Shown here in pieces: positions 1-64,000 of a DNA stretch of 64,000 bases. The DNA is from Aminivibrio pyruvatiphilus. Lineage in GTDB: Bacteria > Synergistota > Synergistia > Synergistales > Aminobacteriaceae. Under the pieces are notes generated by a model. It had not been told where the DNA came from. It made no database searches and saw only the letters and a list, made by a program, of their open reading frames with translations. Position numbers and translations under genes: made by a program. Position 1 is the first letter of the stretch. Each line of letters starts with the position of its first letter. The stretch covers positions 1,148-65,147 of the forward strand of contig NZ_SORI01000015.1 in assembly GCF_004366815.1 (NCBI RefSeq), in the 5' to 3' direction.

Positions 1-64
1 CTTTCCCTGAATCAATGAATTTCATTGCAATTAATATCTTATATGATATGATACGCCTAAGTGA

Positions 65-441
65 GTGAAAGGGGTTTTCTCAATGCAATGGAGAGTACTC
101 TTCTACGTAAATGAGAACGGTAAAAGACCGGTAGAAGAATTTTTGAGAAAACTTCCTCCCGGACACCAGGGAAAAGCCATGCGGGCAATTGACCTTCTTG
201 AGCAGTTCGGGATCTTTTTCAACGCCCGCATGCTGCAGCAATCCGAAGCGGTAAATTTGCAGGGTTGTGGGAGCTGAGAATACAGTTCGGCGGAGATGCT
301 TCCCGGATTTTTTTATTTTCTTCACCATGACGATTGCTTTATTCTGCTTCACGGCTTCATTAAAAAGACGGATGCTCTGCCCGTGAAAGAAATGGAAACA
401 GCCAGGAAGCGTAAGGAAGATTTTTTCAGGAGGTTTAGAAA
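65..441 (+). pseudogene. HigB-like (Gp49/RelE-ParE superfamily) toxin remnant, disrupted by two frameshifts at homopolymer runs
   Basis: Frame 1 (65-277) gives MQWRVLFYVNENGKRPVEEFL...AIDLLEQFG. From ~258 a second frame gives GLWELRIQFGGDASRIF. After the T7 run at ~316 a third frame gives FYFLHHDDCFILLHGFIKKTDALPVKEMETARKRKEDFFRRFRK*. Joined, these read as a full-length Gp49/HigB-like toxin. The TGA overlaps the ATG of the downstream antitoxin (ATGA). Confidence 0.6.
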
Positions 442-726
442 ATGAGCGGAGAATTGAGATCCTGGGAAGATGTAAAAAAAGACCTTCTAAAGAATCCGGA
501 AACGGCGTCCGCCTACAATGATCTTGAGGGGGAATATAAACTCATCAGCGCCATCATCCAGTCCAGGCTGGAAAAGAAACTGTCTCAGGCTGACCTCGCT
601 GCCAGAATGGGAACAAGCCAAAGCAATATCAGCAGGCTGGAATCCGGACGCTACAACCCTTCGCTGCAATTCCTGAGGCGTGTTGCCCGTGCGCTGGAAA
701 AAGACCTTGAAGTGACATTGAAATAG
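442..726 (+). CDS. HigA-like antitoxin, XRE-family helix-turn-helix DNA-binding protein
   Basis: 94 aa. HTH motif LSQADLAARMGTSQSNISRLESGRYNPSLQFLRRVARAL. Start codon overlaps the toxin stop by 4 nt. Confidence 0.7.
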   Translation: MSGELRSWEDVKKDLLKNPETASAYNDLEGEYKLISAIIQSRLEKKLSQADLAARMGTSQSNISRLESGRYNPSLQFLRRVARALEKDLEVTLK

Positions 727-779
727 AAAAAAATGGTCTGGTTTGAATATTCTTTTGGATTGAAAGGTTGTTTTCCTCC

Positions 780-1110
780 TGAGGTGAGTTAACTCCCCGC
801 TTCGCTCGCTCGGGACGACAAGCAATTTCCATTCGTTCGGGACGGAGGGTGTCATCCTGAGCGGAGCGAAGGATCTCGTTTTCGGTCCGCCATTCCGAAC
901 AACTGTAGAGTCAGAACCGAGATCCTTCCGGCGGAAAAGCACGCCGTCAGGATGACAAACAAGGGCAATCCCGTTCGTTCGGGACGGAGGGTGTCATCCT
1001 GAGCGCAGCGAAGGATCTCGCTTTCGGTCTGCCATTCCGAACAACTGTAGAGTCAAAACCGAGATCCTTCGGGCGAAAAAACAGCCCTCAGGATGACAAA
1101 ATTCCGGGGC
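780..1110. repeat. Intergenic nested-palindromic repeat array (two ~125-bp units), family shared with 7 other loci in the window
   Basis: Units carry TGTCATCCTGAGCG...CGCTCAGGATGACAA outer inverted repeats and GAAGGATCTCG...CGAGATCCTTC inner inverted repeats. 850-965 and 982-1100 are near-identical. Confidence 0.85.
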
Positions 1111-1179
1111 ATTGGCCACAGGACAACAGACAAAGACATCTCCGGGGAGGGGGAATCTCGCCCTTTGGCCCTAAGAAGG

Positions 1180-2583
1180 TTAGATCTCTCCAAGCAGTTT
1201 TTCCAGATTTACCAGCATAGTGTTTTCCGTTCTTTCAGCCTCTTTTCGCAGTCCCTCGGTAAAACCTGCCCTGCTGAAGAGGCAGTATTCCCGTTTTTTG
1301 TCCCTCAGCAGCAGCGTGGAGCGCTTCTGCAGTTTTTCCATTTCCCGCAGACCGGTCTTCTCGCCTTTCCATTTACACTCCCCGAAAAGGGCCCACTCAA
1401 TGTCGGATCCCACGATGTCGATTTCCTCCTGCTGCCTGGTTTCCGGGTCGCTGCCCCACCAGCGGGCAAATTCCCGGTAGACTGTACGCAGACTTTTCTG
1501 CCTGTTCAGACGGACAAGGTACTGGCGGCAGATATCCTCGAACACTGGGCCGAAGTAGTCGCTGAAATGAGGAGCGATCATCTTTTCGAAAGCCTCGTCC
1601 GGCATCCCCATCCCGATGAGGGACATGGCGCCGGGGATGAACCGGTACCAGAAGCGGAAGAGCTGGTCTTTCACCCGGTAGACCACTTTTCTGCTGTTGT
1701 TGTCCCCGAAGGGGTAGTCTTTCTGTATAATCTCCAGGTCGATGAGAGCCTTGAGGTAGTTCGCCACGCTTTTTGACGGCATGCCGACCTTTGTGGATAT
1801 TTCGGCCTGGCGGCTTGCTCCCCCTGCGATGGCCCGAAGGATGGAATTGTAGACCGCGGGCTCCCGCATTTCCTGTTTCATGAGATTGGCCGGCTCCTCG
1901 AACAGAACGCCGGTCCCTGTCAGAAACTCCTCTTCGACGGCCTGTCTGAAGCTGCCGTGACGCCCTGCAGCAAGGACATACTGGGGTATTCCTCCGGTGA
2001 TTCCGTATCCGTAGAGCTGTTCGTGTCCTTTCCAGCCCGGGAAAAACTTCATGCTGTCAAAGCAGCCGAGGGGCTGGATTTTGAACTGGGCGGTCCGCCT
2101 GCCGTAGAGGGGGCTTTTGTAGTCCAGAACCTGGTGTTCCATGAAGCTCATGGAGGATCCGCACAGGATGAGAAAAAGCTGTGTTCCGGAGAAATAATGA
2201 TCTATGGCTTTCTGGAGAATGGAGGGCAGAGACGGATTTGCCGAGGCGATGTAGGGGAACTCGTCGATGACAAGGACAATCCGCTCTTCCCGGGCGAAGT
2301 CGGCCACGTATCTGAAGGCCGAGTCCCAGGAATCGAAGGAGGAAATGAACGACGACTGCTTCCCGGGAAGGCTCCGGAGCACTTCGTCCGAGAACATGCG
2401 GAGGGCTTCGGAATCGTTCTGCTCGATTGACGCGTAGAAGACCGTTCGTTTCCCCGTGCAGAATTCACGGATCAGGCGGGTTTTTCCCACCCGCCTGCGG
2501 CCGTAGATCACGGGCATCTGGAAGCCTTTTTCACCATAGAGCCGGTTCAGCTTCTCCATTTCGAATTCTCTGCCGATGAACAT
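1180..2583 (-). CDS. ATP-binding protein, archaeal-ATPase (PF01637)/DUF234 family
   Basis: 467 aa. N-terminal FIGREFEMEKLNRLYGEKGFQMPVIYGRRRVGKTRL carries a Walker A motif. Domain organisation is typical of the DUF234 ATPase family. Confidence 0.75.
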   Translation of the reverse strand: MFIGREFEMEKLNRLYGEKGFQMPVIYGRRRVGKTRLIREFCTGKRTVFYASIEQNDSEALRMFSDEVLRSLPGKQSSFISSFDSWDSAFRYVADFAREERIVLVIDEFPYIASANPSLPSILQKAIDHYFSGTQLFLILCGSSMSFMEHQVLDYKSPLYGRRTAQFKIQPLGCFDSMKFFPGWKGHEQLYGYGITGGIPQYVLAAGRHGSFRQAVEEEFLTGTGVLFEEPANLMKQEMREPAVYNSILRAIAGGASRQAEISTKVGMPSKSVANYLKALIDLEIIQKDYPFGDNNSRKVVYRVKDQLFRFWYRFIPGAMSLIGMGMPDEAFEKMIAPHFSDYFGPVFEDICRQYLVRLNRQKSLRTVYREFARWWGSDPETRQQEEIDIVGSDIEWALFGECKWKGEKTGLREMEKLQKRSTLLLRDKKREYCLFSRAGFTEGLRKEAERTENTMLVNLEKLLGEI

Positions 2584-2609
2584 GGGAACCCCTTCTTCAG
2601 TCTCATTTT

Positions 2610-2641
2610 ACGTTTAGTCTAAATGCGATTAGACTAAACGT
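2610..2641. promoter_or_regulatory. 32-bp perfect palindrome (13-bp arms, 6-bp spacer) in the promoter region of the DUF234 ATPase gene
   Basis: ACGTTTAGTCTAA-atgcga-TTAGACTAAACGT, centred ~45 nt upstream of the ATG at 2583. It sits in an AT-rich patch with TATATAT-like -10 candidates. Confidence 0.5.
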
Positions 2642-2659
2642 AATTAGATATATATGATG

Positions 2660-3480
2660 GTATATTCAAATGGCGGTGGTGTCAAGGGTGTTGCCATCCT
2701 GAGCGAATGCGATGGATCTCGGACTTGAGGCACACCAGAGTCAAAATCGAGGTCCTTCCCCTCCGGGGATGCTCCCTCCGCTTCGCTTGGGTGCTGCGCG
2801 ATCGCGATCGCGGTGCTCAGGACGACAAAAAACAAGGTCTCAGGACGACAGAGGGTTGTCATCCTGAGACCGGGGGTATGGCCGAAGGATCTGGGGTGAG
2901 TTTCTGGACCTCGATTCTTTTGAGTCTGAATGCCGAAGTTTTGAAACATCCGGTCTGGACGCACTTCAAAAGCCAACCCGGATCCTTCGCTGCCGCTCAG
3001 GATGACAGAAAAAGGTACTCCTTGCTGTGGGATGCTCCCTCCGCTTCGCTTGGGTGCTGCGCGATCGCGATCCGGCGAAAAGCACACCGTCAGGACGACA
3101 GGCAAGGGCACTAAACCGAGATTCTTCGTCGCTGCACTCCTCAGAATGACAAAATTACGGCCCCGGCCACGGGCTCGGGGGCATACTGAGCGAAAGCCGT
3201 TGCGCAGTATCCCCGGAGGGGAAAGACCTTGGATTTGTCGTCCTGAACGGAGTGAAGGACCTGAATTCAGGTCCTCAGAATCAAAACCGAGATCCTTCCG
3301 GCGAAAAGCACGCCGTCAGGATGACAAACAAGGGGCAAACCCGTTCGCTCGGGACGACAAATAACTGCCGCTCGTTTGGGGCGACCGACAACTGCATTCG
3401 AGCGGGACGGAGGGTGTCATCCCGAGCGATCGCGATCGCGGAGCATCCCCGGAGGGGAGGGATCTCGCTCCTGGTATCTC
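2660..3480. repeat. Intergenic repeat array, same family
   Basis: Multiple copies of the GTCATCCTGAGC / GCTCAGGATGACA and CGAGATCCTTC / GAAGGATCTCG modules, plus the CCCTCCGGGGATGCTCC and GCGATCGC motifs. Confidence 0.8.
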
Positions 3481-3551
3481 CCCGTTTTCATTTTTCTGCG
3501 GCGCTATGCTATCCTTTTTTAGATGCGAAAAAGGCCGGAGGAGCTGAAGTC

Positions 3552-3866
3552 ATGGAGCGTTCCTATTACGTCTATCTTCTTGCAAATGCAAACAACCGGG
3601 TGCTCTACACCGGAGTCACGAACAACCTGAAGCGGCGGCTTTTTGAGCATAAGCGCGGTCTTGTCGAAGGGTTTACGAAGAAGTATCGTGTTCATAAACT
3701 GGTGTATTTCGAGGAAACCAATGATGTTAATACTGCGATAGCAAGGGAAAAGGAAATAAAGGGATGGATCAGGGCGAAGAAAAACGCCCTTGTCGAGAAA
3801 GAGAATTCAGGTTGGAGTGATCTGAGCAAGGGATGGGAGGTCGATTCTTCCCTTCCGGAAAAGTGA
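3552..3866 (+). CDS. GIY-YIG nuclease family protein (small URI-domain protein, COG2827-like)
   Basis: 104 aa. YYVYLLANANNRVLYTGVTNNLKRRLFEHKRG...IAREKEIKGW is a canonical GIY...YIG motif. Flanked on both sides by repeat arrays. Confidence 0.8.
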   Translation: MERSYYVYLLANANNRVLYTGVTNNLKRRLFEHKRGLVEGFTKKYRVHKLVYFEETNDVNTAIAREKEIKGWIRAKKNALVEKENSGWSDLSKGWEVDSSLPEK

Positions 3867-3899
3867 TCGTACAAAAAAGACAGTTTGTAGGAAGTGTTT

Positions 3900-4560
3900 G
3901 GAGTGTTATGTCATCCTGAGGCCTGCTGGAATGCTGTCATCCTGAGCGCAGCGTGACCTTGAAATCCACAAAAAACAACCCTGAGATCCTTCCCCTCCGG
4001 GGACGCGATCGGGCGGTGAAACAGCCCTCAGGATGACAGAACCCATACTTCCCGCTTCGCTCCGGATGCTCAGCGACCGCGATCGCTGCGCTCAGGATGA
4101 CAAACAAGGGCAATAGCGGCCCTTTCTTGACTCTGGTGTGTCATTCTGAGGGCGAAGCCCGATCGCGGAGCATCCCCGGAGGGGAAGAATCTGCACTTGA
4201 AGTGGCTCAGAATCAAAGGCAGGTCCCTCGCCCCCTCCGGGGACGAGATCGGGTGGTGAAACAGCCCTCAGGAAGACAGAACCCATACTTCCCGCTTCGC
4301 TCTGGGTGCTACGCGACCGCGGTCGCTGCGCTCAGGATGACAAACAAGGGCAATAGCGGCCCTTTCTTGACTCTGGTGTGTCATTCTGAGGGCGAAGCCC
4401 GATCGCGGAGCATCCCCGGAGGGGAAGAATCTGCACTTGAGGCAGCCCAGAATCAAAGGCAGGTCCCTTCTACACGGAGGGGAAGGGGTTCTTCATAAAG
4501 GGTTAGAGTCAAAACCGAGATCCTTCCGGCGAGAAGCCACGCCGTCAGGATGACAGCCGA
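3900..4560. repeat. Intergenic repeat array including a ~240-bp direct duplication (approx. 4010-4250 vs 4250-4490)
   Basis: Near-identical blocks ACAGCCCTCAGGA(T/A)GACAGAACCCATACTTCCCGCTTCGCTC...GGCAATAGCGGCCCTTTCTTGACTCTGGTGTGTCATTCTGAGGGCGAAGCCCGATCGCGGAGCATCCCCGGAGGGGAAGAATCTGCACTTGA occur twice. Confidence 0.8.
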
Positions 4561-4679
4561 GGGCAAAGCCCTTCGCTCGCCCGTGACGACATAAACGATT
4601 GCCCCGGCCCGCCCCCTATGCATTCGCCGCCCGAGCCGTCATAATAGGATGCATCAGATGGAAGCAGGGAGTGCGCTGA

Positions 4680-5825
4680 ATGGACGAGAAAGGCATCATT
4701 GTGTGTGCCGAGGAGATAGACGAGGGGCTGGAGCTTCAGCTCTGGAGCAGGGGGAAGACTCCCCGCCTGGTGATTGTCAACCGGGCGAAAAACACGAAGA
4801 AGATGAGCCCCCTGAGCTGGCTGGAGGGGGAAGAGAGAAAGCTGTCCCTCAAAGGGGCGGGAGGCAAGCCGGTCCATTATCCCATGGAGGTACTGGAGGA
4901 GCCGGTACGGAGGATGCTCTACCGGTTCGCCCAGGACCCTGTGTTCAAGGGGCTGCTGTGGCATTCCGTCCTCTTTCTGTCTGACCTGTTCCACGCTCCC
5001 AGGTCGGTGTTCGACAAAGGCGAGATGGCCCTCCTTCCCGAAGGGAAGCGGCGGTGCCTGTGGCTGGCTGATTTTACCGATGGCGGCGGGAAGGGCTTCT
5101 TCCGCCCCTTCTTTCCCCTGTCGGAGGCGGAAATGGCGGTCTTCGGAGGGGAGCCCTCCATCCCGATTCCGGGAGGAAAGTCAGTGGCCGACCTGAAGAA
5201 GACGGGGATCACGAGAAAGCTCGCCTCCGTCTGCCCCGAACGGTGGTATGAAACACCCCGGACTGCAGCGGCCGCGGTTCTGCTCGGCTTTTCCCTGGAC
5301 TGCGAGGAGAGCGGCGACTTTTCATCCTTTCTCTGGAAGGCCGCCGATGGCGGAGTGGTGTCCAAAGAAGCTCTTGCGGCAGCTCCCGCGGACCCTTCCA
5401 TCTCGAGGTTCGCCGCGAAGATGACGGGGTATGTGCGTCACTGGGCGGCCCTGGACAGTATTTCCGTGGAAACGGTTCTCGACTCCTATGACGCGATGAA
5501 GGAGAGGGGGTTTGCCCGGAAACGGCGGATGCAGTTCCCAGTGGGGGCCCTCGGAAACGTCGAGTATACGGTCACCCTCTATTCTGACGGGAAGGGAGCC
5601 ATGGCCGTGGGGTGCGTTCCCGGCCAGGCGACGGACCGGCACAGGGGGGAAAGGGTGTTCACTCTGCCGGAGGAGGTTTACGGGCAGGCACTGCGGGACG
5701 ATTCCTTCGGGGGAGCGGAGGACGACTTTTTCACCCTGTCCGCGCTGCTCCAGGCGAAGCTGTACGAGGGATGGCACCGCAGGATCAGGCGGTTTACGGA
5801 CGTTTTTCTTTCGCCGGGAGGGTAG
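4680..5825 (+). CDS. Hypothetical protein with no recognisable domain; forms an operon with the downstream DUF72 gene
   Basis: 381-aa ORF with GC3-rich codon usage. Its stop at 5823-5825 lies 2 nt before the next ATG. Confidence 0.45.
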   Translation: MDEKGIIVCAEEIDEGLELQLWSRGKTPRLVIVNRAKNTKKMSPLSWLEGEERKLSLKGAGGKPVHYPMEVLEEPVRRMLYRFAQDPVFKGLLWHSVLFLSDLFHAPRSVFDKGEMALLPEGKRRCLWLADFTDGGGKGFFRPFFPLSEAEMAVFGGEPSIPIPGGKSVADLKKTGITRKLASVCPERWYETPRTAAAAVLLGFSLDCEESGDFSSFLWKAADGGVVSKEALAAAPADPSISRFAAKMTGYVRHWAALDSISVETVLDSYDAMKERGFARKRRMQFPVGALGNVEYTVTLYSDGKGAMAVGCVPGQATDRHRGERVFTLPEEVYGQALRDDSFGGAEDDFFTLSALLQAKLYEGWHRRIRRFTDVFLSPGG

Positions 5826-5827
5826 CC

Positions 5828-6772
5828 ATGCCAGGGGGAGGAAGGATCCGGATCGGAACCTGTTCATGGGCGGACCGGGGGCTCGTCGCCAGCGGATGGT
5901 ATCCTCCTTCCGCCCGGACGGCCGCCGCGAGGCTGGCGTTTTACGGGGCCGCTTTCGATACCGTGGAGGTGGACAGCACCTTCTACGCCATCCCCGAGCA
6001 GGCATCGGCCTTCCAGTGGGCCGCCAGGACTCCTCCGGGCTTTTTGTTCAACGTGAAGGCCTGGGGGCTGTTCACCTGGCACTCGGTGAAGTACGAGACC
6101 CTTCCTGAATGGGTGCGCCATGAAATTCCCCGGCCGGAGTCTGGGCGCCTCGATTTTCAGGGCCTGCCCCGGGAGCTCCGGCCCGTTCTCTGGAAACGGT
6201 TCACTTCCGCCCTGGAGCCTCTCCGGACCATGGACCGCATGGGGTACCTCCTGTTCCAGCTTCCCCCGAAGGCTTCCTTTTCACCGGTGATGATGCGCTA
6301 TCTCGAGCGGGTGGCGGAGGTCACTCCTCCTTTCCGCACGGCGGTGGAGGTGCGGAACAGGTCGTGGATGGAGAAGGGGAACCGGGAATCCTTCCTGTCG
6401 CTGCTTAAGGGGGCGAACATGGCCTACGTGGCCGTGGACGAGCCGGAGCTCGACTGGACCGTGGGAAGGGATTTTCCGGTGACGGCCACCTGGGGGGCCG
6501 TGGCGCGGTTTCACGGGCGGAACAGGGAGGGCTGGACAAAAAAAGGAGCCACGGTGGCGGAGAAATTCCGCTACAATTACTCAGACGGGGAACTTCTCTC
6601 CTGGGAGGGGGCTGTCAGAGACGCCGCGGAGCGGGCCGGCAAGGTCTTCCTCATGTTCAACAACTGCTACCGGGATTATGCGGTGAAAAACGCCCTCAGG
6701 ATGAAATGCCTCCTCGGCGTGGCCTGTTCTCCGGGAGAGGGCGTCCAGGGGGAACTTTCCTTTGGAGAATAA
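5828..6772 (+). CDS. DUF72 (YecE/UPF0759) family protein
   Basis: IRIGTCSWADRGLVASGWYP...FDTVEVDSTFYAIP...FLFNVKAW...AVEVRNRSWME match the conserved DUF72 blocks. Confidence 0.8.
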   Translation: MPGGGRIRIGTCSWADRGLVASGWYPPSARTAAARLAFYGAAFDTVEVDSTFYAIPEQASAFQWAARTPPGFLFNVKAWGLFTWHSVKYETLPEWVRHEIPRPESGRLDFQGLPRELRPVLWKRFTSALEPLRTMDRMGYLLFQLPPKASFSPVMMRYLERVAEVTPPFRTAVEVRNRSWMEKGNRESFLSLLKGANMAYVAVDEPELDWTVGRDFPVTATWGAVARFHGRNREGWTKKGATVAEKFRYNYSDGELLSWEGAVRDAAERAGKVFLMFNNCYRDYAVKNALRMKCLLGVACSPGEGVQGELSFGE

Positions 6773-7108
6773 AGCTGAAAACATTAGAAAATAAGAGCCT
6801 GCAGTCTGGAATCGCCAATATTTCCGCTCCATAGGGCGTAGTCAGTGTTGATGAAAAGCACCCCCAAGGGTAGAATACTCTAAACGGGTTATCCGGACGG
6901 AGAGAACAGAAACGAGAAGCAAGTCAGGAAAAACCGATAGAAGCAGAAACAAGTCCAAGACAGCCTGTACCATGTTCCACCAGCACCGGAAGCTACACTG
7001 AAAAGAACCGGAACAAAAGAAGCATGTAAGGGTATATGCAACAATATCAAGGAGCTGGTTGTTTGACCAAGTGTCAGCACCACCGCGCCGGATAGCCCGT
7101 AAACAATC

Positions 7109-7146
7109 GGAGGGGGGATTTTTCCCCCTCCTTTTTTTATTTTTTC
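7109..7146 (+). terminator. Rho-independent terminator ending a ~330-nt low-GC non-coding stretch
   Basis: GGAGGGGG-gattttt-CCCCCTCC perfect 8-bp stem followed by TTTTTTTATTTTTT. Confidence 0.6.
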
Positions 7147-7214
7147 ATCCATTCCGACAAAAAAGTGCTACTATTACTGTGGAACACAATATCCGTCAAG
7201 GGGAGGGAATGTGC

Positions 7215-7841
7215 ATGCGTTTTTGGGTTCTTTTCTGCCTGGTCTTTTCAATGCTTTTTACCGGGGTGTCCGGGCTAACTCCTGCACTCGGGGCTGACGA
7301 GGCCCTGCTTCGGGGAGTCGTGTACGACGAAGGGCAGAAGGGACTGCCCGGCGTCGCAGTTTCCGTGTGGGACGGCAAACTGTCCTACAAGGCCGTCACT
7401 GATTTCGACGGGAATTTCACCATCCGGGGGCTCATTCCCGGAAAGCCCTTCGCCATCCGGTGGACCCCCCGGGGCGGCAATTCCGTGAAAGTTGACGCCC
7501 TGACCTTTCCCGCCGAAGGAGACCTCCATCTGTCCATGGATTACGGTTCCGTGGGCAGGGGGAACGTCTACACGGTGCGCCTCCCGTCCAACCCCTCCAC
7601 GGGATACGGCTGGACGGCCCTTCACCAGGGGGTTGCCGTGGTGCGTCTGAAGGAAAATACCTTCCACGGGGAAGGGGATTCTTTCCCCGAGAGGGCAAAG
7701 ACCGGACGGCCAGGCACGGAGCTGTGGAAGTACGAGGGAATCGCGAAGGGAAATACGGCCCTCATTTTCGGCTACCAGCGCCCGTGGGAGAAGGGGACCA
7801 CTCCCGTGCGGTACCATGTTCTTTCCATGACGGTAAGATAG
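7215..7841 (+). CDS. Secreted chagasin-like cysteine-peptidase inhibitor (family I42) with an N-terminal CarboxypepD_reg-like domain
   Basis: Signal peptide MRFWVLFCLVFSMLFTGVSG. Chagasin signature NPSTGYGW (compare NPTTGY) inside YTVRLPSNPSTGYGWTALH...ELWKYEGIAKGNTALIFGYQRPWE. RBS GGGAGGGA upstream. Confidence 0.65.
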   Translation: MRFWVLFCLVFSMLFTGVSGLTPALGADEALLRGVVYDEGQKGLPGVAVSVWDGKLSYKAVTDFDGNFTIRGLIPGKPFAIRWTPRGGNSVKVDALTFPAEGDLHLSMDYGSVGRGNVYTVRLPSNPSTGYGWTALHQGVAVVRLKENTFHGEGDSFPERAKTGRPGTELWKYEGIAKGNTALIFGYQRPWEKGTTPVRYHVLSMTVR

Positions 7842-7862
7842 TTTGCTAAGAAAGGCATACCG

Positions 7863-7895
7863 GGCAGCCCTCCTTCCGAAGGCTGCCTTTTTTTA
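7863..7895 (+). terminator. Stem-loop plus T-tract after the inhibitor gene
   Basis: GGCAGCC-ctccttccgaa-GGCTGCC followed by TTTTTTTT. Confidence 0.5.
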
Positions 7896-7919
7896 TCCTG
7901 TGAAACCGGGAGGAAACCG

Positions 7920-9533
7920 ATGAAAATCCTTCGATCCGTTCTGCTTTTCTTCGCCGTTCTTTTTTCTGCCCTGATTACTTCATTTCCCCTGGAGGCTTTT
8001 TCCGTGTTTACCCGGCCTACCGGGGATGAATTCGCCCGGTTCCGGGAAAATCCGCCCTCAGGCCGGAATACCGCCGCCCATCCTCTGGGTTACCGGCCTT
8101 CGCCCCTGGACCTCTCCCATGTCCGGCCCTCCGCGTCTCTCAGGGGAGAACTGGACATCCTGGCGGCCGGGGCGGGAGGAGCCCCCGTCTTTCCCCGGAG
8201 CTTCGACCTGAGAGAACTGGGCGCCCTCACTCCGATGAGGGACCAGAATCCCTTCGGCACGTGCTGGGCCTTTGCTTCTCTGGCGTCCCTCGAGTCCACC
8301 TTCCTGAAGGCCGGGAAGGGGGCCTTCGACTTTTCCGAGTGGCACCTCGCGTATTTCGCCTACGTGGACGAGGATCCTTCTCTGCCCGCCTTCACGGCGA
8401 CCGCCCCGGGATTTGGCTCAGACCCCATTTTCGACCAGGGAGGGAGCGTATTCCAGGCGGCAGCCCTTCTTGCCCGGTGGACGGGGGCCGTGGCGGAATC
8501 GACCCGTCCGTACCAGAACACCAGCCCGTGGCCGGAATCCAGCAGGCCCCGCGCCTCCGACAGGGCGGCGAAGCGGCTGGAGAACGTCTTCCTGATCCAG
8601 GGTGAAGGATTACTGGACGAGGAGGCCGTCAAATACGCCCTGATGCGCTGGGGGGCGGTGAGTGTCCGGGTGGTCTGGGATGACGGCGCCTATTCCGAAG
8701 ATCACGCTTCCTTCTACAATGCTCCGGAATCAGGAGGCGGCCATATTGTGACCGTCGTCGGGTGGGACGACGATTTTCCGGCGGCGAATTTCGTTGCCGC
8801 TCCCGGCCGCGACGGGGCATGGATCGTTCGGAACAGCTGGGGTACCGGCTGGGGAGAAGAGGGGTATTTCTATCTTTCCTACGCCGAGCCGACCCTGGGC
8901 TATCCGGCGGTCTTTCTCGGCGGAGACGACACTGCATTCGACAGGATCTACCAGTACGACCCCCTCGGATGGGTGAATAATATAGGTGCCGGAGGCGAAA
9001 CGGCATGGTTCGCCAACATTTTTGAATCCCGGGGAAATGAAACCCTCGAGGCCGTATCCTTCTACGTTCCGGCACCCGACGCGTTTTTGCGGGTGGAGGT
9101 CCGGACGGGAGTGGCGCGGGACGACCCAGGGAGCGGCGAACTGGTCTCCGTGATGGAGGATATCCTGGGACCGTCGGGTTACCACACGGTGCGTCTTTCC
9201 AGGAGTGTTCCGCTGTCGGGAGGCCGGAGATTTTCCGTGGCGGTGAGGGTTACCACGCCGGGGTTTCTCAATCCCGTCGCGGTGGAATCCCGGGAAATCG
9301 GCTACAGCGACAAGGCGGACGCGGAACCGGGGCAGAGCTTCATCAGTTCGGACGGGGTATCCTGGAACGACCTGACGACCCTTCCCGGTCACGGAAATTC
9401 CAATGTCTGCCTGAAGGCCTTCACTTCCGTTTCCTCGTCCGGCGGCGGGTGCTCCTTTGGGGGAGAATCCGGAGTTTCCGGTCTTCTGCTCCTTCTGCCC
9501 CTGGTTCCGGTGCTCTGGAGGCGGAGGAAGTAA
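7920..9533 (+). CDS. Secreted papain-like cysteine peptidase (C1A family) with C-terminal extension and a GGGC-TM-RRRK sorting tag
   Basis: Catalytic Cys block DQNPFGTCWAFASLASLE. His block GGGHIVTVVGWDDD. Asn block NSWGTGWGEEGYFYLSY. Signal peptide present. Tail SSGGGCSFGG...LLLLLPLVPVLWRRRK. Confidence 0.85.
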   Translation: MKILRSVLLFFAVLFSALITSFPLEAFSVFTRPTGDEFARFRENPPSGRNTAAHPLGYRPSPLDLSHVRPSASLRGELDILAAGAGGAPVFPRSFDLRELGALTPMRDQNPFGTCWAFASLASLESTFLKAGKGAFDFSEWHLAYFAYVDEDPSLPAFTATAPGFGSDPIFDQGGSVFQAAALLARWTGAVAESTRPYQNTSPWPESSRPRASDRAAKRLENVFLIQGEGLLDEEAVKYALMRWGAVSVRVVWDDGAYSEDHASFYNAPESGGGHIVTVVGWDDDFPAANFVAAPGRDGAWIVRNSWGTGWGEEGYFYLSYAEPTLGYPAVFLGGDDTAFDRIYQYDPLGWVNNIGAGGETAWFANIFESRGNETLEAVSFYVPAPDAFLRVEVRTGVARDDPGSGELVSVMEDILGPSGYHTVRLSRSVPLSGGRRFSVAVRVTTPGFLNPVAVESREIGYSDKADAEPGQSFISSDGVSWNDLTTLPGHGNSNVCLKAFTSVSSSGGGCSFGGESGVSGLLLLLPLVPVLWRRRK

Positions 9534-9536
9534 AAC

Positions 9537-10060
9537 CGGGATCCCTCCCCTCCGGGGATGCTCCGCGATCGCATTCGCTCGGGATGACATCAGTTTCTGT
9601 CGTCCTGAGCAACGCGAAGGACCTCGATTTTGATTCTGCTCTCTCTAAAGGATACTTCGCGAGCGCATTTGTTTGTCATCCCGAACGACCGAAGGGCGGA
9701 GGGATCTCGGCTTTGGTTCCGAGTGCCGTCAACCCCGAGATCCCTCCCCCTCCGGGGATGCTCGGCATTGGTTTGTCATCCCGAACGACCGAAGGGCGGA
9801 GGGATCTCGGCTTTGGTTCCGAGTGCCGTCAACCCCGAGATCCCTCCCCTCCGGGGACGCGATCGGCCATGGTGCCGGCCTCGGGATGACAAGCCACTTC
9901 GCTCGGGATGACAGATCGGTCGGTGTCATTTTTTAGTTGTCATTCCGAGGAGCGGTTTTGGCGACGAGGAATCTCGCTTTGGATTCCAGGCGGACTCAAC
10001 CCGAGATCCCTCGGCCAAAAACCCGACCTCGGGATGACACCTTTTAGAGAATTCCATGCC
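9537..10060. repeat. Intergenic repeat array, same family
   Basis: Repeated blocks TTTGTCATCCCGAACGACCGAAGGGCGGAGGGATCTCGGCTTTGGTTCCGAGTGCCGTCAACCCCGAGATCCCTCCCC(C)TCCGGGG at ~9668-9760 and ~9772-9860. Confidence 0.8.
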
Positions 10061-10089
10061 GTTTTTATTGAAAAAGGAGAGACCCTTCA

Positions 10090-11757
10090 ATGAGACTGAC
10101 CCGTTCCATTCTTTTCGCTGCCGCATGCATTTTCCTGCTTTCTCCGGATCTGTCCGCTTCAGAAAAGTGGAGAACTGCCCCTCTCAACACCGAGTTTTTG
10201 GCTCACCGTTCAGGGATGAGCTTCAATCTCCATTCTATGGGTGGACCGGGCAGGATGAATACGGCCCATCGGCGGATGCTCGGAGAAGTACCTTCCCCCC
10301 TCGACCTTTCCCACGTGAGGGCTCCCGTGCATTTTTCCGGTATCCGGGGGGGAGGCGACGTGTCTGCCTCCGCCGTCTCCTTCCCTTCGTCCTTCAGCCT
10401 CCCCGCTGAGGGGCGGATGACGCCGATACGGGACCAGGCGCCCTACGGAACCTGCTGGGCTTTCGGCGCTTTTGCTTCCCTCGAGTCCTTTTTTGCCGGC
10501 CAGGGGGAGGAGAACCTTGATTTTTCGGAGTGGCATCTCGCCTATTTCGCCTATGTGGACGAAGGGGAGGGACTGCCGGGATTCACACAACACCTGGACC
10601 CCCAGTTCGGGGGAGACCCCGTTTTCGACCAGGGGGGAAACGCATGGAAGTCCGCTGCACTTCTCGCCCGCTGGACCGGCGCAGTGGCGGAAGCCGACCG
10701 GCCCTACCAGAACGTCACCCCCTGGCCGGAGGAAAGCAGGCCCCTCTCATCGGACAGAGCGGCGAAGAGGCTCGAGCACGTTCTTTACCTCGGCTCGGCG
10801 CCCGATATGGACAGCATAAAATACGCCCTCACCCACTACGGAGCCGTTCGCATCGGCGTCAGATGGCCTTACTGGGATTTTGAACACGAGGTGCTCAGCC
10901 CTTCCTTCGCCTTTTACAACTACGATCCTGTCGGTTTTCAGAGCGGAGGCCATGCGGTGGCCATTGCCGGTTGGGACGACGATTACCCCGCGGCCAATTT
11001 CGTTGGGGATCCTGGACGGAACGGCGCCTGGCTGGTGAAGAACAGCTGGGGGGAAGCATGGGGAAATGACGGGTATTTCTGGGTTTCCTACGCCGACCCC
11101 ACGCTGAACAGCCCGTCGGCGTACATCGGTGGAGAAGCGGACATCTTCGATTCCGTCTACCAGTACGACCCGCTTGGATGGGTGAACGATTACGGCGCCG
11201 GGAACGAGACTGCCTGGTTCGCCAACGTCTTTGCCGCTTCGGAAGGGCGCCCCGGGCTGGCCGAGGTACTTCGGGCAGTTTCCTTTTATTCGGCAGCCAC
11301 GGAGAGTTCGTATCGCATTGAGATCAGGCGGAACGTGTCCCGTTCCGCTCCTTTTGAAGGCGTCCCGGTGTCCGTGAAGGAGGGGGTTTTGGGACCGTCA
11401 GGCTATCATACGGTTCGGCTAGACAGGGAGGTCTTTCTCTCCCCGGGCAATCTTTTTTCCGTGGCGGTGAAGATCACCACTCCGGGCTACGCCTATCCCG
11501 TACCTCTCGAATCATCGGAAGCCGGCTACAGCGACAAGGCGGATGCTGGACCGGGGCAGAGCTTCATCAGCGCCGACGGGGTTTCCTGGAACGATTTGAC
11601 GGCTCTTCCCGGGCACGAAAAGTCCAACGTCTGCCTGAAGGCCTTCACTTCCTTCGCAGAAAATTCCGGGGGCGGCTGCTCCCTGGGAGGAGGCGGGTTC
11701 GCAGGTCTTCTGCTCCTTCTGCCCCTGGTGCCGGTGCTCAGGAAGCGGGGGAAATAA
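10090..11757 (+). CDS. Secreted papain-like cysteine peptidase (C1A family), paralog of 7920-9533, with the same C-terminal sorting tag
   Basis: DQAPYGTCWAFGAFASLES; GGHAVAIAGWDDD; NSWGEAWGNDGYFWVSY. Tail NSGGGCSLGGGGFAGLLLLLPLVPVLRKRGK. Confidence 0.85.
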   Translation: MRLTRSILFAAACIFLLSPDLSASEKWRTAPLNTEFLAHRSGMSFNLHSMGGPGRMNTAHRRMLGEVPSPLDLSHVRAPVHFSGIRGGGDVSASAVSFPSSFSLPAEGRMTPIRDQAPYGTCWAFGAFASLESFFAGQGEENLDFSEWHLAYFAYVDEGEGLPGFTQHLDPQFGGDPVFDQGGNAWKSAALLARWTGAVAEADRPYQNVTPWPEESRPLSSDRAAKRLEHVLYLGSAPDMDSIKYALTHYGAVRIGVRWPYWDFEHEVLSPSFAFYNYDPVGFQSGGHAVAIAGWDDDYPAANFVGDPGRNGAWLVKNSWGEAWGNDGYFWVSYADPTLNSPSAYIGGEADIFDSVYQYDPLGWVNDYGAGNETAWFANVFAASEGRPGLAEVLRAVSFYSAATESSYRIEIRRNVSRSAPFEGVPVSVKEGVLGPSGYHTVRLDREVFLSPGNLFSVAVKITTPGYAYPVPLESSEAGYSDKADAGPGQSFISADGVSWNDLTALPGHEKSNVCLKAFTSFAENSGGGCSLGGGGFAGLLLLLPLVPVLRKRGK

Positions 11758-11759
11758 AA

Positions 11760-12340
11760 TCGAGATCCCGAGCATTCGCTCGGGATGACAGTAGTTTCTG
11801 TCGTCCTGAGCAACGCGAAGGACCTCGATTTTGATTCTGCTCTCTCTAAAGAACGTTCCGCGATCTCATTTGTTTGTCATCCCGAACGACCGAAGGGCGG
11901 AGGGATCTGCCCTCTGGTTCTGAGTGACGTCAAACCCGAGATCCTCCCCCTCCGGGGATGCTGCGCGATCGCTGCGCTCAGGATGACAAACCGCTGCGCT
12001 CAGGATAACAAACAAGGCTGTCATCCTGAGGGTTGCTTCACCGCCCGAAGGATCTCGGTTTTGATTCTCGCTTTTTTGGTTTTACCGGATTCCAACCCGA
12101 GATCCTTCGCTGCGCTCAGGATGACAACAGTTTCTGTCGTCCTGAGCAACGCGAAGGACCTCGGTTTTGATTCTGCTCTCTCTCAAGGATGCTCCGCGAT
12201 CTCATTTGTTTGTCATCCCGAACGACCGAAGGGCGGAGGGATCTCGCCTTTGGTTCTCGGGGTTGGTTTTTTGTGGATTTTAAGGGCGAGATCCTTCGCT
12301 GCGCTCAGGATGACAAACCGCTGCGCTTAGGATGACAGCT
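11760..12340. repeat. Intergenic repeat array, same family
   Basis: AGTTTCTGTCGTCCTGAGCAACGCGAAGGACCTCG(A/G)TTTTGATTCTGCTCTCTC...ATTTGTTTGTCATCCCGAACGACCGAAGGGCGGAGGGATCT block occurs at ~11785-11905 and ~12125-12245. Terminal GCTCAGGATGACAA copies. Confidence 0.8.
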
Positions 12341-12342
12341 TT

Positions 12343-13752
12343 TTACTTCTTCCTTCTCATCAGCAGGCCGAGAGGAAGCAGGAGAAGTGCCAGGGCCGGA
12401 GCGGCTCCACCCGTCGCATTGCATCCGCCGCCGCCCCACTCCTCGGTCGGGGAGGCGCTTGCCATGGCGGCCTGGAGATTGAGGTATCCTCCCGTGGCGA
12501 CCTGGCCGGAGAGATGGGAAGTCTTCGTCACGTTCCCGAGGATTCTGCTCCTGATCTTCCATGCCGCTTCCGACGGATACCTGGCCGCCAAAAGGGCTGC
12601 CGCACCTGACACATGGGGTGTGGCCATGGAGGTGCCGTTCAGTTCCCTGTATCCTCCGTCGTGGTAGGTGCTCCAGATACCCACTCCGGGAGCCGCCAGG
12701 TGAACGTAGCGGGAGCCGTAATTATAGGCCCGGTAGCCGCTTGAATTGATCGCGGTGACGGTGATCATGTTACTTTCATCGAAAGAGGCGGGGTAAGGAC
12801 GTTCTCCGTCGATGGGGTTGTCTATGTTGTACCCATCGTTTCCGGCGGCGAAAACGAGAAGAATTCCCTGGTCCGCTGCGGCCCTGCAGGCAGTTCGCAG
12901 CGTCGTGACGGCGCTGCTGTAGGGCGAAACCCATCCAGCCAGGGAAAGGTTGGCGACACGGATGTTGCGGCCATTTCTCTTTTGCGCTGTTATATAATCC
13001 AGACCCTGGGCTACAGAGCCAAAGGTTCCGTCCCCATTCGAGTCAAGTACTTTGACCGCCAGGAGGCTCACTTGCCAGTTGACACCGGTGACACCCCTGC
13101 CATTATTGCCCACGGCGCCGATGGTCCCGGCGACATGAGTGCCGTGGCCGTTATCGTCCATGGGGTTGTTGTCATTGTTCCAAAAATCCCAGCCGTAGCG
13201 GCCGGAGAGGTCCCTTCCCATATTGGCCGCGAGGTCTTCGTGGTTGTAGTTGATCCCGCTGTCAAGGACGGCCACGTAGACGCTCCTGCTGCCCACGGAC
13301 CTGTCCCATGCCGCAGGGGCACGGATGGTGTTCAAACCCCATAGACTGTTGTTCGTATAGTATGGATCGTTTGGCGTCCGGGTGGCGTAAACCCGGTAAT
13401 TGGGCGACGCGGCGAGGACGGCAGGATTTCCCTCCAGGGCCTGCAGCAGTTCCTCCGTGGTCTTTTCCCCGCTTCTCAGAAGAACGATGTCCTTTCCCGT
13501 GACCTCGGCTATGGCGGGGGTGGAACTCACCGCCTGCGCCCCGGCGGAAGCCGCCACTTTTGCCGCCGAAGCGGAAAGGGCCTGGCGGAATGCGGCGGCG
13601 CTTACAGATTCGGCCGTAACCGGGGCCTTCAGGAGGACGAGGACTTCTCCTTCAGGGTAGTCATTATTTCCTTCCCGAAGCTCCGAGGCGCCCGCCACAG
13701 AGGCCAGTCCCAGAAGGACAACCAGGGCGACGATTCTTCCGACTCTCCTCAT
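12343..13752 (-). CDS. Secreted subtilisin-like serine peptidase (S8 family) with a GGGGC-TM-RRKK C-terminal sorting tag
   Basis: Catalytic triad blocks VAVLDSGINYNHEDL (Asp), HGTHVAGTIGA (His) and GTSMATPHVSGAAALL (Ser). Signal peptide MRRVGRIVALVVLLGLASVAGA. Start assigned at the Met following an RBS. Tail GGGGCNATGGAAPALALLLLPLGLLMRRKK. Confidence 0.85.
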   Translation of the reverse strand: MRRVGRIVALVVLLGLASVAGASELREGNNDYPEGEVLVLLKAPVTAESVSAAAFRQALSASAAKVAASAGAQAVSSTPAIAEVTGKDIVLLRSGEKTTEELLQALEGNPAVLAASPNYRVYATRTPNDPYYTNNSLWGLNTIRAPAAWDRSVGSRSVYVAVLDSGINYNHEDLAANMGRDLSGRYGWDFWNNDNNPMDDNGHGTHVAGTIGAVGNNGRGVTGVNWQVSLLAVKVLDSNGDGTFGSVAQGLDYITAQKRNGRNIRVANLSLAGWVSPYSSAVTTLRTACRAAADQGILLVFAAGNDGYNIDNPIDGERPYPASFDESNMITVTAINSSGYRAYNYGSRYVHLAAPGVGIWSTYHDGGYRELNGTSMATPHVSGAAALLAARYPSEAAWKIRSRILGNVTKTSHLSGQVATGGYLNLQAAMASASPTEEWGGGGCNATGGAAPALALLLLPLGLLMRRKK

Positions 13753-13789
13753 TATTTCCACCTTCTTTCTTTTGGGGCTCTGAATGCTC

Positions 13790-14213
13790 TCTAGTGCGAG
13801 ATTCCAAGGGCGAGATCCTTCCCTTCCGGGGATGCTCCTCCCTCCGCTTCGCTTGGGTGCTGCGCGAGCGCGATCGCATTCGCCCGGGATGATAAGGCGA
13901 GACGAGAACAAGCCAAAGCGAGAACAAGCCAAAGCGAGAACAAGCCAAAGCGAGAACAAGCCAAAGCGAGAACAAGCCAAAGCGAGATCCTTCGCTGCGC
14001 TCAGGATGACAATCCAAGGGCAAGATCCTTCCCCTCCGGGGATGCTTCGCGATCGCTTCGCTCAGGATGATAAACCGCTTCGCTCGGGATGATAAACAAG
14101 ACTGTCATCCTGAGGCCGGTTTTTTGGCCGAAGGATCTCGGGGTTGACTCTGAATGAAGTAAACCCGAGATCCTCCCCCTTCGGCGATGGCGCCTGCCTC
14201 GGGATGACAACTC
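13790..14213. repeat. Intergenic repeat array containing a 16-bp tandem repeat (GAGAACAAGCCAAAGC x5.5, 13905-13990) upstream of the S8 peptidase gene
   Basis: The 16-mer recurs head-to-tail. It is flanked by CGAGATCCTTCCCCTCCGGGGATGCT and GCTCAGGATGACAA family modules. Confidence 0.8.
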
Positions 14214-16163
14214 TTACCAGCCGCCGCCCCCGCCCCCGCCGCCTCCGCCTCCGGACGAGCCGCCGCCTCCGCTGCCGCTTGACGAACCGGGCGCCTGGGA
14301 GGCCGACGCTATGGTGGACGACATGGAGGACGCCAGCGAGGCCACTGCCCCTCCGGTGTAGAAGTTCGCCGCGGAGGGTCCCGAGTACCAGTCGGGCTGG
14401 TACTGCTGCTGTCTGAGGATATCCTCGAAGCGGTCCGCCCACGTTTCCGCCGTGTCCAGGGCGAAAGCGTAGGGAAGGAGCTTTTCAAAGACCTCCGGCG
14501 TTTCCTCCGGCGGGTTGAACATTTCCAGCCGGTGCCGCTCGGCGGTGCCCATGTACATGGCCAGGCCGTCTGCCTCGTTCAGCACGTCGTTTCCTTTCTC
14601 CGTCCTGACCGTCATGAGCTCCCGGAAGACCAGGATCATCAGTCCGGCCGCCAGGGGCGGCACGAGGAGCCATCCGCTCACCTCTGTGAGGGCGGCCAGG
14701 AAGAGAAGGGTGATGATCGTCGCGAATATGGCCGGGATGAAGGCCGTGATGATTTTCCGGAGAATGCGTCCCCTGCTCCTGATTCGTTTCCAGGCGAAGA
14801 TGTAGAGTGCTCCCGCTGCGAGGATTCCGCCCACGGCAAAGACGGAGAGCAGGGCGCCGTCCTCCTGGCCGCCCCAGGCGAGAAGGGCGTAGATCAGGAC
14901 GGGGATGAGAAACCCCGCCGCCCATATGAGGGTGTTTTTTGAGAAAAGTGACTTTGAGGCGTCCGACCAGGAGGCTTCCAGGGTTTCCTTCGCCTTGCCG
15001 AGGATTTCATGGTTGTCCTGGACGAGATGGAGCTCTTTTCTTCCCCGGGCAAAAAGGGCGTTGAAAAGCCGTGATTCCTCCTTCGAGGGAGTTGTCTTCC
15101 ATCCTTCCCTGGGAAGGGACACAAGGGCGTATCGTTTCCCGGCAAGCTTGGAAGCCAGGGACACCACGCCCCGCAGCAGGCTCTTTTTCCCTATTTCGCC
15201 CTGCCGCTCCATGGCCTCCTCGAGGGACATCTCCTCGATTTTGAGGAAGCCCCTGACCGCCAGGTTCAGGATTTCAGCGGTGAAGCAGGAGTTGTCCATG
15301 CCCATCCGCCTGACGAAGCGGAGGAAGCCCGGTCCGTTGCCTGCCGTGGGGCTGAAGAGGGGGATCACCGGTTTTCTCGGGGGATCCTTCCCCCAGCGGA
15401 TCCAGGCGAGGGCGTAGTACAGGAGCAGCAGAAGGGGAACGCTCCAGAAAAATACAGTGCCGAAGCGGTCGAAGAGGGCATAGCGGATGGGCGGTTTCGG
15501 CTTTTCCACGATGCCCTTGGGCCAGGTATAGGCCACGGTCAGGCCTTCACCGGGGGCAAGACGCCGGGTGGTCTCCACCGAGTTGTCGGGGAGGATGCGG
15601 GCATCCTGTCCACGGGCTCCCTGGGGGCCTGTATAGATATCGACGGACGAAAAGGGGACATTGCCCGGCAGCGAGGCGGAAAAGCGGGCTTTCAGTATGG
15701 GGAAGACCCAGTCGTTTCCGGTGACGTTCCAGTAGAGTTCGTCGTGTTCATCGAAAAAACCGAGCTGGCCGGTGGTCACGTAGACGAGAGTGTAAGTCTG
15801 CTCGCCGAGGGGGGCATTTCCTTTCGGGTCTCCGAGGTAAACCCGGACGCCGTTGGAGCGGGATTCGGTGCTGTAGGGAACCCGTTTTCCGTTGAGAAGG
15901 GCTTCTTCAACGGAAAATCCGACCCGGACGGTTTTGCCGGAACTGTCCGTGTAGGTGGTGGGAAAGTCCCGGAAAATGCCTTTCCGGATACGCACTCCTT
16001 CCACGCGGACGGTGATGTCTTCCCGTACTTCGAGGGAAGCGTCCCCGCGGACGGAAGCCGAAGAGGAAAAAAGGAGAATGGCCTCCTCAGCCCCGGAAGG
16101 CCGGGGGAGGAGCACCAGGGCCAGCGCGAGAAGCGCCGGCGCAAGTTTGCGGAACAATACCAT
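14214..16163 (-). CDS. DUF2207 domain-containing membrane protein
   Basis: 649 aa. Signal peptide, large N-terminal extracytoplasmic domain, central TM helices, and a Gly/Ser-rich tail (...[22 protein letters not shown]) typical of DUF2207. Adjacent to LemA, a conserved pairing. Confidence 0.7.
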
Positions 16164-16192
16164 GGATGCGCCTCCTCCGTCTTCGGTGGAGC

Positions 16193-16744
16193 CTAGAAAG
16201 AGACTTTCGGGGCGGTCTTCTCTTCCTCCGCAGCCTCGAAGTAATCGGCCTTTTCGTAGCCGAACTTCTGGGCGATCAGCACTGCCGGGAAGGTGGCGAT
16301 GGAGATGTTGTAGTCCCTCGCGGCGCCGTTGTAGTACCGCCTGGACATCTGGATGTCGTTCTCCAGGGAGGCGAGCTGCTCCTGGAGCTGCATGAAATTC
16401 GTGTTGGCCTTCAGTTCGGGGTAGTTTTCCGCCACCGCGAAAAGGGTCTTCAGGGCGCCGGAAAGCATGTTCTCCGACTCGACCCGTTCGCCCACGGACT
16501 GGGCGTGGCTGATGGCCGACCGTGCCTCGGTGACCTTTTCGAAGACTTCCTTCTCGTGGGAGGCGTAGCCTTTCACGGCCTCCACGAGGTTGGGAACCAG
16601 GTCAAAACGCCTCTTGAGCTGGACGTCGATGCCGCTCCACGCTTCGTTCTTGAGGTTCTGCATCCTGATGAGCCTGTTGTAGACAGAGACGGCCCAAAAA
16701 ACAACGCCAGCGATAAGTGCGAGAAGAACCAGCAACACGATCAT
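16193..16744 (-). CDS. lemA: LemA family protein
   Basis: Single N-terminal TM helix ([25 protein letters not shown]) followed by the LemA core. Start set at the Met preceded by RBS GGGAGGGG; the upstream in-frame Met at 16795 is an alternative. Confidence 0.8.
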
Positions 16745-16879
16745 GAAAAAACCCCTCCCAGACGGAAAGATGGAATTAAAAAACCTTCCGATCATTCTAC
16801 ACCAAAGGGCAGGCCGACCGGAAGGTATTTTCTTTGTTTTTTTGCCTCATGTCGTGGGGAAAGAAGGGGAGTTCTTGGT

Positions 16880-17400
16880 GAGGTAATCCTGAGGGCGTTT
16901 TCGGATTGTCATCCTGAGGAGCGTAGCGAGGAAGGATCTCGGGATTGACTCTGAATGGAGTAAAAATCGAGATCCTTCCCCTCCGGGGATGCTTCACGAT
17001 CGGCCATGGAGCCGGCCTCGGATGACAAACAGGGGCGAGATCCTTCGCTGCGCTCAGGATGACAAAGCAAAAGCATGATGGCAAACTGCTGCGTTCAGGA
17101 TGACAAACAGGGGCGAGATCCTTCGCTGCGCTCAGGATGACAAAGCAAAGAGCATGATGGCAAACTGCTGCGTTCAGGATGACAAACAGGGGCGAGATCC
17201 TTCGCTGCGCTCAGGATGACAGAGCCGCTGCGCTCAGGATGACAAAGCAAAAGCATGATGGCAAACTGCTGCGTTCAGGATGACAAACAGGAGCGAGATC
17301 CTTCGCTGCGCTCAGGATGACAGAGCCGCTGCGCTCAGGATGACAGAGCCGCTGCGCTCAGGATGACAGGCTATTCGGGACGACAAGGTCCTTTGAAGGT
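16880..17400. repeat. Repeat array with ~83-bp tandem units (3+ copies) and reiterated 23-bp GATGACAGAGCCGCTGCGCTCAG sub-units
   Basis: CAAACAGGGGCGAGATCCTTCGCTGCGCTCAGGATGACAAAGCAAAAGCATGATGGCAAACTGCTGCGTTCAGGATGA repeats head-to-tail across 17027-17300. Confidence 0.85.
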
Positions 17401-17939
17401 CAGAGATACCTCCGGATTTCGTCCAGAGACTTCCGTTTCTTCGGCGGGAGGTAGTCCTCGTCGGGCGGGTAGCCCAGGGACAGCATGAGGTCGATCTTCG
17501 CCTGCCGGGGCAGGGCCAGCTCCCGCTTCACGGCCTTTTCGTCCAGCCAGCCGAACATGCAGGTTCCCAGGCCCAGTTCCGCCGCCTGGAGGGACAGGTG
17601 CTCGCAGGCTATGGCCACGTCCATGACGCTGAACTGGATGCCCCGGAAAAAGCCCCCCATGGACGCGGCGTACCCGGACCGTTCGGTGAGGACGGTGATG
17701 AGTACCGGGGCATTGGCCGCGAAGGAATTCATGGAGTAGATTCCGCTGAAAGCCGCCTTTGCCAGGGAAGCCACCTTTTCAGGGGTGTTGGCCACCAGGA
17801 AGGTCCACGGCTGGGAGTTGCAGGCCGACGGGGCGAGCCTGGCGGCTTCGAGACATTTGTCGATGACCGCCCCGGCCACGTGAAAGGACGAGTATTTCCT
17901 GAGGCTGTATCGTTTTCTCACCAGGTCGACGAAATCCAT
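17400..17939 (-). CDS. Nitroreductase family protein
   Basis: MDFVDLVRKRYSLRKY...PSACNSQPWTFLVANTPEKVASLAKA; nitroreductase fold motifs. Confidence 0.8.
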   Translation of the reverse strand: MDFVDLVRKRYSLRKYSSFHVAGAVIDKCLEAARLAPSACNSQPWTFLVANTPEKVASLAKAAFSGIYSMNSFAANAPVLITVLTERSGYAASMGGFFRGIQFSVMDVAIACEHLSLQAAELGLGTCMFGWLDEKAVKRELALPRQAKIDLMLSLGYPPDEDYLPPKKRKSLDEIRRYL

Positions 17940-17956
17940 GGTCTGCCCTCCCCTCC

Positions 17957-18658
17957 TCAGATGGTGGGGGCGTTGTAGACCAGGTAGCCGGCCGCAGCGA
18001 GAAGCAGAAGGCCGCTGATCTTTCCGAGCCAGGCTGTGGCTTTTCCGCCGCCGGAGAAGATACGGGAAAAGGCGTCCGTGGCGCTTCCGGCGGCGATGAT
18101 CACCGTGCAGTGGCCGGCGCCGTAGGCCGCCACGAGCAGCAGCGCCCGGACGATGTCGGTGGCGGCGGTCTGCATGGCGAGGAAGATCACCGGGGCAGAG
18201 TAGGCGAAGCTGCACGGCCCGAGGGCCAGGCCGGAAAGGGTCCCGAGGGCGAGGGCACCCCGGTAGCCCGTGTGTTTCGTCGTGGGGCCGGAGCCGCCCC
18301 GGAACCACGGCATGTTGATCAGCCCCAGAAGGTGCAGGCCGAAGAGGGCGAAGACGGCAGCCACGATGTAGTTGGTGTACCGGTCGATGCCGCCGAGGAA
18401 GACCCCGGCCGACGTGAGGAGCCCCCCGAGGAAGGCGAGATTGACGAAGACGCCGAGGGAGAAAACCACGGAAATGCGGAAGGCCGACCAGAAGGTGGGG
18501 TTGTCCGAATCGCTCACGTAGCCCACCACCAGGGGTATGGTGGCGATGCTGCAGGGACTGAGGGTCATGCCCAGTATTCCCCAGGCGTACAGGGCGGCGT
18601 ATGCCGCCGCCCCGTCGCCGTGGAACACGCCGTAAAGAAAGTCATACACGCCGCCCAT
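17957..18658 (-). CDS. ccdA: Cytochrome c biogenesis protein CcdA / DsbD-family thiol-disulfide transporter (transmembrane domain)
   Basis: Multi-TM protein with two conserved Cys (LSPCSIATIPLVVGY and LGPCSFAYSAPVIFL) typical of the DsbD_2/CcdA family. Confidence 0.8.
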   Translation of the reverse strand: MGGVYDFLYGVFHGDGAAAYAALYAWGILGMTLSPCSIATIPLVVGYVSDSDNPTFWSAFRISVVFSLGVFVNLAFLGGLLTSAGVFLGGIDRYTNYIVAAVFALFGLHLLGLINMPWFRGGSGPTTKHTGYRGALALGTLSGLALGPCSFAYSAPVIFLAMQTAATDIVRALLLVAAYGAGHCTVIIAAGSATDAFSRIFSGGGKATAWLGKISGLLLLAAAGYLVYNAPTI

Positions 18659-18667
18659 GACCCTGTG

Positions 18668-19042
18668 TCAGTTCCCTGTCTCCATGTCGTAGCCCAGGCC
18701 TTCCCAGTGCTTCTCCAGGGCGTCGAGGGGCATGTACCCCACCCGCTTGTCGAGCATCTTTCCCGTCTCGTCGAGGAACACGAGGGTTGGGACGTAGCGC
18801 ACCTGGTAGAGCCTGGCCACATCGGGGAAGTCCCGGACGTTCACAATCTGCACTTCGAACTTGTCCCCGTGCTTCTCCGAAAACTGGTCCAAAACTTTGG
18901 ACATCTCAACGCAGGCCGGTCAGCCCGGAGACATGAGCTCCACGAGCTTGGGCCGGGCGGTTTCGGCCGCGTATCCGGAGTAGGGAAGCAGGAGAACTAC
19001 AGCGAGAGCGGCAAAGATAAGAAAGAGCCGGTTAATGGTCAT
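18668..19042 (-). CDS. Thioredoxin-like protein with an in-frame TGA at the first active-site position (U-P-A-C), i.e. a candidate selenoprotein; signal/anchor peptide at the N-terminus
   Basis: Minus-strand translation from the ATG at 19042 (RBS GGGGGGAUG): MTINRLFLIFAALAVVLLLPYSGYAAETARPKLVELMSPG-[TGA 18922..18920]-PACVEMSKVLDQFSEKHGDKFEVQIVNVRDFPDVARLYQVRYVPTLVFLDETGKMLDKRVGYMPLDALEKHWEGLGYDMETGN. The TGA sits exactly where the CxxC first Cys is expected. A hairpin GUCCAAAGUUUUGGAC lies ~20 nt downstream of the UGA. An ORF finder only calls the 78-aa tail. Confidence 0.55.
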
Positions 19043-19191
19043 TTTTTCATCCCCCCTGGGTGTATTTCGGTATATGAAATTGCAGCATTATTGTAGCCGT
19101 TGACCGAGGGGCCGGTCAACGCGAAAAGGGCGGATTTTCCCTTTCCGGGAAATTTTCGGTAGAATGGCGGAGCGGAAGGGGAGTGAACTGA

Positions 19192-20376
19192 GTGGAAAAA
19201 GAAAACGATCGGGAAAATGCCTTTTTTGAAGATCTCGTCGCTGTCCGCCGGAGGCTTCACGCCTGTCCGGAGCTGGATTTCGACCTGAAGGAAACCGTGG
19301 GGATCGTTGGGGAAAGCCTCGATTCCCTGGGTATTCCATGGCGGTTCGTCGCCGGAAGCGGCATTGCCGCCCTCCTGGAGGGAACGGAGCCCGGGCGGAC
19401 GGTGCTGCTGCGGGCGGACATGGACGCCCTTCCCGTGGAGGAGGAATGGGAAGTTCCCTGGCGGTCGAGGTATCCCGGGAGAATGCACGCCTGCGGCCAT
19501 GACGTCCACACCGCCTGCCTTCTCGGGGCGGCCCGCCTGCTGGCGGACAGGAAGAACGATTTTTCCGGGAACGTCCTTTTCGTCTTCCAGCCTGCCGAGG
19601 AGACCTCCGGGGGAGCCCTTCCCATGATCCGGGACGGCCTGCTTGAGGGGCCGGCGCCCGACGGGGCCTTCGCCCTTCACTGCGATCCCTCCCGCCCGGC
19701 GGGAACGGTGGGGGTTCACCGTGGGGCCTTCAGGGCGGCATCGGACATGTTCGACTGCGTGGTCAGGGGAAGGGGAACCCACGGAGCGGAGCCCCACAGG
19801 GGCGACGACGTGATCGCCGCGGCCTGCAGGGTGGTGACCGCCCTCCACGAGCTGGTGGGGCGGACGGTGTCACCGGCGGAGCCGGCGGTTCTGTCCATCG
19901 GTTCCTTCCACGGGGGAAGCGCCAGGAACGTGCTGCCGGAGCGGGTAGAGTTCTCCGGGATCCTCCGCACGCTGAAACAGGAGACGAGGGTCGCCCTGAA
20001 GGCGAAGATCCGGCGGACGGTGATGAACATCCCCGATATCCTCGGTGCCGTGGGCGAAGTGTCGTTCACCGAAGGATATCCCGCCCTCTTGAACGACCCT
20101 GAGCTGGCCGACCTGGTCCTCCGGGCCGCCGAAGGGGTTCTCGGGAAGGAGAACGTTGCGGTCCTCACGGAGCCGAGCATGGGGGTGGATGATTTTTCCT
20201 TCTTTCTGCAGCGGATGCCCGGGTGCTACTTTATGCTTGGAACCGGCACGGGGAAGGGGGAGGACGCCCCTCTCCACAGCCCCCGGTTCCGCCCGGACGA
20301 ACGGTGTCTTCCCGCCGGGGCGGAGGTGCTGGCCGCCGCGGCGCTTTCCTTCCTCGCGGGGGATTACCAGAAATAG
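19192..20376 (+). CDS. M20 family amidohydrolase (N-acyl-amino acid amidohydrolase / hippurate hydrolase-like, M20D)
   Basis: VRRRLHACPELDFDLKET...LLRADMDALPV...MHACGHDVHTACLLGAARLL is a canonical M20D metal-binding block. Confidence 0.85.
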   Translation: MEKENDRENAFFEDLVAVRRRLHACPELDFDLKETVGIVGESLDSLGIPWRFVAGSGIAALLEGTEPGRTVLLRADMDALPVEEEWEVPWRSRYPGRMHACGHDVHTACLLGAARLLADRKNDFSGNVLFVFQPAEETSGGALPMIRDGLLEGPAPDGAFALHCDPSRPAGTVGVHRGAFRAASDMFDCVVRGRGTHGAEPHRGDDVIAAACRVVTALHELVGRTVSPAEPAVLSIGSFHGGSARNVLPERVEFSGILRTLKQETRVALKAKIRRTVMNIPDILGAVGEVSFTEGYPALLNDPELADLVLRAAEGVLGKENVAVLTEPSMGVDDFSFFLQRMPGCYFMLGTGTGKGEDAPLHSPRFRPDERCLPAGAEVLAAAALSFLAGDYQK

Positions 20377-21590
20377 TCGAAGAGCTGCCCCATGGGGAAG
20401 CCCGAGATCACCGACCGACCGAATCGGGAGTACAGGTTCCGCTTTCCGTCGGCCAGCGCCTGCGGGGCGAGCCCGAGACGGATGGAGTGGGATGCCTCGA
20501 TGTAGGCCGCCAGTTTGTCGCAGGCCTCGATGATCCGCCCGTCGAGAGGGTTGAGTTCGTCCCTGTTCTGTTCTTCCCTGATGTCGCCGTCGAGGAGGGC
20601 CGGAACGTCCACTCCCTTCGGGCAGATCTTGTTGCGGAACTCGTTCTCGGTGAAGTACCGGATCTCCTGCCGCCACCCTTCGGGGAGGAGGGGGAGGATC
20701 CGCTCCTCCATGGCCTGCTTTTCGTAGGCCTTGATGAGGTCGTCGAGCCCCTCCACGGAGTTTTTCACCGGGGAGACGATGTCCCGGGTCAGCACCTCGG
20801 GAAGGTCGTGGAGCAGTCCGCCGAAGAAGTTGTTGTATTTCCTCCTGGGGCAGGCGCCGGTCTCCATGGAGATGAAATAGGCGAGGACGGCCACGAAGAG
20901 CAGGTGTCCAAGGACCGATGTCTGGGGGATCCGGGGAGTCTGGGCCCACCGCTTCTGGAAGCCCAGCTGTCCCACCAGGGAGACGAAGCCCCAGAGACCC
21001 ATGTCCCTGTCGGGCAGTTCCCGGGCGGCGAGCATTTCGTCCACCGCCCGCAGGTCCCGGTGCTCGTTGATCTGTCTTGAAATCTCGCCCCTGGTCTGCT
21101 CGATGCCGAACATGGACTTGGTGCTGCTCCAGTGGTAGATGAAGTCGAACTCCCACTTGGTGGCCAGGTAGTGGGCCGCCCGGAGGCTTTTGCGCTCCAG
21201 GGAGAGGTCCCCGTCGTGGAGAAGATACGCCCGGAAGCGGGCGGCGAAGTCCGGGGACAGACCCTCGAGATCGGGGGCGAGCCTGTCGGCCACCCAGGAG
21301 TTGAGCTTTTCCCTCTGCCCGGGGTCCTGCATGAGCTTGTGGAAGACGGGAGGTTTGATGTCCGTCAGGACCACCCTGTGAAGGAACTCGAAGATCCCCC
21401 CCTCGATGAGGGCCGTCCAGTCGATGTCCCGGCCCCGTTCCTCTCCCTCGTACCGGGCGATGACCCACGCCATGATCATCTTGTGGGCCTGCTTTCCCAG
21501 CTCGGTGAAGGTGGCTGGGTGGGGGTGGTCGTTCCAGCGCTCCATGCTGGCGGCGGAGAACACGAGTTCAATCAGGGAACGGGTTATCAC
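20364..21590 (-). CDS. HD-domain phosphohydrolase (YfbR-like N-terminus, apparently two HD-like modules)
   Basis: ERWNDHPHP...H motif near the N-terminus. Second module HLLFVAVLAY...HDLPEVLTRDI (HD signature). Confidence 0.6.
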   Translation of the reverse strand: MITRSLIELVFSAASMERWNDHPHPATFTELGKQAHKMIMAWVIARYEGEERGRDIDWTALIEGGIFEFLHRVVLTDIKPPVFHKLMQDPGQREKLNSWVADRLAPDLEGLSPDFAARFRAYLLHDGDLSLERKSLRAAHYLATKWEFDFIYHWSSTKSMFGIEQTRGEISRQINEHRDLRAVDEMLAARELPDRDMGLWGFVSLVGQLGFQKRWAQTPRIPQTSVLGHLLFVAVLAYFISMETGACPRRKYNNFFGGLLHDLPEVLTRDIVSPVKNSVEGLDDLIKAYEKQAMEERILPLLPEGWRQEIRYFTENEFRNKICPKGVDVPALLDGDIREEQNRDELNPLDGRIIEACDKLAAYIEASHSIRLGLAPQALADGKRNLYSRFGRSVISGFPMGQLFDYFW

Positions 21591-21713
21591 GGGAATTGCC
21601 CTCCTTTTCCCGGCGGAAACGGCCGGAATATCCGTTTTTTTTATTATACAGCTCGCCGGGCGACCGGAGGAAAGAGGGGGCGGGGTTCGGTGATTGTGTA
21701 TGCAGTATCCTTC

Positions 21714-21743
21714 TTGACAGCGAGGCTTCCCGTGGCCTATAAT
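21714..21743 (+). promoter_or_regulatory. Near-consensus sigma70-type promoter for the peptide ABC transporter operon
   Basis: TTGACA (21714-21719), 18-nt spacer, TATAAT (21738-21743), ~105 nt upstream of the SBP start codon. Confidence 0.5.
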
Positions 21744-21850
21744 CCTTCCGTATGCAGAAGGGGATGCACCAGGGAAAGCCTGTCAAGATCAATGCAAAAG
21801 GCAACTTTTTCCCGGCCTCTCTGCGTAAATATATCGAAGGAGATGACAGA

Positions 21851-23362
21851 ATGAAAGGAAACTCCCGCACCAAGGCAACGCTTCTGGCAGTATCCGCAGC
21901 AGTTCTTCTGTGCCTTTTTGCCGTTCCCGCCCTGGCGAAGGATACTCTTGTCGTGGCCAACATTTACGACGCCCGCACCCTGGACCCCATCGTCCAGAAT
22001 GAGGTGGCCACCTCCGGAATGTGCCTTCACATCTACGACACCCTTCTTGCCCTCGACCAGGAGAACAACCTCGTCCCCATGCTCGCCGAGAAATGGGAGC
22101 AGATTGACGACGTGACCTACAAGTTCACTCTCCGCAAGGGCGTGAAATTCCACAACGGCGAGCCGTTCTCGGCGAAAGACGTCAAGTACACCGTCGAACG
22201 CGCCCAGACTCCCGTCGGAAGCGCCATCCGCCAGTATTCCGAAGTTGTCGACAAGGTGGAGATCGTGGATGACTACACCGTCATCTTCAGGCTGAAGGCT
22301 CCTTTCACCCCCTTCCTCATGTCCCTGAGCCACACCTGGGGAAGCATCGTGAACCAGAAGGCCGTCGAGGCCGGCGGTGAGTCCTACGGCATGAATCCCG
22401 TGGGCACGGGCCCCTTCAAGTTCAAGAGCTGGAACAAGGGCGACCGGATCGTCCTCGAGAGAAATGATGACTACTGGGGCAAGAAGCCTGCCTACAAGGA
22501 GCTCGTGATGCGGGCCGTGGCCGAGAGCATCAACCGGACCATCGAGCTCGAGAGCGGCGCCGTGGATATCGCCTACCGCGTGCCCGTGACCGATGTCCGT
22601 CGCGTCGAGGAGAACGAAAAGCTGACCCTGTACCGTCACCTGGAGAACTCGACGACCTACATGGGATTCAACTGCGCCAAGGCTCCCTGGGACAACCCGA
22701 AGGTCCGCCAGGCCGTCCGCCTCGCCCTCGACAACGTGGGAATGCAGAAGGCCGTCTTCCGCGGCACCGGCAGGGCTCCCAACGCCCCCGTGGCCCCGAG
22801 CGTGAAGTACTCCCACAAGGACATTCCCTACGTGAAGCGTGACGTCGAGGCCGCCAAGAAACTTCTTGCCGAGGCCGGCGTGCAGCTTCCCCTGAAGGCC
22901 GAGATCTGGACCAACGACTACAAGCCCCGCCGCGACCTCGCGACGATCATCCAGGCCCAGCTCAAGGAAGTGGGAATCGAGCTCGAGCACAAGGTCCTCG
23001 AGTGGGGTGCCTATCTTGACGGTCTCCAGAAGAAGACCCACGACATGTACATCCTCGGCTGGGTCGCTTCCGTTCCCGACGCGGAGTTCGCCATTTCCGG
23101 CGTGCTGAGATCCACCGGCGGCTCCAACTACTCCTTCTTCGCCGATGCGGAAGTGGACGCGCTCCTCGAGAAGGGCAAGAGCCTTCCTGACGGCGAAGAG
23201 CGCGCAGCGGTGTACAAGAAGGTCCAGGAGCGGATTCACGAACTTGCCCCGTGGGTGTACATGTACAACGAGGAGACCTTCCACGGTTCCCAGAAGAACG
23301 TGAAGGGATTCGTTCCCAGCCCCAGGGGATACCACCTGCTGACGAACGTAACCTTCGAATAG
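21851..23362 (+). CDS. Peptide/nickel ABC transporter substrate-binding protein (family 5, DppA/OppA-like)
   Basis: Signal peptide MKGNSRTKATLLAVSAAVLLCLFAVPALA. SBP_bac_5 architecture. RBS GAAGGAGATG upstream. Confidence 0.85.
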   Translation: MKGNSRTKATLLAVSAAVLLCLFAVPALAKDTLVVANIYDARTLDPIVQNEVATSGMCLHIYDTLLALDQENNLVPMLAEKWEQIDDVTYKFTLRKGVKFHNGEPFSAKDVKYTVERAQTPVGSAIRQYSEVVDKVEIVDDYTVIFRLKAPFTPFLMSLSHTWGSIVNQKAVEAGGESYGMNPVGTGPFKFKSWNKGDRIVLERNDDYWGKKPAYKELVMRAVAESINRTIELESGAVDIAYRVPVTDVRRVEENEKLTLYRHLENSTTYMGFNCAKAPWDNPKVRQAVRLALDNVGMQKAVFRGTGRAPNAPVAPSVKYSHKDIPYVKRDVEAAKKLLAEAGVQLPLKAEIWTNDYKPRRDLATIIQAQLKEVGIELEHKVLEWGAYLDGLQKKTHDMYILGWVASVPDAEFAISGVLRSTGGSNYSFFADAEVDALLEKGKSLPDGEERAAVYKKVQERIHELAPWVYMYNEETFHGSQKNVKGFVPSPRGYHLLTNVTFE

Positions 23363-23500
23363 GAGGAGACCGTCGGAGAACCGCTTCTGCCGGGGCTCCC
23401 TGGCTGCACGTCCGGCTGAAGTACTGAAAGCGGTCATGTTGCAGGAGCATGGAGAATTCTATGCTCCTGCTTTATTTTCCAACGGAAGGATGAACAGCGT

Positions 23501-24427
23501 ATGTTCAAATATATAGCCAGAAGGATCCTCTTTCTTCTCCCTGTGCTCGTGGGGGTCTCGTTCATCGTTTTCTCCCTCCTCTATATCACTCCCGGCGATC
23601 CCGCCCGGATGGTCCTCGGAGACCAGGCAACGGAGGAGGCCGTCCAGGAATTCCGCAACAAGGAAGGGCTGAACGATCCTTTCCTGGTCCAGTACGGTCG
23701 GTATGTCTACAAGGCGCTCCAGGGTGATATCGGCCGTTCGTACATGACACGGCGCCCGGTATCCGATGAAATTCTCTCCGCCTTTCCGTCCACCATCAAG
23801 CTCGCGGCCTTGTCCATGGTGATCGCGATTCTTCTCGGCATTCCCTTCGGCATTATTTCGGCGATCCGCCAATATTCCCTGTTTGATTCAGTGACCATGA
23901 TTTTTGCGATGGTGGGGCTTTCCATGCCGGTGTTCTGGCTCGGAATCCTGCTGATCCTGTTTTTTTCGGTCCAGCTTCGCTGGCTTCCTTCATCGGGGTT
24001 CGACTCTCTCGCAGCCATGATTCTTCCCTCGATTACCCTCGCCGCCCAGTCGGTGGCGATCGTGACGCGGATGACCCGTTCGAGCATGCTTGAAGTCGTG
24101 CGGCAGGACTACATCCGGACGGCCCGGGCCAAGGGGCAGAAGGAATCGGTGGTCATCTGGAGGCATGCCCTGGGGAACGCCCTCATCCCAGTGGTTACGG
24201 TGGTGGGACTTCAGTTCGGCCATCTTCTCGGCGGCGCCGTGCTTACGGAGTCCATTTTCTCCATTCCCGGGGTGGGACGGCTTATGGTGGAGGCCATCAA
24301 GATGCGGGACTACCCCCTGGTCCAGGGCGGCGTTCTGTACATAGCCATAGCCTTCAGCCTGGTTAATCTGCTGGTGGACCTTGTCTATGCCTGGGTCGAT
24401 CCCCGGATCAAGGCGCAGTACAAATGA
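23501..24427 (+). CDS. ABC transporter permease (DppB/OppB-like)
   Basis: MFKYIARRILFLLPVLVGVSFIVFSLLYITPGDPA N-terminus. BPD_transp_1 EAA-like region. Confidence 0.9.
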   Translation: MFKYIARRILFLLPVLVGVSFIVFSLLYITPGDPARMVLGDQATEEAVQEFRNKEGLNDPFLVQYGRYVYKALQGDIGRSYMTRRPVSDEILSAFPSTIKLAALSMVIAILLGIPFGIISAIRQYSLFDSVTMIFAMVGLSMPVFWLGILLILFFSVQLRWLPSSGFDSLAAMILPSITLAAQSVAIVTRMTRSSMLEVVRQDYIRTARAKGQKESVVIWRHALGNALIPVVTVVGLQFGHLLGGAVLTESIFSIPGVGRLMVEAIKMRDYPLVQGGVLYIAIAFSLVNLLVDLVYAWVDPRIKAQYK

Positions 24428-24457
24428 GAGTGCCCCATACCGTCAGGAGGAACAGCC

Positions 24458-25333
24458 ATGAATGAACAAACAGAAAAGAACATCGGGCAAAGCCAGCACG
24501 GCCTGAGAGAGATTTTCAAGCGCCTCAGCCGCGCGCCCCTGGCCATGATCGGCCTTGCCATAGTTGTCGTTCTTGTCTTTACAGCCGTCTTCGCCGACTA
24601 TATCGCACCCTTCGGATACGCCGACCAGGATCTCATGGCGGCCTTCGAGGAACCTTCAAAAGCCCATCTCTTCGGCACCGACGAGTTCGGCCGGGATATC
24701 TTCAGCCGCATCATCTACGGATCCCGGATTTCCCTCCAGGTGGGCTTCATCGCGGTGGGAATCGCTGTTTTTGCCGGCGGCTTCCTCGGCGCCATTGCCG
24801 GGTATTACGGCGGGAAGGCCGACAACCTGATCATGAGGGCCATGGACGTCCTTCTTTCCATTCCCTCCATCCTTCTCGCCATCGCCATCGCCGCTTCCCT
24901 CGGTCCCGGTCTCTTCAACCTCATGATCGCCGTGGGCATATCCTCCACGCCGAACTATGCCCGAATCGTCCGGGGATCGGTGCTGTCCATCCGGAACCAG
25001 GAGTTCGTCGAAGCCGCGAAGGCTGTGGGATCATCGGACCTTCGGATCATCCTGAAGCACATCATCCCCAACTGCCTGGCTCCCATCATCGTCCAGGCGA
25101 CCCTCGGGGTGGCCATCGCGATCCTGACCGCCGCCGGCCTGTCCTTCATCGGCCTCGGCATCCAGCCTCCCATCCCGGAATGGGGCGCCATGCTGTCCGG
25201 CGGGCGGGAGTACATCCGGGATTACGCCTACATGACCGTGTTTCCCGGCCTGGCCATCATGATCACCATTCTCGCGCTCAATTTCCTTGGGGACGGCCTC
25301 CGCGACGCCCTCGACCCCAAGCTGAAGCGATAG
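24458..25333 (+). CDS. ABC transporter permease (DppC/OppC-like)
   Basis: Typical DppC topology and conserved region. Confidence 0.9.
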   Translation: MNEQTEKNIGQSQHGLREIFKRLSRAPLAMIGLAIVVVLVFTAVFADYIAPFGYADQDLMAAFEEPSKAHLFGTDEFGRDIFSRIIYGSRISLQVGFIAVGIAVFAGGFLGAIAGYYGGKADNLIMRAMDVLLSIPSILLAIAIAASLGPGLFNLMIAVGISSTPNYARIVRGSVLSIRNQEFVEAAKAVGSSDLRIILKHIIPNCLAPIIVQATLGVAIAILTAAGLSFIGLGIQPPIPEWGAMLSGGREYIRDYAYMTVFPGLAIMITILALNFLGDGLRDALDPKLKR

Positions 25334-25346
25334 GAGACCACACACA

Positions 25347-26339
25347 ATGGAAGACAAAAAATTGCTGCTCGACATACAGGACCTCTCGATCCACTACGTA
25401 GTGGAAAGCGGCACCGTCCACGCGGTGGAGCACCTCAATCTTTCCCTCGCTCCCGGAGAGAACCTCGGCTTCGTCGGGGAGACCGGAGCGGGCAAAACCA
25501 CCACGGCCCTTGGGATCATGGGGCTCGTGCCGAACCCTCCGGGGAAGGTCGTCAGCGGGAAGATCCTCTTTGAAGGAGAAGACCTGCTGAAGAAGCCGGA
25601 GGAACAGATGCGCTCCATCCGGGGAGGCAAGATCGCCATGATCTTCCAGGACCCCATGACCTCCCTGAATCCCGTCATCACCGTGGACAAGCAGATCGCG
25701 GAGATGGTGCTCCTCCACAACGACGTGACGGAGCAGCAGGCCCTTGAGCGGGCCGAGGAGATGCTCGAGCTCGTGGGCATCAAGAGGGAGCGGGCGAGGG
25801 ACTACCCCCACCAGTTCAGCGGAGGCATGAAGCAGCGGGTGGTCATCGCCATCGCCCTTGCGTGCAACCCGACCCTGCTCATCGCCGACGAACCCACCAC
25901 GGCCCTCGACGTCACCATCCAGGCCCAGGTGCTGGAGCTGATGCACGAACTCCGGAGGAAGATCAACACGTCCCTCATCATGATCACCCATGACCTGGGC
26001 ATCGTCGCCGAAATGTGCGACAAGGTGGCCATCATGTATGCCGGAAAGGTGGTGGAATACGCCCCCACGGAGGCACTGTTCAATCACCCCGGCCATCCCT
26101 ACACCGAGGGGCTGTTCAATTCCATTCCCGACCTTGATTCCGACGAAGAGGAGCTGAAGGTCATCCAGGGCCTGATGCCGGATCCCACGAATCTTCCGTC
26201 GGGATGCACGTTCCACCCCCGCTGCCCCTACGCGGTGGAAGCCTGTTCGAAGGACGTCCCTCCCATGGTGGAGATCGAGCCCGGACATTTCGTGGCGTGC
26301 CCCGTGCGGGGAAAGCCCTACCTTCACCTCGGGAAATAG
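25347..26339 (+). CDS. ABC transporter ATP-binding protein (DppD/OppD-like)
   Basis: Walker [10 protein letters not shown]. Signature [12 protein letters not shown]. Walker [14 protein letters not shown]-terminal oligopeptide-transporter extension with Cys residues. Confidence 0.9.
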
Positions 26340-26350
26340 GGGGGAGCAGA

Positions 26351-27331
26351 ATGGAACAGACACATCCGATGGTTGAAGTCACCAACCTGAAAAAATACTT
26401 CAAGACCAAGCGGGGAATGCTCCACGCCGTTGACGACGTTTCCTTCACCATCCGCAAGGGGGAGACCCTCGGCCTCGTGGGCGAGTCGGGATGCGGGAAG
26501 TCCACCCTCGGACGGGTGATGATCCGCCTGCTGGAAGCGACCGGCGGGGAGGCAAAGTTCTGGGGTGAGGATATCCTCAGGTATTCAGCGGGAAAGATGA
26601 AGGATATGCGGAGGAAGGTCCAGATTGTTTTCCAGGACCCCTATTCCAGCCTGAACCCGCGGCTGTCGGTGTCCGAGCTCATCGCGGAACCCCTGCTCGT
26701 GAACAGGGTGTACTCCTCGGCAGCCGAGCGGAACAGGAAGATCGCCGAGCTGATGGATACCGTGGGCCTCGCCAGGCGGCTCATGAACGCATACCCCCAC
26801 GAACTTGACGGCGGAAGGCGCCAGAGGATCGGCATCGCCAGGTCCCTCGCCCTGTCGCCGGAATTCATCGTCCTGGACGAGCCGGTATCCGCCCTGGACG
26901 TGTGCATCCAGGCCCAGATCCTGAACCTTCTGAACAGTCTCCAGAAGCAGTTCGGCTACACCTACGTCTTCATCTCCCACAACCTGAGCGTGGTGAAGCA
27001 CGTGTCGGACCGCATCGCGGTCATGTACCTGGGAAAGATCGTGGAACTTTCGGACTACAAGAGCCTGTTCGTGGAGCCCCTGCATCCCTACACCCAGGCC
27101 CTTCTGTCGGCGATTCCCCTGCCGAAGTTCGGAAAAAAGCGGGACCGCATCATCCTGGAAGGGGACGTTCCCAGCCCCATCGAGCCTCCCGAGGGATGCC
27201 GGTTCCAGGGACGGTGCCCCTACAGGCAGGACGTCTGCAAAGAGAAGACCCCGGAGCTGAGGGAACTCGAGCCCGGCCGGTTCGTGGCCTGCCATTTCGC
27301 GAGAACCCTCGTGCCGGCCTCGGGAAAATAA
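26351..27331 (+). CDS. ABC transporter ATP-binding protein (DppF/OppF-like)
   Basis: GESGCGKST; [15 protein letters not shown]; [12 protein letters not shown]. Confidence 0.9.
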
Positions 27332-27355
27332 GACAAGGGAACAGAACGGGAGAAA

Positions 27356-28402
27356 ATGATGAAGATCGATATGGAGTACGTGCTCCGGCTGCTCAGGGAA
27401 CTGATGGACATCCCATCGGTGGCCGGGGACTGCCGGAAAATTCTGGACAGGACCGAAAGGGAGTTTCTCTCCTTCGGCCTTCCGGTCAAGAGAACCCGCA
27501 AGGGGGCCCTTCTCGCGACCATGAAGGGGCGGAACGACGAGGAAGTCCGTCTCGTCTCCGCCCACGTTGATACCCTCGGGGCGGTGGTCCGGGAGATCAA
27601 GCCCAACGGACGGCTTCGCCTCCTCCAGATCGGGGGCTTCGCCTGGACCTCCTTCGAGACCGAGAATCTTGTCGTCCGGACCGCCTCGGGCCGGGATGTC
27701 CGGGGAAGCCTTCTTCCGGAGAAGGCCTCCATCCACGCCTTTTCCGATACGGTCCGGGAGACCCTGCGGACCGACGAGAACATGGAGGTCCGCCTGGACG
27801 AGCCCGTTTCCTCCCCGGAGGACGTCCGGGCCCTCGGGATCGAGGTGGGAGATTTTGTCTTCTTCGACCCCCGGTACGAAGTTTCGGAATCGGGTTTCGT
27901 GAAGTCACGCTTCCTCGACGACAAGGCCTGCGTCGCCTTCCTGTTCGGGGCGATAAAGGCCGTGAAGGATTCCGGAATTCCTCCGGCCCATACGACCGTG
28001 TTCTACCTGACCAACTACGAGGAGCACGGTCACGGTATCTCCTGTCTGCCGGAGAATACGACGGAGCACCTCGCCCTTGACGTGGGGATCGTGGCCCCTC
28101 CGGCAAATTCCAGGGAGGACGCCGTGACCATCGTGGCCCGGGACAGCCGGACCCCCTACGACTTCGCCTTCAGGAAGTTCCTGTCCGACCTCGCCGCGGA
28201 GAACAACATCCCCTTCAGGGTGGACACTCACTTCCGGTATGGCTCCGACGCCAGCCTCGCGGCCGTGGCGGGCTTCGACGCCAATTTCGCCTGCTTCGGG
28301 CCCGGCGTGGACGCGTCCCATTCCTACGAACGCACCACCATCAGGGCGGTGGAGGCCTCCGGTGAACTTCTCGCCGCCTATCTCGTCACCGACAGGAAAT
28401 AA
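27356..28402 (+). CDS. M42 family metallopeptidase (glutamyl aminopeptidase / FrvX-like)
   Basis: YVLRLLRELMDIPSVAGDCRK...VSAHVDTLG...FLDDKACVAFLF are M42 conserved blocks. Follows directly after dppF. Confidence 0.8.
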   Translation: MMKIDMEYVLRLLRELMDIPSVAGDCRKILDRTEREFLSFGLPVKRTRKGALLATMKGRNDEEVRLVSAHVDTLGAVVREIKPNGRLRLLQIGGFAWTSFETENLVVRTASGRDVRGSLLPEKASIHAFSDTVRETLRTDENMEVRLDEPVSSPEDVRALGIEVGDFVFFDPRYEVSESGFVKSRFLDDKACVAFLFGAIKAVKDSGIPPAHTTVFYLTNYEEHGHGISCLPENTTEHLALDVGIVAPPANSREDAVTIVARDSRTPYDFAFRKFLSDLAAENNIPFRVDTHFRYGSDASLAAVAGFDANFACFGPGVDASHSYERTTIRAVEASGELLAAYLVTDRK

Positions 28403-28413
28403 GGAGTGAACAC

Positions 28414-29643
28414 ATGATGCCATCAGTTCTCGACCGTTTTTTGAAGTACATTCAGATCCCCACCCAGGCCGCCCACGGCAAAGATTCGGTTCCCAGCACC
28501 CCGGGGCAGATGACCCTTGCCGTAGAGCTTGGAAAGGAACTGCGGGCCCTGGGCCTTTCTGACGTGACCGTGGACGGGCACGCCTACGTCACGGCCACCC
28601 TCCCCGCCAACACGGACAAAAAGATCCCCGTCATCGCCTTCAACGCCCACCTGGACACGGCCCTGGAGGTCACGGACGACACGGTCCGTCCCCGGCTGGT
28701 GGAAAACTACGACGGAGGCGACATCGTCCTCAACGAAAAGGAGCGGGTGGTGCTCTCTCCTTCCACCTTCCCCGACCTGCTGAAGTACAGGGGCGAGACC
28801 CTGGTGGTCACCGACGGCACCACCCTCCTCGGCGCCGACGACAAGGCGGGAATCGCCGAGATCATGGCGGCCCTGGAATACATGACGAACCATCCGGAGT
28901 TCGTCCACGGCTGCGTGAAGGTGGTCTTCTCCCCGGACGAGGAGATCGGCCACGGGGCGAGCCTTCTGGATCTGGAGAAATTCGGCGCCGATTTCGCCTA
29001 CACCGTGGACGGCGGGGAAGCGGGGGAGATCAGCTACGAGACCTTCAACGCCGCCAGGGCGAAGGTGACGGTCCACGGACGGAGCGTCCACCCGGGCAAG
29101 TCCAAGAACAAGATGGTGAACTCCATCCTCCTGGGCATGGAGCTGGCCTCCATGTTCCCCGCGGACGAGACTCCGGCGACAACCGAGGCGTACGAGGGGT
29201 TCTTCCACCTCCTGGGCTTTTCGGGGAACGTGGAGACCACCACCATGGACTACATTATCCGGGACCACTCGCCGGAGAAGTTCCAGCAGAGAAAAAAGGC
29301 CATGGAGGACGCCGTGACGGCTTTGAACGGCCGGTACGGCCAGGGCACGGCGGATCTGGATATGGCCGACCAGTACTACAACATGCTGGAGAAGGTCAAG
29401 CCGGTGATGCATATCGTGGACACCGCTATGGATGCCATGAGGCAGTTGGACATCGAGCCGAAGGTCATCCCGGTCAGGGGGGGCACCGACGGCTCCCAGC
29501 TCAGCTACCGGGGGCTTCCGGCCCCGAACCTTTTCTCCGGCGGGCACAACGCCCACGGAAAGCACGAATTCATCGCCGTCTCCTCCATGGAGAAGGCGGT
29601 GAAGCTGATACTGAAGATCGTGGAGCTCTACGCGGGGAAATAG
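28414..29643 (+). CDS. pepT: Peptidase T (tripeptide aminopeptidase, M20B)
   Basis: LLDRFLKYIQIPTQ...IAFNAHLDT...LGADDKAGIAEIMAALEY...FSPDEEIG...GGTDGSQLSYRGLP are PepT hallmark blocks. Confidence 0.85.
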   Translation: MMPSVLDRFLKYIQIPTQAAHGKDSVPSTPGQMTLAVELGKELRALGLSDVTVDGHAYVTATLPANTDKKIPVIAFNAHLDTALEVTDDTVRPRLVENYDGGDIVLNEKERVVLSPSTFPDLLKYRGETLVVTDGTTLLGADDKAGIAEIMAALEYMTNHPEFVHGCVKVVFSPDEEIGHGASLLDLEKFGADFAYTVDGGEAGEISYETFNAARAKVTVHGRSVHPGKSKNKMVNSILLGMELASMFPADETPATTEAYEGFFHLLGFSGNVETTTMDYIIRDHSPEKFQQRKKAMEDAVTALNGRYGQGTADLDMADQYYNMLEKVKPVMHIVDTAMDAMRQLDIEPKVIPVRGGTDGSQLSYRGLPAPNLFSGGHNAHGKHEFIAVSSMEKAVKLILKIVELYAGK

Positions 29644-29644
29644 G

Positions 29645-30520
29645 AGGGGTTGGAGTTCCGGGTAATTTTGTCATCCCGAGGCCGGTTTTTTGGCCGATCG
29701 CGCAGCATCCCCGGAGGGGGAGGATCTCGGATTTAGTGATTTCCGGAATCAAGAGCAGATCCTTCGCTCCGCTCAGGATGACAAGCAAATGCGCTCATTC
29801 GGGACAGGGGTAGCCTGTCATCCTGAGGCCGGGTTCATGGCCGAAGGATCTCGGCTTTGACTCACTGAAAATCAAAATCGAGATCCCTCCCCCCCTCCGG
29901 GGATGCTCCGCGATCCCTTCGGTCGTTCGGGATGACAAGCAAAAGCACTCCTTCGGGACAGGGGTAGTCTGTCATCCCGAGGCCTGCTCTCTGACCGATC
30001 TCATCCCCGGAGGGGGAGGATCTCGGATTTAGTGATTTCCGGAATCAAGAGCAGATCCTTCGCTCCGCTCAGGATGACAAGCAAATGCGCTCCTCAGGAT
30101 GACAAGCAAAAGCACTCCTTCGGGACAGGGGTAGCCTGTCATCCTGAGGCCGGGTTCATGGCCGAAGGATCTCGGCTTTGAGTCACTGAAAATCAAAATC
30201 GAGATCCCTCCCCCCCTCCGGGGATGCTCCGCGATCCCTTCGGTCGTTCGGGATGACAGGCAAAAGCACTCCTTCGGGACAGGGGTAGCCTGTCATCCTG
30301 AGGCCGGGTTCATGGCCGAAGGATCTCGGCTTTGAGTCACTGAAAATCAAAAACGAGATCCCTCCCCCCCTCCGGGGATGCTCCGCGATCCCTTCGGTCG
30401 TTCGGGATGACAGGCATTGGCCTCCTGAAAACCAAATGCGAGATCCTTCGTGCCCTCCGGGGATGCTACGCGATCGCTTCGCTTCTCAGGATGACAGCTC
30501 CTGGTTTTGCTTTCTATTTC
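29645..30520. repeat. Largest intergenic repeat array: a ~155-bp unit x3 interleaved with a ~130-bp unit x2
   Basis: 155-bp unit (GCAAAAGCACTCCTTCGGGACAGGGGTAGCCTGTCATCCTGAGGCCGGGTTCATGGCCGAAGGATCTCGGCTTTGAGTCACTGAAAATCAAAATCGAGATCCCTCCCCCCCTCCGGGGATGCTCCGCGATCCCTTCGGTCGTTCGGGATGACA) at ~29790, 30105 and 30263. 130-bp unit at ~29668 and 29965. Confidence 0.85.
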
Positions 30521-31263
30521 GACTGCCGCACCACCAGGGCAGCGAAGTACCCCGCGCCGAGGCCGTTGTCGATGTTCATCACCGACACTCCCGAAGCGCA
30601 GGAGTTCAGCATGGTGAGCAGGGGCGCAATGCCTCCGAGGTTCGCGCCGTAGCCGGTGCTCGTGGGTACGGCCACCACGGGACAGGACACCAGCCCCCCG
30701 ACGACGCTGGGAAGGGCTCCCTCCATGCCCGCCACGGCCACGATGGCCCTGGACCGCTGCAGAACGTCCACATGGGCGAGGAGCCTGTGCAGCCCCGCCA
30801 CCCCCACGTCGTACAGCCGTTCCACCGTGCACCCCATGTATTCGGCGGTGACCGCCGCCTCCTCCGCCACGGGAACGTCGCTGCTGCCCGCCGTGATGAC
30901 CGTGAGCCCCTCGCAGGCAGGATAGTCCTTCCTCTTCGCCCCGATGATCCGGGCTTTTTCGTGGAATACGGCGTCCTGCAGGTGGCTCCGGACGATGCCG
31001 TACTGGTGGGCAGTAGCCCTCGAAAAGAGGATGTTGTCCTCCGTTCCGGCGAGGGCCGAGGCGATCGATTCGATCTGGGAATCGCTCTTTCCGGGGCAGT
31101 AGACGATCTCCCCGAAGCCTTTCCGGAGGGCCCTGTGGGTGTCGAATTTCACCTCCCCGAGGTCCCGGAAGGGCATTGCCCGTATCTGCCGAACCAGCTC
31201 GTTTTCGTCGAGATCTCCGTCCTTCACCCGGCGGATGAGGGAAAGAAGACTGTGTTCATCCAT
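30514..31263 (-). CDS. LarB-like (PurE-fold) nickel-pincer cofactor biosynthesis carboxylase/hydrolase homolog, orphan (no larC/larE/larA nearby)
   Basis: PurE-like fold with the C-terminal AVAGMEGALPSVVGGLVSCPVVAVPTSTGYG block, plus the LarB-type N-terminal extension. Confidence 0.65.
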   Translation of the reverse strand: MDEHSLLSLIRRVKDGDLDENELVRQIRAMPFRDLGEVKFDTHRALRKGFGEIVYCPGKSDSQIESIASALAGTEDNILFSRATAHQYGIVRSHLQDAVFHEKARIIGAKRKDYPACEGLTVITAGSSDVPVAEEAAVTAEYMGCTVERLYDVGVAGLHRLLAHVDVLQRSRAIVAVAGMEGALPSVVGGLVSCPVVAVPTSTGYGANLGGIAPLLTMLNSCASGVSVMNIDNGLGAGYFAALVVRQSK

Positions 31264-31414
31264 TGACCGCTCCGTCCTTTCGTCCCTGTTGGGCTCTCTG
31301 ATGCTCCATCTCCGGCAAGATATGGTAGCATATATTACCGCACCCTTGGGATTGTCCCCCGAAAAAGGGGGGGAAGTACCCCGGGACACGGCACGAAAGG
31401 CGGTGCGCTCGAGC

Positions 31415-32587
31415 ATGGCGATGATTCAGGTTGTGAGTTTCGATTCCGGGCTGGATCCTCACGAGGTCCTGGCCTGGCGTTACAGGGACCCGGAGAATCC
31501 CGGGAAGGGCGATGAACTGGGCACATGGACCCAGCTCGTGGTGGACGAGTCCCAGGAGGCTGTCCTCTACAGAAACGGACAGGCCCTGGATCTCTTCGGC
31601 CCGGGCAGGTATACCCTGTCCACGGCCAACATGCCCCTTCTCTCGAAGGTGGTGAACCTTCCCTTCGGAGGAGAATCTCCCTTCAAGGCATGGGTCTGGT
31701 TCGTCAACAGGGTTCACTCCCTCGACGTGAAGTGGGGCACTGTCTCACCCATCCAGCTCCAGGACCCGAAGTACGGTGTCCTGCTGCCCGTGCGTTCCTA
31801 CGGCCAGTTCGGCATCCGCATCGGGGATTCCCGGAAGTTCCTGGTCAAGCTCGTCGGGGCCGCATCCCGGCTCGACCGGGAGACGCTGTTGAAGCATTTC
31901 CGCGGACTGCTTCTCACCCGGATCCATGACCTCATTTCCACCTACCTGATCCACAAGAAAATTTCCGTGGTGGAAGTCAACGCGTGGCTCGACGAGATCT
32001 CCGGCGAGATGAGGGACAGGGTGGCACCCCTGTTCCGGGAGTACGGCGTGGAGGTGCTCAACTTCTTCGTGAACTCCATCAATGTTCCGGAGGAGGACCC
32101 CGCCGTGGCGGAGCTCAAGAAGACCCTCACCGAGCGGGCAAAGATGGAGGTGCTGGGCTACAGCTACCAGCAGATGCGCTCCTTCGACGCCCTTGAGAAG
32201 GCGGCCTCCAACGAAGGGGGAGGAAGTCTCATCAACGCCGGGCTCGGGCTCGGAGTGGGCGTGGGCGGCGCCTTCGGCAGGCTGGCGGAGCAGATGGGGC
32301 AGAATCTTACCCCGGCGGCGCCTTCCTCCCGGACCTGCGGAAAGTGCGGCACGTCTGTATCGGAGGGGGCCAGGTTCTGTTCCGGATGCGGCGCCCCGAT
32401 GCCCGGCAGGACCGTCTGCCCCGGGTGCGGCGCCGCCCTTTCCGGGGGGATGAAGTTCTGCCCGGAATGCGGCATGGCCCTGTCGTCCCGATGCCCCTCC
32501 TGCGGAAAGGCGGCCTCACCCGGAGCGAGATTCTGCCCGGAGTGCGGGGCGGGGCTTGGTGTGAAAAACAGCCCTGAAGATAGATAA
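31415..32587 (+). CDS. SPFH/Band-7 domain protein with C-terminal tandem zinc-ribbon motifs
   Basis: SPFH-like core. Tail carries four CxxC pairs (CGKCG...CSGCG...CPGCG...CPECG...CPSCG...CPECG), i.e. a double zinc-ribbon. Confidence 0.7.
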   Translation: MAMIQVVSFDSGLDPHEVLAWRYRDPENPGKGDELGTWTQLVVDESQEAVLYRNGQALDLFGPGRYTLSTANMPLLSKVVNLPFGGESPFKAWVWFVNRVHSLDVKWGTVSPIQLQDPKYGVLLPVRSYGQFGIRIGDSRKFLVKLVGAASRLDRETLLKHFRGLLLTRIHDLISTYLIHKKISVVEVNAWLDEISGEMRDRVAPLFREYGVEVLNFFVNSINVPEEDPAVAELKKTLTERAKMEVLGYSYQQMRSFDALEKAASNEGGGSLINAGLGLGVGVGGAFGRLAEQMGQNLTPAAPSSRTCGKCGTSVSEGARFCSGCGAPMPGRTVCPGCGAALSGGMKFCPECGMALSSRCPSCGKAASPGARFCPECGAGLGVKNSPEDR

Positions 32588-32602
32588 ATGGAAGGTGATG
32601 TC

Positions 32603-33358
32603 ATGAACAGGGTATTCACGAAAGGGTTCATTCTGCTGGCCGTTCTCCTGGTGGTTCTGGCGGGGCTTTCCGCGGTGATGCTCCTTCTCACGCCGGAGGA
32701 GGCCAGGACAGGGAATTTCTGGATTTCCTTCTGGACGATCATCTTTGCGGTGGTCCTCGCCTTCCTCTATATGCTCTTCCACGTCTTCGCCGGGCGGGAG
32801 GGAACGGCTCCCCTGCCTCTCCTCCTGGGATTGTCCGTGACCTTCGCGCTGTACTGCGCCTTCGTCCTGGGAAATGTGGCCGTATCCCACTATCTTCTCG
32901 GCCTGTCCCGGAACGCCTACCTGGCCACCCACATCCTCGGGTTCCTGGTCCTGGCGGGAGGCGGGGGAGCGCTCACCATCCTTTCCCTCAGTACGAAGGA
33001 GGCTGACACGGCAGTCTCCGTCAAGAGAAGCAGGCTTTTCGTCCTCACCACCCGCATCGGTTCCGTGGCGGAGGAACTGAACCTCTGCCCGTACCGGGAG
33101 ATGGCGTCCGGCATCATCGTCGGACTGAAGGACCTGAAGGAGGCCATCCGTTTCAGCGACCCCATGAGCGCGGGAGGGGAAGACGGGGAGGAGAAGGTGG
33201 TCCTTGCCGTGGGAGCGCTCGAGGACAAGTGCCGGCGTTTTATGTCCCTTCCGTCCGGCGGGGAGAGGGAAAAGGCGGTGCAGGAGATAGAAAACCTTAT
33301 CGAAAGGGCGTTTGCTGCCCTCAAGGCCAGAAACGAGGAAGTCCTTCACGGAAAGTAG
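32603..33358 (+). CDS. Hypothetical membrane protein downstream of the SPFH gene
   Basis: Four or more predicted TM helices followed by a soluble coiled C-terminus. RBS GGAAGGTGA before the ATG at 32603. Confidence 0.5.
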   Translation: MNRVFTKGFILLAVLLVVLAGLSAVMLLLTPEEARTGNFWISFWTIIFAVVLAFLYMLFHVFAGREGTAPLPLLLGLSVTFALYCAFVLGNVAVSHYLLGLSRNAYLATHILGFLVLAGGGGALTILSLSTKEADTAVSVKRSRLFVLTTRIGSVAEELNLCPYREMASGIIVGLKDLKEAIRFSDPMSAGGEDGEEKVVLAVGALEDKCRRFMSLPSGGEREKAVQEIENLIERAFAALKARNEEVLHGK

Positions 33359-33389
33359 GCAATATTTTCCCCCTTTTTCCGTTTTTTTG

Positions 33390-33427
33390 GAGCCCTGTCC
33401 GCATTTTTTCGCACGGAGGGCTCTTTT
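33390..33427 (+). terminator. Candidate intrinsic terminator
   Basis: GAGCCCT...AGGGCTC stem followed by TTTTT. Confidence 0.4.
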
Positions 33428-33511
33428 TGCTTTACAATAACGGATGTCACCCGCAGGTGATATGTGCGGTTCATGCCGCACTCGGAGAATAAACCGAAGG
33501 GGGAGAATTCT

Positions 33512-34984
33512 ATGGAAAGACTTGAAAAGATAATCCTGGACAATCTGCGCCTCGAACCGGAGAAGTCCTGTCTCTGGTGGGAGGGAAAGTGGTGGACCAA
33601 CGGAGACCTGCTTCGGCTGGTGGAACAGTCGGTGAAGGTTCTCGAGGAAGGGAAATTCAGGGCCGGCTATCGGCTTGCGGTGCTCCTGCCGAATTCGCCC
33701 CTCGTGCTGGCCCTCTCTCTTGCTGCGTGGAGACTGGGGGGAGCGATTTCCCCGCTGAACGCGAAATCGGGCCTTCCGTCGCTCATGGGAACCCTGCAGC
33801 TGGTGGAACCCTGCGCCGTGGTCGTCGCGCCCGGCCTTGACGAACTGAAGACGGCCCTCGAAGAGCAGGACGTGCCCGTGGTGGTGGCGGAATCCCTTTC
33901 AGACGCTCTGCCGCCCCTTACCGTGAAGGAAACCTCACTGGAGGACGATTCCCTGGCGGTGATCTTCGCCACGTCGGGAACCACCGGAATGCCCAAGGCC
34001 GTTCCCCTCACCCACGGCAACCTGCTGGACAACTCCATGAGGATGTACGAAGCCCTTGAGCTCCTCGAGGAAGGGGATACCCTCCTCAACGTGCTGCCGA
34101 ACTTCCATTCCTTCGGCTACACCGTGGGCGGCCTCATGCCCCTGGTGAAAAAACTCCGGCAGACCCTCCTCGCCTCGTTCCTCCCCCCGGTAGAATCCAT
34201 GAAAGCCATCCACGCGTCGGGGACCAATGTCATCCTGGCGGTTCCCGCCATGCTCCACTTCATGATCGTCGCCGTGAGCAAGGGCGCCCCGAAACCAGCG
34301 GGCCTGAAGATGGCCGTCACCGGGGGAGACCGGCTGAACGTGCAGCTTGACGGCAAGGCCGAGGAGGTCCTCGGGGCAGCGGTCATCGAAGGATACGGCC
34401 TCACCGAGTGTTCGCCCGTGGTGGCGGTGAACCGGAACTACAAGGACCGTCGTCTCGGCACCGTGGGACCCATAGTGAGGGGGTACGAGTGGAAGCTCCT
34501 CAACGACAAGAACGAGGATGTGACCTCCTCGGGCGAAGGGGTGCTCTGGGTGAAGGGGCCTTCCGTCACCTCCGGCTACTTCAGGGATCCCGTCATGACG
34601 GCGGACCGTTTCACGGACGGCTGGTTCAACACCGGGGACTACGTCAGGATGGAAGACGGGTATGTCCGGATTCTCGACCGGGTGACGGATATCATCATCG
34701 TCGGCGGTTTCAACGTCTACCCCCAGGAGGTAGAGGCCATCCTCCACACCCACCCGGCGGTTTCCCAGGCCGTGGTCGTAGGCATTCCCCACCCTGTGAA
34801 CGGCGAAGTGCCCAAGGCCTTCATCCGGCTCCACGAGGGGGCCCATGCCACGCCGAGGGAGATTATCGACTTCTGCAAGAAGCACCTCGCCCATTTCAAG
34901 GTTCCGAGGAGCGTGGAATTCATGGAGGCCTTCCCCCTGTCGAGCACGGGGAAGGTGCTCCGGAGACTGCTGCGGCAGAAATAA
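33512..34984 (+). CDS. AMP-binding acyl-CoA synthetase (long-chain-fatty-acid--CoA ligase-like)
   Basis: AMP-binding signature IFATSGTTGMPKAV. Also GYGLTECSP, TGDYVRMEDGYVRILDR, GKVLRRLL. Confidence 0.85.
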   Translation: MERLEKIILDNLRLEPEKSCLWWEGKWWTNGDLLRLVEQSVKVLEEGKFRAGYRLAVLLPNSPLVLALSLAAWRLGGAISPLNAKSGLPSLMGTLQLVEPCAVVVAPGLDELKTALEEQDVPVVVAESLSDALPPLTVKETSLEDDSLAVIFATSGTTGMPKAVPLTHGNLLDNSMRMYEALELLEEGDTLLNVLPNFHSFGYTVGGLMPLVKKLRQTLLASFLPPVESMKAIHASGTNVILAVPAMLHFMIVAVSKGAPKPAGLKMAVTGGDRLNVQLDGKAEEVLGAAVIEGYGLTECSPVVAVNRNYKDRRLGTVGPIVRGYEWKLLNDKNEDVTSSGEGVLWVKGPSVTSGYFRDPVMTADRFTDGWFNTGDYVRMEDGYVRILDRVTDIIIVGGFNVYPQEVEAILHTHPAVSQAVVVGIPHPVNGEVPKAFIRLHEGAHATPREIIDFCKKHLAHFKVPRSVEFMEAFPLSSTGKVLRRLLRQK

Positions 34985-35002
34985 GCCCGGAATGGAAACA
35001 TG

Positions 35003-35036
35003 AAACATGGGCGGGGGGCTGTTCCCCCGCCCATGT
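35003..35036. terminator. Bidirectional terminator between convergent genes
   Basis: AACATGGGCGGGGG-gctgtt-CCCCCGCCCATGTT perfect 14-bp stem followed by a T-tract. Confidence 0.6.
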
Positions 35037-36221
35037 TTATTTTCCGAACCAGAATTCCGTGCGGGTGCAGAACTTCACGAGCATGAGCATCACCGGCACC
35101 TCGATGAGCACGCCCACCACCGTTGCAAGGGCGGCGCCTGAAGAAAGGCCGAACAGCATGGCGGCAGTGGCGATGGCCACCTCGAAATGATTCGAGGCGC
35201 CGATCATGGCGGAAGGAGCGGCGTCCTGGTAGGAGAGACCCAGTTTCTTCGACATCCAGTACCCCAGCCCGAAGATCAGCACTGTCTGGAGGAAGAGGGG
35301 GACGGCGATCCAGAGGATCGTCAGCGGATTGGCGACGATGACCTCCCCTTTGAAGGAGAAGAGCAGCACGAGGGTGATGAGAAGGGCCATGATGGTGACC
35401 GGCGTCAGGAAGTGGAGAAACTTCTCCCGGAACCAGGTCTCTCCTTTTGCCGTGAGGATCATCTTTCTGGAAATATAGCCCGCCGCCAGGGGCAGGGCCA
35501 CGTAGACCGCGATGGAGAGGGCGAGGGCCTGCCACGGTACCGGAATGCGTCCCACGCCGAGAAGGAACCCTCCCAGGGGGCCGTAGAGAAAGAGCATGGT
35601 GAGGGAATTGATGGCCACCATCACGAGGGTGTGTCCGTCGTTTCCCCGTGCGAGGTACCCCCATACCAGCACCATGGCGGTGCAGGGGGCTATGCCCAGG
35701 AGAATGCACCCTGCGAGGTAACTCCGCCACAGGGGGACGGAGAGCATCCGGACGCCGTTTTCAAGGACCACTGTGCCGAGGCCGTACGTCGCCCCCGGCT
35801 CGAGGTCGAGGCCGAAGGGAAGCCGCACCAGGTCCACGGCGTCGGGACCGATGAAGTGAAGGAAGACCTTACCGAGGAAGAATACGGCGATGGCGTACAT
35901 GGTGAAGGGCTTCACCGCCCAGTTGATGAAGAGGGTCAGCCCGACCGGCCTGGTGCTCTTTCCCGCCTTCACCACCTCGGCGAAATCGATCTTCACCATG
36001 ATGGGGTACATCATGAAGAAGAGGCATATGGCGATGGGAATCGAGATCACCGGCGCCCCTCCCACGGAAAGGGCCATGCCGTCGAGGGTCTTCGCGAAGT
36101 CCGGGGCTGCCCTGCCGAGCCCGACCCCTGCGAGGATGCTCAATATGACCCAGACGGTGAGATATTTTTCAAAGAAACCGAGTCCTTTTGCTTCTTTTGT
36201 GATGCAGGCCTTGCCCTCCAT
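35037..36221 (-). CDS. acr3: ACR3-family arsenite efflux transporter
   Basis: [20 protein letters not shown]-terminus. Ten-TM BART-superfamily topology. Sits in the ars operon. Confidence 0.85.
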
Positions 36222-36224
36222 TTT

Positions 36225-37490
36225 CTAGTTCTCCTCCCGGGGAATCGTTTTTTTCATGACGGTGCTGCCCTGGGGGCACACCCTGTCCAGCGCGGAGCTC
36301 TGCATCAGAGGAGCGGGGATATCCTCCCTCCGGGCAGCGGTGAATCCGGCACGACCGAAGAACCGCTCCGCAGTTTCGGTAAGAAGATACACCGTCCTGA
36401 CTCCCTGCTCCCGGCCCCGGTCTATGATGGCATAGGTCATCCGCTCGCCGAAGCCCTTCTTCCTGTCCTTTAGCCGCACCGCGAGGGAACGGAGCAGCCC
36501 CGCGTCCCCCTGGATCTCCATGCCCGCGACCGCGGCAATGCCGTTTTGCTCCAGGACGAGGAAGTTCTCCGGCGATGCCGCCACGCCGAGGGGTGAGAGC
36601 CCGTTCTCCTCCAGGAGGGCCGCAATGGCGGGAACATCTTCAGGGACCGCAGTCCGGATGAAAAGATCCCTGCCTTCGATAGGTTCCACAGACGGCTTTT
36701 TCGCGAAGATCAGGGCGCTGGCCAGGGCGCCGCCGATTTCCCTCCGTTCTTCTTCGTCCAGGTCCGGAAAGGCGAATGCCGCCAGGGCGTCGGGAATGTC
36801 GAACACCTTTGTCCGGCGGATCTCCACCTCTTCGAAGCCCGCTTCCTTCAGAAGGCCGGCGTACTCCGTCTCCTGCAGCGCCCCGGAGATGCAGCCCGAC
36901 CAGGCGGCGAGATTTTTTACGGCCCGGTCCGTCACCGGGCGGACAAACACAGTATCGGAGACGCAGAACCGGCCGCCCGGGCGGAGCACCCGGAAGGCTT
37001 CCTTCAGCACCTTTTCCTTGTCGGGTGAAAGATTGATGACGCAGTTGGAGATGATCACGTCCACGGTGCCGCTCTCGAGGGGCATGTCCTCTATGTACCC
37101 CTTCACGAGGGTTACGTTGTCCAGCCCGTTGAGGTTTTTCGCCGCTGTCTCGAGCATCTCGTCGGTCATGTCCAGCCCGATGACTTTTCCGAAGGGTCCC
37201 GTGGCCTCCGAAGCCAGGAACAGGTCGAGTCCCGCGCCGCTTCCGAGGTCGAGGACGGTCTCCCCGGGATGTATCCGTGCTTCGGTCAGGGGGTTGCCGC
37301 AGCCAAAGGACTGCCCGGCCATGCCCTCCGGGGTTTTACCGAGTGTGGCGCCGTCGTAGTTGCCTTTCGTCATGTTCAGAATATCGGTTCGCCCCGCCGC
37401 CCCGCAGCACCCTCCCGAACCGCAGCAGCTGGAAGTGCTTTTGATCGCCCTGGCGTACCGTTCTTTCACGTAGTCCCTGATGTCGTCCAT
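36225..37490 (-). CDS. arsM: Arsenite S-adenosylmethionine methyltransferase (ArsM) fused to a C-terminal GNAT (ArsN-like) acetyltransferase domain
   Basis: Cys-rich N-terminus (SSCCGSGGCCG). SAM motif VLDLGSGAGLD. VDVIISNCVINLSPDKEKVLKEAFRVLRPGGRF. The last ~170 aa form a GNAT-like domain. Confidence 0.8.
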   Translation of the reverse strand: MDDIRDYVKERYARAIKSTSSCCGSGGCCGAAGRTDILNMTKGNYDGATLGKTPEGMAGQSFGCGNPLTEARIHPGETVLDLGSGAGLDLFLASEATGPFGKVIGLDMTDEMLETAAKNLNGLDNVTLVKGYIEDMPLESGTVDVIISNCVINLSPDKEKVLKEAFRVLRPGGRFCVSDTVFVRPVTDRAVKNLAAWSGCISGALQETEYAGLLKEAGFEEVEIRRTKVFDIPDALAAFAFPDLDEEERREIGGALASALIFAKKPSVEPIEGRDLFIRTAVPEDVPAIAALLEENGLSPLGVAASPENFLVLEQNGIAAVAGMEIQGDAGLLRSLAVRLKDRKKGFGERMTYAIIDRGREQGVRTVYLLTETAERFFGRAGFTAARREDIPAPLMQSSALDRVCPQGSTVMKKTIPREEN

Positions 37491-37497
37491 AGCCCGG

Positions 37498-37953
37498 CTA
37501 CCTCCTTTCCCCGTCCGCGAGGTTTTCCAGAAAGCGGGGAAGATCCTTGATGAATGCCCGTATCTCGTCCCTGACCCGCCGGTAGCAGTCCAGCTTTTCT
37601 TCCTCAGTTTTCTTTCCCCGGGCCAGCTTCGGGGGGTCGTCGAACCCCCGATGGACGACCCTGGATCCTCCGGGGAAGAAGGGGCACCGTTCGTCCGCAT
37701 CGCCGCACACGGTGATCACGAAGTCGAAGGGAATGTCCAGGAGTTCCGTGACGTTTTTTGACCGGTGTCCGGAAATGTCCGCCCCGGCCTCTTTCATCAC
37801 CGCCACGGCGTTAGGGTTCAGACCGTGAGTTTCGATTCCGGCAGACCAGACATCAATGATGTCCCCGTGGAAATGACGGGTCCAGCCTTCCGCCATCTGG
37901 CTTCGGCATGAGTTTCCCGTGCAGAGGAAAAGCACCTTCGTCCTGTCCTTCAT
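37498..37953 (-). CDS. arsC: Arsenate reductase, LMW-PTP type (thioredoxin-coupled ArsC)
   Basis: VLFLCTGNSCRSQMAEGW P-loop. Conserved downstream Cys (VITVCGDADERCP). Confidence 0.85.
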   Translation of the reverse strand: MKDRTKVLFLCTGNSCRSQMAEGWTRHFHGDIIDVWSAGIETHGLNPNAVAVMKEAGADISGHRSKNVTELLDIPFDFVITVCGDADERCPFFPGGSRVVHRGFDDPPKLARGKKTEEEKLDCYRRVRDEIRAFIKDLPRFLENLADGERR

Positions 37954-38312
37954 TCGTTGTCTCTCCTTTCGGGCTGACCGCAGCAGCTTTCTTGCCTTGA
38001 CCGGAGGGAAGCGAGTTTCTCACTGTCATCGGCAAACACGGAATTATCCCGGGCCGATTGCCGGATCCACTCCATCAGGCCGGGGGCTACGGTTTCCGAC
38101 AGCCTGTAATAAACCCATTTCCCCCGTTTTTCCCATTCCACCAGGCCTGCGGCGCCGAGGATGCTCATGTGCCTGGAAACAGTGGCGGGGGAGAGGCAGA
38201 GCAGATCCCCCACCTGGCAGACGCACAGTTCCCCGGTGACGGTCAGTGCCAGAAAGGCCCGAAGGCGGTTTCTCTCTCCAAGAGCCTTCATTTGGGCAAT
38301 AATCGATTCCAT
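37950..38312 (-). CDS. arsR: ArsR/SmtB-family metalloregulatory repressor
   Basis: ELCVCQVGDLLCLSPATVSRHMSILGAAGLV (metal-binding Cys + HTH). Stop overlaps the arsC start. Confidence 0.8.
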   Translation of the reverse strand: MESIIAQMKALGERNRLRAFLALTVTGELCVCQVGDLLCLSPATVSRHMSILGAAGLVEWEKRGKWVYYRLSETVAPGLMEWIRQSARDNSVFADDSEKLASLRSRQESCCGQPERRDNE

Positions 38313-38335
38313 GACACTCTCCTTCCTATGATTCG

Positions 38336-38388
38336 TCATTTCGACAGATGACGAAATGAATATAATCTTCTCCCGCCTTCCTGTCAAG
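38336..38388 (-). promoter_or_regulatory. Putative ars promoter (TTGACA-N18-TATATT on the minus strand) with an 8-bp-arm inverted repeat (TCATTTCG-N8-CGAAATGA) immediately downstream, a candidate ArsR operator
   Basis: Minus strand reads cTTGACAggaaggcgggagaagatTATATTcaTTTCGtcatctgtCGAAATGAcg..., 25-75 nt upstream of the arsR ATG. Confidence 0.45.
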
Positions 38389-38799
38389 AGAAAAAATCCC
38401 GCTCCGAACAGGCCGGAACGGGACTTTTCCCCTCTACCGAAACATCCCGAAAAGACGGGATATGGCTGCGACGACCGCCGCTGCGATGAGGATGAGCAGT
38501 CACGGAGGACAGGCGAAACCTTTTCTTTTTTTCTCACCATCACTCATGGTTTATCACCCCCTGGGGGTATTATAGCAGAGAATGCCCGGAAGAAACGGGG
38601 GGGTGTTACGCCTGAAAAACTGCAGCATCAGGGCCGGGACCGCTCTCCTGCGGAATGTTCCTCCGCTTCGCTCCGGATGTTGCCCGATCGCTGCACCGGG
38701 AAGAAAACGGGAAGCTGAGGATTCCGCTCAGGAAAATATATGGTACATTATGGATCTCTATCGAGCGAATTGTATTTTGAAAGGACGTGGTTCGGCTCC

Positions 38800-39285
38800 A
38801 TGACATGGTTCCTGTATCTGGCGGCGGGAGTGTCCCTCGCCGTGTCGGCGGCTGCGAGCAGAGAGAAGACGAAGAAGGCTCTGAAAAAGGCGTGGAACAG
38901 CTTCATGAACGTTCTCCCGGCCCTGGCCGCCATGCTGTTTCTCGTTTCCATTTCGATCGCCCTTCTTCCCGAACGGGTTATTGCAGCCCTCATCGGCGAG
39001 GAGAGCGGGTTTTTCGGTCAGGTGCTGGCGTCTCTTATAGGTTCCATAACGCTGATTCCGGCCTTTGTGGCCTTCCCCATGGCGAAGGTGCTTCTGGAGC
39101 ATGGAGCCGGGGCGGCCCAGATGGCGGTGTTCGTCTCCACCCTCATGATGGTGGGCGTGGCCACCGCTCCCCTGGAGGCCTCCTTCTTCGGCTGGAAGGC
39201 GACCCTGCTCCGCAACGGCATGGCTTATTTCTACTCGTTCGTGGTGGGGTATGTTGTCTGGCTGGCGGTGACGGCATGGATATGA
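38800..39285 (+). CDS. Permease half-protein (COG0701/DUF318-like two-component membrane permease, N-terminal subunit); possibly ArsP-related given ars adjacency
   Basis: Four or more TM helices; family assignment is a judgement from topology and the ars context only. Stop overlaps the start of the next gene. Confidence 0.5.
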   Translation: MTWFLYLAAGVSLAVSAAASREKTKKALKKAWNSFMNVLPALAAMLFLVSISIALLPERVIAALIGEESGFFGQVLASLIGSITLIPAFVAFPMAKVLLEHGAGAAQMAVFVSTLMMVGVATAPLEASFFGWKATLLRNGMAYFYSFVVGYVVWLAVTAWI

Positions 39286-39848
39286 AAAAAACACTGAAGA
39301 GATGGCGCGCTGCCCTTGTCTCCCTGGCCGTCGCCCTTCCCCTCGGGATTTTGTTCCCCGAAGCGGGAGAGCGGGCCCTGGGGCTCCTCGGGATCAACGT
39401 GGCGACCATCCTGGGTATCCTTCCTCCCGTCTTCATTTTGCTCGGGCTGTTCGACGCCTGGATTCCCCGTGAGCGGGTCGCTCCCCGCCTGGGAGAGGGC
39501 TCCGGCGCACGGGGCATCGTCCTTGCCGTCCTGCTGGGGGCCGGTTCTGCCGGGCCTCTCTATATCGCCTTCCCAGTGGCCGAGGTCATGCTCAGAAAAG
39601 GGGCTTCGCTCCGGAATGTCTTCATCTTCCTTGGTTCCTGGTCCACCATGAGGGTTCCCATGATCCTGTTCGAGATCCAGAACATGGGCTATGTCTTCGG
39701 TCTCTCCCGCTACGGCGCGTCCCTCGCCGGCATTCTCGCCATGGGGTACCTCACGGACCGCTTCCTGGGACAGGATGAAAAGACCCGCCTGCTCTCCAGG
39801 TTCGGCGAAGAGGACCCCCCTTTCAAAAGCGGACCTTCGTTTCAGTAA
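39276..39848 (+). CDS. Permease half-protein (second subunit of the split COG0701-like permease)
   Basis: Multi-TM. Overlaps the preceding ORF by ~10 nt. Confidence 0.5.
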   Translation: MDMKKTLKRWRAALVSLAVALPLGILFPEAGERALGLLGINVATILGILPPVFILLGLFDAWIPRERVAPRLGEGSGARGIVLAVLLGAGSAGPLYIAFPVAEVMLRKGASLRNVFIFLGSWSTMRVPMILFEIQNMGYVFGLSRYGASLAGILAMGYLTDRFLGQDEKTRLLSRFGEEDPPFKSGPSFQ

Positions 39849-39928
39849 TTTCCGGTACCTCCGGGATCGGGTTGTGGGGTACAATACCCGGTGGCATATT
39901 TGACTCCGGTTCAGGAAAGAGGTTGCAT

Positions 39929-41053
39929 ATGGGCATTCTGAGAAAAGCGAACGTGTGGTTCTGGATCCTGGCCCTCGCCGCCGGGATGGGATTTCTCGGC
40001 TACAGGATCGCCGTGCCTTCCGGCGCCCAGCAGAGGACACCTCCCCCGTCGCCCGGAATCACAGTGACCGTGTATGAGGTTCAGCCCAGGGTCTGGGAGA
40101 TCTGGCGCAGTTTTTACGGCACGGTACGTTCCGCCCAGGTGCAGAGGGTGAACTCCCACACCAGGGAAGTGATCGAGGATGTGGCCGTGGAAGTGGGCGA
40201 TACGGTGAAGAAGGGGGACCTCCTCATTTCTCTCGCCAGCCAGAGCCAGGCCGCGGTGCTCAGCGCGAGGCAGGCTGCCTACGAGGACGCGAAGGCCCGC
40301 TACGAAAGCCTGCAGAAACTCTACCAGGCCGGGGGTACTTCGAAGCAGGAGCTCGACCGGGCCAACGTCCAGCTCAAGGACGAATCCGCAAAGCTCCGGG
40401 ACGCCCGGACCACCGTATCGAGAACGCAGATCCGCTCCGCCCTCAACGGCGTGGTGGTGCGGCGTTCCGCCGAAAAGGGAGAGTTCGCCGAACCGGGGCG
40501 GGAGCTGCTCGCCGTGGCGGACTTCGACCGGAGGGAAGTGGAGATGCTCATTTCACCCACCATCCGCGGCCTGATCATCCCCGGAATGGACGTCCTCGTC
40601 AAGGCGCCCTGGGGGGGCGAGACCACGGGCAAAATCTTTCGCATGGACCCCGAAGCCGACACCGCCACGGGATTTTTCCGCGCCATCGTGCGGCTGCCGT
40701 CAGACTGCAAACTCATTCCGGGCGACTACGTCCGGATGGATGTCCGCATGGCCTACAGGGAGAATGCCATTGCCGTTCCCTATGAGTCAATCCTCCGCGA
40801 GGACGGAAAGCCCTATGTCTTCGTGGTGTCGGGAGATGAAGCTTCCAGGAGGGATGTCGCTGCGGGAGATGGCAGCGGCGGCTACGTGGAAGTTCTCGAG
40901 GGCCTCGCTCCGGGCGAACGGGTGGTGAAGACCGGGGCAGGCAGCCTCTATGAAGGTGCCCGCCTGGTCATTTCCAACGGAACACTGAGGAAACCGGGAC
41001 AGGGCCCGGATGCGGAGAATAACGACAGTACCGGAAGTTCCGGAGGAAAGTAG
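39929..41053 (+). CDS. Efflux RND transporter periplasmic adaptor subunit (membrane fusion protein, HlyD family)
   Basis: N-terminal TM anchor, biotinyl-lipoyl-like hairpin, coiled-coil QAAYEDAKARYESLQKLYQAGGTSKQELDRANVQLKDESAKL, and beta-barrel C-terminus. Confidence 0.85.
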   Translation: MGILRKANVWFWILALAAGMGFLGYRIAVPSGAQQRTPPPSPGITVTVYEVQPRVWEIWRSFYGTVRSAQVQRVNSHTREVIEDVAVEVGDTVKKGDLLISLASQSQAAVLSARQAAYEDAKARYESLQKLYQAGGTSKQELDRANVQLKDESAKLRDARTTVSRTQIRSALNGVVVRRSAEKGEFAEPGRELLAVADFDRREVEMLISPTIRGLIIPGMDVLVKAPWGGETTGKIFRMDPEADTATGFFRAIVRLPSDCKLIPGDYVRMDVRMAYRENAIAVPYESILREDGKPYVFVVSGDEASRRDVAAGDGSGGYVEVLEGLAPGERVVKTGAGSLYEGARLVISNGTLRKPGQGPDAENNDSTGSSGGK

Positions 41054-41056
41054 TCC

Positions 41057-44000
41057 ATGAACCTTATCAGCATCTCCATACGGCGTCCGGTGCTGACGCT
41101 GGTCATCGTCATTCTTTTCGTGCTTCTCGGCCTTTCAGGCATGAGAGGCATGGGTATATCCCTCCTCCCGAAGATCGAGGTTCCCTTCGTGTCCGTAAGG
41201 ACCTCCTACACCGGGGCGGGTCCCGAGGACATGGAAACCCTGGTGTCGAAACCCCTGGAAGACGCCATCAGCCAGGTCCAGGGGGTCAGGCGCCTTGAAA
41301 GCACCTCCCTGGAAGGCATTTCCTTCGTTTTCATCGAATTCGACCCCGACATCAACCTTGCCGATGCCGCCCTCGACGTGGCCAACCGGGTCCGGACGGT
41401 GAATCTCCCCGAGGACGCCGACGACCCCGTGGTCAGGAAGTTCGACATCAACGCCCGGTCCTTCATGTCGGTGGTCTTCACATCTACGCTGCCTCCCCAG
41501 CGGGCCAGGGACATTCTGGAAGACAGGGTGCAGAGGCAGCTCTCCCAGGTGGTGGACGTGGCCGACGTCTCCCTGGACGGCGGCCTGACCCGGGAGATTC
41601 ACGTGGAACTCGACCCCGTGGCCCTGGGGAGTCTGGGCCTGAGCATCCGCCAGGTCACCAACATCCTGAAGAGCGGAAACTACAGTTCCCCCTCGGGGCG
41701 CATTTCCCTCGGCGACCAGGAATCCATCCTGCGGGTCGTGGGGGAATCCGTCTCGGTCCGCGAGCTGGAAGAAGTACAGATCCCCCTGCCGGGGGGCGTT
41801 TCGGTGAGGCTTGCCGACATCGCCACAGTGAGCGATACAACGGCGGAACGCCGCCGTCTGGCCCGGTACGGAGGCCGGGATTCCTTCATTCTTTCGCTGA
41901 CGGCCATTCCCGACGGGAACGTGGTCCGGGCAAGCCGGGCGGCGAGGGAGATGCTCGACCGCATCCTTCCCACCCTTCCTCCCGGGTTCACCATGACCAT
42001 TCCCTTCGACGACGGAGAATTCATCGCCGATTCCATCTGGAACGTCTTCCGGGACATGATCACGGGCACGGCCCTCACGGCCCTCATCCTGTTCCTTTTC
42101 CTCCAGAGGCTGTCGGTGACCCTGCTCGTGGCCATCGTCATGCCCACGGCCATCATCGCCACCTTCATGCCCATGGTGCTGGCGAAGTACACGCTGAACA
42201 TGATGACCACCCTTGGCCTGGCCATCTCCACGGGCGTGTTGGTGAACAACTCCATCCTGGTCATCGAGAACATCATCCGCTACAAGGAAATGGGCTACCA
42301 CCCCCTTGAGGCTGCGGAACGGGGGACGAAGGAGATCGCCATCGCGGTCCTGTCCACCACGGCCACCAATCTCGGGGTGTTCATACCCGTGGCCCTGTCC
42401 GGAGGGCGGATGGGGCAGATGTTCAACCCCTTCGCCATGACGGTGGTCTTTTCCACCCTCTTCTCTCTCTGGGTGGCCCTCACCTTCACCCCCATGCTGG
42501 CGGCCCGCATCGGCAGCTCCACGGGGCCCTCGAAGCTGAGCCGCTTCCTTACCGGGTGGTGGCAATGGCTCTACCAGGGTTTCGATGATCTCCACCACGT
42601 CCTTGTCCGGGGCGCCGTGGGGCATCCCTATCTTGCCCTTCTCCTCTTCGGCGGGCTGACCGCCGGCGCGGTGATGCTTGCGGACCGGATAGGCTTCCAG
42701 TTCTTTCCTTCTTCCGACGAGGGGCAGATCACCGTGTCCATGGAGACCTCCGCTTCGGCGTCCCTTACCATGACGGACCGGCTTGTGCGCCAGATCGAAG
42801 GGCATGTGCTGGAGCAGCCCCATGTAAAGGGCGTGGACGTAGTCATAGGCGGCGGCGGTTCCCGGGCCGGGCTCAACAGGGCCACCATGAGGGTCTACCT
42901 GGAGGATACCCCCGGGAGGCCGTCGAGCTTCGCCTTTGCCGCACCGCTCCGTCCGCTCCTTGCATCCCTTCCCGACATGAAGGCCAGCGTCACCGCAGGC
43001 GGGGGCAGGGGAGGCGTCCGGGGAAAGCCGATCCAGGTGGTGGTCCGGGGAGACGGGGTAGATGTCCTTAACGACCTGGCCATGAAGGTCGTGGGAGTTC
43101 TCCGGAATATCCAGGGCATCGTGGACGTGGACCTCGACTGGCGGACGGGCCGCCCGGAGATCCAGATGACTCCCGACAGGCTGAGAATGGGCCGGCTCAA
43201 TTTCAGCACGGAGAATCTTTCGGACCTCCTGAGGGGGTACGTCACGGGACTGAAGGCAGGGGTCTTCAGGGAAGGCGGCAAAGAATACGATATCCTCGTG
43301 AAGCTCAAATCCGAGGAGGTCTCGAGCCCCTTCCAGCTTCCGGACCTTCCCTTCCCCACCTCCGCCGGTTTCGTGTCCCTGCGCGACCTCGCCGCGCTCA
43401 AGGACACCATGGGACCCACCCAGATCCTGCGGAAAGACCGGCAGCGGTCCATCACCGTGGACGGCAACGTCTCAGGGATCACCGTGGGCGAGGTCTACGG
43501 CGAAATAGACCGGCGGCTGCAGGAGATTCCCCTTCCTCCGGGATACCGGTTCACCTATTCGGGAGAAATACAGTCCATCCAGGACAATTTCGGCGCCCTC
43601 AACTTCGCCCTCGGACTGGCGGTGCTGCTCACCTTCCTCATGATCGCCGCCATCCTCGAGTCCTTCGTCTTCGCCCTGGTGATCATGCTGACGGTCCCCC
43701 TGTCGGTCATCGGGGTGGTCCCGGCGCTGATCCTCACCCAGACGCCCCTTTCCGTCTACGGGCTCATGGGGGTCATCATGCTCGTCGGCCTGGTGGTGAA
43801 CAACGCCATCGTCATCATCGACTATGCCGAGATCGTGAGAAAAGAGGGAATGCCTCCCGAAGAAGCCATCATCGAGGCATGCAAGGTCCGGCTCAGGCCG
43901 ATCATCATGGCCGACGCCACGTCCATCATCGCCATGATCCCTCTTGCCATGGGCGTCGGGGCCGGCGGATCCTACAGGTCTCCCATGGCCATCGTCTCCA

Positions 44001-44113
44001 TAGGCGGCCTGGTGGCCGGGGGCGTTCTGGCCCTTCTCGCCATCCCTCCCGTGTACAAGCTGGTCTGGAAATTGAAGCAGCGATTCGGCTTCGAGGCGGT
44101 GGAGCAGGTGTAA
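41057..44113 (+). CDS. RND efflux transporter permease (AcrB/AcrD/AcrF family)
   Basis: 1018 aa; 12-TM, two-large-loop architecture. Confidence 0.9.
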   Translation: MNLISISIRRPVLTLVIVILFVLLGLSGMRGMGISLLPKIEVPFVSVRTSYTGAGPEDMETLVSKPLEDAISQVQGVRRLESTSLEGISFVFIEFDPDINLADAALDVANRVRTVNLPEDADDPVVRKFDINARSFMSVVFTSTLPPQRARDILEDRVQRQLSQVVDVADVSLDGGLTREIHVELDPVALGSLGLSIRQVTNILKSGNYSSPSGRISLGDQESILRVVGESVSVRELEEVQIPLPGGVSVRLADIATVSDTTAERRRLARYGGRDSFILSLTAIPDGNVVRASRAAREMLDRILPTLPPGFTMTIPFDDGEFIADSIWNVFRDMITGTALTALILFLFLQRLSVTLLVAIVMPTAIIATFMPMVLAKYTLNMMTTLGLAISTGVLVNNSILVIENIIRYKEMGYHPLEAAERGTKEIAIAVLSTTATNLGVFIPVALSGGRMGQMFNPFAMTVVFSTLFSLWVALTFTPMLAARIGSSTGPSKLSRFLTGWWQWLYQGFDDLHHVLVRGAVGHPYLALLLFGGLTAGAVMLADRIGFQFFPSSDEGQITVSMETSASASLTMTDRLVRQIEGHVLEQPHVKGVDVVIGGGGSRAGLNRATMRVYLEDTPGRPSSFAFAAPLRPLLASLPDMKASVTAGGGRGGVRGKPIQVVVRGDGVDVLNDLAMKVVGVLRNIQGIVDVDLDWRTGRPEIQMTPDRLRMGRLNFSTENLSDLLRGYVTGLKAGVFREGGKEYDILVKLKSEEVSSPFQLPDLPFPTSAGFVSLRDLAALKDTMGPTQILRKDRQRSITVDGNVSGITVGEVYGEIDRRLQEIPLPPGYRFTYSGEIQSIQDNFGALNFALGLAVLLTFLMIAAILESFVFALVIMLTVPLSVIGVVPALILTQTPLSVYGLMGVIMLVGLVVNNAIVIIDYAEIVRKEGMPPEEAIIEACKVRLRPIIMADATSIIAMIPLAMGVGAGGSYRSPMAIVSIGGLVAGGVLALLAIPPVYKLVWKLKQRFGFEAVEQV

Positions 44114-45417
44114 TGGACCGCAGTCTTCCTCCCTTCGAACGGGCCCATCCGACCAAGCTCTTCGCGGAGGTCACCACGGCGTGCAACCTCCGGTGCGCCA
44201 TGTGCGTCAAGCAGTCGGGGCCGGGAATTCCGGACGAATTTCTGGCCCGTGAAACCTTTGAAAAACTGGTCCCGGCCTTCCCGACACTGGATACCCTTAT
44301 TCTCAACGGCATAGGGGAACCCCTGCTTCACCCTGAACTCGAGGAGTTCATCAAAACGGCCAGGCGCCATCTTCCTCGGGAGGCCGTCATCGGATTCCAG
44401 ACGAACGGGTCCCTTCTGACGGACGAAAGGGCTTTCTCTCTTCTTGCCGCCGGAACGGACACCATCAGCATCTCCGTGGATGCCGCCGATCCGGCCCTCT
44501 TCCGTTCCATGAGGGAAGGAGGGGAGACGGAAGACGTGAACCGGGCCGCCGCCGCTCTCGGGAGGGCAAAGGAACGGGCCCGAAGAACATGCTTCCGCTG
44601 GGGGGCTGAACTGGTGCTCGCGAAAGAGACCACCGGAGAGCTCCCCAAGGTCATCGAATGGGTGGCCGCGCGGGGAGGTTCCTTCCTGCTCGTCACCCAT
44701 ATTCTTCCCTATCGGGAGGAAGCTGTTCCGTCGGTGGCCTACGACCCCAACGTGGACAGGTCCCTCGCCCATTACCGGAAACGGAAGCTGGAAGCGGCGG
44801 AGCAGGGAATCGACCTGTCTCTGTACTACACCGCGAAATGGCGGCTGGCCCCGGTGGAGCGCCGGGAGGAGATCATTACCTTTCTGGAGAAGGTGGTGCA
44901 GGAAATCTCGGACATGGGGCTGCCCCAGCACATTCCGAACCTGGTGGCCCACGATGAGGATCAGTACAGGAAAATGGAACGGCTCTTCGGGGAAAGCCGT
45001 GCTCTGGCGCAGGCCCGGGGGGTGGATCTGCGCCTTCCCTCCCTCAGCCCCAGGATGGACCGGCGGTGCGATTTCATCGAGGAAGGCAGCGCGTTCCTGT
45101 CCGTTTCCGGCACGGTCCACCCCTGCTATTTCCTCTGGCATTCCTTCACCTGCCATGCCGACGGACGGATCCGTCCCGTGGACGCCCTTTCCTTCGGATC
45201 AGTCCATGACCGTCCGCTGCTCGACATATGGAACAGCCCGGAGTTTGCCGCCTACCGCCGGGAGATCGGCACCTACCCCTTCCCCCACTGCGGGAACTGC
45301 AGCCTTGCCCCCTGCGACTACATCGAGCGCCATGAATTCGAGCAGGACTGCCTGGGGAACCGGCTCACCTGCGGCTCCTGTCCCTGGAGCCTCGGGGTGC
45401 TGCAGTGCATGAGATAG
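44113..45417 (+). CDS. Radical SAM / SPASM-domain protein, translationally coupled (TAATG) to the RND pump gene
   Basis: N-terminal FAEVTTACNLRCAMCV (CxxxCxxC). C-terminal Cys-rich SPASM-like region with at least 7 further Cys. Confidence 0.8.
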   Translation: MDRSLPPFERAHPTKLFAEVTTACNLRCAMCVKQSGPGIPDEFLARETFEKLVPAFPTLDTLILNGIGEPLLHPELEEFIKTARRHLPREAVIGFQTNGSLLTDERAFSLLAAGTDTISISVDAADPALFRSMREGGETEDVNRAAAALGRAKERARRTCFRWGAELVLAKETTGELPKVIEWVAARGGSFLLVTHILPYREEAVPSVAYDPNVDRSLAHYRKRKLEAAEQGIDLSLYYTAKWRLAPVERREEIITFLEKVVQEISDMGLPQHIPNLVAHDEDQYRKMERLFGESRALAQARGVDLRLPSLSPRMDRRCDFIEEGSAFLSVSGTVHPCYFLWHSFTCHADGRIRPVDALSFGSVHDRPLLDIWNSPEFAAYRREIGTYPFPHCGNCSLAPCDYIERHEFEQDCLGNRLTCGSCPWSLGVLQCMR

Positions 45418-45420
45418 AAA

Positions 45421-45452
45421 GGGGCCTGCCGGAGCAGGCCCCTTTCCTTTTC
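45421..45452 (+). terminator. Rho-independent terminator after the rSAM gene
   Basis: GGGGCCTGC-cgga-GCAGGCCCC perfect 9-bp stem followed by TTTCCTTTTC. Confidence 0.6.
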
Positions 45453-46027
45453 TACATGGAGAACTTCGTGTACCCCGGCGGAAGGGAGAAGAGCCCGTCG
45501 TCAAGTTTCCCTTTCCGGATGTTCCTGTACAGGATGGTGGCTGTATCCTGGGGATTTTTGGTGTAAATTTTCAGCGGGTAGTTCAGTTCCCTGGAAACCC
45601 ACACGGTTCCTTCCCCGAGCTTTTTGTCGTTGTAGACGATGTGGTACACGTCGCAGGAAAAGCCTTCGACGGTTTCGGTTCCCTTCTTCGTCACTTTTCC
45701 CTGCTCCGCCATCTTTGCCTCCAGGTTTTCCGAACCGTCGAGGGTGACCTGGGTGTTCTGCATTTCCATGTACATCTTCATCCCGGGAAGAAGGACATAC
45801 ATCACGGGTCCCCCGGAAGGAATGATGGTGGACTGCACCCCGATAGGAGTCTCCAGATCCTGCCTCAGGGAGTTTCCTTTCACGAACACCTTTCCGCTCA
45901 TGTCTCCTCCTGCCGCTTTGGAGGAAATGACCATGTCAGCGGTGAATTCAGCGGCCAATGAGGCGCCGGGAAGAAGAAAAACCAGAAGAAGAGCCCACCA
46001 CAATGTTCTTTTCGATCCAAAATGCAT
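45452..46027 (-). CDS. Secreted hypothetical protein (LolA-like/DUF4412-like beta-sandwich lipoprotein candidate)
   Basis: Signal peptide MHFGSKRTLWWALLLVFLLPGASLAAE; ~170-aa mature domain. Confidence 0.4.
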   Translation of the reverse strand: MHFGSKRTLWWALLLVFLLPGASLAAEFTADMVISSKAAGGDMSGKVFVKGNSLRQDLETPIGVQSTIIPSGGPVMYVLLPGMKMYMEMQNTQVTLDGSENLEAKMAEQGKVTKKGTETVEGFSCDVYHIVYNDKKLGEGTVWVSRELNYPLKIYTKNPQDTATILYRNIRKGKLDDGLFSLPPGYTKFSM

Positions 46028-46252
46028 GATCTTCAACTCCTGTTCATTATGATATGGTTCGTTTTCCCTGTTTGCCGCTATTGTAACCTCTTTTTGCACG
46101 TATAAGGCATTCTCTCCGGGGAACTGCAATGAGTATGAGTATTTTCAGTTTTCTTTCTCCTTCGGGGAGAGGGTATAATGAATCAGCAGGGCAGCATCCG
46201 GTCAGGCTTCATGGTTGTCCGCGCAAATACGCCTTTTGGAGGAGGAAGAAAC

Positions 46253-46549
46253 ATGATTATCGTATCCGCATCCTTTACTGCGAAACCAGGAATGAGGGAC
46301 GCCATCGCTGAGATTTCCCGAAAGGCCGTGGAGCTCACGAGACAGGAAAAGGGAAACATCAGCTACACCCTCTTCAAGAGCAGTGATGACGACGTCACCA
46401 TGATGTATTTCGAGGAATGGGAGAGTCTGGATGACCTGCGGGCGCACCTGAAGACGGACCATATCCGGGAGGCGAGGGAGGCCCGGAAGGATATGCTGGA
46501 AGGCACGGTGCGGGTTCGGGTGTTCGAGTCGAAGGAAGTGGAACTCTAG
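46253..46549 (+). CDS. Antibiotic-biosynthesis-monooxygenase (ABM/Dabb) family protein
   Basis: MIIVSASFTAKPGMRDAIAEI...ISYTLFKSSDDDVTMMYFEEWESLDDLRAHL has the ferredoxin-like ABM fold pattern. RBS GGAGGAGGAAG. Confidence 0.7.
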   Translation: MIIVSASFTAKPGMRDAIAEISRKAVELTRQEKGNISYTLFKSSDDDVTMMYFEEWESLDDLRAHLKTDHIREAREARKDMLEGTVRVRVFESKEVEL

Positions 46550-46570
46550 ACAGGAGTTGATTTACTCTTA

Positions 46571-48199
46571 ATGAAAAACGGGAATTATGACGCGGTTGTC
46601 GTCGGCGGAGGGCTGGCCGGACTTGTCGCCGCCATAGAGGCTGCAAAGAGGGGACTCGGAGTCCTCCTGGTCTGCAAAAGCAGGGCGGGAAAAAGCGGCA
46701 ATACCCTCGTCTCCGGGGCTGCCCTTTCAGTGCTGAACACCGGCGCGAAGTCAGGCGATTCCCCCGCCCTTCTGGAGCGGGATATCCTCGCGTCCGGGTG
46801 CGGAATGAACGATCCCCGGCTCTGCCGAACCTTTGCGAAAGAATCGGCTTCTGCAGTCGATATGCTGAAGGAATACGGCGTGGCGTTCAAGGAGGCGGGC
46901 GGGATTCCCATGGTGAAGCAGCCCCCCGGACACAGTGTTCCCCGCATGTTTCCCTCGGAATTCCGGGAGTACCCCTATATGAACCGCGGCCTCGCCCTGA
47001 CGCTCCCTCTTGTGGAACGGGCGGAGGAGCTCGGGGTTGTCATACGGAACGATACCGCGGCTCTCAGGATCCTCACCCGTGAAAATTCCGTCTGCGGACT
47101 TCTGGCATGGGACAGCCGCACGGGAGAAGCGCTTCACTTCCGGACCGGAACAGTCATTCTGGCCGCAGGCGGGGGAGCAGGGCTTTTTTCCATGAACAAC
47201 AACACGGCGGATGTGTCATGCGATTCCTTCGGCCTGGCCTACGAGGCGGGGGCCGTGCTCCGTGACATGGAAATGGTGCAGTTTTACCCCTCCATGATGT
47301 ATGAACCCGCCAGGATACCCTTTTCCAACCCCCTATTCGGTGAGGGGGCGGTGCTCAGGAATGTTGACGGCGAAGAGTTCCTCTCCCGCTACAGCCCAAA
47401 AGGCAGCCGTGCCACCAGGGATCTTATGGCCAGGGCTGTGAAACATGAGATCGACGAGGGACGGGGTAATCCCCGGTATGTCTTCGCGGACTGCTCCGGA
47501 ATTCCCGGAGAGGTGCTGAAACTCAGGTACGGCGAGCTTTCGGCCATTCTTTCCAGGTATGGCCTGAACCTGGCGAAGGATCTGCTCCAGATCGCACCCT
47601 CGGCCCATTTTTACCTGGGAGGCGTCGTGATCGACAGGACGTGCGCCACGTCCGTGGAAGGACTTTTTGCCTGCGGTGAGGCTGCCGGAGGGCTTCATGG
47701 GGCGAACCGCCTCGCGGGCATTGCCCTGGCTGAAGCTGCCGTGTTCGGGAGCATTGCCGGCAGGTCAGCTTCGGAGTATTTCAAAAGGCAGCCGCCTCTC
47801 CCTTCATCCGGCATCTCCGGAGAGATACCGTCCGGGGGGGCGAAGGCTTCTCTTTCCGGCCTGACCGAGAGACTCCGGGAGGGCATGTGGAGCTTTGCCT
47901 CCATCGTCCGCAGCGAGGCCTCCCTGAAAACGGCGGCCGGGGAAATTGAGGAGATCTCCCGGGAACTCGAGTCTGGAGGAGCGGGTAATTCAGGAGACCA
48001 GCCCCGGCTTTTCTCCCTGCGGTCCATGCTTTTGACGGCGCGGATGCTGGTGGAGTGCAGCCTTCTGAGGAAGGAAACCAGGGGGGCCTTCTGCCGGGAG
48101 GAGTACCGGGACAGTTCCCGGGAATACGCCGGATCATTCCTGGTACAGAAAACGGAAACCGGTGCCATGGCCGTCCGCTTCCGGCCGAACTGGTCATGA
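46571..48199 (+). CDS. FAD-dependent oxidoreductase of the fumarate reductase / succinate dehydrogenase / L-aspartate oxidase flavoprotein family
   Basis: YDAVVVGGGLAGLVAAIEAA (FAD dinucleotide-binding). HFYLGGVVID. GLFACGEAAGGLHGANRLAGIALAEAAVFG. Confidence 0.8.
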   Translation: MKNGNYDAVVVGGGLAGLVAAIEAAKRGLGVLLVCKSRAGKSGNTLVSGAALSVLNTGAKSGDSPALLERDILASGCGMNDPRLCRTFAKESASAVDMLKEYGVAFKEAGGIPMVKQPPGHSVPRMFPSEFREYPYMNRGLALTLPLVERAEELGVVIRNDTAALRILTRENSVCGLLAWDSRTGEALHFRTGTVILAAGGGAGLFSMNNNTADVSCDSFGLAYEAGAVLRDMEMVQFYPSMMYEPARIPFSNPLFGEGAVLRNVDGEEFLSRYSPKGSRATRDLMARAVKHEIDEGRGNPRYVFADCSGIPGEVLKLRYGELSAILSRYGLNLAKDLLQIAPSAHFYLGGVVIDRTCATSVEGLFACGEAAGGLHGANRLAGIALAEAAVFGSIAGRSASEYFKRQPPLPSSGISGEIPSGGAKASLSGLTERLREGMWSFASIVRSEASLKTAAGEIEEISRELESGGAGNSGDQPRLFSLRSMLLTARMLVECSLLRKETRGAFCREEYRDSSREYAGSFLVQKTETGAMAVRFRPNWS

Positions 48200-48224
48200 A
48201 CTGTCCGGAGCGCAGGCGTTCTTT

Positions 48225-49025
48225 CTAGCCCCCGGTTTCCAGGAGGGAAACGGACCGGCGTTCAGCCCCCAGCCTCAGGGAGAGTTCCATGCATGTTTTC
48301 TTCAGGGCGGGAATGAGCTCCCGGACCATCTCTTCGGTGAAACGGGCCGTCGGACCGGAAAGGGTCATGCATGCCGCGGGCTGCGGAGATGCGTCAAAAA
48401 TCGGGACCGCCACTGAAGAGACTCCCTGCTCCCGTTCCGACACGCTGAGGCTGTAGCCGAGTTGTCGCAGCTCACGGTTTTTCTCCATGACCACTTTTTT
48501 GTCAAGAATTGTATTCGGCGTCAGGGATTCCACCTCGTCAAGGATTCTGAACACTTCCTCCTCGGGCATGAACGCGATAAAGCAGCGGCCGGAGGCCCCG
48601 GCCCACAGGGGGAAACGGTCCCCGAGCTTTGCCGACCGCTTCAGGTTCAGGGAACTCTCCACCTGTTCAAAGCATACGCGGCTGTCTCCTTCACGGACAT
48701 AGAGGTTCACCGTTTCATTGAATTTTTTCCTGAGGTCTTCCATGTACGGGAGAGCCATGGTTCTCAGTCCGCCCGTCTTTTTCGCTATGGATCCCAGAAG
48801 GTAGCACTGAAAGCCGAGACTGAACAGCTTGCTCTTTTTGTCCCGTTCCAGAAAGCCTTCCTCTTCGAGAGCTTTGGTCAGTCGTGCGGCCGTAGGCAGG
48901 GGAAGATTCAGCTCCCGGGCTATTTCCGTCAGGGTCCTCCTGCTTTTCTGCCAGGAAAAACAGGAAAGGACCGAAAGTCCTTTTTTCAGTGCGGAAGCCC
49001 CGTCTTCTTTTATGTTCCCCTTCAT
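48225..49025 (-). CDS. IclR-family transcriptional regulator
   Basis: N-terminal wHTH (LTEIARELNLPLPTAARLTKALEEEGFLERD) plus C-terminal IclR effector domain. Confidence 0.8.
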   Translation of the reverse strand: MKGNIKEDGASALKKGLSVLSCFSWQKSRRTLTEIARELNLPLPTAARLTKALEEEGFLERDKKSKLFSLGFQCYLLGSIAKKTGGLRTMALPYMEDLRKKFNETVNLYVREGDSRVCFEQVESSLNLKRSAKLGDRFPLWAGASGRCFIAFMPEEEVFRILDEVESLTPNTILDKKVVMEKNRELRQLGYSLSVSEREQGVSSVAVPIFDASPQPAACMTLSGPTARFTEEMVRELIPALKKTCMELSLRLGAERRSVSLLETGG

Positions 49026-49162
49026 GATCCTCTTCAGCTCCCGGCTGGAAAATATTTTGCATTGACAAAACGGGTTCACAGTGTAATATGATTTTACCAC
49101 AATATGAAATGTGCTTCCAGATTATGGAAGTATTTCTTATCCCCATCCAACGGAGGCAGATC

Positions 49163-50053
49163 ATGAAAAAATCCGCAGTGCTTCGCCAGATGCTTCAGGA
49201 ACGAAAAGCAGTTCCGGTGCCCGGCGCTCATGACGCCATATCGGCAAAACTCATCGAAAAGACGGGCTTCAAGGCTGTCCAGGTAAGCGGCTTCGGCCTT
49301 GCAGCTTCCCTTCTCGGACTTCCCGACATGGCGTTCATCTCCTTCACCGAGGTCCTCGAATTTACGCGGAATATCGTGGATGCCGTCAATATCCCCGTCA
49401 TGGCTGACGCTGACACGGGGTACGGCAATGCCATCAACGCCATGCGGGTCACCGAAAAATTCATCAGGGCAGGCGCTGCGGGGATGAACATCGAGGACCA
49501 GGTTTTCCCGAAACGGTGCGGCCATATCGAAGGAAAATCCGTCGTCCCCCTTGAGGAAATGGTCCTCAAGGTCAAGGCCTGCGCAAAGATCCGGGACGAG
49601 CTGGACCCTGATTTCATCATCAACGCCAGGACAGACGCCATTGCCGTTTCCGGAGTTGACGAGGCCATCCGCAGGGGAAACGCCTATATTGAAGCCGGGG
49701 CTGACATGATCTTCGTCGAGGCTCCCCGCACGGTGGAAGAGATAGAAAAGGCGGTCAAGGGCATAAAGGGGCTGGTGAGCATCAACCTCTTCGACAATAT
49801 CGAGGGAGGAAAGACCCCTCTTCTGTCCGTGGAGGAACTTGCGGCCATGGGAGTCGCCCGCATCAGCATTCCGGTGGGCACGACCTTCGCGGCGGCCCGG
49901 GGAGTGCTCAATTATCTTGAGGCCATCAAGGGAGGGCGCCTCGCTCCCGAGAGAAAGGATCTCGTTTTCTCCTTCAATGAATTCAAGGACCTCGTCGGGG
50001 TACCTGAATTCAGGGACCAGGAAAAAGAGTTCCTTCCCACCTTCGTCGAATAG
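49163..50053 (+). CDS. Isocitrate lyase / PEP mutase superfamily enzyme (methylisocitrate lyase / dimethylmalate lyase / oxaloacetate decarboxylase-like)
   Basis: VPGAHDAISAKLIEKTGFKAVQVSGFGLAAS...ADADTGYGNA...NIEDQVFPKRCGHIEGK (K-x-C-G-H motif). Confidence 0.8.
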   Translation: MKKSAVLRQMLQERKAVPVPGAHDAISAKLIEKTGFKAVQVSGFGLAASLLGLPDMAFISFTEVLEFTRNIVDAVNIPVMADADTGYGNAINAMRVTEKFIRAGAAGMNIEDQVFPKRCGHIEGKSVVPLEEMVLKVKACAKIRDELDPDFIINARTDAIAVSGVDEAIRRGNAYIEAGADMIFVEAPRTVEEIEKAVKGIKGLVSINLFDNIEGGKTPLLSVEELAAMGVARISIPVGTTFAAARGVLNYLEAIKGGRLAPERKDLVFSFNEFKDLVGVPEFRDQEKEFLPTFVE

Positions 50054-50077
50054 AGCCCGGGGCGGGGAGAAGCAGAA

Positions 50078-50968
50078 ATGACCGTTACTCTGGGTTTTCT
50101 GGGTTTTGGCGAAGTGGGTTTTTTCATGTCGAAGGGGCTGAAAACGGCAGGCTTCGGCAGGATTGTGGCTTTCGACAGGGCCTTTGCCGACGGCGGACCG
50201 TTCGCCCGGACCATCGGTTCGAGAGCGGAGGAAGCAGGCGTGGAGCTTGTTCCCTCCCTTCAGGATATGCTGGGCCAGGCTGATGTGGTCGTCTCGGCGC
50301 TTCCGGCGAAGTACTCCCTTGCCGCGGCCAGGGAGGCCGCCGGATGCTCGACGGCCGCACGGCTTTTTGTCGACGTATCCACGGCAAAACCATCGGAAAA
50401 GAGAGAGATGGAACAGCTTTTTGCCGGAAAGGGTATCCTGTTTGCCGACGGCGCCATGCTCGGCCCCCTTCCCACCTACGGCCACACGGTTCCCATTCTC
50501 GCCTCGGGGAGCGGAGCCTCCGGATGGGCTGAGATGATGACTCCCTTCGGGATGAAGATAGAGCTCGCCGAAGGCCCCGCCGGGGCGGCCTCATCCATCA
50601 AGCTTGTCCGCAGCGTCTTCATGAAAGGCCTTGAAGCCCTTCTCGTGGAGACATTCCTGTTCGCGAAAAAGAGCGGCGCGGAGGAGATCGTGCTGGAATC
50701 CCTGGCGGAAACCCTGAACGTGCCTTTCCAGAATACAGCACGGAGAATGATCGCCGCCGACCTTGTCCATGCCGAGCGCAGGGCCTTCGAAGTGGGAGAG
50801 TCGGTGGAACTCATGAAGGACCTCGGCATAGAGCCCATTATGGCCGAAGCCGTCATCCGGCGCCTCAAAAAGTCCGCCGCCCTCGGAACGAGAGAGGAGC
50901 TCGGAGGGGTGCCTCCGAAGACTCTTCCCGAGGTCTACGAGATCTGGCGGACAAAAGGCCATTGCTGA
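50078..50968 (+). CDS. NAD(P)-binding 6PGDH-like / DUF1932 family dehydrogenase
   Basis: N-terminal Rossmann LGFLGFGEVG. C-terminal DUF1932-like helical domain. Confidence 0.55.
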   Translation: MTVTLGFLGFGEVGFFMSKGLKTAGFGRIVAFDRAFADGGPFARTIGSRAEEAGVELVPSLQDMLGQADVVVSALPAKYSLAAAREAAGCSTAARLFVDVSTAKPSEKREMEQLFAGKGILFADGAMLGPLPTYGHTVPILASGSGASGWAEMMTPFGMKIELAEGPAGAASSIKLVRSVFMKGLEALLVETFLFAKKSGAEEIVLESLAETLNVPFQNTARRMIAADLVHAERRAFEVGESVELMKDLGIEPIMAEAVIRRLKKSAALGTREELGGVPPKTLPEVYEIWRTKGHC

Positions 50969-51006
50969 AGCAAGACACATACTGCCGCATACAAGGAGAG
51001 AAAACA

Positions 51007-51702
51007 ATGCCCGTAGGATTCCGCGTTTTTCTTAAAAGAAACCTTCCCCCGAAAGACCTTGTCGAAAGCTTCCGGACCATACCGGCGGCAAACATAGCCG
51101 ACTGCATGGGACGACACAACGCCATGATCCCCGAGATCCGGCTTATGACGAAGCCCGGTGACGTCAACATGGTCGGTGTTGCCCTGACGGTGAAAACCTG
51201 CTACGGGGACAACCTGATGATCCACCAGGGGCTCGACATGGCGGCCGAAGGGGATGTCCTGGTGATTGCCAATGAAGGGGGAAGAAACAGATCCCTCCTC
51301 GGGGAAATAATGTACCGCTACGCCGAGAGAAAGAACCTTGCCGGAATCGTCCTCGACGCCCCCATTCGGGATGCCCTCCAGATCTCCGGCGGTTCCGTTC
51401 CTCTCTACGCCACCGGTTCGACACCGGGCGGCCCCTACAAGGAGGGCCCGGGCGAGGTGAACGTTCCCGTCTCCTGCGGCGGTGTGCACGTCAACCCCGG
51501 TGACATCATCGTCGGAGATCCTGACGGCGTCATCGTCATCCCGCGGCAGGACGCGGAGGAAGTGCTCGAAGCGGTGAAGGCCTTCCAGCAGAATGACCGG
51601 AGGAAACTGCAGGCCGCCATCGACGGAACGGCCGACAGAAGCTGGGTCATGAAGCAGCTTGAAGCGAAGAAGTGTGAATTTCGGGACGGAGTTTGCGGCT
51701 GA
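51007..51702 (+). CDS. RraA-family protein (4-hydroxy-4-methyl-2-oxoglutarate aldolase / oxaloacetate decarboxylase-like)
   Basis: RraA fold blocks GDVLVIANEGGRNRSLLGEIM and GIVLDAPIRD. Confidence 0.75.
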   Translation: MPVGFRVFLKRNLPPKDLVESFRTIPAANIADCMGRHNAMIPEIRLMTKPGDVNMVGVALTVKTCYGDNLMIHQGLDMAAEGDVLVIANEGGRNRSLLGEIMYRYAERKNLAGIVLDAPIRDALQISGGSVPLYATGSTPGGPYKEGPGEVNVPVSCGGVHVNPGDIIVGDPDGVIVIPRQDAEEVLEAVKAFQQNDRRKLQAAIDGTADRSWVMKQLEAKKCEFRDGVCG

Positions 51703-51799
51703 TTCCGCTGACTTCTGTCAGGGGCCGGCCGGGAATGCATCGCTTGCGACCGGCTGGTTTCCGTACCGGAAAGACTGAAAGGACAAGGGAGGAGCCGGA

Positions 51800-52237
51800 A
51801 TGGAACTCAGGTTGAAATACGCGGAAAGCCTTTTCCTGTTGGTGATCGGGGCAGTTTCAGTACTGTTTCTTGTTCTTTCACGGGAATACAGCGCCATGGC
51901 GAGAAGCGTGCCGAATATTTGCGCTGTCTTCGCACTGCTGACAATTGCTTTCCGCCTTTGGCAGATCTGGAGCAGGGATTCCCTCCGGGGGGCGGTGCTG
52001 AGGATCCATCAGCGATCCGTGCCTTTCATTATTATGCTCGCAGTCTATACCGCTGGGGTTTTCCTCATCGGTTTTATGCTGTCCAGCCTGGTCTTCGTGC
52101 CGGTATGCATGTACTGGATGGGGCAAAGGCAAATTTTCAGAATTGCGGTCATTACTGTTGCATATGTCGCTTTGATATATCTCGTCTTCGTCGTTGGATT
52201 CCGGATGCCCCTTCCGGACAGCCTGGTCGGTTTCTAG
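51800..52237 (+). CDS. tctB: Tripartite tricarboxylate transporter TctB-family small membrane subunit
   Basis: 145 aa, 4 TM, positioned immediately upstream of tctA. Confidence 0.7.
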   Translation: MELRLKYAESLFLLVIGAVSVLFLVLSREYSAMARSVPNICAVFALLTIAFRLWQIWSRDSLRGAVLRIHQRSVPFIIMLAVYTAGVFLIGFMLSSLVFVPVCMYWMGQRQIFRIAVITVAYVALIYLVFVVGFRMPLPDSLVGF

Positions 52238-52249
52238 AGAGGTGAGGAA

Positions 52250-53731
52250 ATGATTTACGAAGGCCTTCTGGCAGCCCTTGCCCCTCTCAACATCGGTTAC
52301 GCCTTTTTCGGGACGGCCCTGGGAATCGTCATGGGAGCCATACCGGGCATCGGCTCTTCCATGACCATGGCATTGCTCCTGCCGTTTACCTTCTGGATGT
52401 CCGCCGAAGGGGCGCTGATTCTTCTGGGCTCCGTCTACTGCGGGGCGACTTATGGGGGATCGATTTCCGCCATCCTGCTGAATACACCGGGGACTCCCGC
52501 ATCGGCGGCGACCTCTTTCGACGGATACCCCATGGCACAGCAGGGCAGAGGCATGGAGGCCATAGGAATTGCAGCCATGGCTTCTTTTGTCGGAGGAATG
52601 GCGGGACTGCTGCTTCTTTTCTTTCTGTCCCCTCCCCTGGCGGAGATTTCGCTCAAATTCGGCCCCGCGGAACTCTTTCTCCTGACCCTTTTCACCTTTA
52701 TCATCATCTCCGTCACGGTACTGAAAGAATCCGTGGTAAAAGGCCTCATTTCCCTCGGACTGGGCCTCGTTCTCTCGGGAATAGGGTATGATCCCATCTC
52801 CGGAGCGCTGCGGTTCACGTTCGGTCTGCCATACCTTGAGGACGGAATCCAGTTGGTGCCTGCAATCATCGGACTGTTTGCCATTTCCGAGGTTTTTGCC
52901 TTTGTGGAAAGCGGGGGCACCATTTCCAACTCGCTCGAAGCAAAGGGAGGACTGAAAGAGGGATTCAGGCAGACATTCCGCTTTCCCGGGACACTGATCC
53001 GCTCTACCGTGATAGGTTCGGTCATCGGAGCCCTCCCCGGGATCGGCGTGAGCGCGGCCAACCTCATAGCCTACGTCGCGGCAAAAGCCCGTTCCAAGCA
53101 TTCAAAACTTTTCGGCCAGGGAGCTCCGGAAGGAGTCATCGCCCCGGAATCATCGAACAACGCGGTTACCTGCACTTCTCTCATTCCGACGCTGACCCTC
53201 GGCATTCCCGGAAGTTCCTCCGCCGCCCTTCTTATGGGAGCCCTTATGATCCATGGCCTGATACCGGGCTCTTCCCTTTTCACCACCTACGGAAAAGTGA
53301 CCTACACGTTCTTTTTCGGACTGGGCCTGTCCAATATCTTCATGCTGCTCGTCACCATCTTTGCCGTGAAGTTCCTCGTCAAGGTGACGGTGGTGAACGT
53401 CGGATTTCTTATTCCTATCATCGTGAGCCTTTGTTTCATCGGATCTTACGCCATGAGGAACAATATCGGAGATGCGGTTGTGACAGTAGCTTTCGGCCTT
53501 TTAGCCTTCGTCATGAGAAAACTCAAGTATCCTCTCATCTGCCTTCTGCTCCCCATCATCCTGGGAACGATGATGGAACGGGGGTACCATCAGTCTCTCA
53601 TGCTTTCGGGCGGATCCTTCTCCATATTCTGGGCAAGCCCCATTTCCAAGGTTATTCTGGCCGTCACCATTCTCTCCGTGGTGTATCCCATGCTGGGATT
53701 TTTCCGGAAAACCGGAAAGAACGTGAAATAA
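52250..53731 (+). CDS. tctA: Tripartite tricarboxylate transporter TctA-family large permease
   Basis: 493 aa; N-terminus LAALAPLNIGYAFFGTALGIVMGAIPGIGSSMTMALLLP is characteristic of TctA. Confidence 0.85.
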   Translation: MIYEGLLAALAPLNIGYAFFGTALGIVMGAIPGIGSSMTMALLLPFTFWMSAEGALILLGSVYCGATYGGSISAILLNTPGTPASAATSFDGYPMAQQGRGMEAIGIAAMASFVGGMAGLLLLFFLSPPLAEISLKFGPAELFLLTLFTFIIISVTVLKESVVKGLISLGLGLVLSGIGYDPISGALRFTFGLPYLEDGIQLVPAIIGLFAISEVFAFVESGGTISNSLEAKGGLKEGFRQTFRFPGTLIRSTVIGSVIGALPGIGVSAANLIAYVAAKARSKHSKLFGQGAPEGVIAPESSNNAVTCTSLIPTLTLGIPGSSSAALLMGALMIHGLIPGSSLFTTYGKVTYTFFFGLGLSNIFMLLVTIFAVKFLVKVTVVNVGFLIPIIVSLCFIGSYAMRNNIGDAVVTVAFGLLAFVMRKLKYPLICLLLPIILGTMMERGYHQSLMLSGGSFSIFWASPISKVILAVTILSVVYPMLGFFRKTGKNVK

Positions 53732-53840
53732 GGTTCGGAAGAAAGTGCAGGCAGGCAAAGGCTTCTCACGGCTTCCGGCAGGATTTTCCGGGGGCAGCCC
53801 GAACAGGGTTTCAAACCCTATTCCTTAAGGAGGATCGGCA

Positions 53841-54740
53841 ATGAAAAGATCAACAAAGCTCAGGGCAATGCTGAATGAACGTTCCGCTCTCGTGTGCCCG
53901 GGGGCCCATGACGCCCTTTCGGCGAAAATGATCGAGAACTATGGATTCAAGGCGCTTCAGGTCAGCGGTTTCGGACTTTCCGCCAGCTATCTCGGCCTGC
54001 CGGACATGGCGTTCCTTTCTTTTGCCGATGTGCTGCATTTTTCGAAGAACGTGATCGATGCCGTGCATATTCCGGTTATTGTCGATGCGGATACCGGTTT
54101 CGGCAATGCCATATCGGCCATGTACGTTACCGAGCAGTTTATCGGTGCAGGGGCGGCGGGAATGAACATAGAAGACCAGGCATTCCCCAAAAGATGCGGG
54201 CACATGGAAGGGAAGCAGCTTGTTTCGAAAGAGGAAATGGCGCTGAAGGTCAAGGCCTGCAGGGACGTGAGAGACAGGCTCGATCCCGATTTCATCATCA
54301 ATGCCCGAACTGACGCAATCGCTGTCGAAGGGTTCGAAAGCGCCGTAGACAGGGCGAACGCCTATGCCGAAGCAGGAGCGGACCTCATTTTTCTCGAGGC
54401 CCCAAGATCTGAAGAGCAGATACGGGAAGCTGTCGCCCGGATCAAGGCCCCTGTGAGCATCAATATATTCGATGCTGTCGCGGGAGGGAAAACCCCTGTC
54501 ATGTCCATTGAAAAGCTCAGGGAGCTCGGCGTGGCCAGGGTGAGCATTCCCGTCGGCCCGCTTTTTGCGGCGGTGAAGGGGCTTATGGCCTATCTCGAGG
54601 CGATACGGGATGATAATGTAGCCGTAGGACGGAACGACCTTGTCTGTTCCTTCGGGGAATTCAGGGACCTTGTGGGGTACGATGACTTCCGGCAGCTGGA
54701 AAAGAAGTATCTTCCCTCGTTCATCGAGAACAACATGTAA
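53841..54740 (+). CDS. Isocitrate lyase / PEP mutase superfamily enzyme, paralog (~65% identical) of 49163-50053
   Basis: CPGAHDALSAKMIENYGFKALQVSGFGLSAS...DADTGFGNA...NIEDQAFPKRCGHMEGK. Confidence 0.8.
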   Translation: MKRSTKLRAMLNERSALVCPGAHDALSAKMIENYGFKALQVSGFGLSASYLGLPDMAFLSFADVLHFSKNVIDAVHIPVIVDADTGFGNAISAMYVTEQFIGAGAAGMNIEDQAFPKRCGHMEGKQLVSKEEMALKVKACRDVRDRLDPDFIINARTDAIAVEGFESAVDRANAYAEAGADLIFLEAPRSEEQIREAVARIKAPVSINIFDAVAGGKTPVMSIEKLRELGVARVSIPVGPLFAAVKGLMAYLEAIRDDNVAVGRNDLVCSFGEFRDLVGYDDFRQLEKKYLPSFIENNM

Positions 54741-54773
54741 CGGCGATGTCTGAGAAAGGTCAGGTTTTCTGAT

Positions 54774-56000
54774 ATGTACGGACAGACCATTGCGGAAAAA
54801 ATACTCCAGAAGCACTCGACGGAACCGGGAAAGCCCGTAAAGGCGGGAGACATCCTTTTCTGCAGCGTTGATTTTCTCATGAGCCATGACGCAACGGCGC
54901 CGATGGCCATACGGGCTTTCGAAAACATGGGAGGAACAAAGGTTTTTGATCCCTCGAAAATGGTGCTCATTCTTGACCACGCCACCCCCGCTCCCTATGA
55001 AAGAATAGCCAACCTTCAGTCCATGATGAGGGAGTTCGCCAGGGAGCAGGGAATAACGTTCATCGAAGGCGGAGAAGGCGTATGCCACCAGATCGTCGTG
55101 GAAAAGGGGTACCTCAGGCCCGGAGACCTGGCTCTCGGAACGGATTCCCACACCTGTACCTACGGTGCGCTGGGGGTTTTTGCGACCGGGGTCGGTTCCA
55201 CCGATATGGCCGCGGCGATGTACACCGGCAAATCGTGGTTCAAGGTTCCGGAAACCATACGGGTGAATCTGAAGGGAACCCTCCGGAAGGGATGTTCGGC
55301 GAAAGACGTGATTCTGAAGACCGCCGGAGTTATCGGGGCGGACGGTGCGAATTACAGGAGCATGGAGTTCTACGGAGAGTGGATCGACAGGGCTTCTCTT
55401 TCGGAACGCCTGACCATTGCCAACATGGTGGTGGAAATGGGAGCCAAGTGCGGTTTCCCCTGCGGTCCCGAACTGGGAATTTCCGCCGACGCCGATGCCC
55501 GGTACCTGATGGATGCGGAAATCGATCTTGACGCCCTAGTACCCGTGGTTGCGAGACCTCACGCGGTCGACGACGTCTGTCCCGTGAGCGAAGTCCGGGA
55601 CGTGGCCATTCACCAGGCCTTCCTGGGCAGCTGCACGAACGGGAGAATGGAAGACCTCCGCGAGGCCGCGCGAATACTGAAAGGAAAGAAGATTGCAGAA
55701 GGCGTGAGGCTTATCATCGCTCCTGCCTCCAGGCAGGTCATGCTCCAGGCCATGGAAGAGGGGGTGCTCACGACGCTCATCGAGGCGGGAGGAGCTGTTT
55801 TTACTCCCGGCTGCGGCGTGTGCGTGGGAACCCACGGAGGCGTCCCTGCGGACGGGGAGGTGGTCCTTTCCACCTCCAACCGCAATTTCAAGGGGAGGAT
55901 GGGAAACAACAAGGCGCTTATCTATCTTGCCTCACCCCTTACCATAGCGGCATCGGTAATCACGGGGCGAATCACGGACCCCAGGGAACTGGAGGGATGA
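54774..56000 (+). CDS. Aconitase-family dehydratase large subunit (LeuC/3-isopropylmalate-dehydratase-like)
   Basis: MGQTIAEKIL-type N-terminus. DHATPAP...GVCHQIVVEKGYLRPGDLALGTDSHTCTYGALG...GSCTNGRMEDL (Fe-S cluster Cys triad). Confidence 0.8.
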   Translation: MYGQTIAEKILQKHSTEPGKPVKAGDILFCSVDFLMSHDATAPMAIRAFENMGGTKVFDPSKMVLILDHATPAPYERIANLQSMMREFAREQGITFIEGGEGVCHQIVVEKGYLRPGDLALGTDSHTCTYGALGVFATGVGSTDMAAAMYTGKSWFKVPETIRVNLKGTLRKGCSAKDVILKTAGVIGADGANYRSMEFYGEWIDRASLSERLTIANMVVEMGAKCGFPCGPELGISADADARYLMDAEIDLDALVPVVARPHAVDDVCPVSEVRDVAIHQAFLGSCTNGRMEDLREAARILKGKKIAEGVRLIIAPASRQVMLQAMEEGVLTTLIEAGGAVFTPGCGVCVGTHGGVPADGEVVLSTSNRNFKGRMGNNKALIYLASPLTIAASVITGRITDPRELEG

Positions 56001-56491
56001 CGGTGAAACTCCAAGGGCATGCCGTAAAATACGGCGACAACATCAGCACGGATCTCATTATCGCCGGCAAGCACACCAAAACGCTGAATGTCCGGGACCT
56101 CGCGGACCATGCGATGGAAGATCTCGATCCTTCCTTCGGTGAGAAGATCAGCGGGGGCGGCGTTCTTGTGGCCGGAACGTATTTCGGCTGCGGATCTTCG
56201 AGAGAGCAGGCTCCCGTTGCCTTGAAAGAAGCCGGAGTCCTGTTCATCGCGGCGAAAACCTTTTCCCGCATTTTTTACAGGAATGCGGTCAACATCGGAC
56301 TTGCCGTGGTCGAATGCGATACCGACTCCATCGGCGAAGGAGATATCCTTGAATATGATGTCGGCTCGGATGTCCTGAAAAACAGGAGCAAAAATCTGGA
56401 GCTGGCGGTGACCCCTCTCCCCGAAATAATGGTGGAAATTCTGAAAGAAGGCGGGGTGGTGCCGTATATAAAAAAACACGGCGGATTTTAG
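55997..56491 (+). CDS. Aconitase-family dehydratase small subunit (LeuD-like), start overlaps the large-subunit stop (ATGA)
   Basis: GDNISTDLIIAGKH...VAGTYFGCGSSREQAPVALKEAGV...IFYRNAVNIGL. Confidence 0.8.
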   Translation: MTVKLQGHAVKYGDNISTDLIIAGKHTKTLNVRDLADHAMEDLDPSFGEKISGGGVLVAGTYFGCGSSREQAPVALKEAGVLFIAAKTFSRIFYRNAVNIGLAVVECDTDSIGEGDILEYDVGSDVLKNRSKNLELAVTPLPEIMVEILKEGGVVPYIKKHGGF

Positions 56492-56593
56492 GGAACAGGT
56501 GCTTCCCGGCCGGTTTTCAGCCCGGAAGCCGGGGAACCTCCGGGGCTGGGGAACCGTAATTTTGAGTGTTTAGTAAGGAGGAGGTATGTCGAG

Positions 56594-57556
56594 ATGTTCA
56601 GGCTATCAAAAGTTTGTATGTGTGCATTTCTGGTCCTGTTTGTCATTGCCGCTCCATCCTTCGCAGCCTTTCCCGACGGAAAGCCGATTCGCATAGTGAA
56701 TCCTTTCGCCGCCGGGGGAGCTGGAGACGTGGAGGTGCGTATGCTTGCCCCTCTCATGGAGAAGCATTTCGGAGTCCCCGTGGTCGTAGAAAACATGACA
56801 GGCGCCGGCGGGCGCATCGCGTACGACAAGATGTACAGGGAAACAGCCGACGGACACACTCTTTTTTACAACAACCAGCCTGCACTGCAGCTGGGAGAGT
56901 TCCTGTACGACGGAAGGTACAAGGGGAATGAATTCACCTATCTCGTCAACGTCGTCAACGATCCCCGGTATCTTCTCGTTCTGAAAAGTTCCCCCTACCA
57001 GACATTCCAGGATCTTCTCGAAACATCGAAAAAAAAGGACATATCCTGTGCAGTGTCCGGCCTTGGAAGCAGCGGACACCTGGGCAGCGTTCAGCTTGTT
57101 CTTGCGGGCCTGAAGCACAGGATAGTGCCTTTCGACGGAACTGCTCCGTCAAAGGCTGCCTTCCTCGGAGGACATGTGACGTTCTGGATTGCCGGCTACA
57201 GCGAGCTGAAGGCCCTGCTTGCAGACGACAAAATCAGGGTGCTCGCCACTCTGAACGACAAGCGCATCGCACCCTACGATTATCCGACCCTTTCCGAAAT
57301 GGGACTGCCGGAAGTTGCTGTCTACAACATGCGGGGCATCTGCGCTCCCCCCAGTCTTCCTGAAGATATCCGGGCTCTTCTCATTGAAGGGATCAGCAAG
57401 GCGGTAAATTCGGAAGAAATTCAGAAATGGGCGGCTGAAACGGACAGGCCAATGCTCTTCGCAGCCGGAGACGATTATTTCAAGCTTCATGAAGAGACGA
57501 CGAAAATGGTGCTGGACGCTCTTCCAATGATGAAAGAGAGCATCGGAAAGAAATAA
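56594..57556 (+). CDS. tctC: Tripartite tricarboxylate transporter substrate-binding protein (TctC / Bug family)
   Basis: Signal peptide. KPIRIVNPFAAGGAGDVEVRMLAPLMEKHFGVPVVVENMTGAGG is the TctC family block. Confidence 0.8.
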   Translation: MFRLSKVCMCAFLVLFVIAAPSFAAFPDGKPIRIVNPFAAGGAGDVEVRMLAPLMEKHFGVPVVVENMTGAGGRIAYDKMYRETADGHTLFYNNQPALQLGEFLYDGRYKGNEFTYLVNVVNDPRYLLVLKSSPYQTFQDLLETSKKKDISCAVSGLGSSGHLGSVQLVLAGLKHRIVPFDGTAPSKAAFLGGHVTFWIAGYSELKALLADDKIRVLATLNDKRIAPYDYPTLSEMGLPEVAVYNMRGICAPPSLPEDIRALLIEGISKAVNSEEIQKWAAETDRPMLFAAGDDYFKLHEETTKMVLDALPMMKESIGKK

Positions 57557-57615
57557 TGTGAAGCGGAAACACTTGTTCCGGGAAGTTAATCAGGATCCTG
57601 AAAGGGGACTATGAA

Positions 57616-58560
57616 ATGAAAAAAAGTATGCTCGCAGTAATGCTCCTTCTGTGTGTGGCGGCGGCTCCCGCTTTTGCTGACGACGTGTTCGTCCGCATAG
57701 GGACGAGCAGCGTGGGCGGAGGATTCTATCTCATCGGCAATACCATCGCCCAGCTCGGAACCGAGGTCGAGAAGAGCATCAACTTCACCGCGGTCACCGG
57801 TGGATCCATCAAGAACTGCATCAACCTCGGCACCAAGGAAGTGGAGCTCGGCATGGTGCAGTCCTCCACCGTGAACGATGCCTGGAACGGCACCGGGTCG
57901 TTCAAGGAGCCCATCAAGACCCTCCGGTATGTGACGGCCATCTATCCCATGCCCGCCCACATCCTTGTGAACCTTGACGCCGGAATCAAGAGCATCGGCG
58001 ACTTCAAGGGCAAGAGGGTCGACTATGGTTCGGTCGGACAGGGCATAGAGGTCAACGTCCGTGAAATGATGTCCGTGTACGGCCTTACCGATGACGACGT
58101 CAGGATCGAACGTTTCGGCCGCGCCGAAGTGGCCGAGGCCCTGAAGGTGGGCGATTCCCAGGCCCACATCTGGACCACCAATGCGCCGAACGCCCAGGTC
58201 ACGGACATGATCCGCTCCGGCAAGGTGGGACTCATCGGCATCGAAGCGGACAAGATCAGGGAAATCGTCGAAAAGTATCCCCACTATGCGCCCGTTACGA
58301 TCCCCGGCGGAGTCTATGCCGGATATGAGAAGGACATCCCCGTGGTGGGCGCCGTCGGTTCGCTCCTCACCTACGAGGACATGCCCGAAGAGGTCATTTA
58401 CAAGATCACGAAGATGATCCACGGCAACACGAAATTCCTGCAGGAAAGGCTGAATTACTTCAACAGCCTCACCCTCGACTTTGCGCTGGCCGGAATGTCC
58501 GTGCCCCTTCACCCCGGCGCGAAGAAGTTTTACGTTGAAGCCGGCCTGATCAAGGAATAG
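57616..58560 (+). CDS. TRAP transporter solute receptor, TAXI family
   Basis: Signal peptide; VRIGTSSVGGGFYLIGNTIAQL TAXI motif. Confidence 0.8.
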   Translation: MKKSMLAVMLLLCVAAAPAFADDVFVRIGTSSVGGGFYLIGNTIAQLGTEVEKSINFTAVTGGSIKNCINLGTKEVELGMVQSSTVNDAWNGTGSFKEPIKTLRYVTAIYPMPAHILVNLDAGIKSIGDFKGKRVDYGSVGQGIEVNVREMMSVYGLTDDDVRIERFGRAEVAEALKVGDSQAHIWTTNAPNAQVTDMIRSGKVGLIGIEADKIREIVEKYPHYAPVTIPGGVYAGYEKDIPVVGAVGSLLTYEDMPEEVIYKITKMIHGNTKFLQERLNYFNSLTLDFALAGMSVPLHPGAKKFYVEAGLIKE

Positions 58561-58638
58561 GGCCTCGTCTGCGGCGGGAGGACGGCGCGCTGGCGCCGGA
58601 TCCTCCCGCCTTTTGATATCGGGAATTTCAGGGAGGAA

Positions 58639-60564
58639 ATGATGGATACTACTGTTTCCGAAAACCAGGAGAAAAAAGTGTCTTCCGGCAAAAAGCGCTC
58701 CTTTTCGGGGAATCTCAAGATTCTTGTCACGGTTTTCACCGTTGCCCTTGCGGTCTTTCAGCTCTACACCGCCTTTTTCGGCGTTCTGCCCGCCATGCAG
58801 CAGAGGAGCCTTCACCTTGCCTTTGTTCTGCCGCTGATCTTCCTGCTCTACCCCATGTGGAAAACATCGCCGAAGGACCGTCCCAGCCTCTTCGACTGGA
58901 TCTTCGCAGCAGCCGCGGCGGCCTGCACGGTCTACGTGTACCTCATGTACGAGGACATCGCGAGCAGGGCGGGAATGTACACCCAGTACGAACTCTATCT
59001 CGGTGTCGCCATGATTTTTCTTGTCTTTGAAGCCGCACGGAGAGTCCTCGGATATCCGCTGCCCATTTTCTGCGGCCTCTTCATCCTCTTCGCCTATTAC
59101 GGGCGGTCCATGCCCGGGCCATTCAAACACTTCGGACTGTCAATCCCGCGCATCATCGAGGAGCTTTACCTCACCACGGACGGTCTGTTCGGACTCGTGA
59201 CGGGGGTTTCGGCGACCTATATCTATCTGTTCATCCTGTTCGGGGCATTTCTCAGTTCCACGGGAACGTCCCAGTTCTTCAACGACCTTTCCATGGCCCT
59301 TACCGGGCACCTCAAGGGAGGACCGGCAAAAATCGCCGTTGTCTCAAGCGCCCTCATGGGGACCATCAGCGGCAGTACCTCCGCCAATGTGGCCACTACC
59401 GGCGCCTTTACCATTCCCCTGATGAAGAAGATCGGGTATCAGCCCCATTTCGCCGGAGCGGTCGAAGCGGCGGCATCCACAGGGGGCCAGATCATGCCTC
59501 CCGTGCTTGGAGCTGCGGCGTTCATCATCGCGGACTCCCTGGGTATTTCCTATCTCAAGGTGCTGAGCGCGGCGGTCGTTCCCGCCATTCTCTATTTCTG
59601 GAGCATCTGGTGCTGCCTGAGTCTGGAGGCGGCAAAGCTGGGACTGCAGGGGCTGCCGAAGGATGCCCTCCCCAGGGTGAAGGATGTCCTGGTCAAGAGC
59701 GGGTACAAGTCCATACCCCTTTTCGGCATCATCTATTTCCTCGTCCAGGGATACAACCCGCTGTACGCCGGATGCTGGGGAATAGTCCTTGCAACCCTTC
59801 TCAGCTTTGTAAAAAAGGAAGACAGGCTTGACATCAAGTCCTTCATCGCCACTCTCGAGGACGGTTCAAAGAGCGCCCTTTCCGTCGCCATTGCCTGCGT
59901 CATCGTCGGCGTGGTCATCGGGATGATGGGCGCCACCGGGATCGCCCTGAAAGTCGGGGACGTCATTCTCAGCTTCACGAAAGGGAATCTGCTGCTGACG
60001 CTGATTTCCACCATGATCCTCTCCATGATCCTCGGGATGGGGATGCCCACCACGGCAAGCTACGTCATGGCAAGTGCCGTGGCGGCCCCCGCCCTGATTC
60101 TTCTCGGGGCAAAACCCCTGGATGTCCACTTCTTCGTATTTTTCTACGCCGTTCTTTCCTCGGTCACTCCTCCCGTGTGCGTAGGCGCCTATACAGCGGC
60201 TGGAATCGCCGGGTCGGACCCCAACAAGACGGCCTTTACGTCCATAAAGCTGGCCCTTGCCGGTTTTATCGTTCCCTTCGTGTTCATCTATTCGCCCGAG
60301 ATCATGCTGACCAACGTGGTGAGCTGGCCTGTGACCATCTTTGCCATAATCACCGCATTGATCGGCGTGTTCGGCCTTTCCATAGCGACGGAGGGCTACA
60401 TCGCGGCGCCCGTTCCTTTCTGGGGACGCCTGCTGGCCTTTGCCGGGGCGGTTCTCCTCATCTTCCCCGGGGTTGTAACCGACGCGGCGGGTTTTTCTCT
60501 TCTCGGACTGGTGATTTTCTATAACCTGAAGTTCCAGAAAAGATCAACACCTGCCGGCGCGTGA
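58639..60564 (+). CDS. TRAP transporter fused permease (DctQ-DctM fusion, TAXI-associated type)
   Basis: 641 aa, ~16-18 TM; follows directly after the TAXI receptor gene. Confidence 0.85.
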   Translation: MMDTTVSENQEKKVSSGKKRSFSGNLKILVTVFTVALAVFQLYTAFFGVLPAMQQRSLHLAFVLPLIFLLYPMWKTSPKDRPSLFDWIFAAAAAACTVYVYLMYEDIASRAGMYTQYELYLGVAMIFLVFEAARRVLGYPLPIFCGLFILFAYYGRSMPGPFKHFGLSIPRIIEELYLTTDGLFGLVTGVSATYIYLFILFGAFLSSTGTSQFFNDLSMALTGHLKGGPAKIAVVSSALMGTISGSTSANVATTGAFTIPLMKKIGYQPHFAGAVEAAASTGGQIMPPVLGAAAFIIADSLGISYLKVLSAAVVPAILYFWSIWCCLSLEAAKLGLQGLPKDALPRVKDVLVKSGYKSIPLFGIIYFLVQGYNPLYAGCWGIVLATLLSFVKKEDRLDIKSFIATLEDGSKSALSVAIACVIVGVVIGMMGATGIALKVGDVILSFTKGNLLLTLISTMILSMILGMGMPTTASYVMASAVAAPALILLGAKPLDVHFFVFFYAVLSSVTPPVCVGAYTAAGIAGSDPNKTAFTSIKLALAGFIVPFVFIYSPEIMLTNVVSWPVTIFAIITALIGVFGLSIATEGYIAAPVPFWGRLLAFAGAVLLIFPGVVTDAAGFSLLGLVIFYNLKFQKRSTPAGA

Positions 60565-60579
60565 ACGGGAGGTTACGTC

Positions 60580-60876
60580 ATGGTGCAGGAAAAGACCGGT
60601 GTTGCGGGGTCTCTTGAATCGTGTGACGCCCTTGTGATGGTGGTTCTTTCGCCTGAAAGGGAGGGCATCAGGATCGAGCTCGACAGCCCTTCCATGGCAT
60701 CCTTCGGCGGGGAGATGAGAAAAGCGGTCAGGGAGACACTGGAGTCCGCCGGTATTGTTCACGGTTTCGTCAAGGTGCAGGACCGGGGCTCCCTGGACTG
60801 CACCCTCCGGGCGAGAACCGAGACGGCGGCGCGAAGAGCCCTGGCCGTGCCCGATAGAGAGAAGGTGGAGGAATGA
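60580..60876 (+). CDS. citD: Citrate lyase acyl carrier protein (gamma subunit)
   Basis: VAGSLESCDALVMV...LDCTLRAR matches the CitD pattern (VAGTLESGDV...LDCILRAR). Stop overlaps the citE start. Confidence 0.75.
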   Translation: MVQEKTGVAGSLESCDALVMVVLSPEREGIRIELDSPSMASFGGEMRKAVRETLESAGIVHGFVKVQDRGSLDCTLRARTETAARRALAVPDREKVEE

Positions 60877-61766
60877 AAGCGAAACGGCTTCGCCGGACGT
60901 CTCTCTACGTGCCGGGAACCAACCCCGGCATGCTTGCCAACGCGACGGTCTACGGGGCGGACAGCGTCATTCTGGACCTTGAGGACGGCGTTCCCGTTTC
61001 AGAGAAGGATGCGGCGAGGATACTCGTCAGGAATGCCCTCAGGGCTGTGCCTTACCGGGGCGCGGAGGTCACGGTGAGGGTCAACTCCCTTTCCACCCCC
61101 TTCGGCAGGGACGATTTTGCGGAGATCATCCCCCTCGCGCCGGAAGCCATCCGGCTGCCGAAGTGCGAATGTGCCGACGACGTCCGGGAGGCCGACGCCC
61201 TCATGACGGACCTTGAACTGAAAAACGGCATTGAACCGGGAACGGTGGGGATTATCGCCATAACCGAATCCGCCCGGGGAGGCCGGAACCTGTCCGAAAT
61301 TGCCGCCGCAAGCCCCCGGGTGATCGCCCTGAATTACGGCGCGGAAGACTACACCGCTGACATCGGGGCCGTGCGGACAAAGGAAGGCCGGGAGCTCGAC
61401 GATATCCGGGCCAAGGTCATCGTGGCGGCCAGGATTGCCGGGGTTCAGGCCCTCGACAGCGTCTTCGGCGACGTGAACGACATGGACGGTCTCTACGCGG
61501 AAGCGCTGCGGGTGCGCCTCCTGGGGTTCGACGGCAAGTCGGTTATTCACCCGAGGCAGATTTCCCTGGTGCACAGGGCGTTTACCCCCTCGGAACAGGA
61601 GACCGGTTTTGCCCGCAGGGTGATGGCCGCCTTCCGCGAGGCATCGTCCCGGGGGGCCGGGGTCATCGCCCTCGACGGCCGGATGATCGACGCCCCCGTG
61701 GTGGCCAGGGCTGAAAAGATCCTGGCCCTGGCGGAAGCGGCCGGATGCATTCCGGGAGAAAGGTGA
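60873..61766 (+). CDS. citE: Citrate (pro-3S)-lyase beta subunit / citryl-CoA lyase (HpcH/HpaI aldolase family)
   Basis: RRTSLYVPGTNPGMLANATVYGADSVILDLEDGV...ALNYGAEDYTADIG...GFDGKSVIHPRQI aligns with E. coli CitE. Confidence 0.85.
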   Translation: MKAKRLRRTSLYVPGTNPGMLANATVYGADSVILDLEDGVPVSEKDAARILVRNALRAVPYRGAEVTVRVNSLSTPFGRDDFAEIIPLAPEAIRLPKCECADDVREADALMTDLELKNGIEPGTVGIIAITESARGGRNLSEIAAASPRVIALNYGAEDYTADIGAVRTKEGRELDDIRAKVIVAARIAGVQALDSVFGDVNDMDGLYAEALRVRLLGFDGKSVIHPRQISLVHRAFTPSEQETGFARRVMAAFREASSRGAGVIALDGRMIDAPVVARAEKILALAEAAGCIPGER

Positions 61767-61771
61767 CCGCC

Positions 61772-63256
61772 ATGAATATGGATGCAGACAGCCGGAAAAC
61801 GTTCTTTTTCACCGGAGGGAGCAAGGATATTCCGTGCGTCCGGAAGAAAAGGGAGAAAGGAAAAATCGTCGCCTCCCTCGAGGAAGCCTTCCGATTGGCG
61901 GAAGTACGGGACGGCATGACCGTCTCCTTCCACCATCACCTCCGGGACGGCGACCTGGTGGTGAACATGGCCCTGGACGTGCTGGCGGACATGGGCATCA
62001 GGGACCTGGTCCTCGCCCCGTCGGCCCTTTTTCCCGTGCACGAGAGCCTGCTCCGCCACGTCCGGTCCGGGGTGATCCGGTCCATCGAGGGAAGCGTGAA
62101 CGGTCCGGTGGGCAGGGCCGCCTCGGAAGGGCTCTTTCCCTCGCCGGTGATCCTCCGTTCCCACGGCGGCCGGGTCCGGGCCATGCAGGCAGATGAGCTT
62201 CACGTGGATGTGGCCGTTCTGGCCGCCCCTGCAGCGGATGCCATGGGAAACCTGAGCGGCATTTCAGGCCCCTCGGCCTGCGGCTCTCTCGGGTATGCCT
62301 TTACCGACGCACAATATGCCGACAGGGTGATTGCCGTCACCGACAACCTTGTTCCCTACCCGGCCGTTCCCTTCTCCATTCCCCAGACTCTCGTGGACTG
62401 GGTCGTTCCCGTGGAGAGCATCGGCGTGCCGGAAAAAATCGTCTCCGGAACCCTCAGGGTCACCCGGGACCCTCTCCGGCTCATCATCGCGGAACAGGTG
62501 GCGAAAGTGGTGGAGGAGAGCGGCCTGTTCACCAGCGGTTTCTCCATGCAAGCAGGGGCGGGGGGAATCTCCCTCGCAGCATCGGCGTTTATTCGTGAAC
62601 GGATGAAAGCCGCAGGCATAAGGGGGAGTTTTATTTCCGGCGGCATCACGGGACAGAGCGTGGAAATGCTGGAAGAGGGGCTCTTCGAATCCCTGCTGGA
62701 CGTCCAGTCTTTCGACCTCGAGGCCGTGGCCTCCCTCGCCTCGAACCGCGGGCATGCGGAAATGAGCGCGTCCTTCTACGCCAATACGGCCTCCAAGGGA
62801 TGCGTGGTGGATATGCTCGACGTGGCGGTGCTCGGGGCAACCCAGGTGGACACGGACTTCAACGTCAATGTGAACACCGAATCGGACGGGGTGCTTCTCC
62901 ACGGCATCGGCGGCCACATGGACACCGCGGCCGGCGCCGCCGTGACCGTCGTCGTCACGCCACTGTTCCGGGGAAGGATGCCCATGGTCGTGGACAGGGT
63001 CCTGACGGTGACCACCCCGGGAGAAACGGTGGACGTGGTGGTCACGGAACGGGGCGTGGCGGTCAATCCCCGAAGAAAAGACCTCCTGGAGAATCTGCGG
63101 GGGAAAGGCATTCCGCTGATGGAGATCGGCGACCTGAAGAAAATGGCCGAGGAATTCACCGGAATTCCGAAGACCCCTTCCTTCGGGGAAAAAATCATCG
63201 GAATAGTGGAGTACCGGGACGGCACCGTCATCGATACTATCCGGCAGCGGCTCTGA
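61772..63256 (+). CDS. citF: Citrate lyase alpha subunit / citrate CoA-transferase
   Basis: ~495 aa CitF-family protein immediately after citE: GMTVSFHHHLRDGD...GISGPSACGSLGYA...DVAVLGATQVD. Confidence 0.85.
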   Translation: MNMDADSRKTFFFTGGSKDIPCVRKKREKGKIVASLEEAFRLAEVRDGMTVSFHHHLRDGDLVVNMALDVLADMGIRDLVLAPSALFPVHESLLRHVRSGVIRSIEGSVNGPVGRAASEGLFPSPVILRSHGGRVRAMQADELHVDVAVLAAPAADAMGNLSGISGPSACGSLGYAFTDAQYADRVIAVTDNLVPYPAVPFSIPQTLVDWVVPVESIGVPEKIVSGTLRVTRDPLRLIIAEQVAKVVEESGLFTSGFSMQAGAGGISLAASAFIRERMKAAGIRGSFISGGITGQSVEMLEEGLFESLLDVQSFDLEAVASLASNRGHAEMSASFYANTASKGCVVDMLDVAVLGATQVDTDFNVNVNTESDGVLLHGIGGHMDTAAGAAVTVVVTPLFRGRMPMVVDRVLTVTTPGETVDVVVTERGVAVNPRRKDLLENLRGKGIPLMEIGDLKKMAEEFTGIPKTPSFGEKIIGIVEYRDGTVIDTIRQRL

Positions 63257-63282
63257 ACCTACCCAGGACGCACGTGAAAAAG

Positions 63283-63321
63283 ATGCCTTTCCGGCTGTCT
63301 GTCCGGGGAGGCATCTTTTTT
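63283..63321 (+). terminator. Candidate intrinsic terminator after citF
   Basis: GATGCCTTTCCGG...CCGGGGAGGCATC stem followed by TTTTTT. Confidence 0.5.
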
Positions 63322-63426
63322 CCCCGCCCTGTTGCAATGAAGGGACATTCAATTTAGACTATAATTCCATGGAAGTGTACAATTCCTGGCCGCCCCGGCG
63401 GTTTCCGGACATCAGGAGGTGGAATC

Positions 63427-64000
63427 ATGTACGGTTATTGGGGAAAACTGCTTCGGGTAAACCTGACGAGCAGGGCCTGCAGGATCGACGATATTCCGGA
63501 GGAGACCTTCGACCTCCTGCTCGGAGGCTCGGCCCTCGGAGCGAAGATTCTTCTCGAAGAAACTCCGGCGAAGGTGGACCCCCTCTCCCCGGAGAACAAG
63601 CTCATCTTTGCCGTGGGCCCCTTCCAGGGAGTGAAGTTTCCCGGCAACGGAAAATGGAGCGTCATCACCAAGGGGCCCCTCACGGGAACCTTCCTCGAGT
63701 CGGCGGGTACAGGCCACTGGGCGCCCTATTTCAAGCAGTGCGGCTTCGATGCCGTGGTGTTCGAGGGGCGGGCGGACAGCCCGGTCTACGTGTTCATCAA
63801 GGACGGCGGCGCCGAGATCCGGGACGCTGCGTTCCTGTGGGGGAAGGATACCATCGAAACGGGGGAACTCATAAAGGAAGACCTGGGCGACAGGCGGATC
63901 AACGCCCTGAACATCGGTCCCGCCGGGGAGAGAATGCACCCCATCGCCTGCATTTCCTGTGACGGGCACAGCTTTGCCGGGCGCGGAGGGGCGGGGGCCG
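63427..64000 (+). CDS. Aldehyde:ferredoxin oxidoreductase (tungsten-type AOR family), N-terminal fragment; gene continues past the window end
   Basis: MYGYWGKLLRVNLTSRACRIDDIPEETFDLLLGGSALGAKILLEE...DPLSPENKLIFAVGPFQGVKFPGNGKWSVITKGPLTG...GFDAVVFEGRADSPVYVFIKDGGAEIRDAAFLWGKDT matches the AOR N-terminal domain. RBS AGGAGGTGG. Absent from the supplied ORF track because no stop is reached. Confidence 0.8.
   Translation, partial: MYGYWGKLLRVNLTSRACRIDDIPEETFDLLLGGSALGAKILLEETPAKVDPLSPENKLIFAVGPFQGVKFPGNGKWSVITKGPLTGTFLESAGTGHWAPYFKQCGFDAVVFEGRADSPVYVFIKDGGAEIRDAAFLWGKDTIETGELIKEDLGDRRINALNIGPAGERMHPIACISCDGHSFAGRGGAGA

Follow-up and report, generated by a model that had tools for sequence, protein, structure and literature searches.

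The protease locus of Aminivibrio pyruvatiphilus

Aminivibrio pyruvatiphilus (Synergistota; Synergistales; Aminobacteriaceae) is a diderm soil anaerobe fermenting amino acids. Within the 64-kb stretch of its DNA that was analysed as a whole (the window), the segment 7215-13752 encodes four proteins, an I42 inhibitor, two paralogous C1A proteases (C1A-1 and C1A-2) and an S8 subtilase. The four ORFs that an earlier sequence-only reading had placed there are all present (Table 1), and the ORF list agrees with the described layout: the inhibitor gene is located directly upstream of both C1A genes and in the same orientation, and the S8 gene is convergent. All island proteins exactly matched database entries of A. 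pyruvatiphilus, and the existing annotation of these entries agrees with the present one. A literature search for Aminivibrio and protease found nothing.

Table 1. Features of the protease locus (positions in the window)
Feature	Position	Strand	Record or basis
Secreted two-domain inhibitor, 208 aa	7215..7841	+	TDY57989.1 / WP_166670140.1, exact match
Hairpin GGGCAGCC...GGCTGCCU followed by U7, between inhibitor gene and C1A-1	7862..7895	+	sequence and RNA folding
C1A-1, Cwp84-type papain-like cysteine protease, 537 aa	7920..9533	+	TDY57990.1
C1A-1 tail, residues 507-537: SSSGGGC SFGGESGVSG LLLLLPLVPVLW RRRK	9438..9530	+	
Intergenic interspersed-repeat block between C1A-1 and C1A-2; repeats not island-specific	9534..10089		
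C1A-2, paralogue of C1A-1 (57% identical, same architecture), 555 aa	10090..11757	+	TDY57991.1
C1A-2 tail, residues 526-555: NSGGGC SLGGGGFAG LLLLLPLVPVL RKRGK	11665..11754	+	
Intergenic block between C1A-2 and S8, same repeats as 9534..10089	11758..12342		
S8 subtilase, 469 aa	12343..13752	-	TDY57993.1, 'Synergist-CTERM protein sorting...' / 'S8 family peptidase'
S8 tail, residues 440-469: WGGGGC NATGGAAPALA LLLLPLGLLM RRKK	12346..12435	-	

The inhibitor is predicted to comprise an N-terminal signal peptide, a CarboxypepD_reg-like beta-sandwich (residues ~30-105) and a C-terminal chagasin-family I42 domain (~113-208); a C-terminal sorting tag is absent. The I42 assignment, already proposed by the sequence-only reading, found clear HMM support in Pfam (Inhibitor_I42, PF09394; 60.7 bits against a cut-off of 27.2, E 1.8e-16, residues 117-200) and was further backed by the fold and by sequence matches in the PDB, namely P. 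aeruginosa ICP (2wgn, E 2.4e-8), amoebiasin-2 (3.4e-8) and chagasin (4.5e-6). CarboxypepD_reg scored 32.0 bits, slightly below the Pfam cut-off of 32.3. Structure prediction with AF2 needed an alignment of 40 sequences, which gave a pLDDT of 91.0; the model based on 10 sequences (pLDDT 44) was discarded. The top Foldseek matches of the accepted model were EhICP2 (3m88/3m86; E 1.4e-7, target-normalised TM 0.71-0.75), and chagasin (2oul/2nqd/2h7w) was matched with a target-normalised TM of ~0.70 and an rmsd of 3.0-3.3 Å. By this model, the inhibitor is a predicted chagasin-fold, Ig-like beta-sandwich. Its motifs NPSTGYGW, GRPG and RPWE can be compared with the binding loops NPTTG (L2), GxGG (L4) and RPW (L6) of the family. 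Loop L2 (NPSTG) shows a conservative change and L6 (RPWE) is intact, while in L4 the first and last Gly are family-conserved and the third position is Pro. The presence of GRPG rather than GxGG tells against a function of the inhibitor as a safety catch on the host's own enzymes, as discussed below.

Downstream of the inhibitor gene, the sequence-only reading had recognised a terminator belonging to this gene. Immediately 3' of it there is indeed a hairpin (7862-7888; RNA fold -18.7 kcal/mol, z -1.95) followed by seven T. A consensus terminator scanner missed it, and it came to light when the sequence was read and folded; the strong terminator reported by the scanner (7109-7131) is situated upstream, where it terminates the DUF72 gene that precedes the inhibitor gene. 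The distance from the hairpin to the ATG of C1A-1 is ~25 nt, including a GGGAGG Shine-Dalgarno sequence. This leaves no room for a separate C1A-1 promoter. The hairpin and U-run are probably an operon-internal leaky intrinsic terminator, which would result in an excess of inhibitor transcript over protease transcript. Among related loci, L002 has the same hairpin element, and L004 carries at the same place a hairpin whose stem differs in sequence, together with a T-run.

C1A-1 is composed of a predicted signal peptide, a short conserved propeptide-like N-terminal segment, the C1A catalytic domain, a lectin-like domain and a Synerg-CTERM-type tail. Peptidase_C1 (PF00112) scored 86.2 bits in C1A-1 and 71.9 bits in C1A-2, and full-length matches to Lectin_like (PF18560) were obtained in both (153.3 and 154.8 bits). 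An orthologue of C1A-2 was found in L002. In an alignment of 16 sequences Gln109, Cys115, His275 and Asn305 were invariant, so that the catalytic residues are intact, as had been read from the translation. The closest solved structure, lectin-like domain included, is that of Cwp84 from Clostridioides difficile (4ci7/4d59; E 1e-28 with residues 95-504 of C1A-1). Cwp84 cleaves the S-layer precursor SlpA, and the C1A-lectin enzymes might by the same token be maturases of the bacterium's own surface or S-layer proteins. For the physiological role, the only point to which it applies, we consider this explanation quite unlikely. The window contains no S-layer gene, the C1A-lectin family is very widespread and has many accessory domains, and the occurrence of two paralogues and an S8 enzyme near an oligopeptide ABC transporter (Opp/Dpp) and three aminopeptidases (M20/M42) fits protein scavenging. 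The latter genes are located at 19-30 kb, 5-16 kb downstream of the island. Extracellular protein breakdown feeding this transporter and the aminopeptidases is the probable role of the proteases.

The S8 subtilase begins with a predicted signal peptide and a fervidolysin-type N-terminal prodomain (Fervidolysin_NPro-like, 21.5 bits), followed by the catalytic domain (Peptidase_S8, PF00082; 169.8 bits) and a Synerg-CTERM tail. Its triad is readable in the translation in the order Asp (DSG), His (HGTH) and Ser (GTSMATP). Concerning the DNA around the genes, a 181-aa ORF (11785-12330) consists of the repeat sequence of the second intergenic block. An Rfam scan of 6500-14500 gave just two sub-threshold chance matches, and the intergenic repeats therefore represent no described RNA family. 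The neighbouring DUF2207 and LemA genes were rejected as island members, since the slot is bordered by them also where it holds no protease.

C-terminal tails and their predicted processing

All three proteases end in the tripartite tail that the sequence-only reading had pointed out, made up of a Gly/Ser-rich motif with a Cys, a helix that is rich in Leu and contains Pro, and a cluster of Arg/Lys. The tails read SSSGGGC-SFGGESGVSGLLLLLPLVPVLW-RRRK in C1A-1, NSGGGC-SLGGGGFAGLLLLLPLVPVL-RKRGK in C1A-2 and WGGGGC-NATGGAAPALALLLLPLGLLM-RRKK in S8, with the Gly-rich motifs starting 31, 30 and 30 residues before the stop codon, respectively. They are more than chance, as a six-frame scan of the window found a GGGC/hydrophobic/basic tail on no other ORF and a tail HMM singled out the same proteins. 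This HMM, built from 21 relatives to the exclusion of the window sequences, gave 28.2 bits for S8, 23.4 for C1A-1 and 20.2 for C1A-2, the next best of 1112 ORFs reaching 5.5 bits.

The interpretation of the tail as a sorting signal was also supported, and among the types that had been suggested it is most probably Synerg-CTERM (TIGR04564, cut-off 22.5 bits): S8 scored 26.4 bits, above the cut-off, and C1A-2 (16.8) and C1A-1 (13.9) fell below it. The S8 tail also matched TIGR03382 (21.5 bits, cut-off 15.85), and the C1A-1 tail reached 19.2 bits with MYXO-CTERM (cut-off 20). Published hallmarks of Synerg-CTERM are a Ser/Gly-rich motif whose last residue is an invariant Cys, a Pro-containing helix rich in Leu that follows without a spacer, a basic cluster and restriction to the Synergistales (Haft, bioRxiv 10.1101/2023.06.07.544157). 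The tails of the window resemble it in their tripartite build, in the host order and in the score of S8; unlike the published signal, both C1A tails possess an extra Gly/Ser spacer of 8-10 residues between Cys and helix and score below the cut-off, which speaks against what is on the whole our best explanation of the locus. In all three tails the spacer consists of 8-11 small residues, with a Glu in C1A-1, and the tails of relatives are built likewise. For the related MYXO-CTERM proteins, lineage-specific models are needed to obtain complete counts (Haft, bioRxiv 10.1101/2023.06.07.544157). Twelve out of 16 family members matched TIGR04564 at E <= 0.1 (best 7.1e-7), and several homologues are labelled 'Synergist-CTERM' proteins by JGI. 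The tail Cys is nearly invariant across homologues and the helix Pro is conserved in many of those from Synergistota. Homologues outside this phylum lack the tail, and in other lineages the same protease family bears JDVT-CTERM, another Cys-type tag.

A processing enzyme of the exosortase, archaeosortase or rhombosortase kind, as expected by the sequence-only reading, is not what is predicted for this class of signal. The enzyme predicted for Synerg-CTERM is instead the myxosortase MrtS (NF040589), a glutamic intramembrane endopeptidase of the CPBP family, together with a divergent type II secretion system (Haft, bioRxiv 10.1101/2023.06.07.544157), whose subunits associated with MrtS are covered by NF041616-NF041619. 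MrtS co-occurs with Synerg-CTERM in the same lineage, and such sorting enzymes are not encoded beside their cargo genes (Haft, bioRxiv 10.1101/2023.06.07.544157). A Pfam survey of the 44 proteins of the window revealed neither CPBP (PF02517) nor type II secretion genes. Scanning 84 loci for the motif EExxxR...FxxxH...HxxxN disclosed a true CPBP protein in one actinomycete locus alone and none near the related Synergistota loci. To our knowledge, there has been no experimental study of a Synerg-CTERM protein, and the Synerg-CTERM/MrtS pathway is computational so far. In Myxococcus xanthus, the MYXO-CTERM signal undergoes cleavage by MrtX, and lipidation of the Cys and export of the protein, once folded, by type II secretion have been proposed (PMC11980579). 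By analogy to this system, the proteases of A. pyruvatiphilus would be carried across the inner membrane by Sec and held at its periplasmic face by the C-terminal helix during folding. The invariant Cys would then be lipidated, the helix and the Arg/Lys tail would be removed by MrtS, and the dedicated type II secretion system would bring the enzymes, lipid-anchored, to the cell surface.

The scores of the C1A tails and the window's lack of sorting enzyme and secretion genes would also suit plain membrane anchors, i.e. proteases that remain tail-anchored on the periplasmic side of the inner membrane and are neither cleaved nor lipidated nor exported. We regard this as very improbable. A mere anchor needs no conserved Cys and helix Pro, yet both are kept in many Synergistota homologues, the S8 tail exceeds a curated cut-off, and the family carries a Cys-type tag, JDVT-CTERM, elsewhere. 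Moreover, the signal is confined to the lineage where it co-occurs with MrtS, and one would not expect to find such a sorting enzyme beside its cargo.

Linkage of inhibitor and protease genes and its possible meaning

In six of eight independent contexts (relatives with 36-85% inhibitor identity) a Synerg-CTERM protease gene adjoins the gene of the two-domain inhibitor. The order I42-C1A-C1A-S8 was found in the window and in L002, I42-C1A in L004, S8-I42-S8-C1A-S8 in L003, S8-I42 in L085 and C1A-I42-small protein-S8 in L090; L088 contains I42 and a lectin-like/tail remnant. The inhibitor genes of L084, which occupies the same syntenic slot, and L086 have no adjacent protease gene. Linkage is thus common but not obligatory. 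In the genomes sharing the slot the inhibitor is constant and the number of proteases varies from 0 to 4, and several Aminobacteriaceae-like genomes have kept the I42-C1A pairing. Adjacency to I42 as a general trait of C1A-lectin proteases was rejected, as an I42 gene lay within 10 kb in just two of 80 genome loci, namely L004 and the Bacillota locus L012. No I42 was detected in the available flanks of 16 other Synergistota C1A-lectin loci; these loci, like L084 and L086, weigh against the safety-catch explanation.

On balance, we lean towards the explanation that the locus encodes cell-surface proteases bearing Synerg-CTERM and an exported, untagged inhibitor that serves as a safety catch on the C1A enzymes of the same cell. 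Because it has no sorting tag, the inhibitor would stay in the periplasm or would at least not be anchored to the surface, a location read from the sequence. C1A proteases on the myxosortase/type II route must presumably fold in the periplasm before export, and during this maturation the NPSTG, GRPG and RPW loops may enter their active-site clefts.

For the bacterial chagasins characterised to date, the inhibited proteases are all eukaryotic and not those of the bacterium itself, and Pseudomonas lacks C1 enzymes of its own. The inhibitor might accordingly be aimed, like Cip1, Cpi1 and ICP, at foreign papain-like proteases of predatory protists, competitors or a host, its C1A neighbourhood being a side effect of the variability of an 'exoprotein' slot. 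The solitary inhibitor genes of L084 and L086, the constancy of the inhibitor beside a varying set of proteases and the terminator-like hairpin 3' of its gene are in line with this idea. Nevertheless, we find it rather doubtful: a Synerg-CTERM protease is immediately adjacent in most of the contexts, down to 36% inhibitor identity, the space past the hairpin does not suffice for a C1A-1 promoter of its own, and the host, unlike Pseudomonas, encodes C1A enzymes. The two roles are, moreover, not mutually exclusive.

A more specific form of the safety-catch explanation, to which we give an even chance, would make the two-domain I42 protein the first chagasin of bacteria to have a target in its own producer, a periplasmic catch dedicated to C1A proteases of the myxosortase/type II route, with its excess over the protease set by a conserved leaky terminator. 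If true, it would tell for one lineage what bacterial chagasins are for. All components belong to known families, and the single new aspect is that the inhibitor would probably restrain the bacterium's own enzymes. The locus naturally combines an I42 inhibitor with C1A proteases of the same host, makes endogenous regulation directly testable and is a useful test case for the role of bacterial chagasins. It also provides the Synerg-CTERM/MrtS pathway with well-defined cargo in the form of two classes of proteases, enzymes that are easily assayed for activity. Apart from these two aspects, the gene content is ordinary for a proteolytic anaerobe.

Relation to known inhibitors and proteases

The inhibitor shares with the chagasin/ICP family (MEROPS I42, PF09394) the predicted Ig-like fold (modelled target-normalised TM ~0.7 to 3m86, 2oul and 2nqd) and the NPxTG and RPW loops, and differs from it by GRPG in place of GxGG in L4. 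A signal peptide is predicted as in the Pseudomonas I42 proteins (P. aeruginosa ICP, P. syringae Cip1, Cpi1); unlike Cpi1, the inhibitor is not a lipoprotein. The N-terminal CarboxypepD_reg-like beta-sandwich distinguishes it from T. cruzi chagasin, E. histolytica EhICP2 and the Pseudomonas members. Its gene adjoins C1A genes of the same genome, whereas Pseudomonas possesses none and targets plant enzymes.

The C1A proteases have the core of catalytic and lectin-like (PF18560) domains in common with Cwp84 (4ci7, 4d59), which is a cell-surface enzyme, as they are predicted to be. Full-length Cwp84 has three C-terminal CWB2 cell-wall-binding repeats. The enzymes of the window differ from it in that the Pfam scan gave no CWB2 domain and that anchoring would be by the predicted Synerg-CTERM tail, which is suited to a diderm envelope.

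The sequence-only reading had called an inhibitor encoded next to its probable targets rarely described in bacteria. This applies to inhibitors of the chagasin family but not to protease-inhibitor gene pairs in general, for which staphostatin/staphopain of Staphylococcus (PMC7863939) and potempin/KLIKK of Tannerella forsythia (PMC9890683) are established examples. In these systems, as in the window, a small inhibitor gene is located upstream of or beside the gene of a secreted protease with a C-terminal secretion or sorting domain (PMC9890683, PMC7863939), and the inhibitor guards the producer against its own enzyme (PMC9890683, PMC7863939), as is proposed for the window inhibitor. The folds of potempins and staphostatins are unrelated to that of the window inhibitor. 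Potempins are lipoproteins of the outer membrane and staphostatins reside in the cytoplasm, neither of which is predicted for the window inhibitor, and secretion proceeds by type IX or Sec only in these systems compared to the predicted myxosortase and type II route. Finally, in contrast to both kinds of pairs, a single inhibitor gene precedes a mixed C1A/S8 cluster in A. pyruvatiphilus, and among the enzymes of this cluster those of the C1A type alone are plausible targets.

Domain structure of the inhibitor and the proteases

The assignment of the first gene of the island to the chagasin family (I42), which the sequence-only reading had made, was confirmed by a Pfam scan, where Inhibitor_I42 scored 60.7 bits (cut-off 27.2); a CarboxypepD_reg-like domain reached 32.0 bits, slightly below its cut-off of 32.3. 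Sequence searches of the PDB with the C-terminal domain yielded the P. aeruginosa ICP (2wgn, E 2.4e-8), amoebiasin-2 (3.4e-8) and chagasin (4.5e-6). Loops L2 (NPSTGYGW) and L6 (RPWE) are conserved, and L4 reads GRPG, the family consensus being GxGG. With a shallow alignment, AF2 gave only an unusable model (pLDDT 44). The model obtained from 40 diverse homologues (pLDDT 91) gave EhICP2 and chagasin as top PDB matches (target-normalised TM ~0.7; rmsd to chagasin ~3 A), and its N-terminal half is predicted to form a separate beta-sandwich. By a HMMER scan of 1.84 billion representatives, about fifteen 50%-identity clusters of full-length two-domain matches were recovered, the other I42 matches being mostly single domains or tandem I42 arrays. 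The protein begins with a hydrophobic signal sequence (MRFWVLFCLVFSMLFTGVSGLTPALGA/DE); neither a C-terminal tag nor a lipobox was found in its sequence. A cysteine within the signal-peptide hydrophobic core (Phe-Cys-Leu, residues 7-9), which does not match a lipobox, is nearly invariant among close homologues. To judge by their N-termini, all four proteins of the island plausibly possess Sec signal peptides.

The two papain-like enzymes (C1A#1 and C1A#2) are paralogues with 57% identity, whose catalytic residues Gln109, Cys115, His275 and Asn305 did not vary in an alignment of 16 homologues. The translation of the subtilase gene (S8) shows the DSG, HGTH and GTSMA motifs. Cwp84 of C. difficile (4ci7, E 1e-28) is the nearest solved structure to the C1A enzymes. 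The alignment covers the catalytic as well as the lectin-like domain, but the anchoring modules differ. A role of the C1A enzymes as Cwp84-like maturases of surface proteins is possible but rather unlikely.

The seven window proteins that were compared with public records are all identical to Aminivibrio pyruvatiphilus entries. In public records the inhibitor is named 'putative secreted protein' (near-identical Aminivibrio sp. proteins: 'protease inhibitor I42 family protein'), both C1A enzymes 'C1A family cysteine protease / lectin like domain-containing protein' and S8 'Synergist-CTERM protein sorting... / S8 family peptidase'. Each component belongs to a known family and is already recognised in databases; within the scope of our searches, their association is undescribed.

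Features of the window and of related loci
Feature	Position	Strand	Remarks
Interspersed repeat	800-1100, 2690-4550, 9570-9913, 11777-12337, 13998-14116, 16907-17368, 29770-30496		repeat family
Terminator	7109-7131		strong; closes DUF72 gene upstream of inhibitor
Inhibitor	7215-7841	+	208 aa; CarboxypepD_reg-like and Inhibitor_I42 domains (Pfam)
Signal-peptide Cys	7222-7241		
Hairpin	7862-7888		-18.7 kcal/mol, then U7; between inhibitor stop (7841) and C1A#1 start (7920)
C1A#1	7920-9533	+	Peptidase_C1 and Lectin_like PF18560 (Pfam)
Composite repeat units	9571-9756, 11772-11957, 12108-12293		up to 186 nt
C1A#2	10090-11757	+	Peptidase_C1 and Lectin_like PF18560 (Pfam)
Spurious ORF	11785-12330		example arising from interspersed repeat
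S8	12343-13752	-	Peptidase_S8 and fervidolysin-type prodomain (Pfam)
Tandem repeat	13894-14003	opposite to S8	AAGCCAAAGCGAGAAC, 16 nt, ~six copies; upstream of S8 start codon
Peptide-utilisation cluster	19192-29643		M20 peptidase, SBP_bac_5 binding protein, two permeases, two oligopeptide ATPases, M42 aminopeptidase, second M20
Organic-acid block	46571-63256		tripartite tricarboxylate transporter TctA, TctC; DctM-family (TRAP-type) permease; two PEP-mutase/isocitrate-lyase-family genes; aconitase; citrate lyase beta and alpha subunits
Window, L002			I42-C1A-C1A-S8
L004			I42-C1A
L003 (GCA_018433135.1)			S8-I42-S8-C1A-S8
L084 (1.55-Mb contig)	6001-6621		I42 alone, 47% identical, no protease; DUF72...DUF2207/LemA/DsbD/M20 slot
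L090			C1A(Synerg tail)-I42-small protein-S8; inhibitor in 36-40% identity group
L085			S8(Synerg tail)-I42; inhibitor in 36-40% identity group
L088			I42 and lectin-like/tail remnant; inhibitor in 36-40% identity group
L086			I42 alone; inhibitor in 36-40% identity group
Small secreted protein, L002	15309-15755	-	
Small secreted protein, L003	4992-5486	+	
Small secreted protein, L090	3288-3701	+	

The C-terminal tails

The proteases terminate in SSSGGGC-SFGGESGVSGLLLLLPLVPVLW-RRRK (C1A#1), NSGGGC-SLGGGGFAGLLLLLPLVPVL-RKRGK (C1A#2) and WGGGGC-NATGGAAPALALLLLPLGLLM-RRKK (S8). That they share one tail was borne out by an HMM trained on the tails of 21 relatives, to which neither the window nor the two relatives nearest to it contributed: S8, C1A#1 and C1A#2 scored 28.2, 23.4 and 20.2 bits, respectively, against 5.5 bits for the runner-up among 1112 six-frame ORFs. 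A simple pattern scan of the 64 kb window disclosed no fourth tail of this kind. The proposed match to a TIGRFAM sorting signal held for S8, which exceeded the 22.5-bit cut-off of NCBIfam TIGR04564 (Synerg-CTERM) with 26.4 bits, but not for the tails of C1A#2 (16.8 bits) and C1A#1 (13.9 bits). TIGR04564 at E <= 0.1 matches 12 of the 16 members of this C1A family (best 7.1e-7), several of which JGI names Synergist-CTERM proteins.

The published signal, which is confined to Synergistales, combines a Ser/Gly-rich cluster leading to a single invariant Cys with a helix rich in Leu, in which a Pro is invariant, and an Arg-rich end (Haft, bioRxiv 10.1101/2023.06.07.544157). The window tails resemble it in four respects, namely the Ser/Gly cluster with Cys, the Leu/Pro helix, the Arg-rich end and the host (Synergistota; Synergistales; Aminobacteriaceae), and differ in one, a short Gly/Ser spacer past the Cys in the C1A tails, less pronounced in S8. 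Among the homologues from 80 genome loci, those of Synergistota carry the Cys/helix/basic tail, and those of Firmicutes, actinomycetes and archaea stop at the lectin-like domain or bear other modules. In view of the family-wide matches and JGI names, the restriction to Synergistota and the specificity of the tail HMM, we take the three tails to be most probably Synerg-CTERM signals. The conservation of Cys and Pro, together with the S8 score above threshold, makes it unlikely that they are plain membrane anchors.

Two members of the C1A-lectin alignment, probably P0015 and P0017 (the latter from Desulfonatronum thiodismutans), matched JDVT-CTERM instead of Synerg-CTERM (best E 1.2e-5). Thus, the same protease family is joined to different Cys-type myxosortase-class tags across phyla.

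Linkage of the inhibitor to its neighbours

A tagged protease adjoins the two-domain inhibitor in six of eight contexts. Seen from the protease side, an I42 gene lies within 10 kb in just two of the 80 loci with C1A-lectin homologues, and none was found in 16 other Synergistota loci. The data indicate that the linkage characterises a single Aminobacteriaceae-like clade. The slot is syntenic, with a DUF72 gene on one side and DUF2207/LemA/DsbD genes on the other, and its contents differ among relatives. The constant element is the inhibitor, which in L084 occupies the slot even without a protease; the proteases vary.

The terminator ascribed to the inhibitor gene by the sequence-only reading was recovered as a hairpin followed by U7. 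Only ~25 nt, including a GGGAGG ribosome-binding site, separate the U-run from the C1A#1 start, so that downstream of the hairpin there is no space for a promoter of C1A#1. The same element occurs in L002, an 84%-identical relative; in L004 (65% identical), a hairpin of other stem sequence and a T-run take the same position. The structure is probably a leaky operon-internal terminator that would hold the inhibitor transcript in excess.

The main alternative, an inhibitor aimed at foreign papain-like proteases, agrees with the action of every characterised bacterial chagasin and with the two loci containing the inhibitor alone (L084, L086). What speaks for endogenous targets is the recurrent adjacency to proteases, together with the lack of space for C1A#1 to have its own promoter, and we judge an exclusively outward role rather unlikely; both kinds of target could be genuine.

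An interspersed repeat, plentiful throughout the window and without Rfam match, occupies the intergenic space behind each of the two C1A genes and that upstream of S8. Its core CGCTCAGGATGACA has 65 matches (<=2 mismatches) versus 0.44 expected, clustered in intergenic gaps, and gives rise to spurious ORFs.

In relatives, an S8 gene adjoins that of a small, conserved secreted protein (...IPGEYLVLF...GKGMFFV...MRADPLIEAVSPNE...) without Pfam match. Since this protein weakly resembles the N-terminal prodomain of the window S8 (two-sequence blastp E 4e-5), it may act on its own as a propeptide-like inhibitor or chaperone. The window lacks it; there, repeats take up the corresponding stretch (13753-14213).

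Possible function and comparison with known systems

MYXO-CTERM is cleaved by the Myxococcus enzyme MrtX in a Cys-dependent manner; in the working model, the protein is exported by Sec, held by its C-terminal helix during folding, lipidated on the Cys, cut by the myxosortase and then carried to the surface by type II export (PMC11980579). The predicted Synerg-CTERM counterparts are MrtS, a CPBP-type myxosortase, and a divergent type II system; housekeeping sorting enzymes of this type are not encoded beside their cargo (Haft, bioRxiv 10.1101/2023.06.07.544157). For this reason, the absence of MrtS and type II secretion genes from the 64-kb window was not counted against the model. On such a route the proteases would fold in the periplasm, and an untagged periplasmic chagasin would therefore make sense as a safety catch on the C1A enzymes; S8 would depend on its own prodomain.

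The Opp/Dpp-type transporter and M20/M42 aminopeptidases at 19-30 kb fit protein scavenging, and the peptide-utilisation cluster agrees with a life by amino-acid fermentation, in which the surface proteases would serve nutrition. The organic-acid block is unrelated to the island.

Two questions could conveniently be addressed with this locus, the role of bacterial chagasins and whether Synerg-CTERM processing runs as predicted. In function, it comes closest to the potempin/KLIKK pairs of Tannerella (PMC9890683) and to the operons for staphostatin and staphopain (PMC7863939), in which a producer-protecting inhibitor is encoded beside secreted proteases. The island would be a further case of this kind, with an I42 inhibitor and Synerg-CTERM cargo, all of its components belonging to known families.

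Follow-up and report, generated by a model that had tools for sequence, protein, structure and literature searches.

A very probable selenoprotein gene for a thioredoxin-like protein next to a CcdA-like gene in Aminivibrio pyruvatiphilus

The window analyzed here, a stretch of 64,000 nucleotides of DNA from Aminivibrio pyruvatiphilus, contains on its minus strand a reading frame which, on translation, runs from an ATG at 19042 to a TGA at 18670-18668 and comprises 124 sense codons with one internal stop. This sole in-frame TGA is codon 41 (18922-18920, minus strand) and lies in the context ...KLVELMSPG-(TGA)-PACVEMSKVL..., the read-through product being MTINRLFLIFAALAVVLLLPYSGYAAETARPKLVELMSPG-(TGA)-PACVEMSKVLDQF...VRYVPTLVFLDETGK...GN. 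With selenocysteine (Sec) at codon 41, the complete candidate selenoprotein gene (18668..19042, minus strand, including the TGA terminator) would specify a predicted exported thioredoxin-like protein with a U-P-A-C motif, and the proposed Sec codon (in-frame UGA, 18920..18922, minus strand) would stand in for the N-terminal Cys of CxxC, the nucleophilic one. A Shine-Dalgarno-like AGGGGGG, read from the sequence, is found 8 nt upstream of the ATG (19051..19057, minus strand). Further upstream lies a sigma-70-like promoter candidate (TTGACC-18 nt-TACAAT; 19090..19119, minus strand), called by its consensus match alone (10 of 12 positions), with 0.6 sites of this type to be expected at random over the region scanned. 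The first 25 residues, MTINRLFLIFAALAVVLLLPYSGYA (18968..19042, minus strand), combine a positive n-region with a hydrophobic core and a c-region of small residues, lack a lipobox Cys and look like a Sec-type signal peptide, for which the translation suggests cleavage in front of AE. All orthologues conserve this region, which has a low pLDDT and no secondary structure in the structure model of the orthologue P0001 described below. A first-pass annotation of this DNA had proposed the uninterrupted frame with its single TGA, the start at 19042 behind a good ribosome-binding site and a signal or anchor peptide; its coordinates proved correct throughout on translation, and both the Shine-Dalgarno-like motif and the signal-peptide-like N-terminus agree with it. 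As TGA also serves as a normal terminator in the window, where it ends nine of the 34 Pfam-supported genes (the thioredoxin gene, trx, among them), the standard genetic code applies. A scan for TGA-bridged open reading frames yielded just adjacent same-frame genes and no second selenoprotein candidate in the window.

Mechanical calling of open reading frames recovers the 78-codon tail of the gene alone (18668-18904, minus strand), and this tail has been deposited as a 'thioredoxin family protein' of A. pyruvatiphilus with 78 residues (TDY57998.1/WP_133958146.1). A protein search with the translation in which U was replaced by C returned full-length matches of 126-131 residues with ...LMSPGCPAC..., but also dozens of 74-82-residue 'proteins', all of which start at the Met right after the active site, and a 112-residue 'hypothetical protein' (P0049) whose last residues are ...LMSPG. 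The expectation that a standard caller would mis-annotate this gene was accurate, RefSeq holding the truncated WP_133958146.1. What RefSeq, UniProt and JGI present as a 78-residue fragment and stray pieces of 40 and 112 residues is most likely a 124-residue selenoprotein, and the mis-annotation is systematic, as no fewer than a dozen species related to Aminivibrio are affected as well. The correction adds a member without any curated HMM to the selenoproteome of the Synergistota; the understanding of how selenoproteins work is left unchanged by this gene.

A GTDB scan with one genome per species located the gene in 14 species, all of them represented by MAGs of Synergistaceae or Aminobacteriaceae. 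Exactly codon 41 is TGA in 13 of the 14 species and TGT in the remaining one. After addition of a metagenome scan and of contig look-ups, the collection from Aminobacteriaceae/Synergistaceae genomes and metagenomes comprised 20 different TGA-form and 10 different Cys-form sequences, the latter with TGC or TGT at this same codon. All 340 profile matches bearing a name came from Synergistaceae or Fretibacterium, and among the named matches the clade is restricted to Aminobacteriaceae/Synergistaceae. As the gene order is unchanged at the Cys-form loci (divergent M20 peptidase, trx, DsbD_TM protein, in part a nitroreductase, LemA, DUF2207), these forms are true orthologues. In the orthologue alignment C41-P-A-C44 is invariant, and the TGA falls on the first Cys of this motif. 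Among 14 TGA forms the residues are conserved with synonymously varying codons upstream of the TGA (L-8, E-6, L-5, S-3, P-2), three synonymous codons being used for Leu-8, three for Ser-3 and two for Pro-2, and the picture downstream is alike. None of the aligned TGA-form sequences carries a second disabling mutation. Protein-level constraint together with synonymous variation on both flanks indicates in-frame translation across the TGA, and this same-frame coding conservation on both sides of the in-frame UGA is found across the 20 distinct sequences.

Downstream of the UGA lies a hairpin which is proposed to be the apical hairpin of a SECIS element (18887..18902, minus strand; GUCCAA-AGUU-UUGGAC). 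It consists of a 6-bp stem, G(U/G)CCAA pairing with UUGG(A/C)C, and the tetraloop AGUU. Counted with the U of UGA as 1, it covers positions 21-36 and thus starts 17 nt past the A of UGA; its loop, with G-U at positions 28-29, begins 23 nt past the UGA. Together with 5 nt on its 5′ side the hairpin forms a block of 21 nt (18887..18907, minus strand; GAG AUG KCC AAA GUU UUG GMC) without synonymous variation among TGA forms. The codons of this block are invariant in 14 sequences, whereas other conserved Val, Leu, Lys and Glu codons of the gene occur with two to four synonyms. TTG accounts for 2.3% of the Leu codons of this genome, GTT for 12% of the Val codons and AAA for 36% of the Lys codons; from this usage, the probability of AAA GTT TTG for the residues KVL is approximately 0.001. 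RNAalifold, applied to the 14 TGA-form sequences, returned the hairpin as the sole consensus helix, with all six pairs formed in all 14 of them. Pair 22-35 is U-A in eight sequences, G-C in six and mismatched in none, an exchange that couples Ser-to-Ala with Asp-to-Ala in the protein. The covariation is confined to this single pair with two states, the remaining five of the six stem pairs being invariant, and may stem from no more than one or two events in evolution. The helix is intact in all 20 TGA forms but in only three of the 10 Cys forms (one-sided Fisher test, 5.9e-5, with phylogeny ignored). Diverged Cys forms encode K-V-L via GTG/GTC and CTG/CTT, have Ala paired with Glu and retain two to five of the six pairs of the helix.

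Viewed in one sequence alone, the hairpin is only mildly unusual. A scan for perfect hairpins of at least 6 bp at 16-37 nt with a G early in the loop, performed with our own implementation of the bacterial SECIS consensus, found a comparable hairpin behind 2.3% of the 1859 TGA trinucleotides of the window and one with GU in the loop behind 0.9%. The single-sequence folding energy of the region is ordinary in comparison with shuffled controls (z = -0.2 and +0.4). Rfam searches of the whole window at the gathering threshold and of the locus at a permissive E-value gave meaningless lncRNA matches only, and no Rfam model recognized the hairpin element in either of them. The case for a selenoprotein therefore rests on the comparative data. 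In the bacterial SECIS consensus known from the bSECISearch work, the loop lies 16-37 nt from the UGA and a G occupies one of the first two loop positions. The geometry of the hairpin, with its G-U in the loop and its spacing of 23 nt, fits this consensus, and a downstream stem-loop with G(U) in its loop is conserved in the Sec forms, as judged with these criteria in our own implementation. Like the SECIS elements of E. coli fdhF and of Moorella, the hairpin lies within the coding region, directly 3′ of the UGA, and an apical-loop G-U and a loop distance of 16-37 nt are, going by the consensus, shared as well. The loop G-U of fdhF is, however, found at 23-24 instead of 28-29, and the Aminivibrio hairpin differs from both known elements in its short perfect 6-bp stem, its tetraloop and the absence of a bulged U. 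It is a putative SelB site.

There is high confidence that the segment 19042-18668 of the minus strand is a genuine selenoprotein gene, in which UGA encodes Sec in place of an active-site Cys. The original suggestion of a candidate selenoprotein, with the TGA at the first active-site Cys and a SECIS-like hairpin behind it, has gained support from the conserved TGA, from full-length Cys orthologues that align the first Cys of CPAC there and from a conserved, covarying element as expected of a bacterial SECIS. Gene callers as well as RefSeq and JGI agree on a different reading (WP_133958146.1 with 78 residues, a 40-residue upstream call and P0049), according to which UGA-41 terminates translation and the locus, as a pseudogene or degenerate thioredoxin, gives rise to a 40-residue peptide and/or to a 78-residue fragment from the ATG at 18904. 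It fits with this reading that an ATG, the codon of Met47, lies right behind the UGA. Yet Met47, located within the protein, is likewise invariant in the full-length Cys forms, and the 78-residue fragment is devoid of the signal peptide, of strand beta-1 and of the entire active site. Moreover, the same TGA is kept in 20 distinct sequences from species that are only 60-70% identical, both of its flanks vary synonymously under purifying selection and a second disabling mutation is absent, which makes termination at UGA-41 very improbable. An erroneous TGA, misread or misassembled from TGC or TGT, would require a change of one base, and nothing else speaks for it. The identical TGA recurs in assemblies made independently of one another, from isolates, MAGs and metagenomes (on 119 contigs for just the cluster of P0010, a near-identical fragment), and this replication has already refuted such an error, the probability of which is negligible.

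Hairpin-dependent or near-cognate read-through might also insert Cys or Trp rather than Sec at UGA-41. A tRNA-Sec-like tRNA charged with Cys has been reported for some anaerobes and would offer a possible route to Cys insertion, and the existence of Cys orthologues indicates that a Cys here is compatible with function. It is also in line with such recoding, and weighs against the Sec reading, that no Sec machinery genes (selA, selB, selD or tRNA-Sec) were found within the 64-kb window or the fetched flanks. ARAGORN reported no tRNA whatever in the window and 24 loci, the Pfam/NCBIfam annotation of approximately 45 window genes included no SelA, SelB or SelD, and the short Logan contigs (SRR7082119) that match the outermost proteins of the window contained no sel genes. 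However, a plain TGC or TGT would suffice for Cys without any hairpin, and most species nevertheless keep TGA and hairpin. The hairpin decays once TGA has changed to TGY, and the Synergistota are documented Sec users. A decoding of UGA-41 as Cys or Trp is thus quite improbable, and Sec remains the favored residue. Support for the use of Sec by A. pyruvatiphilus is at the level of its lineage. The Synergistetes are a selenoprotein-rich phylum in which Sec is used in 13 of 14 genomes (PMC5029168), and the Synergistota appear likewise as Sec users rich in selenoproteins in two further studies (PMC9312934; PMC13188914). The genome of an Aminobacterium sp. contains 13 selenoprotein genes (PMC12013277); Aminobacterium is the type genus and name-giver of the Aminobacteriaceae, the family of Aminivibrio. 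No literature linking Aminivibrio itself to selenocysteine was found.

The fold of the protein is that of a minimal thioredoxin of the classical type, with a domain of approximately 98 residues. The best Pfam match is Thioredoxin_2 (PF13098; 2.1e-11, 44.6 bits vs. a cut-off of 27), and Thioredoxin (1e-9) and Thioredoxin_3 are also above their cut-offs. A comparison of the family profile with the PDB retrieved thioredoxins at approximately 1e-15, with CPAC aligned on CGPC and VPT on the cis-Pro motif IPT; of the solved chains, 2L57, an uncharacterised thioredoxin-like protein, is nearest in sequence profile. As structure model served the AlphaFold (AF2) model of P0001, a Cys orthologue that is 77% identical to the window protein. 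This model has a pLDDT above 90 over the domain (residues 31-120) and displays the order beta-alpha-beta-alpha-beta-beta-alpha, and Cys42 of P0001, the equivalent of U41, is predicted one residue ahead of helix 1 (H43-59). The top matches in Foldseek were thioredoxins throughout, including the periplasmic TrxP from B. fragilis. Pfam, PDB profile, AF2 and Foldseek together point to a thioredoxin fold in which CxxC stands at the N-terminal end of helix 1 and a cis-Pro loop is present. The TlpA/ResA proteins, which the first-pass annotation had chosen as comparison set, turned out to be of another type. The NCBIfam model for ResA (NF002854) scored 20.9 bits vs. a cut-off of 170 and covered residues 49-114 only, and the P0001 model has a minimal thioredoxin fold without the extra insertion, so that a TlpA/ResA-type identity was rejected. 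Of the curated NCBIfam models for selenoprotein thioredoxin-like families, TIGR02187 (PDO_seleno_TRX) remained below its cut-off with 21.9 vs. 185 bits and no other (e.g., SaoT NF040730, VPGUxxT NF041383, HUIPC NF047660) matched at E <= 0.001, and the NCBIfam thioredoxin equivalog reached 42 bits vs. a cut-off of 96.8.

Among predicted bacterial selenoproteins, those with a thioredoxin fold and a UxxC motif rank with the commonest, and the gene is very probably a member of this already well-known kind. [quoted passage not shown] (2006; PMC1794560) and is also listed in two other studies (PMC9312934; PMC13188914). The Aminivibrio protein has both the PF13098 domain and the UxxC motif on which the rule in PMC9312934 is based, and is assigned to the family by this rule. 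The two share the best Pfam domain and the Sec at the first, nucleophilic position of UxxC, the same kind of evidence (Cys homologues and a SECIS hairpin) and the same ecology of selenoprotein-rich anaerobes. Unlike the described members, which are from Deltaproteobacteria, the present clade belongs to the Aminobacteriaceae/Synergistaceae, and its protein stands apart by its minimal domain of approximately 98 residues, its CPAC-type motif and its fixed place beside a CcdA-like gene. A selenoprotein thioredoxin (PF00085, UxxC) is the Trx of Treponema denticola, for which, according to the account of Kim et al. (2015) given in PMC9312934, Sec is reported to confer a catalytic advantage. Selenoprotein thioredoxins of this type likewise combine the thioredoxin fold with a Sec in place of the first Cys of CxxC. 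The closest solved structures to the Aminivibrio protein are those of classical thioredoxins. These are, however, cytoplasmic proteins that have a (C/U)GPC motif, carry an additional beta-alpha unit at the N-terminus and are reduced by thioredoxin reductase, whereas the Aminivibrio protein has a predicted signal peptide, no such N-terminal unit, a UPAC motif and a membrane CcdA partner. TrxP from B. fragilis, ResA and StoA from B. subtilis and TlpA, as exported thioredoxin-fold reductants next to a DsbD_TM conduit, resemble what is predicted for the Aminivibrio protein. All characterized extracytoplasmic thioredoxins that are fed by CcdA or DsbD use, to our knowledge, Cys. ResA/TlpA-type proteins differ further in an extra insertion that is absent from the predicted minimal fold of the Aminivibrio protein.

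The next gene downstream, the ATG of which follows 9 nt past the trx stop, encodes a CcdA-like DsbD_TM membrane protein of 233 residues (17957..18658, minus strand; PF02683, 34.1 bits vs. a cut-off of 27.1; RefSeq name CcdA), just as had been stated initially. Its Cys36 and Cys149 are invariant in all 13 orthologues checked, 12 of which contain LSPCS/LGPCS motifs, the one from Fretibacterium (L031) having LSPCG/LGPCN; the protein thus combines a DsbD_TM domain with two conserved Cys predicted to be membrane-embedded. A CcdA-like gene adjoins trx in every locus that reaches that far, and the pair of trx and DsbD_TM gene is present in a distant Cys-form relative from Fretibacterium, too. No cytochrome c maturation genes were found nearby. 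By the known bacterial mechanism, the hairpin 17 nt downstream of UGA-41 would act as a bacterial SECIS and bring SelB-GTP-Sec-tRNASec to the ribosome, so that UGA-41 would be read as selenocysteine and not as a stop, and the second TGA, 84 codons further on and without such a hairpin, would lead to termination. As the Synergistota are diderm, the signal peptide would be expected, from what is known of the family, to direct the thioredoxin domain of approximately 98 residues to the periplasm. There, the U-P-A-C motif might cycle between a selenol/thiol and a selenenylsulfide state, with the selenolate attacking substrate disulfides or, alternatively, other oxidised sulfur species of the periplasm. 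The selenenylsulfide with Cys44 could then be re-reduced by the presumably co-transcribed CcdA-like protein via its two membrane-embedded Cys, and cytoplasmic thioredoxin would be a likely electron source for this relay.

With related TGA, TGC and TGT alleles in the same synteny and SECIS hairpins that are intact, partly decayed or gone, the locus is a clean example of Sec/Cys exchange. Cys forms make up the outgroups and the basal clade of a neighbor-joining (NJ) tree. L021, L022 and L026, the three Cys forms whose hairpin is intact, are the nearest neighbors of TGA forms in the same tree and near-identical to them, and they therefore resemble recent single-base reversions from Sec to Cys. 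Judged from these sequences, the simplest history would be one gain of Sec from Cys, followed by several independent single-base Sec-to-Cys reversions with an erosion of the hairpin afterwards. Such a dynamic agrees with the one described for bacterial selenoproteins in general (PMC1794560). It is tentatively proposed, as an idea that may well turn out either way, that the clade constitutes an uncatalogued Synergistota-specific subfamily, in which an exported Sec-thioredoxin is the dedicated periplasmic acceptor of CcdA and which would have a single Cys origin, at least four to five independent Cys reversions and 'fossil' SECIS hairpins in various states of decay. If true, the clade would provide a compact natural series for the speed of SECIS erosion after loss of the UGA and for the gain that Sec offers over Cys in an extracytoplasmic reductant.

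A gene for a nitroreductase-family FMN protein of 179 residues without signal peptide (17400..17939, minus strand) starts 17 nt behind ccdA. Besides the window, the loci L001-7, L010-16, L021-23, L026 and L028 contain it, and it is absent from L009, L018-20, L024-25 and L027. As it is missing from part of the clade, it is regarded as accessory and not as a part of the core, and its role as an obligatory partner was rejected in view of its lack in four TGA-form and two Cys-form loci. Of the redox module that had been envisaged for trx, ccdA and the nitroreductase gene, the CcdA-like partner hence stands as constant, whereas the nitroreductase is a mere occasional neighbor. Papain-like cysteine proteases are encoded nearby, and a tie between them and the reductant system would be pure speculation. 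Genes for LemA and DUF2207 proteins are always found downstream.

The terminator of the selenoprotein gene (18668-19042, minus strand), which is predicted to encode an exported thioredoxin-like protein, is also a TGA codon (18668-18670, minus strand). It lies 84 codons beyond the proposed Sec-UGA at codon 41, and the ATG of ccdA (18658), the adjacent gene for a CcdA-like membrane protein, follows 9 nt past it. The two TGA codons would therefore give one codon two meanings within a single mRNA, and the hairpin proposed as SECIS (18887-18902, minus strand) is present only after the Sec-UGA, not after the terminator.

In several homologous loci (L021, L022/L023 and L026, with the gene near 4001-4381 or 3001-3381) the codon aligned with codon 41 is TGC or TGT. 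These Cys alleles differ very little from their TGA neighbours and retain an intact hairpin, which is a 'fossil SECIS'. One hairpin pair is broken in L027 and two in L024, resulting in a graded series of hairpin decay. In the databases, the N-terminal part of the selenoprotein appears as a separate 40-aa gene (loci L001-L006, 9863-9985) called by gene callers, and in the JGI version as P0049, a 112-aa 'hypothetical protein' starting from an upstream GTG. One real gene has thus given rise to two spurious database entries.

The first-pass annotation had counted the nitroreductase-family gene (17400-17939), which is located between ccdA and lemA, as part of a redox module with the selenoprotein gene and ccdA. 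Some species have this gene and others cleanly lack it (loci L009, L018, L019, L020, L024 and L027), among TGA forms and Cys forms alike; it is an accessory insertion and not a fixed member of the module. LemA (16193-16795, minus strand) and DUF2207 (14214-16163, minus strand), two membrane proteins without known function, are encoded downstream of trx-ccdA in nearly every locus. In a distant Fretibacterium relative (L031, 1470-4473), DUF2207 is found directly upstream of the pair of Cys-trx and DsbD_TM genes. These placements hint at a functional link of both proteins to the reductant system. The spacer between the nitroreductase gene and lemA (16796-17399) comprises about 600 bp, varies among strains from roughly 380 to 730 bp and contains no recognisable gene, its ORF at 16797-17084 being without a Pfam match. 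On the MAG contig L001 (11508-12415) genes for an IclR regulator and a urocanase (hut) replace the downstream genes, and the spacer is therefore a rearrangement breakpoint.

The window also contains a set of secreted protease genes (7059-13980), in which a protein with a chagasin-family I42 inhibitor domain (7059-7841) precedes two C1 peptidases of the papain family, each carrying a lectin-like domain at its C-terminus (7920-9533 and 10090-11757); the set also includes, at 12343-13980, a subtilase (S8) that carries a Synerg-CTERM sorting signal. As exported cysteine proteases would need a reducing environment, a tie between the C1 peptidases and the trx-ccdA system is a speculative possibility. 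An arsenic-type cluster (35037-39848) encodes an SBF/Acr3-like transporter at 35037-36221 and, at 36225-37700, a SAM methyltransferase of 491 aa with a fused GNAT domain; an ArsR-type regulator (37950-38543) and a weakly matching ArsP_1-like permease (38787-39848) complete it. In some anaerobes arsenite methyltransferases are selenoproteins; no in-frame TGA was seen in this cluster. A tricarboxylate utilisation cluster (50962-63256) includes genes for an RraA-like aldolase, TctB/TctA, a PEP-mutase/isocitrate-lyase family protein, aconitase, a TRAP-type transporter (NMT1_3 and DctM) and the ACP, beta and alpha subunits of citrate lyase.
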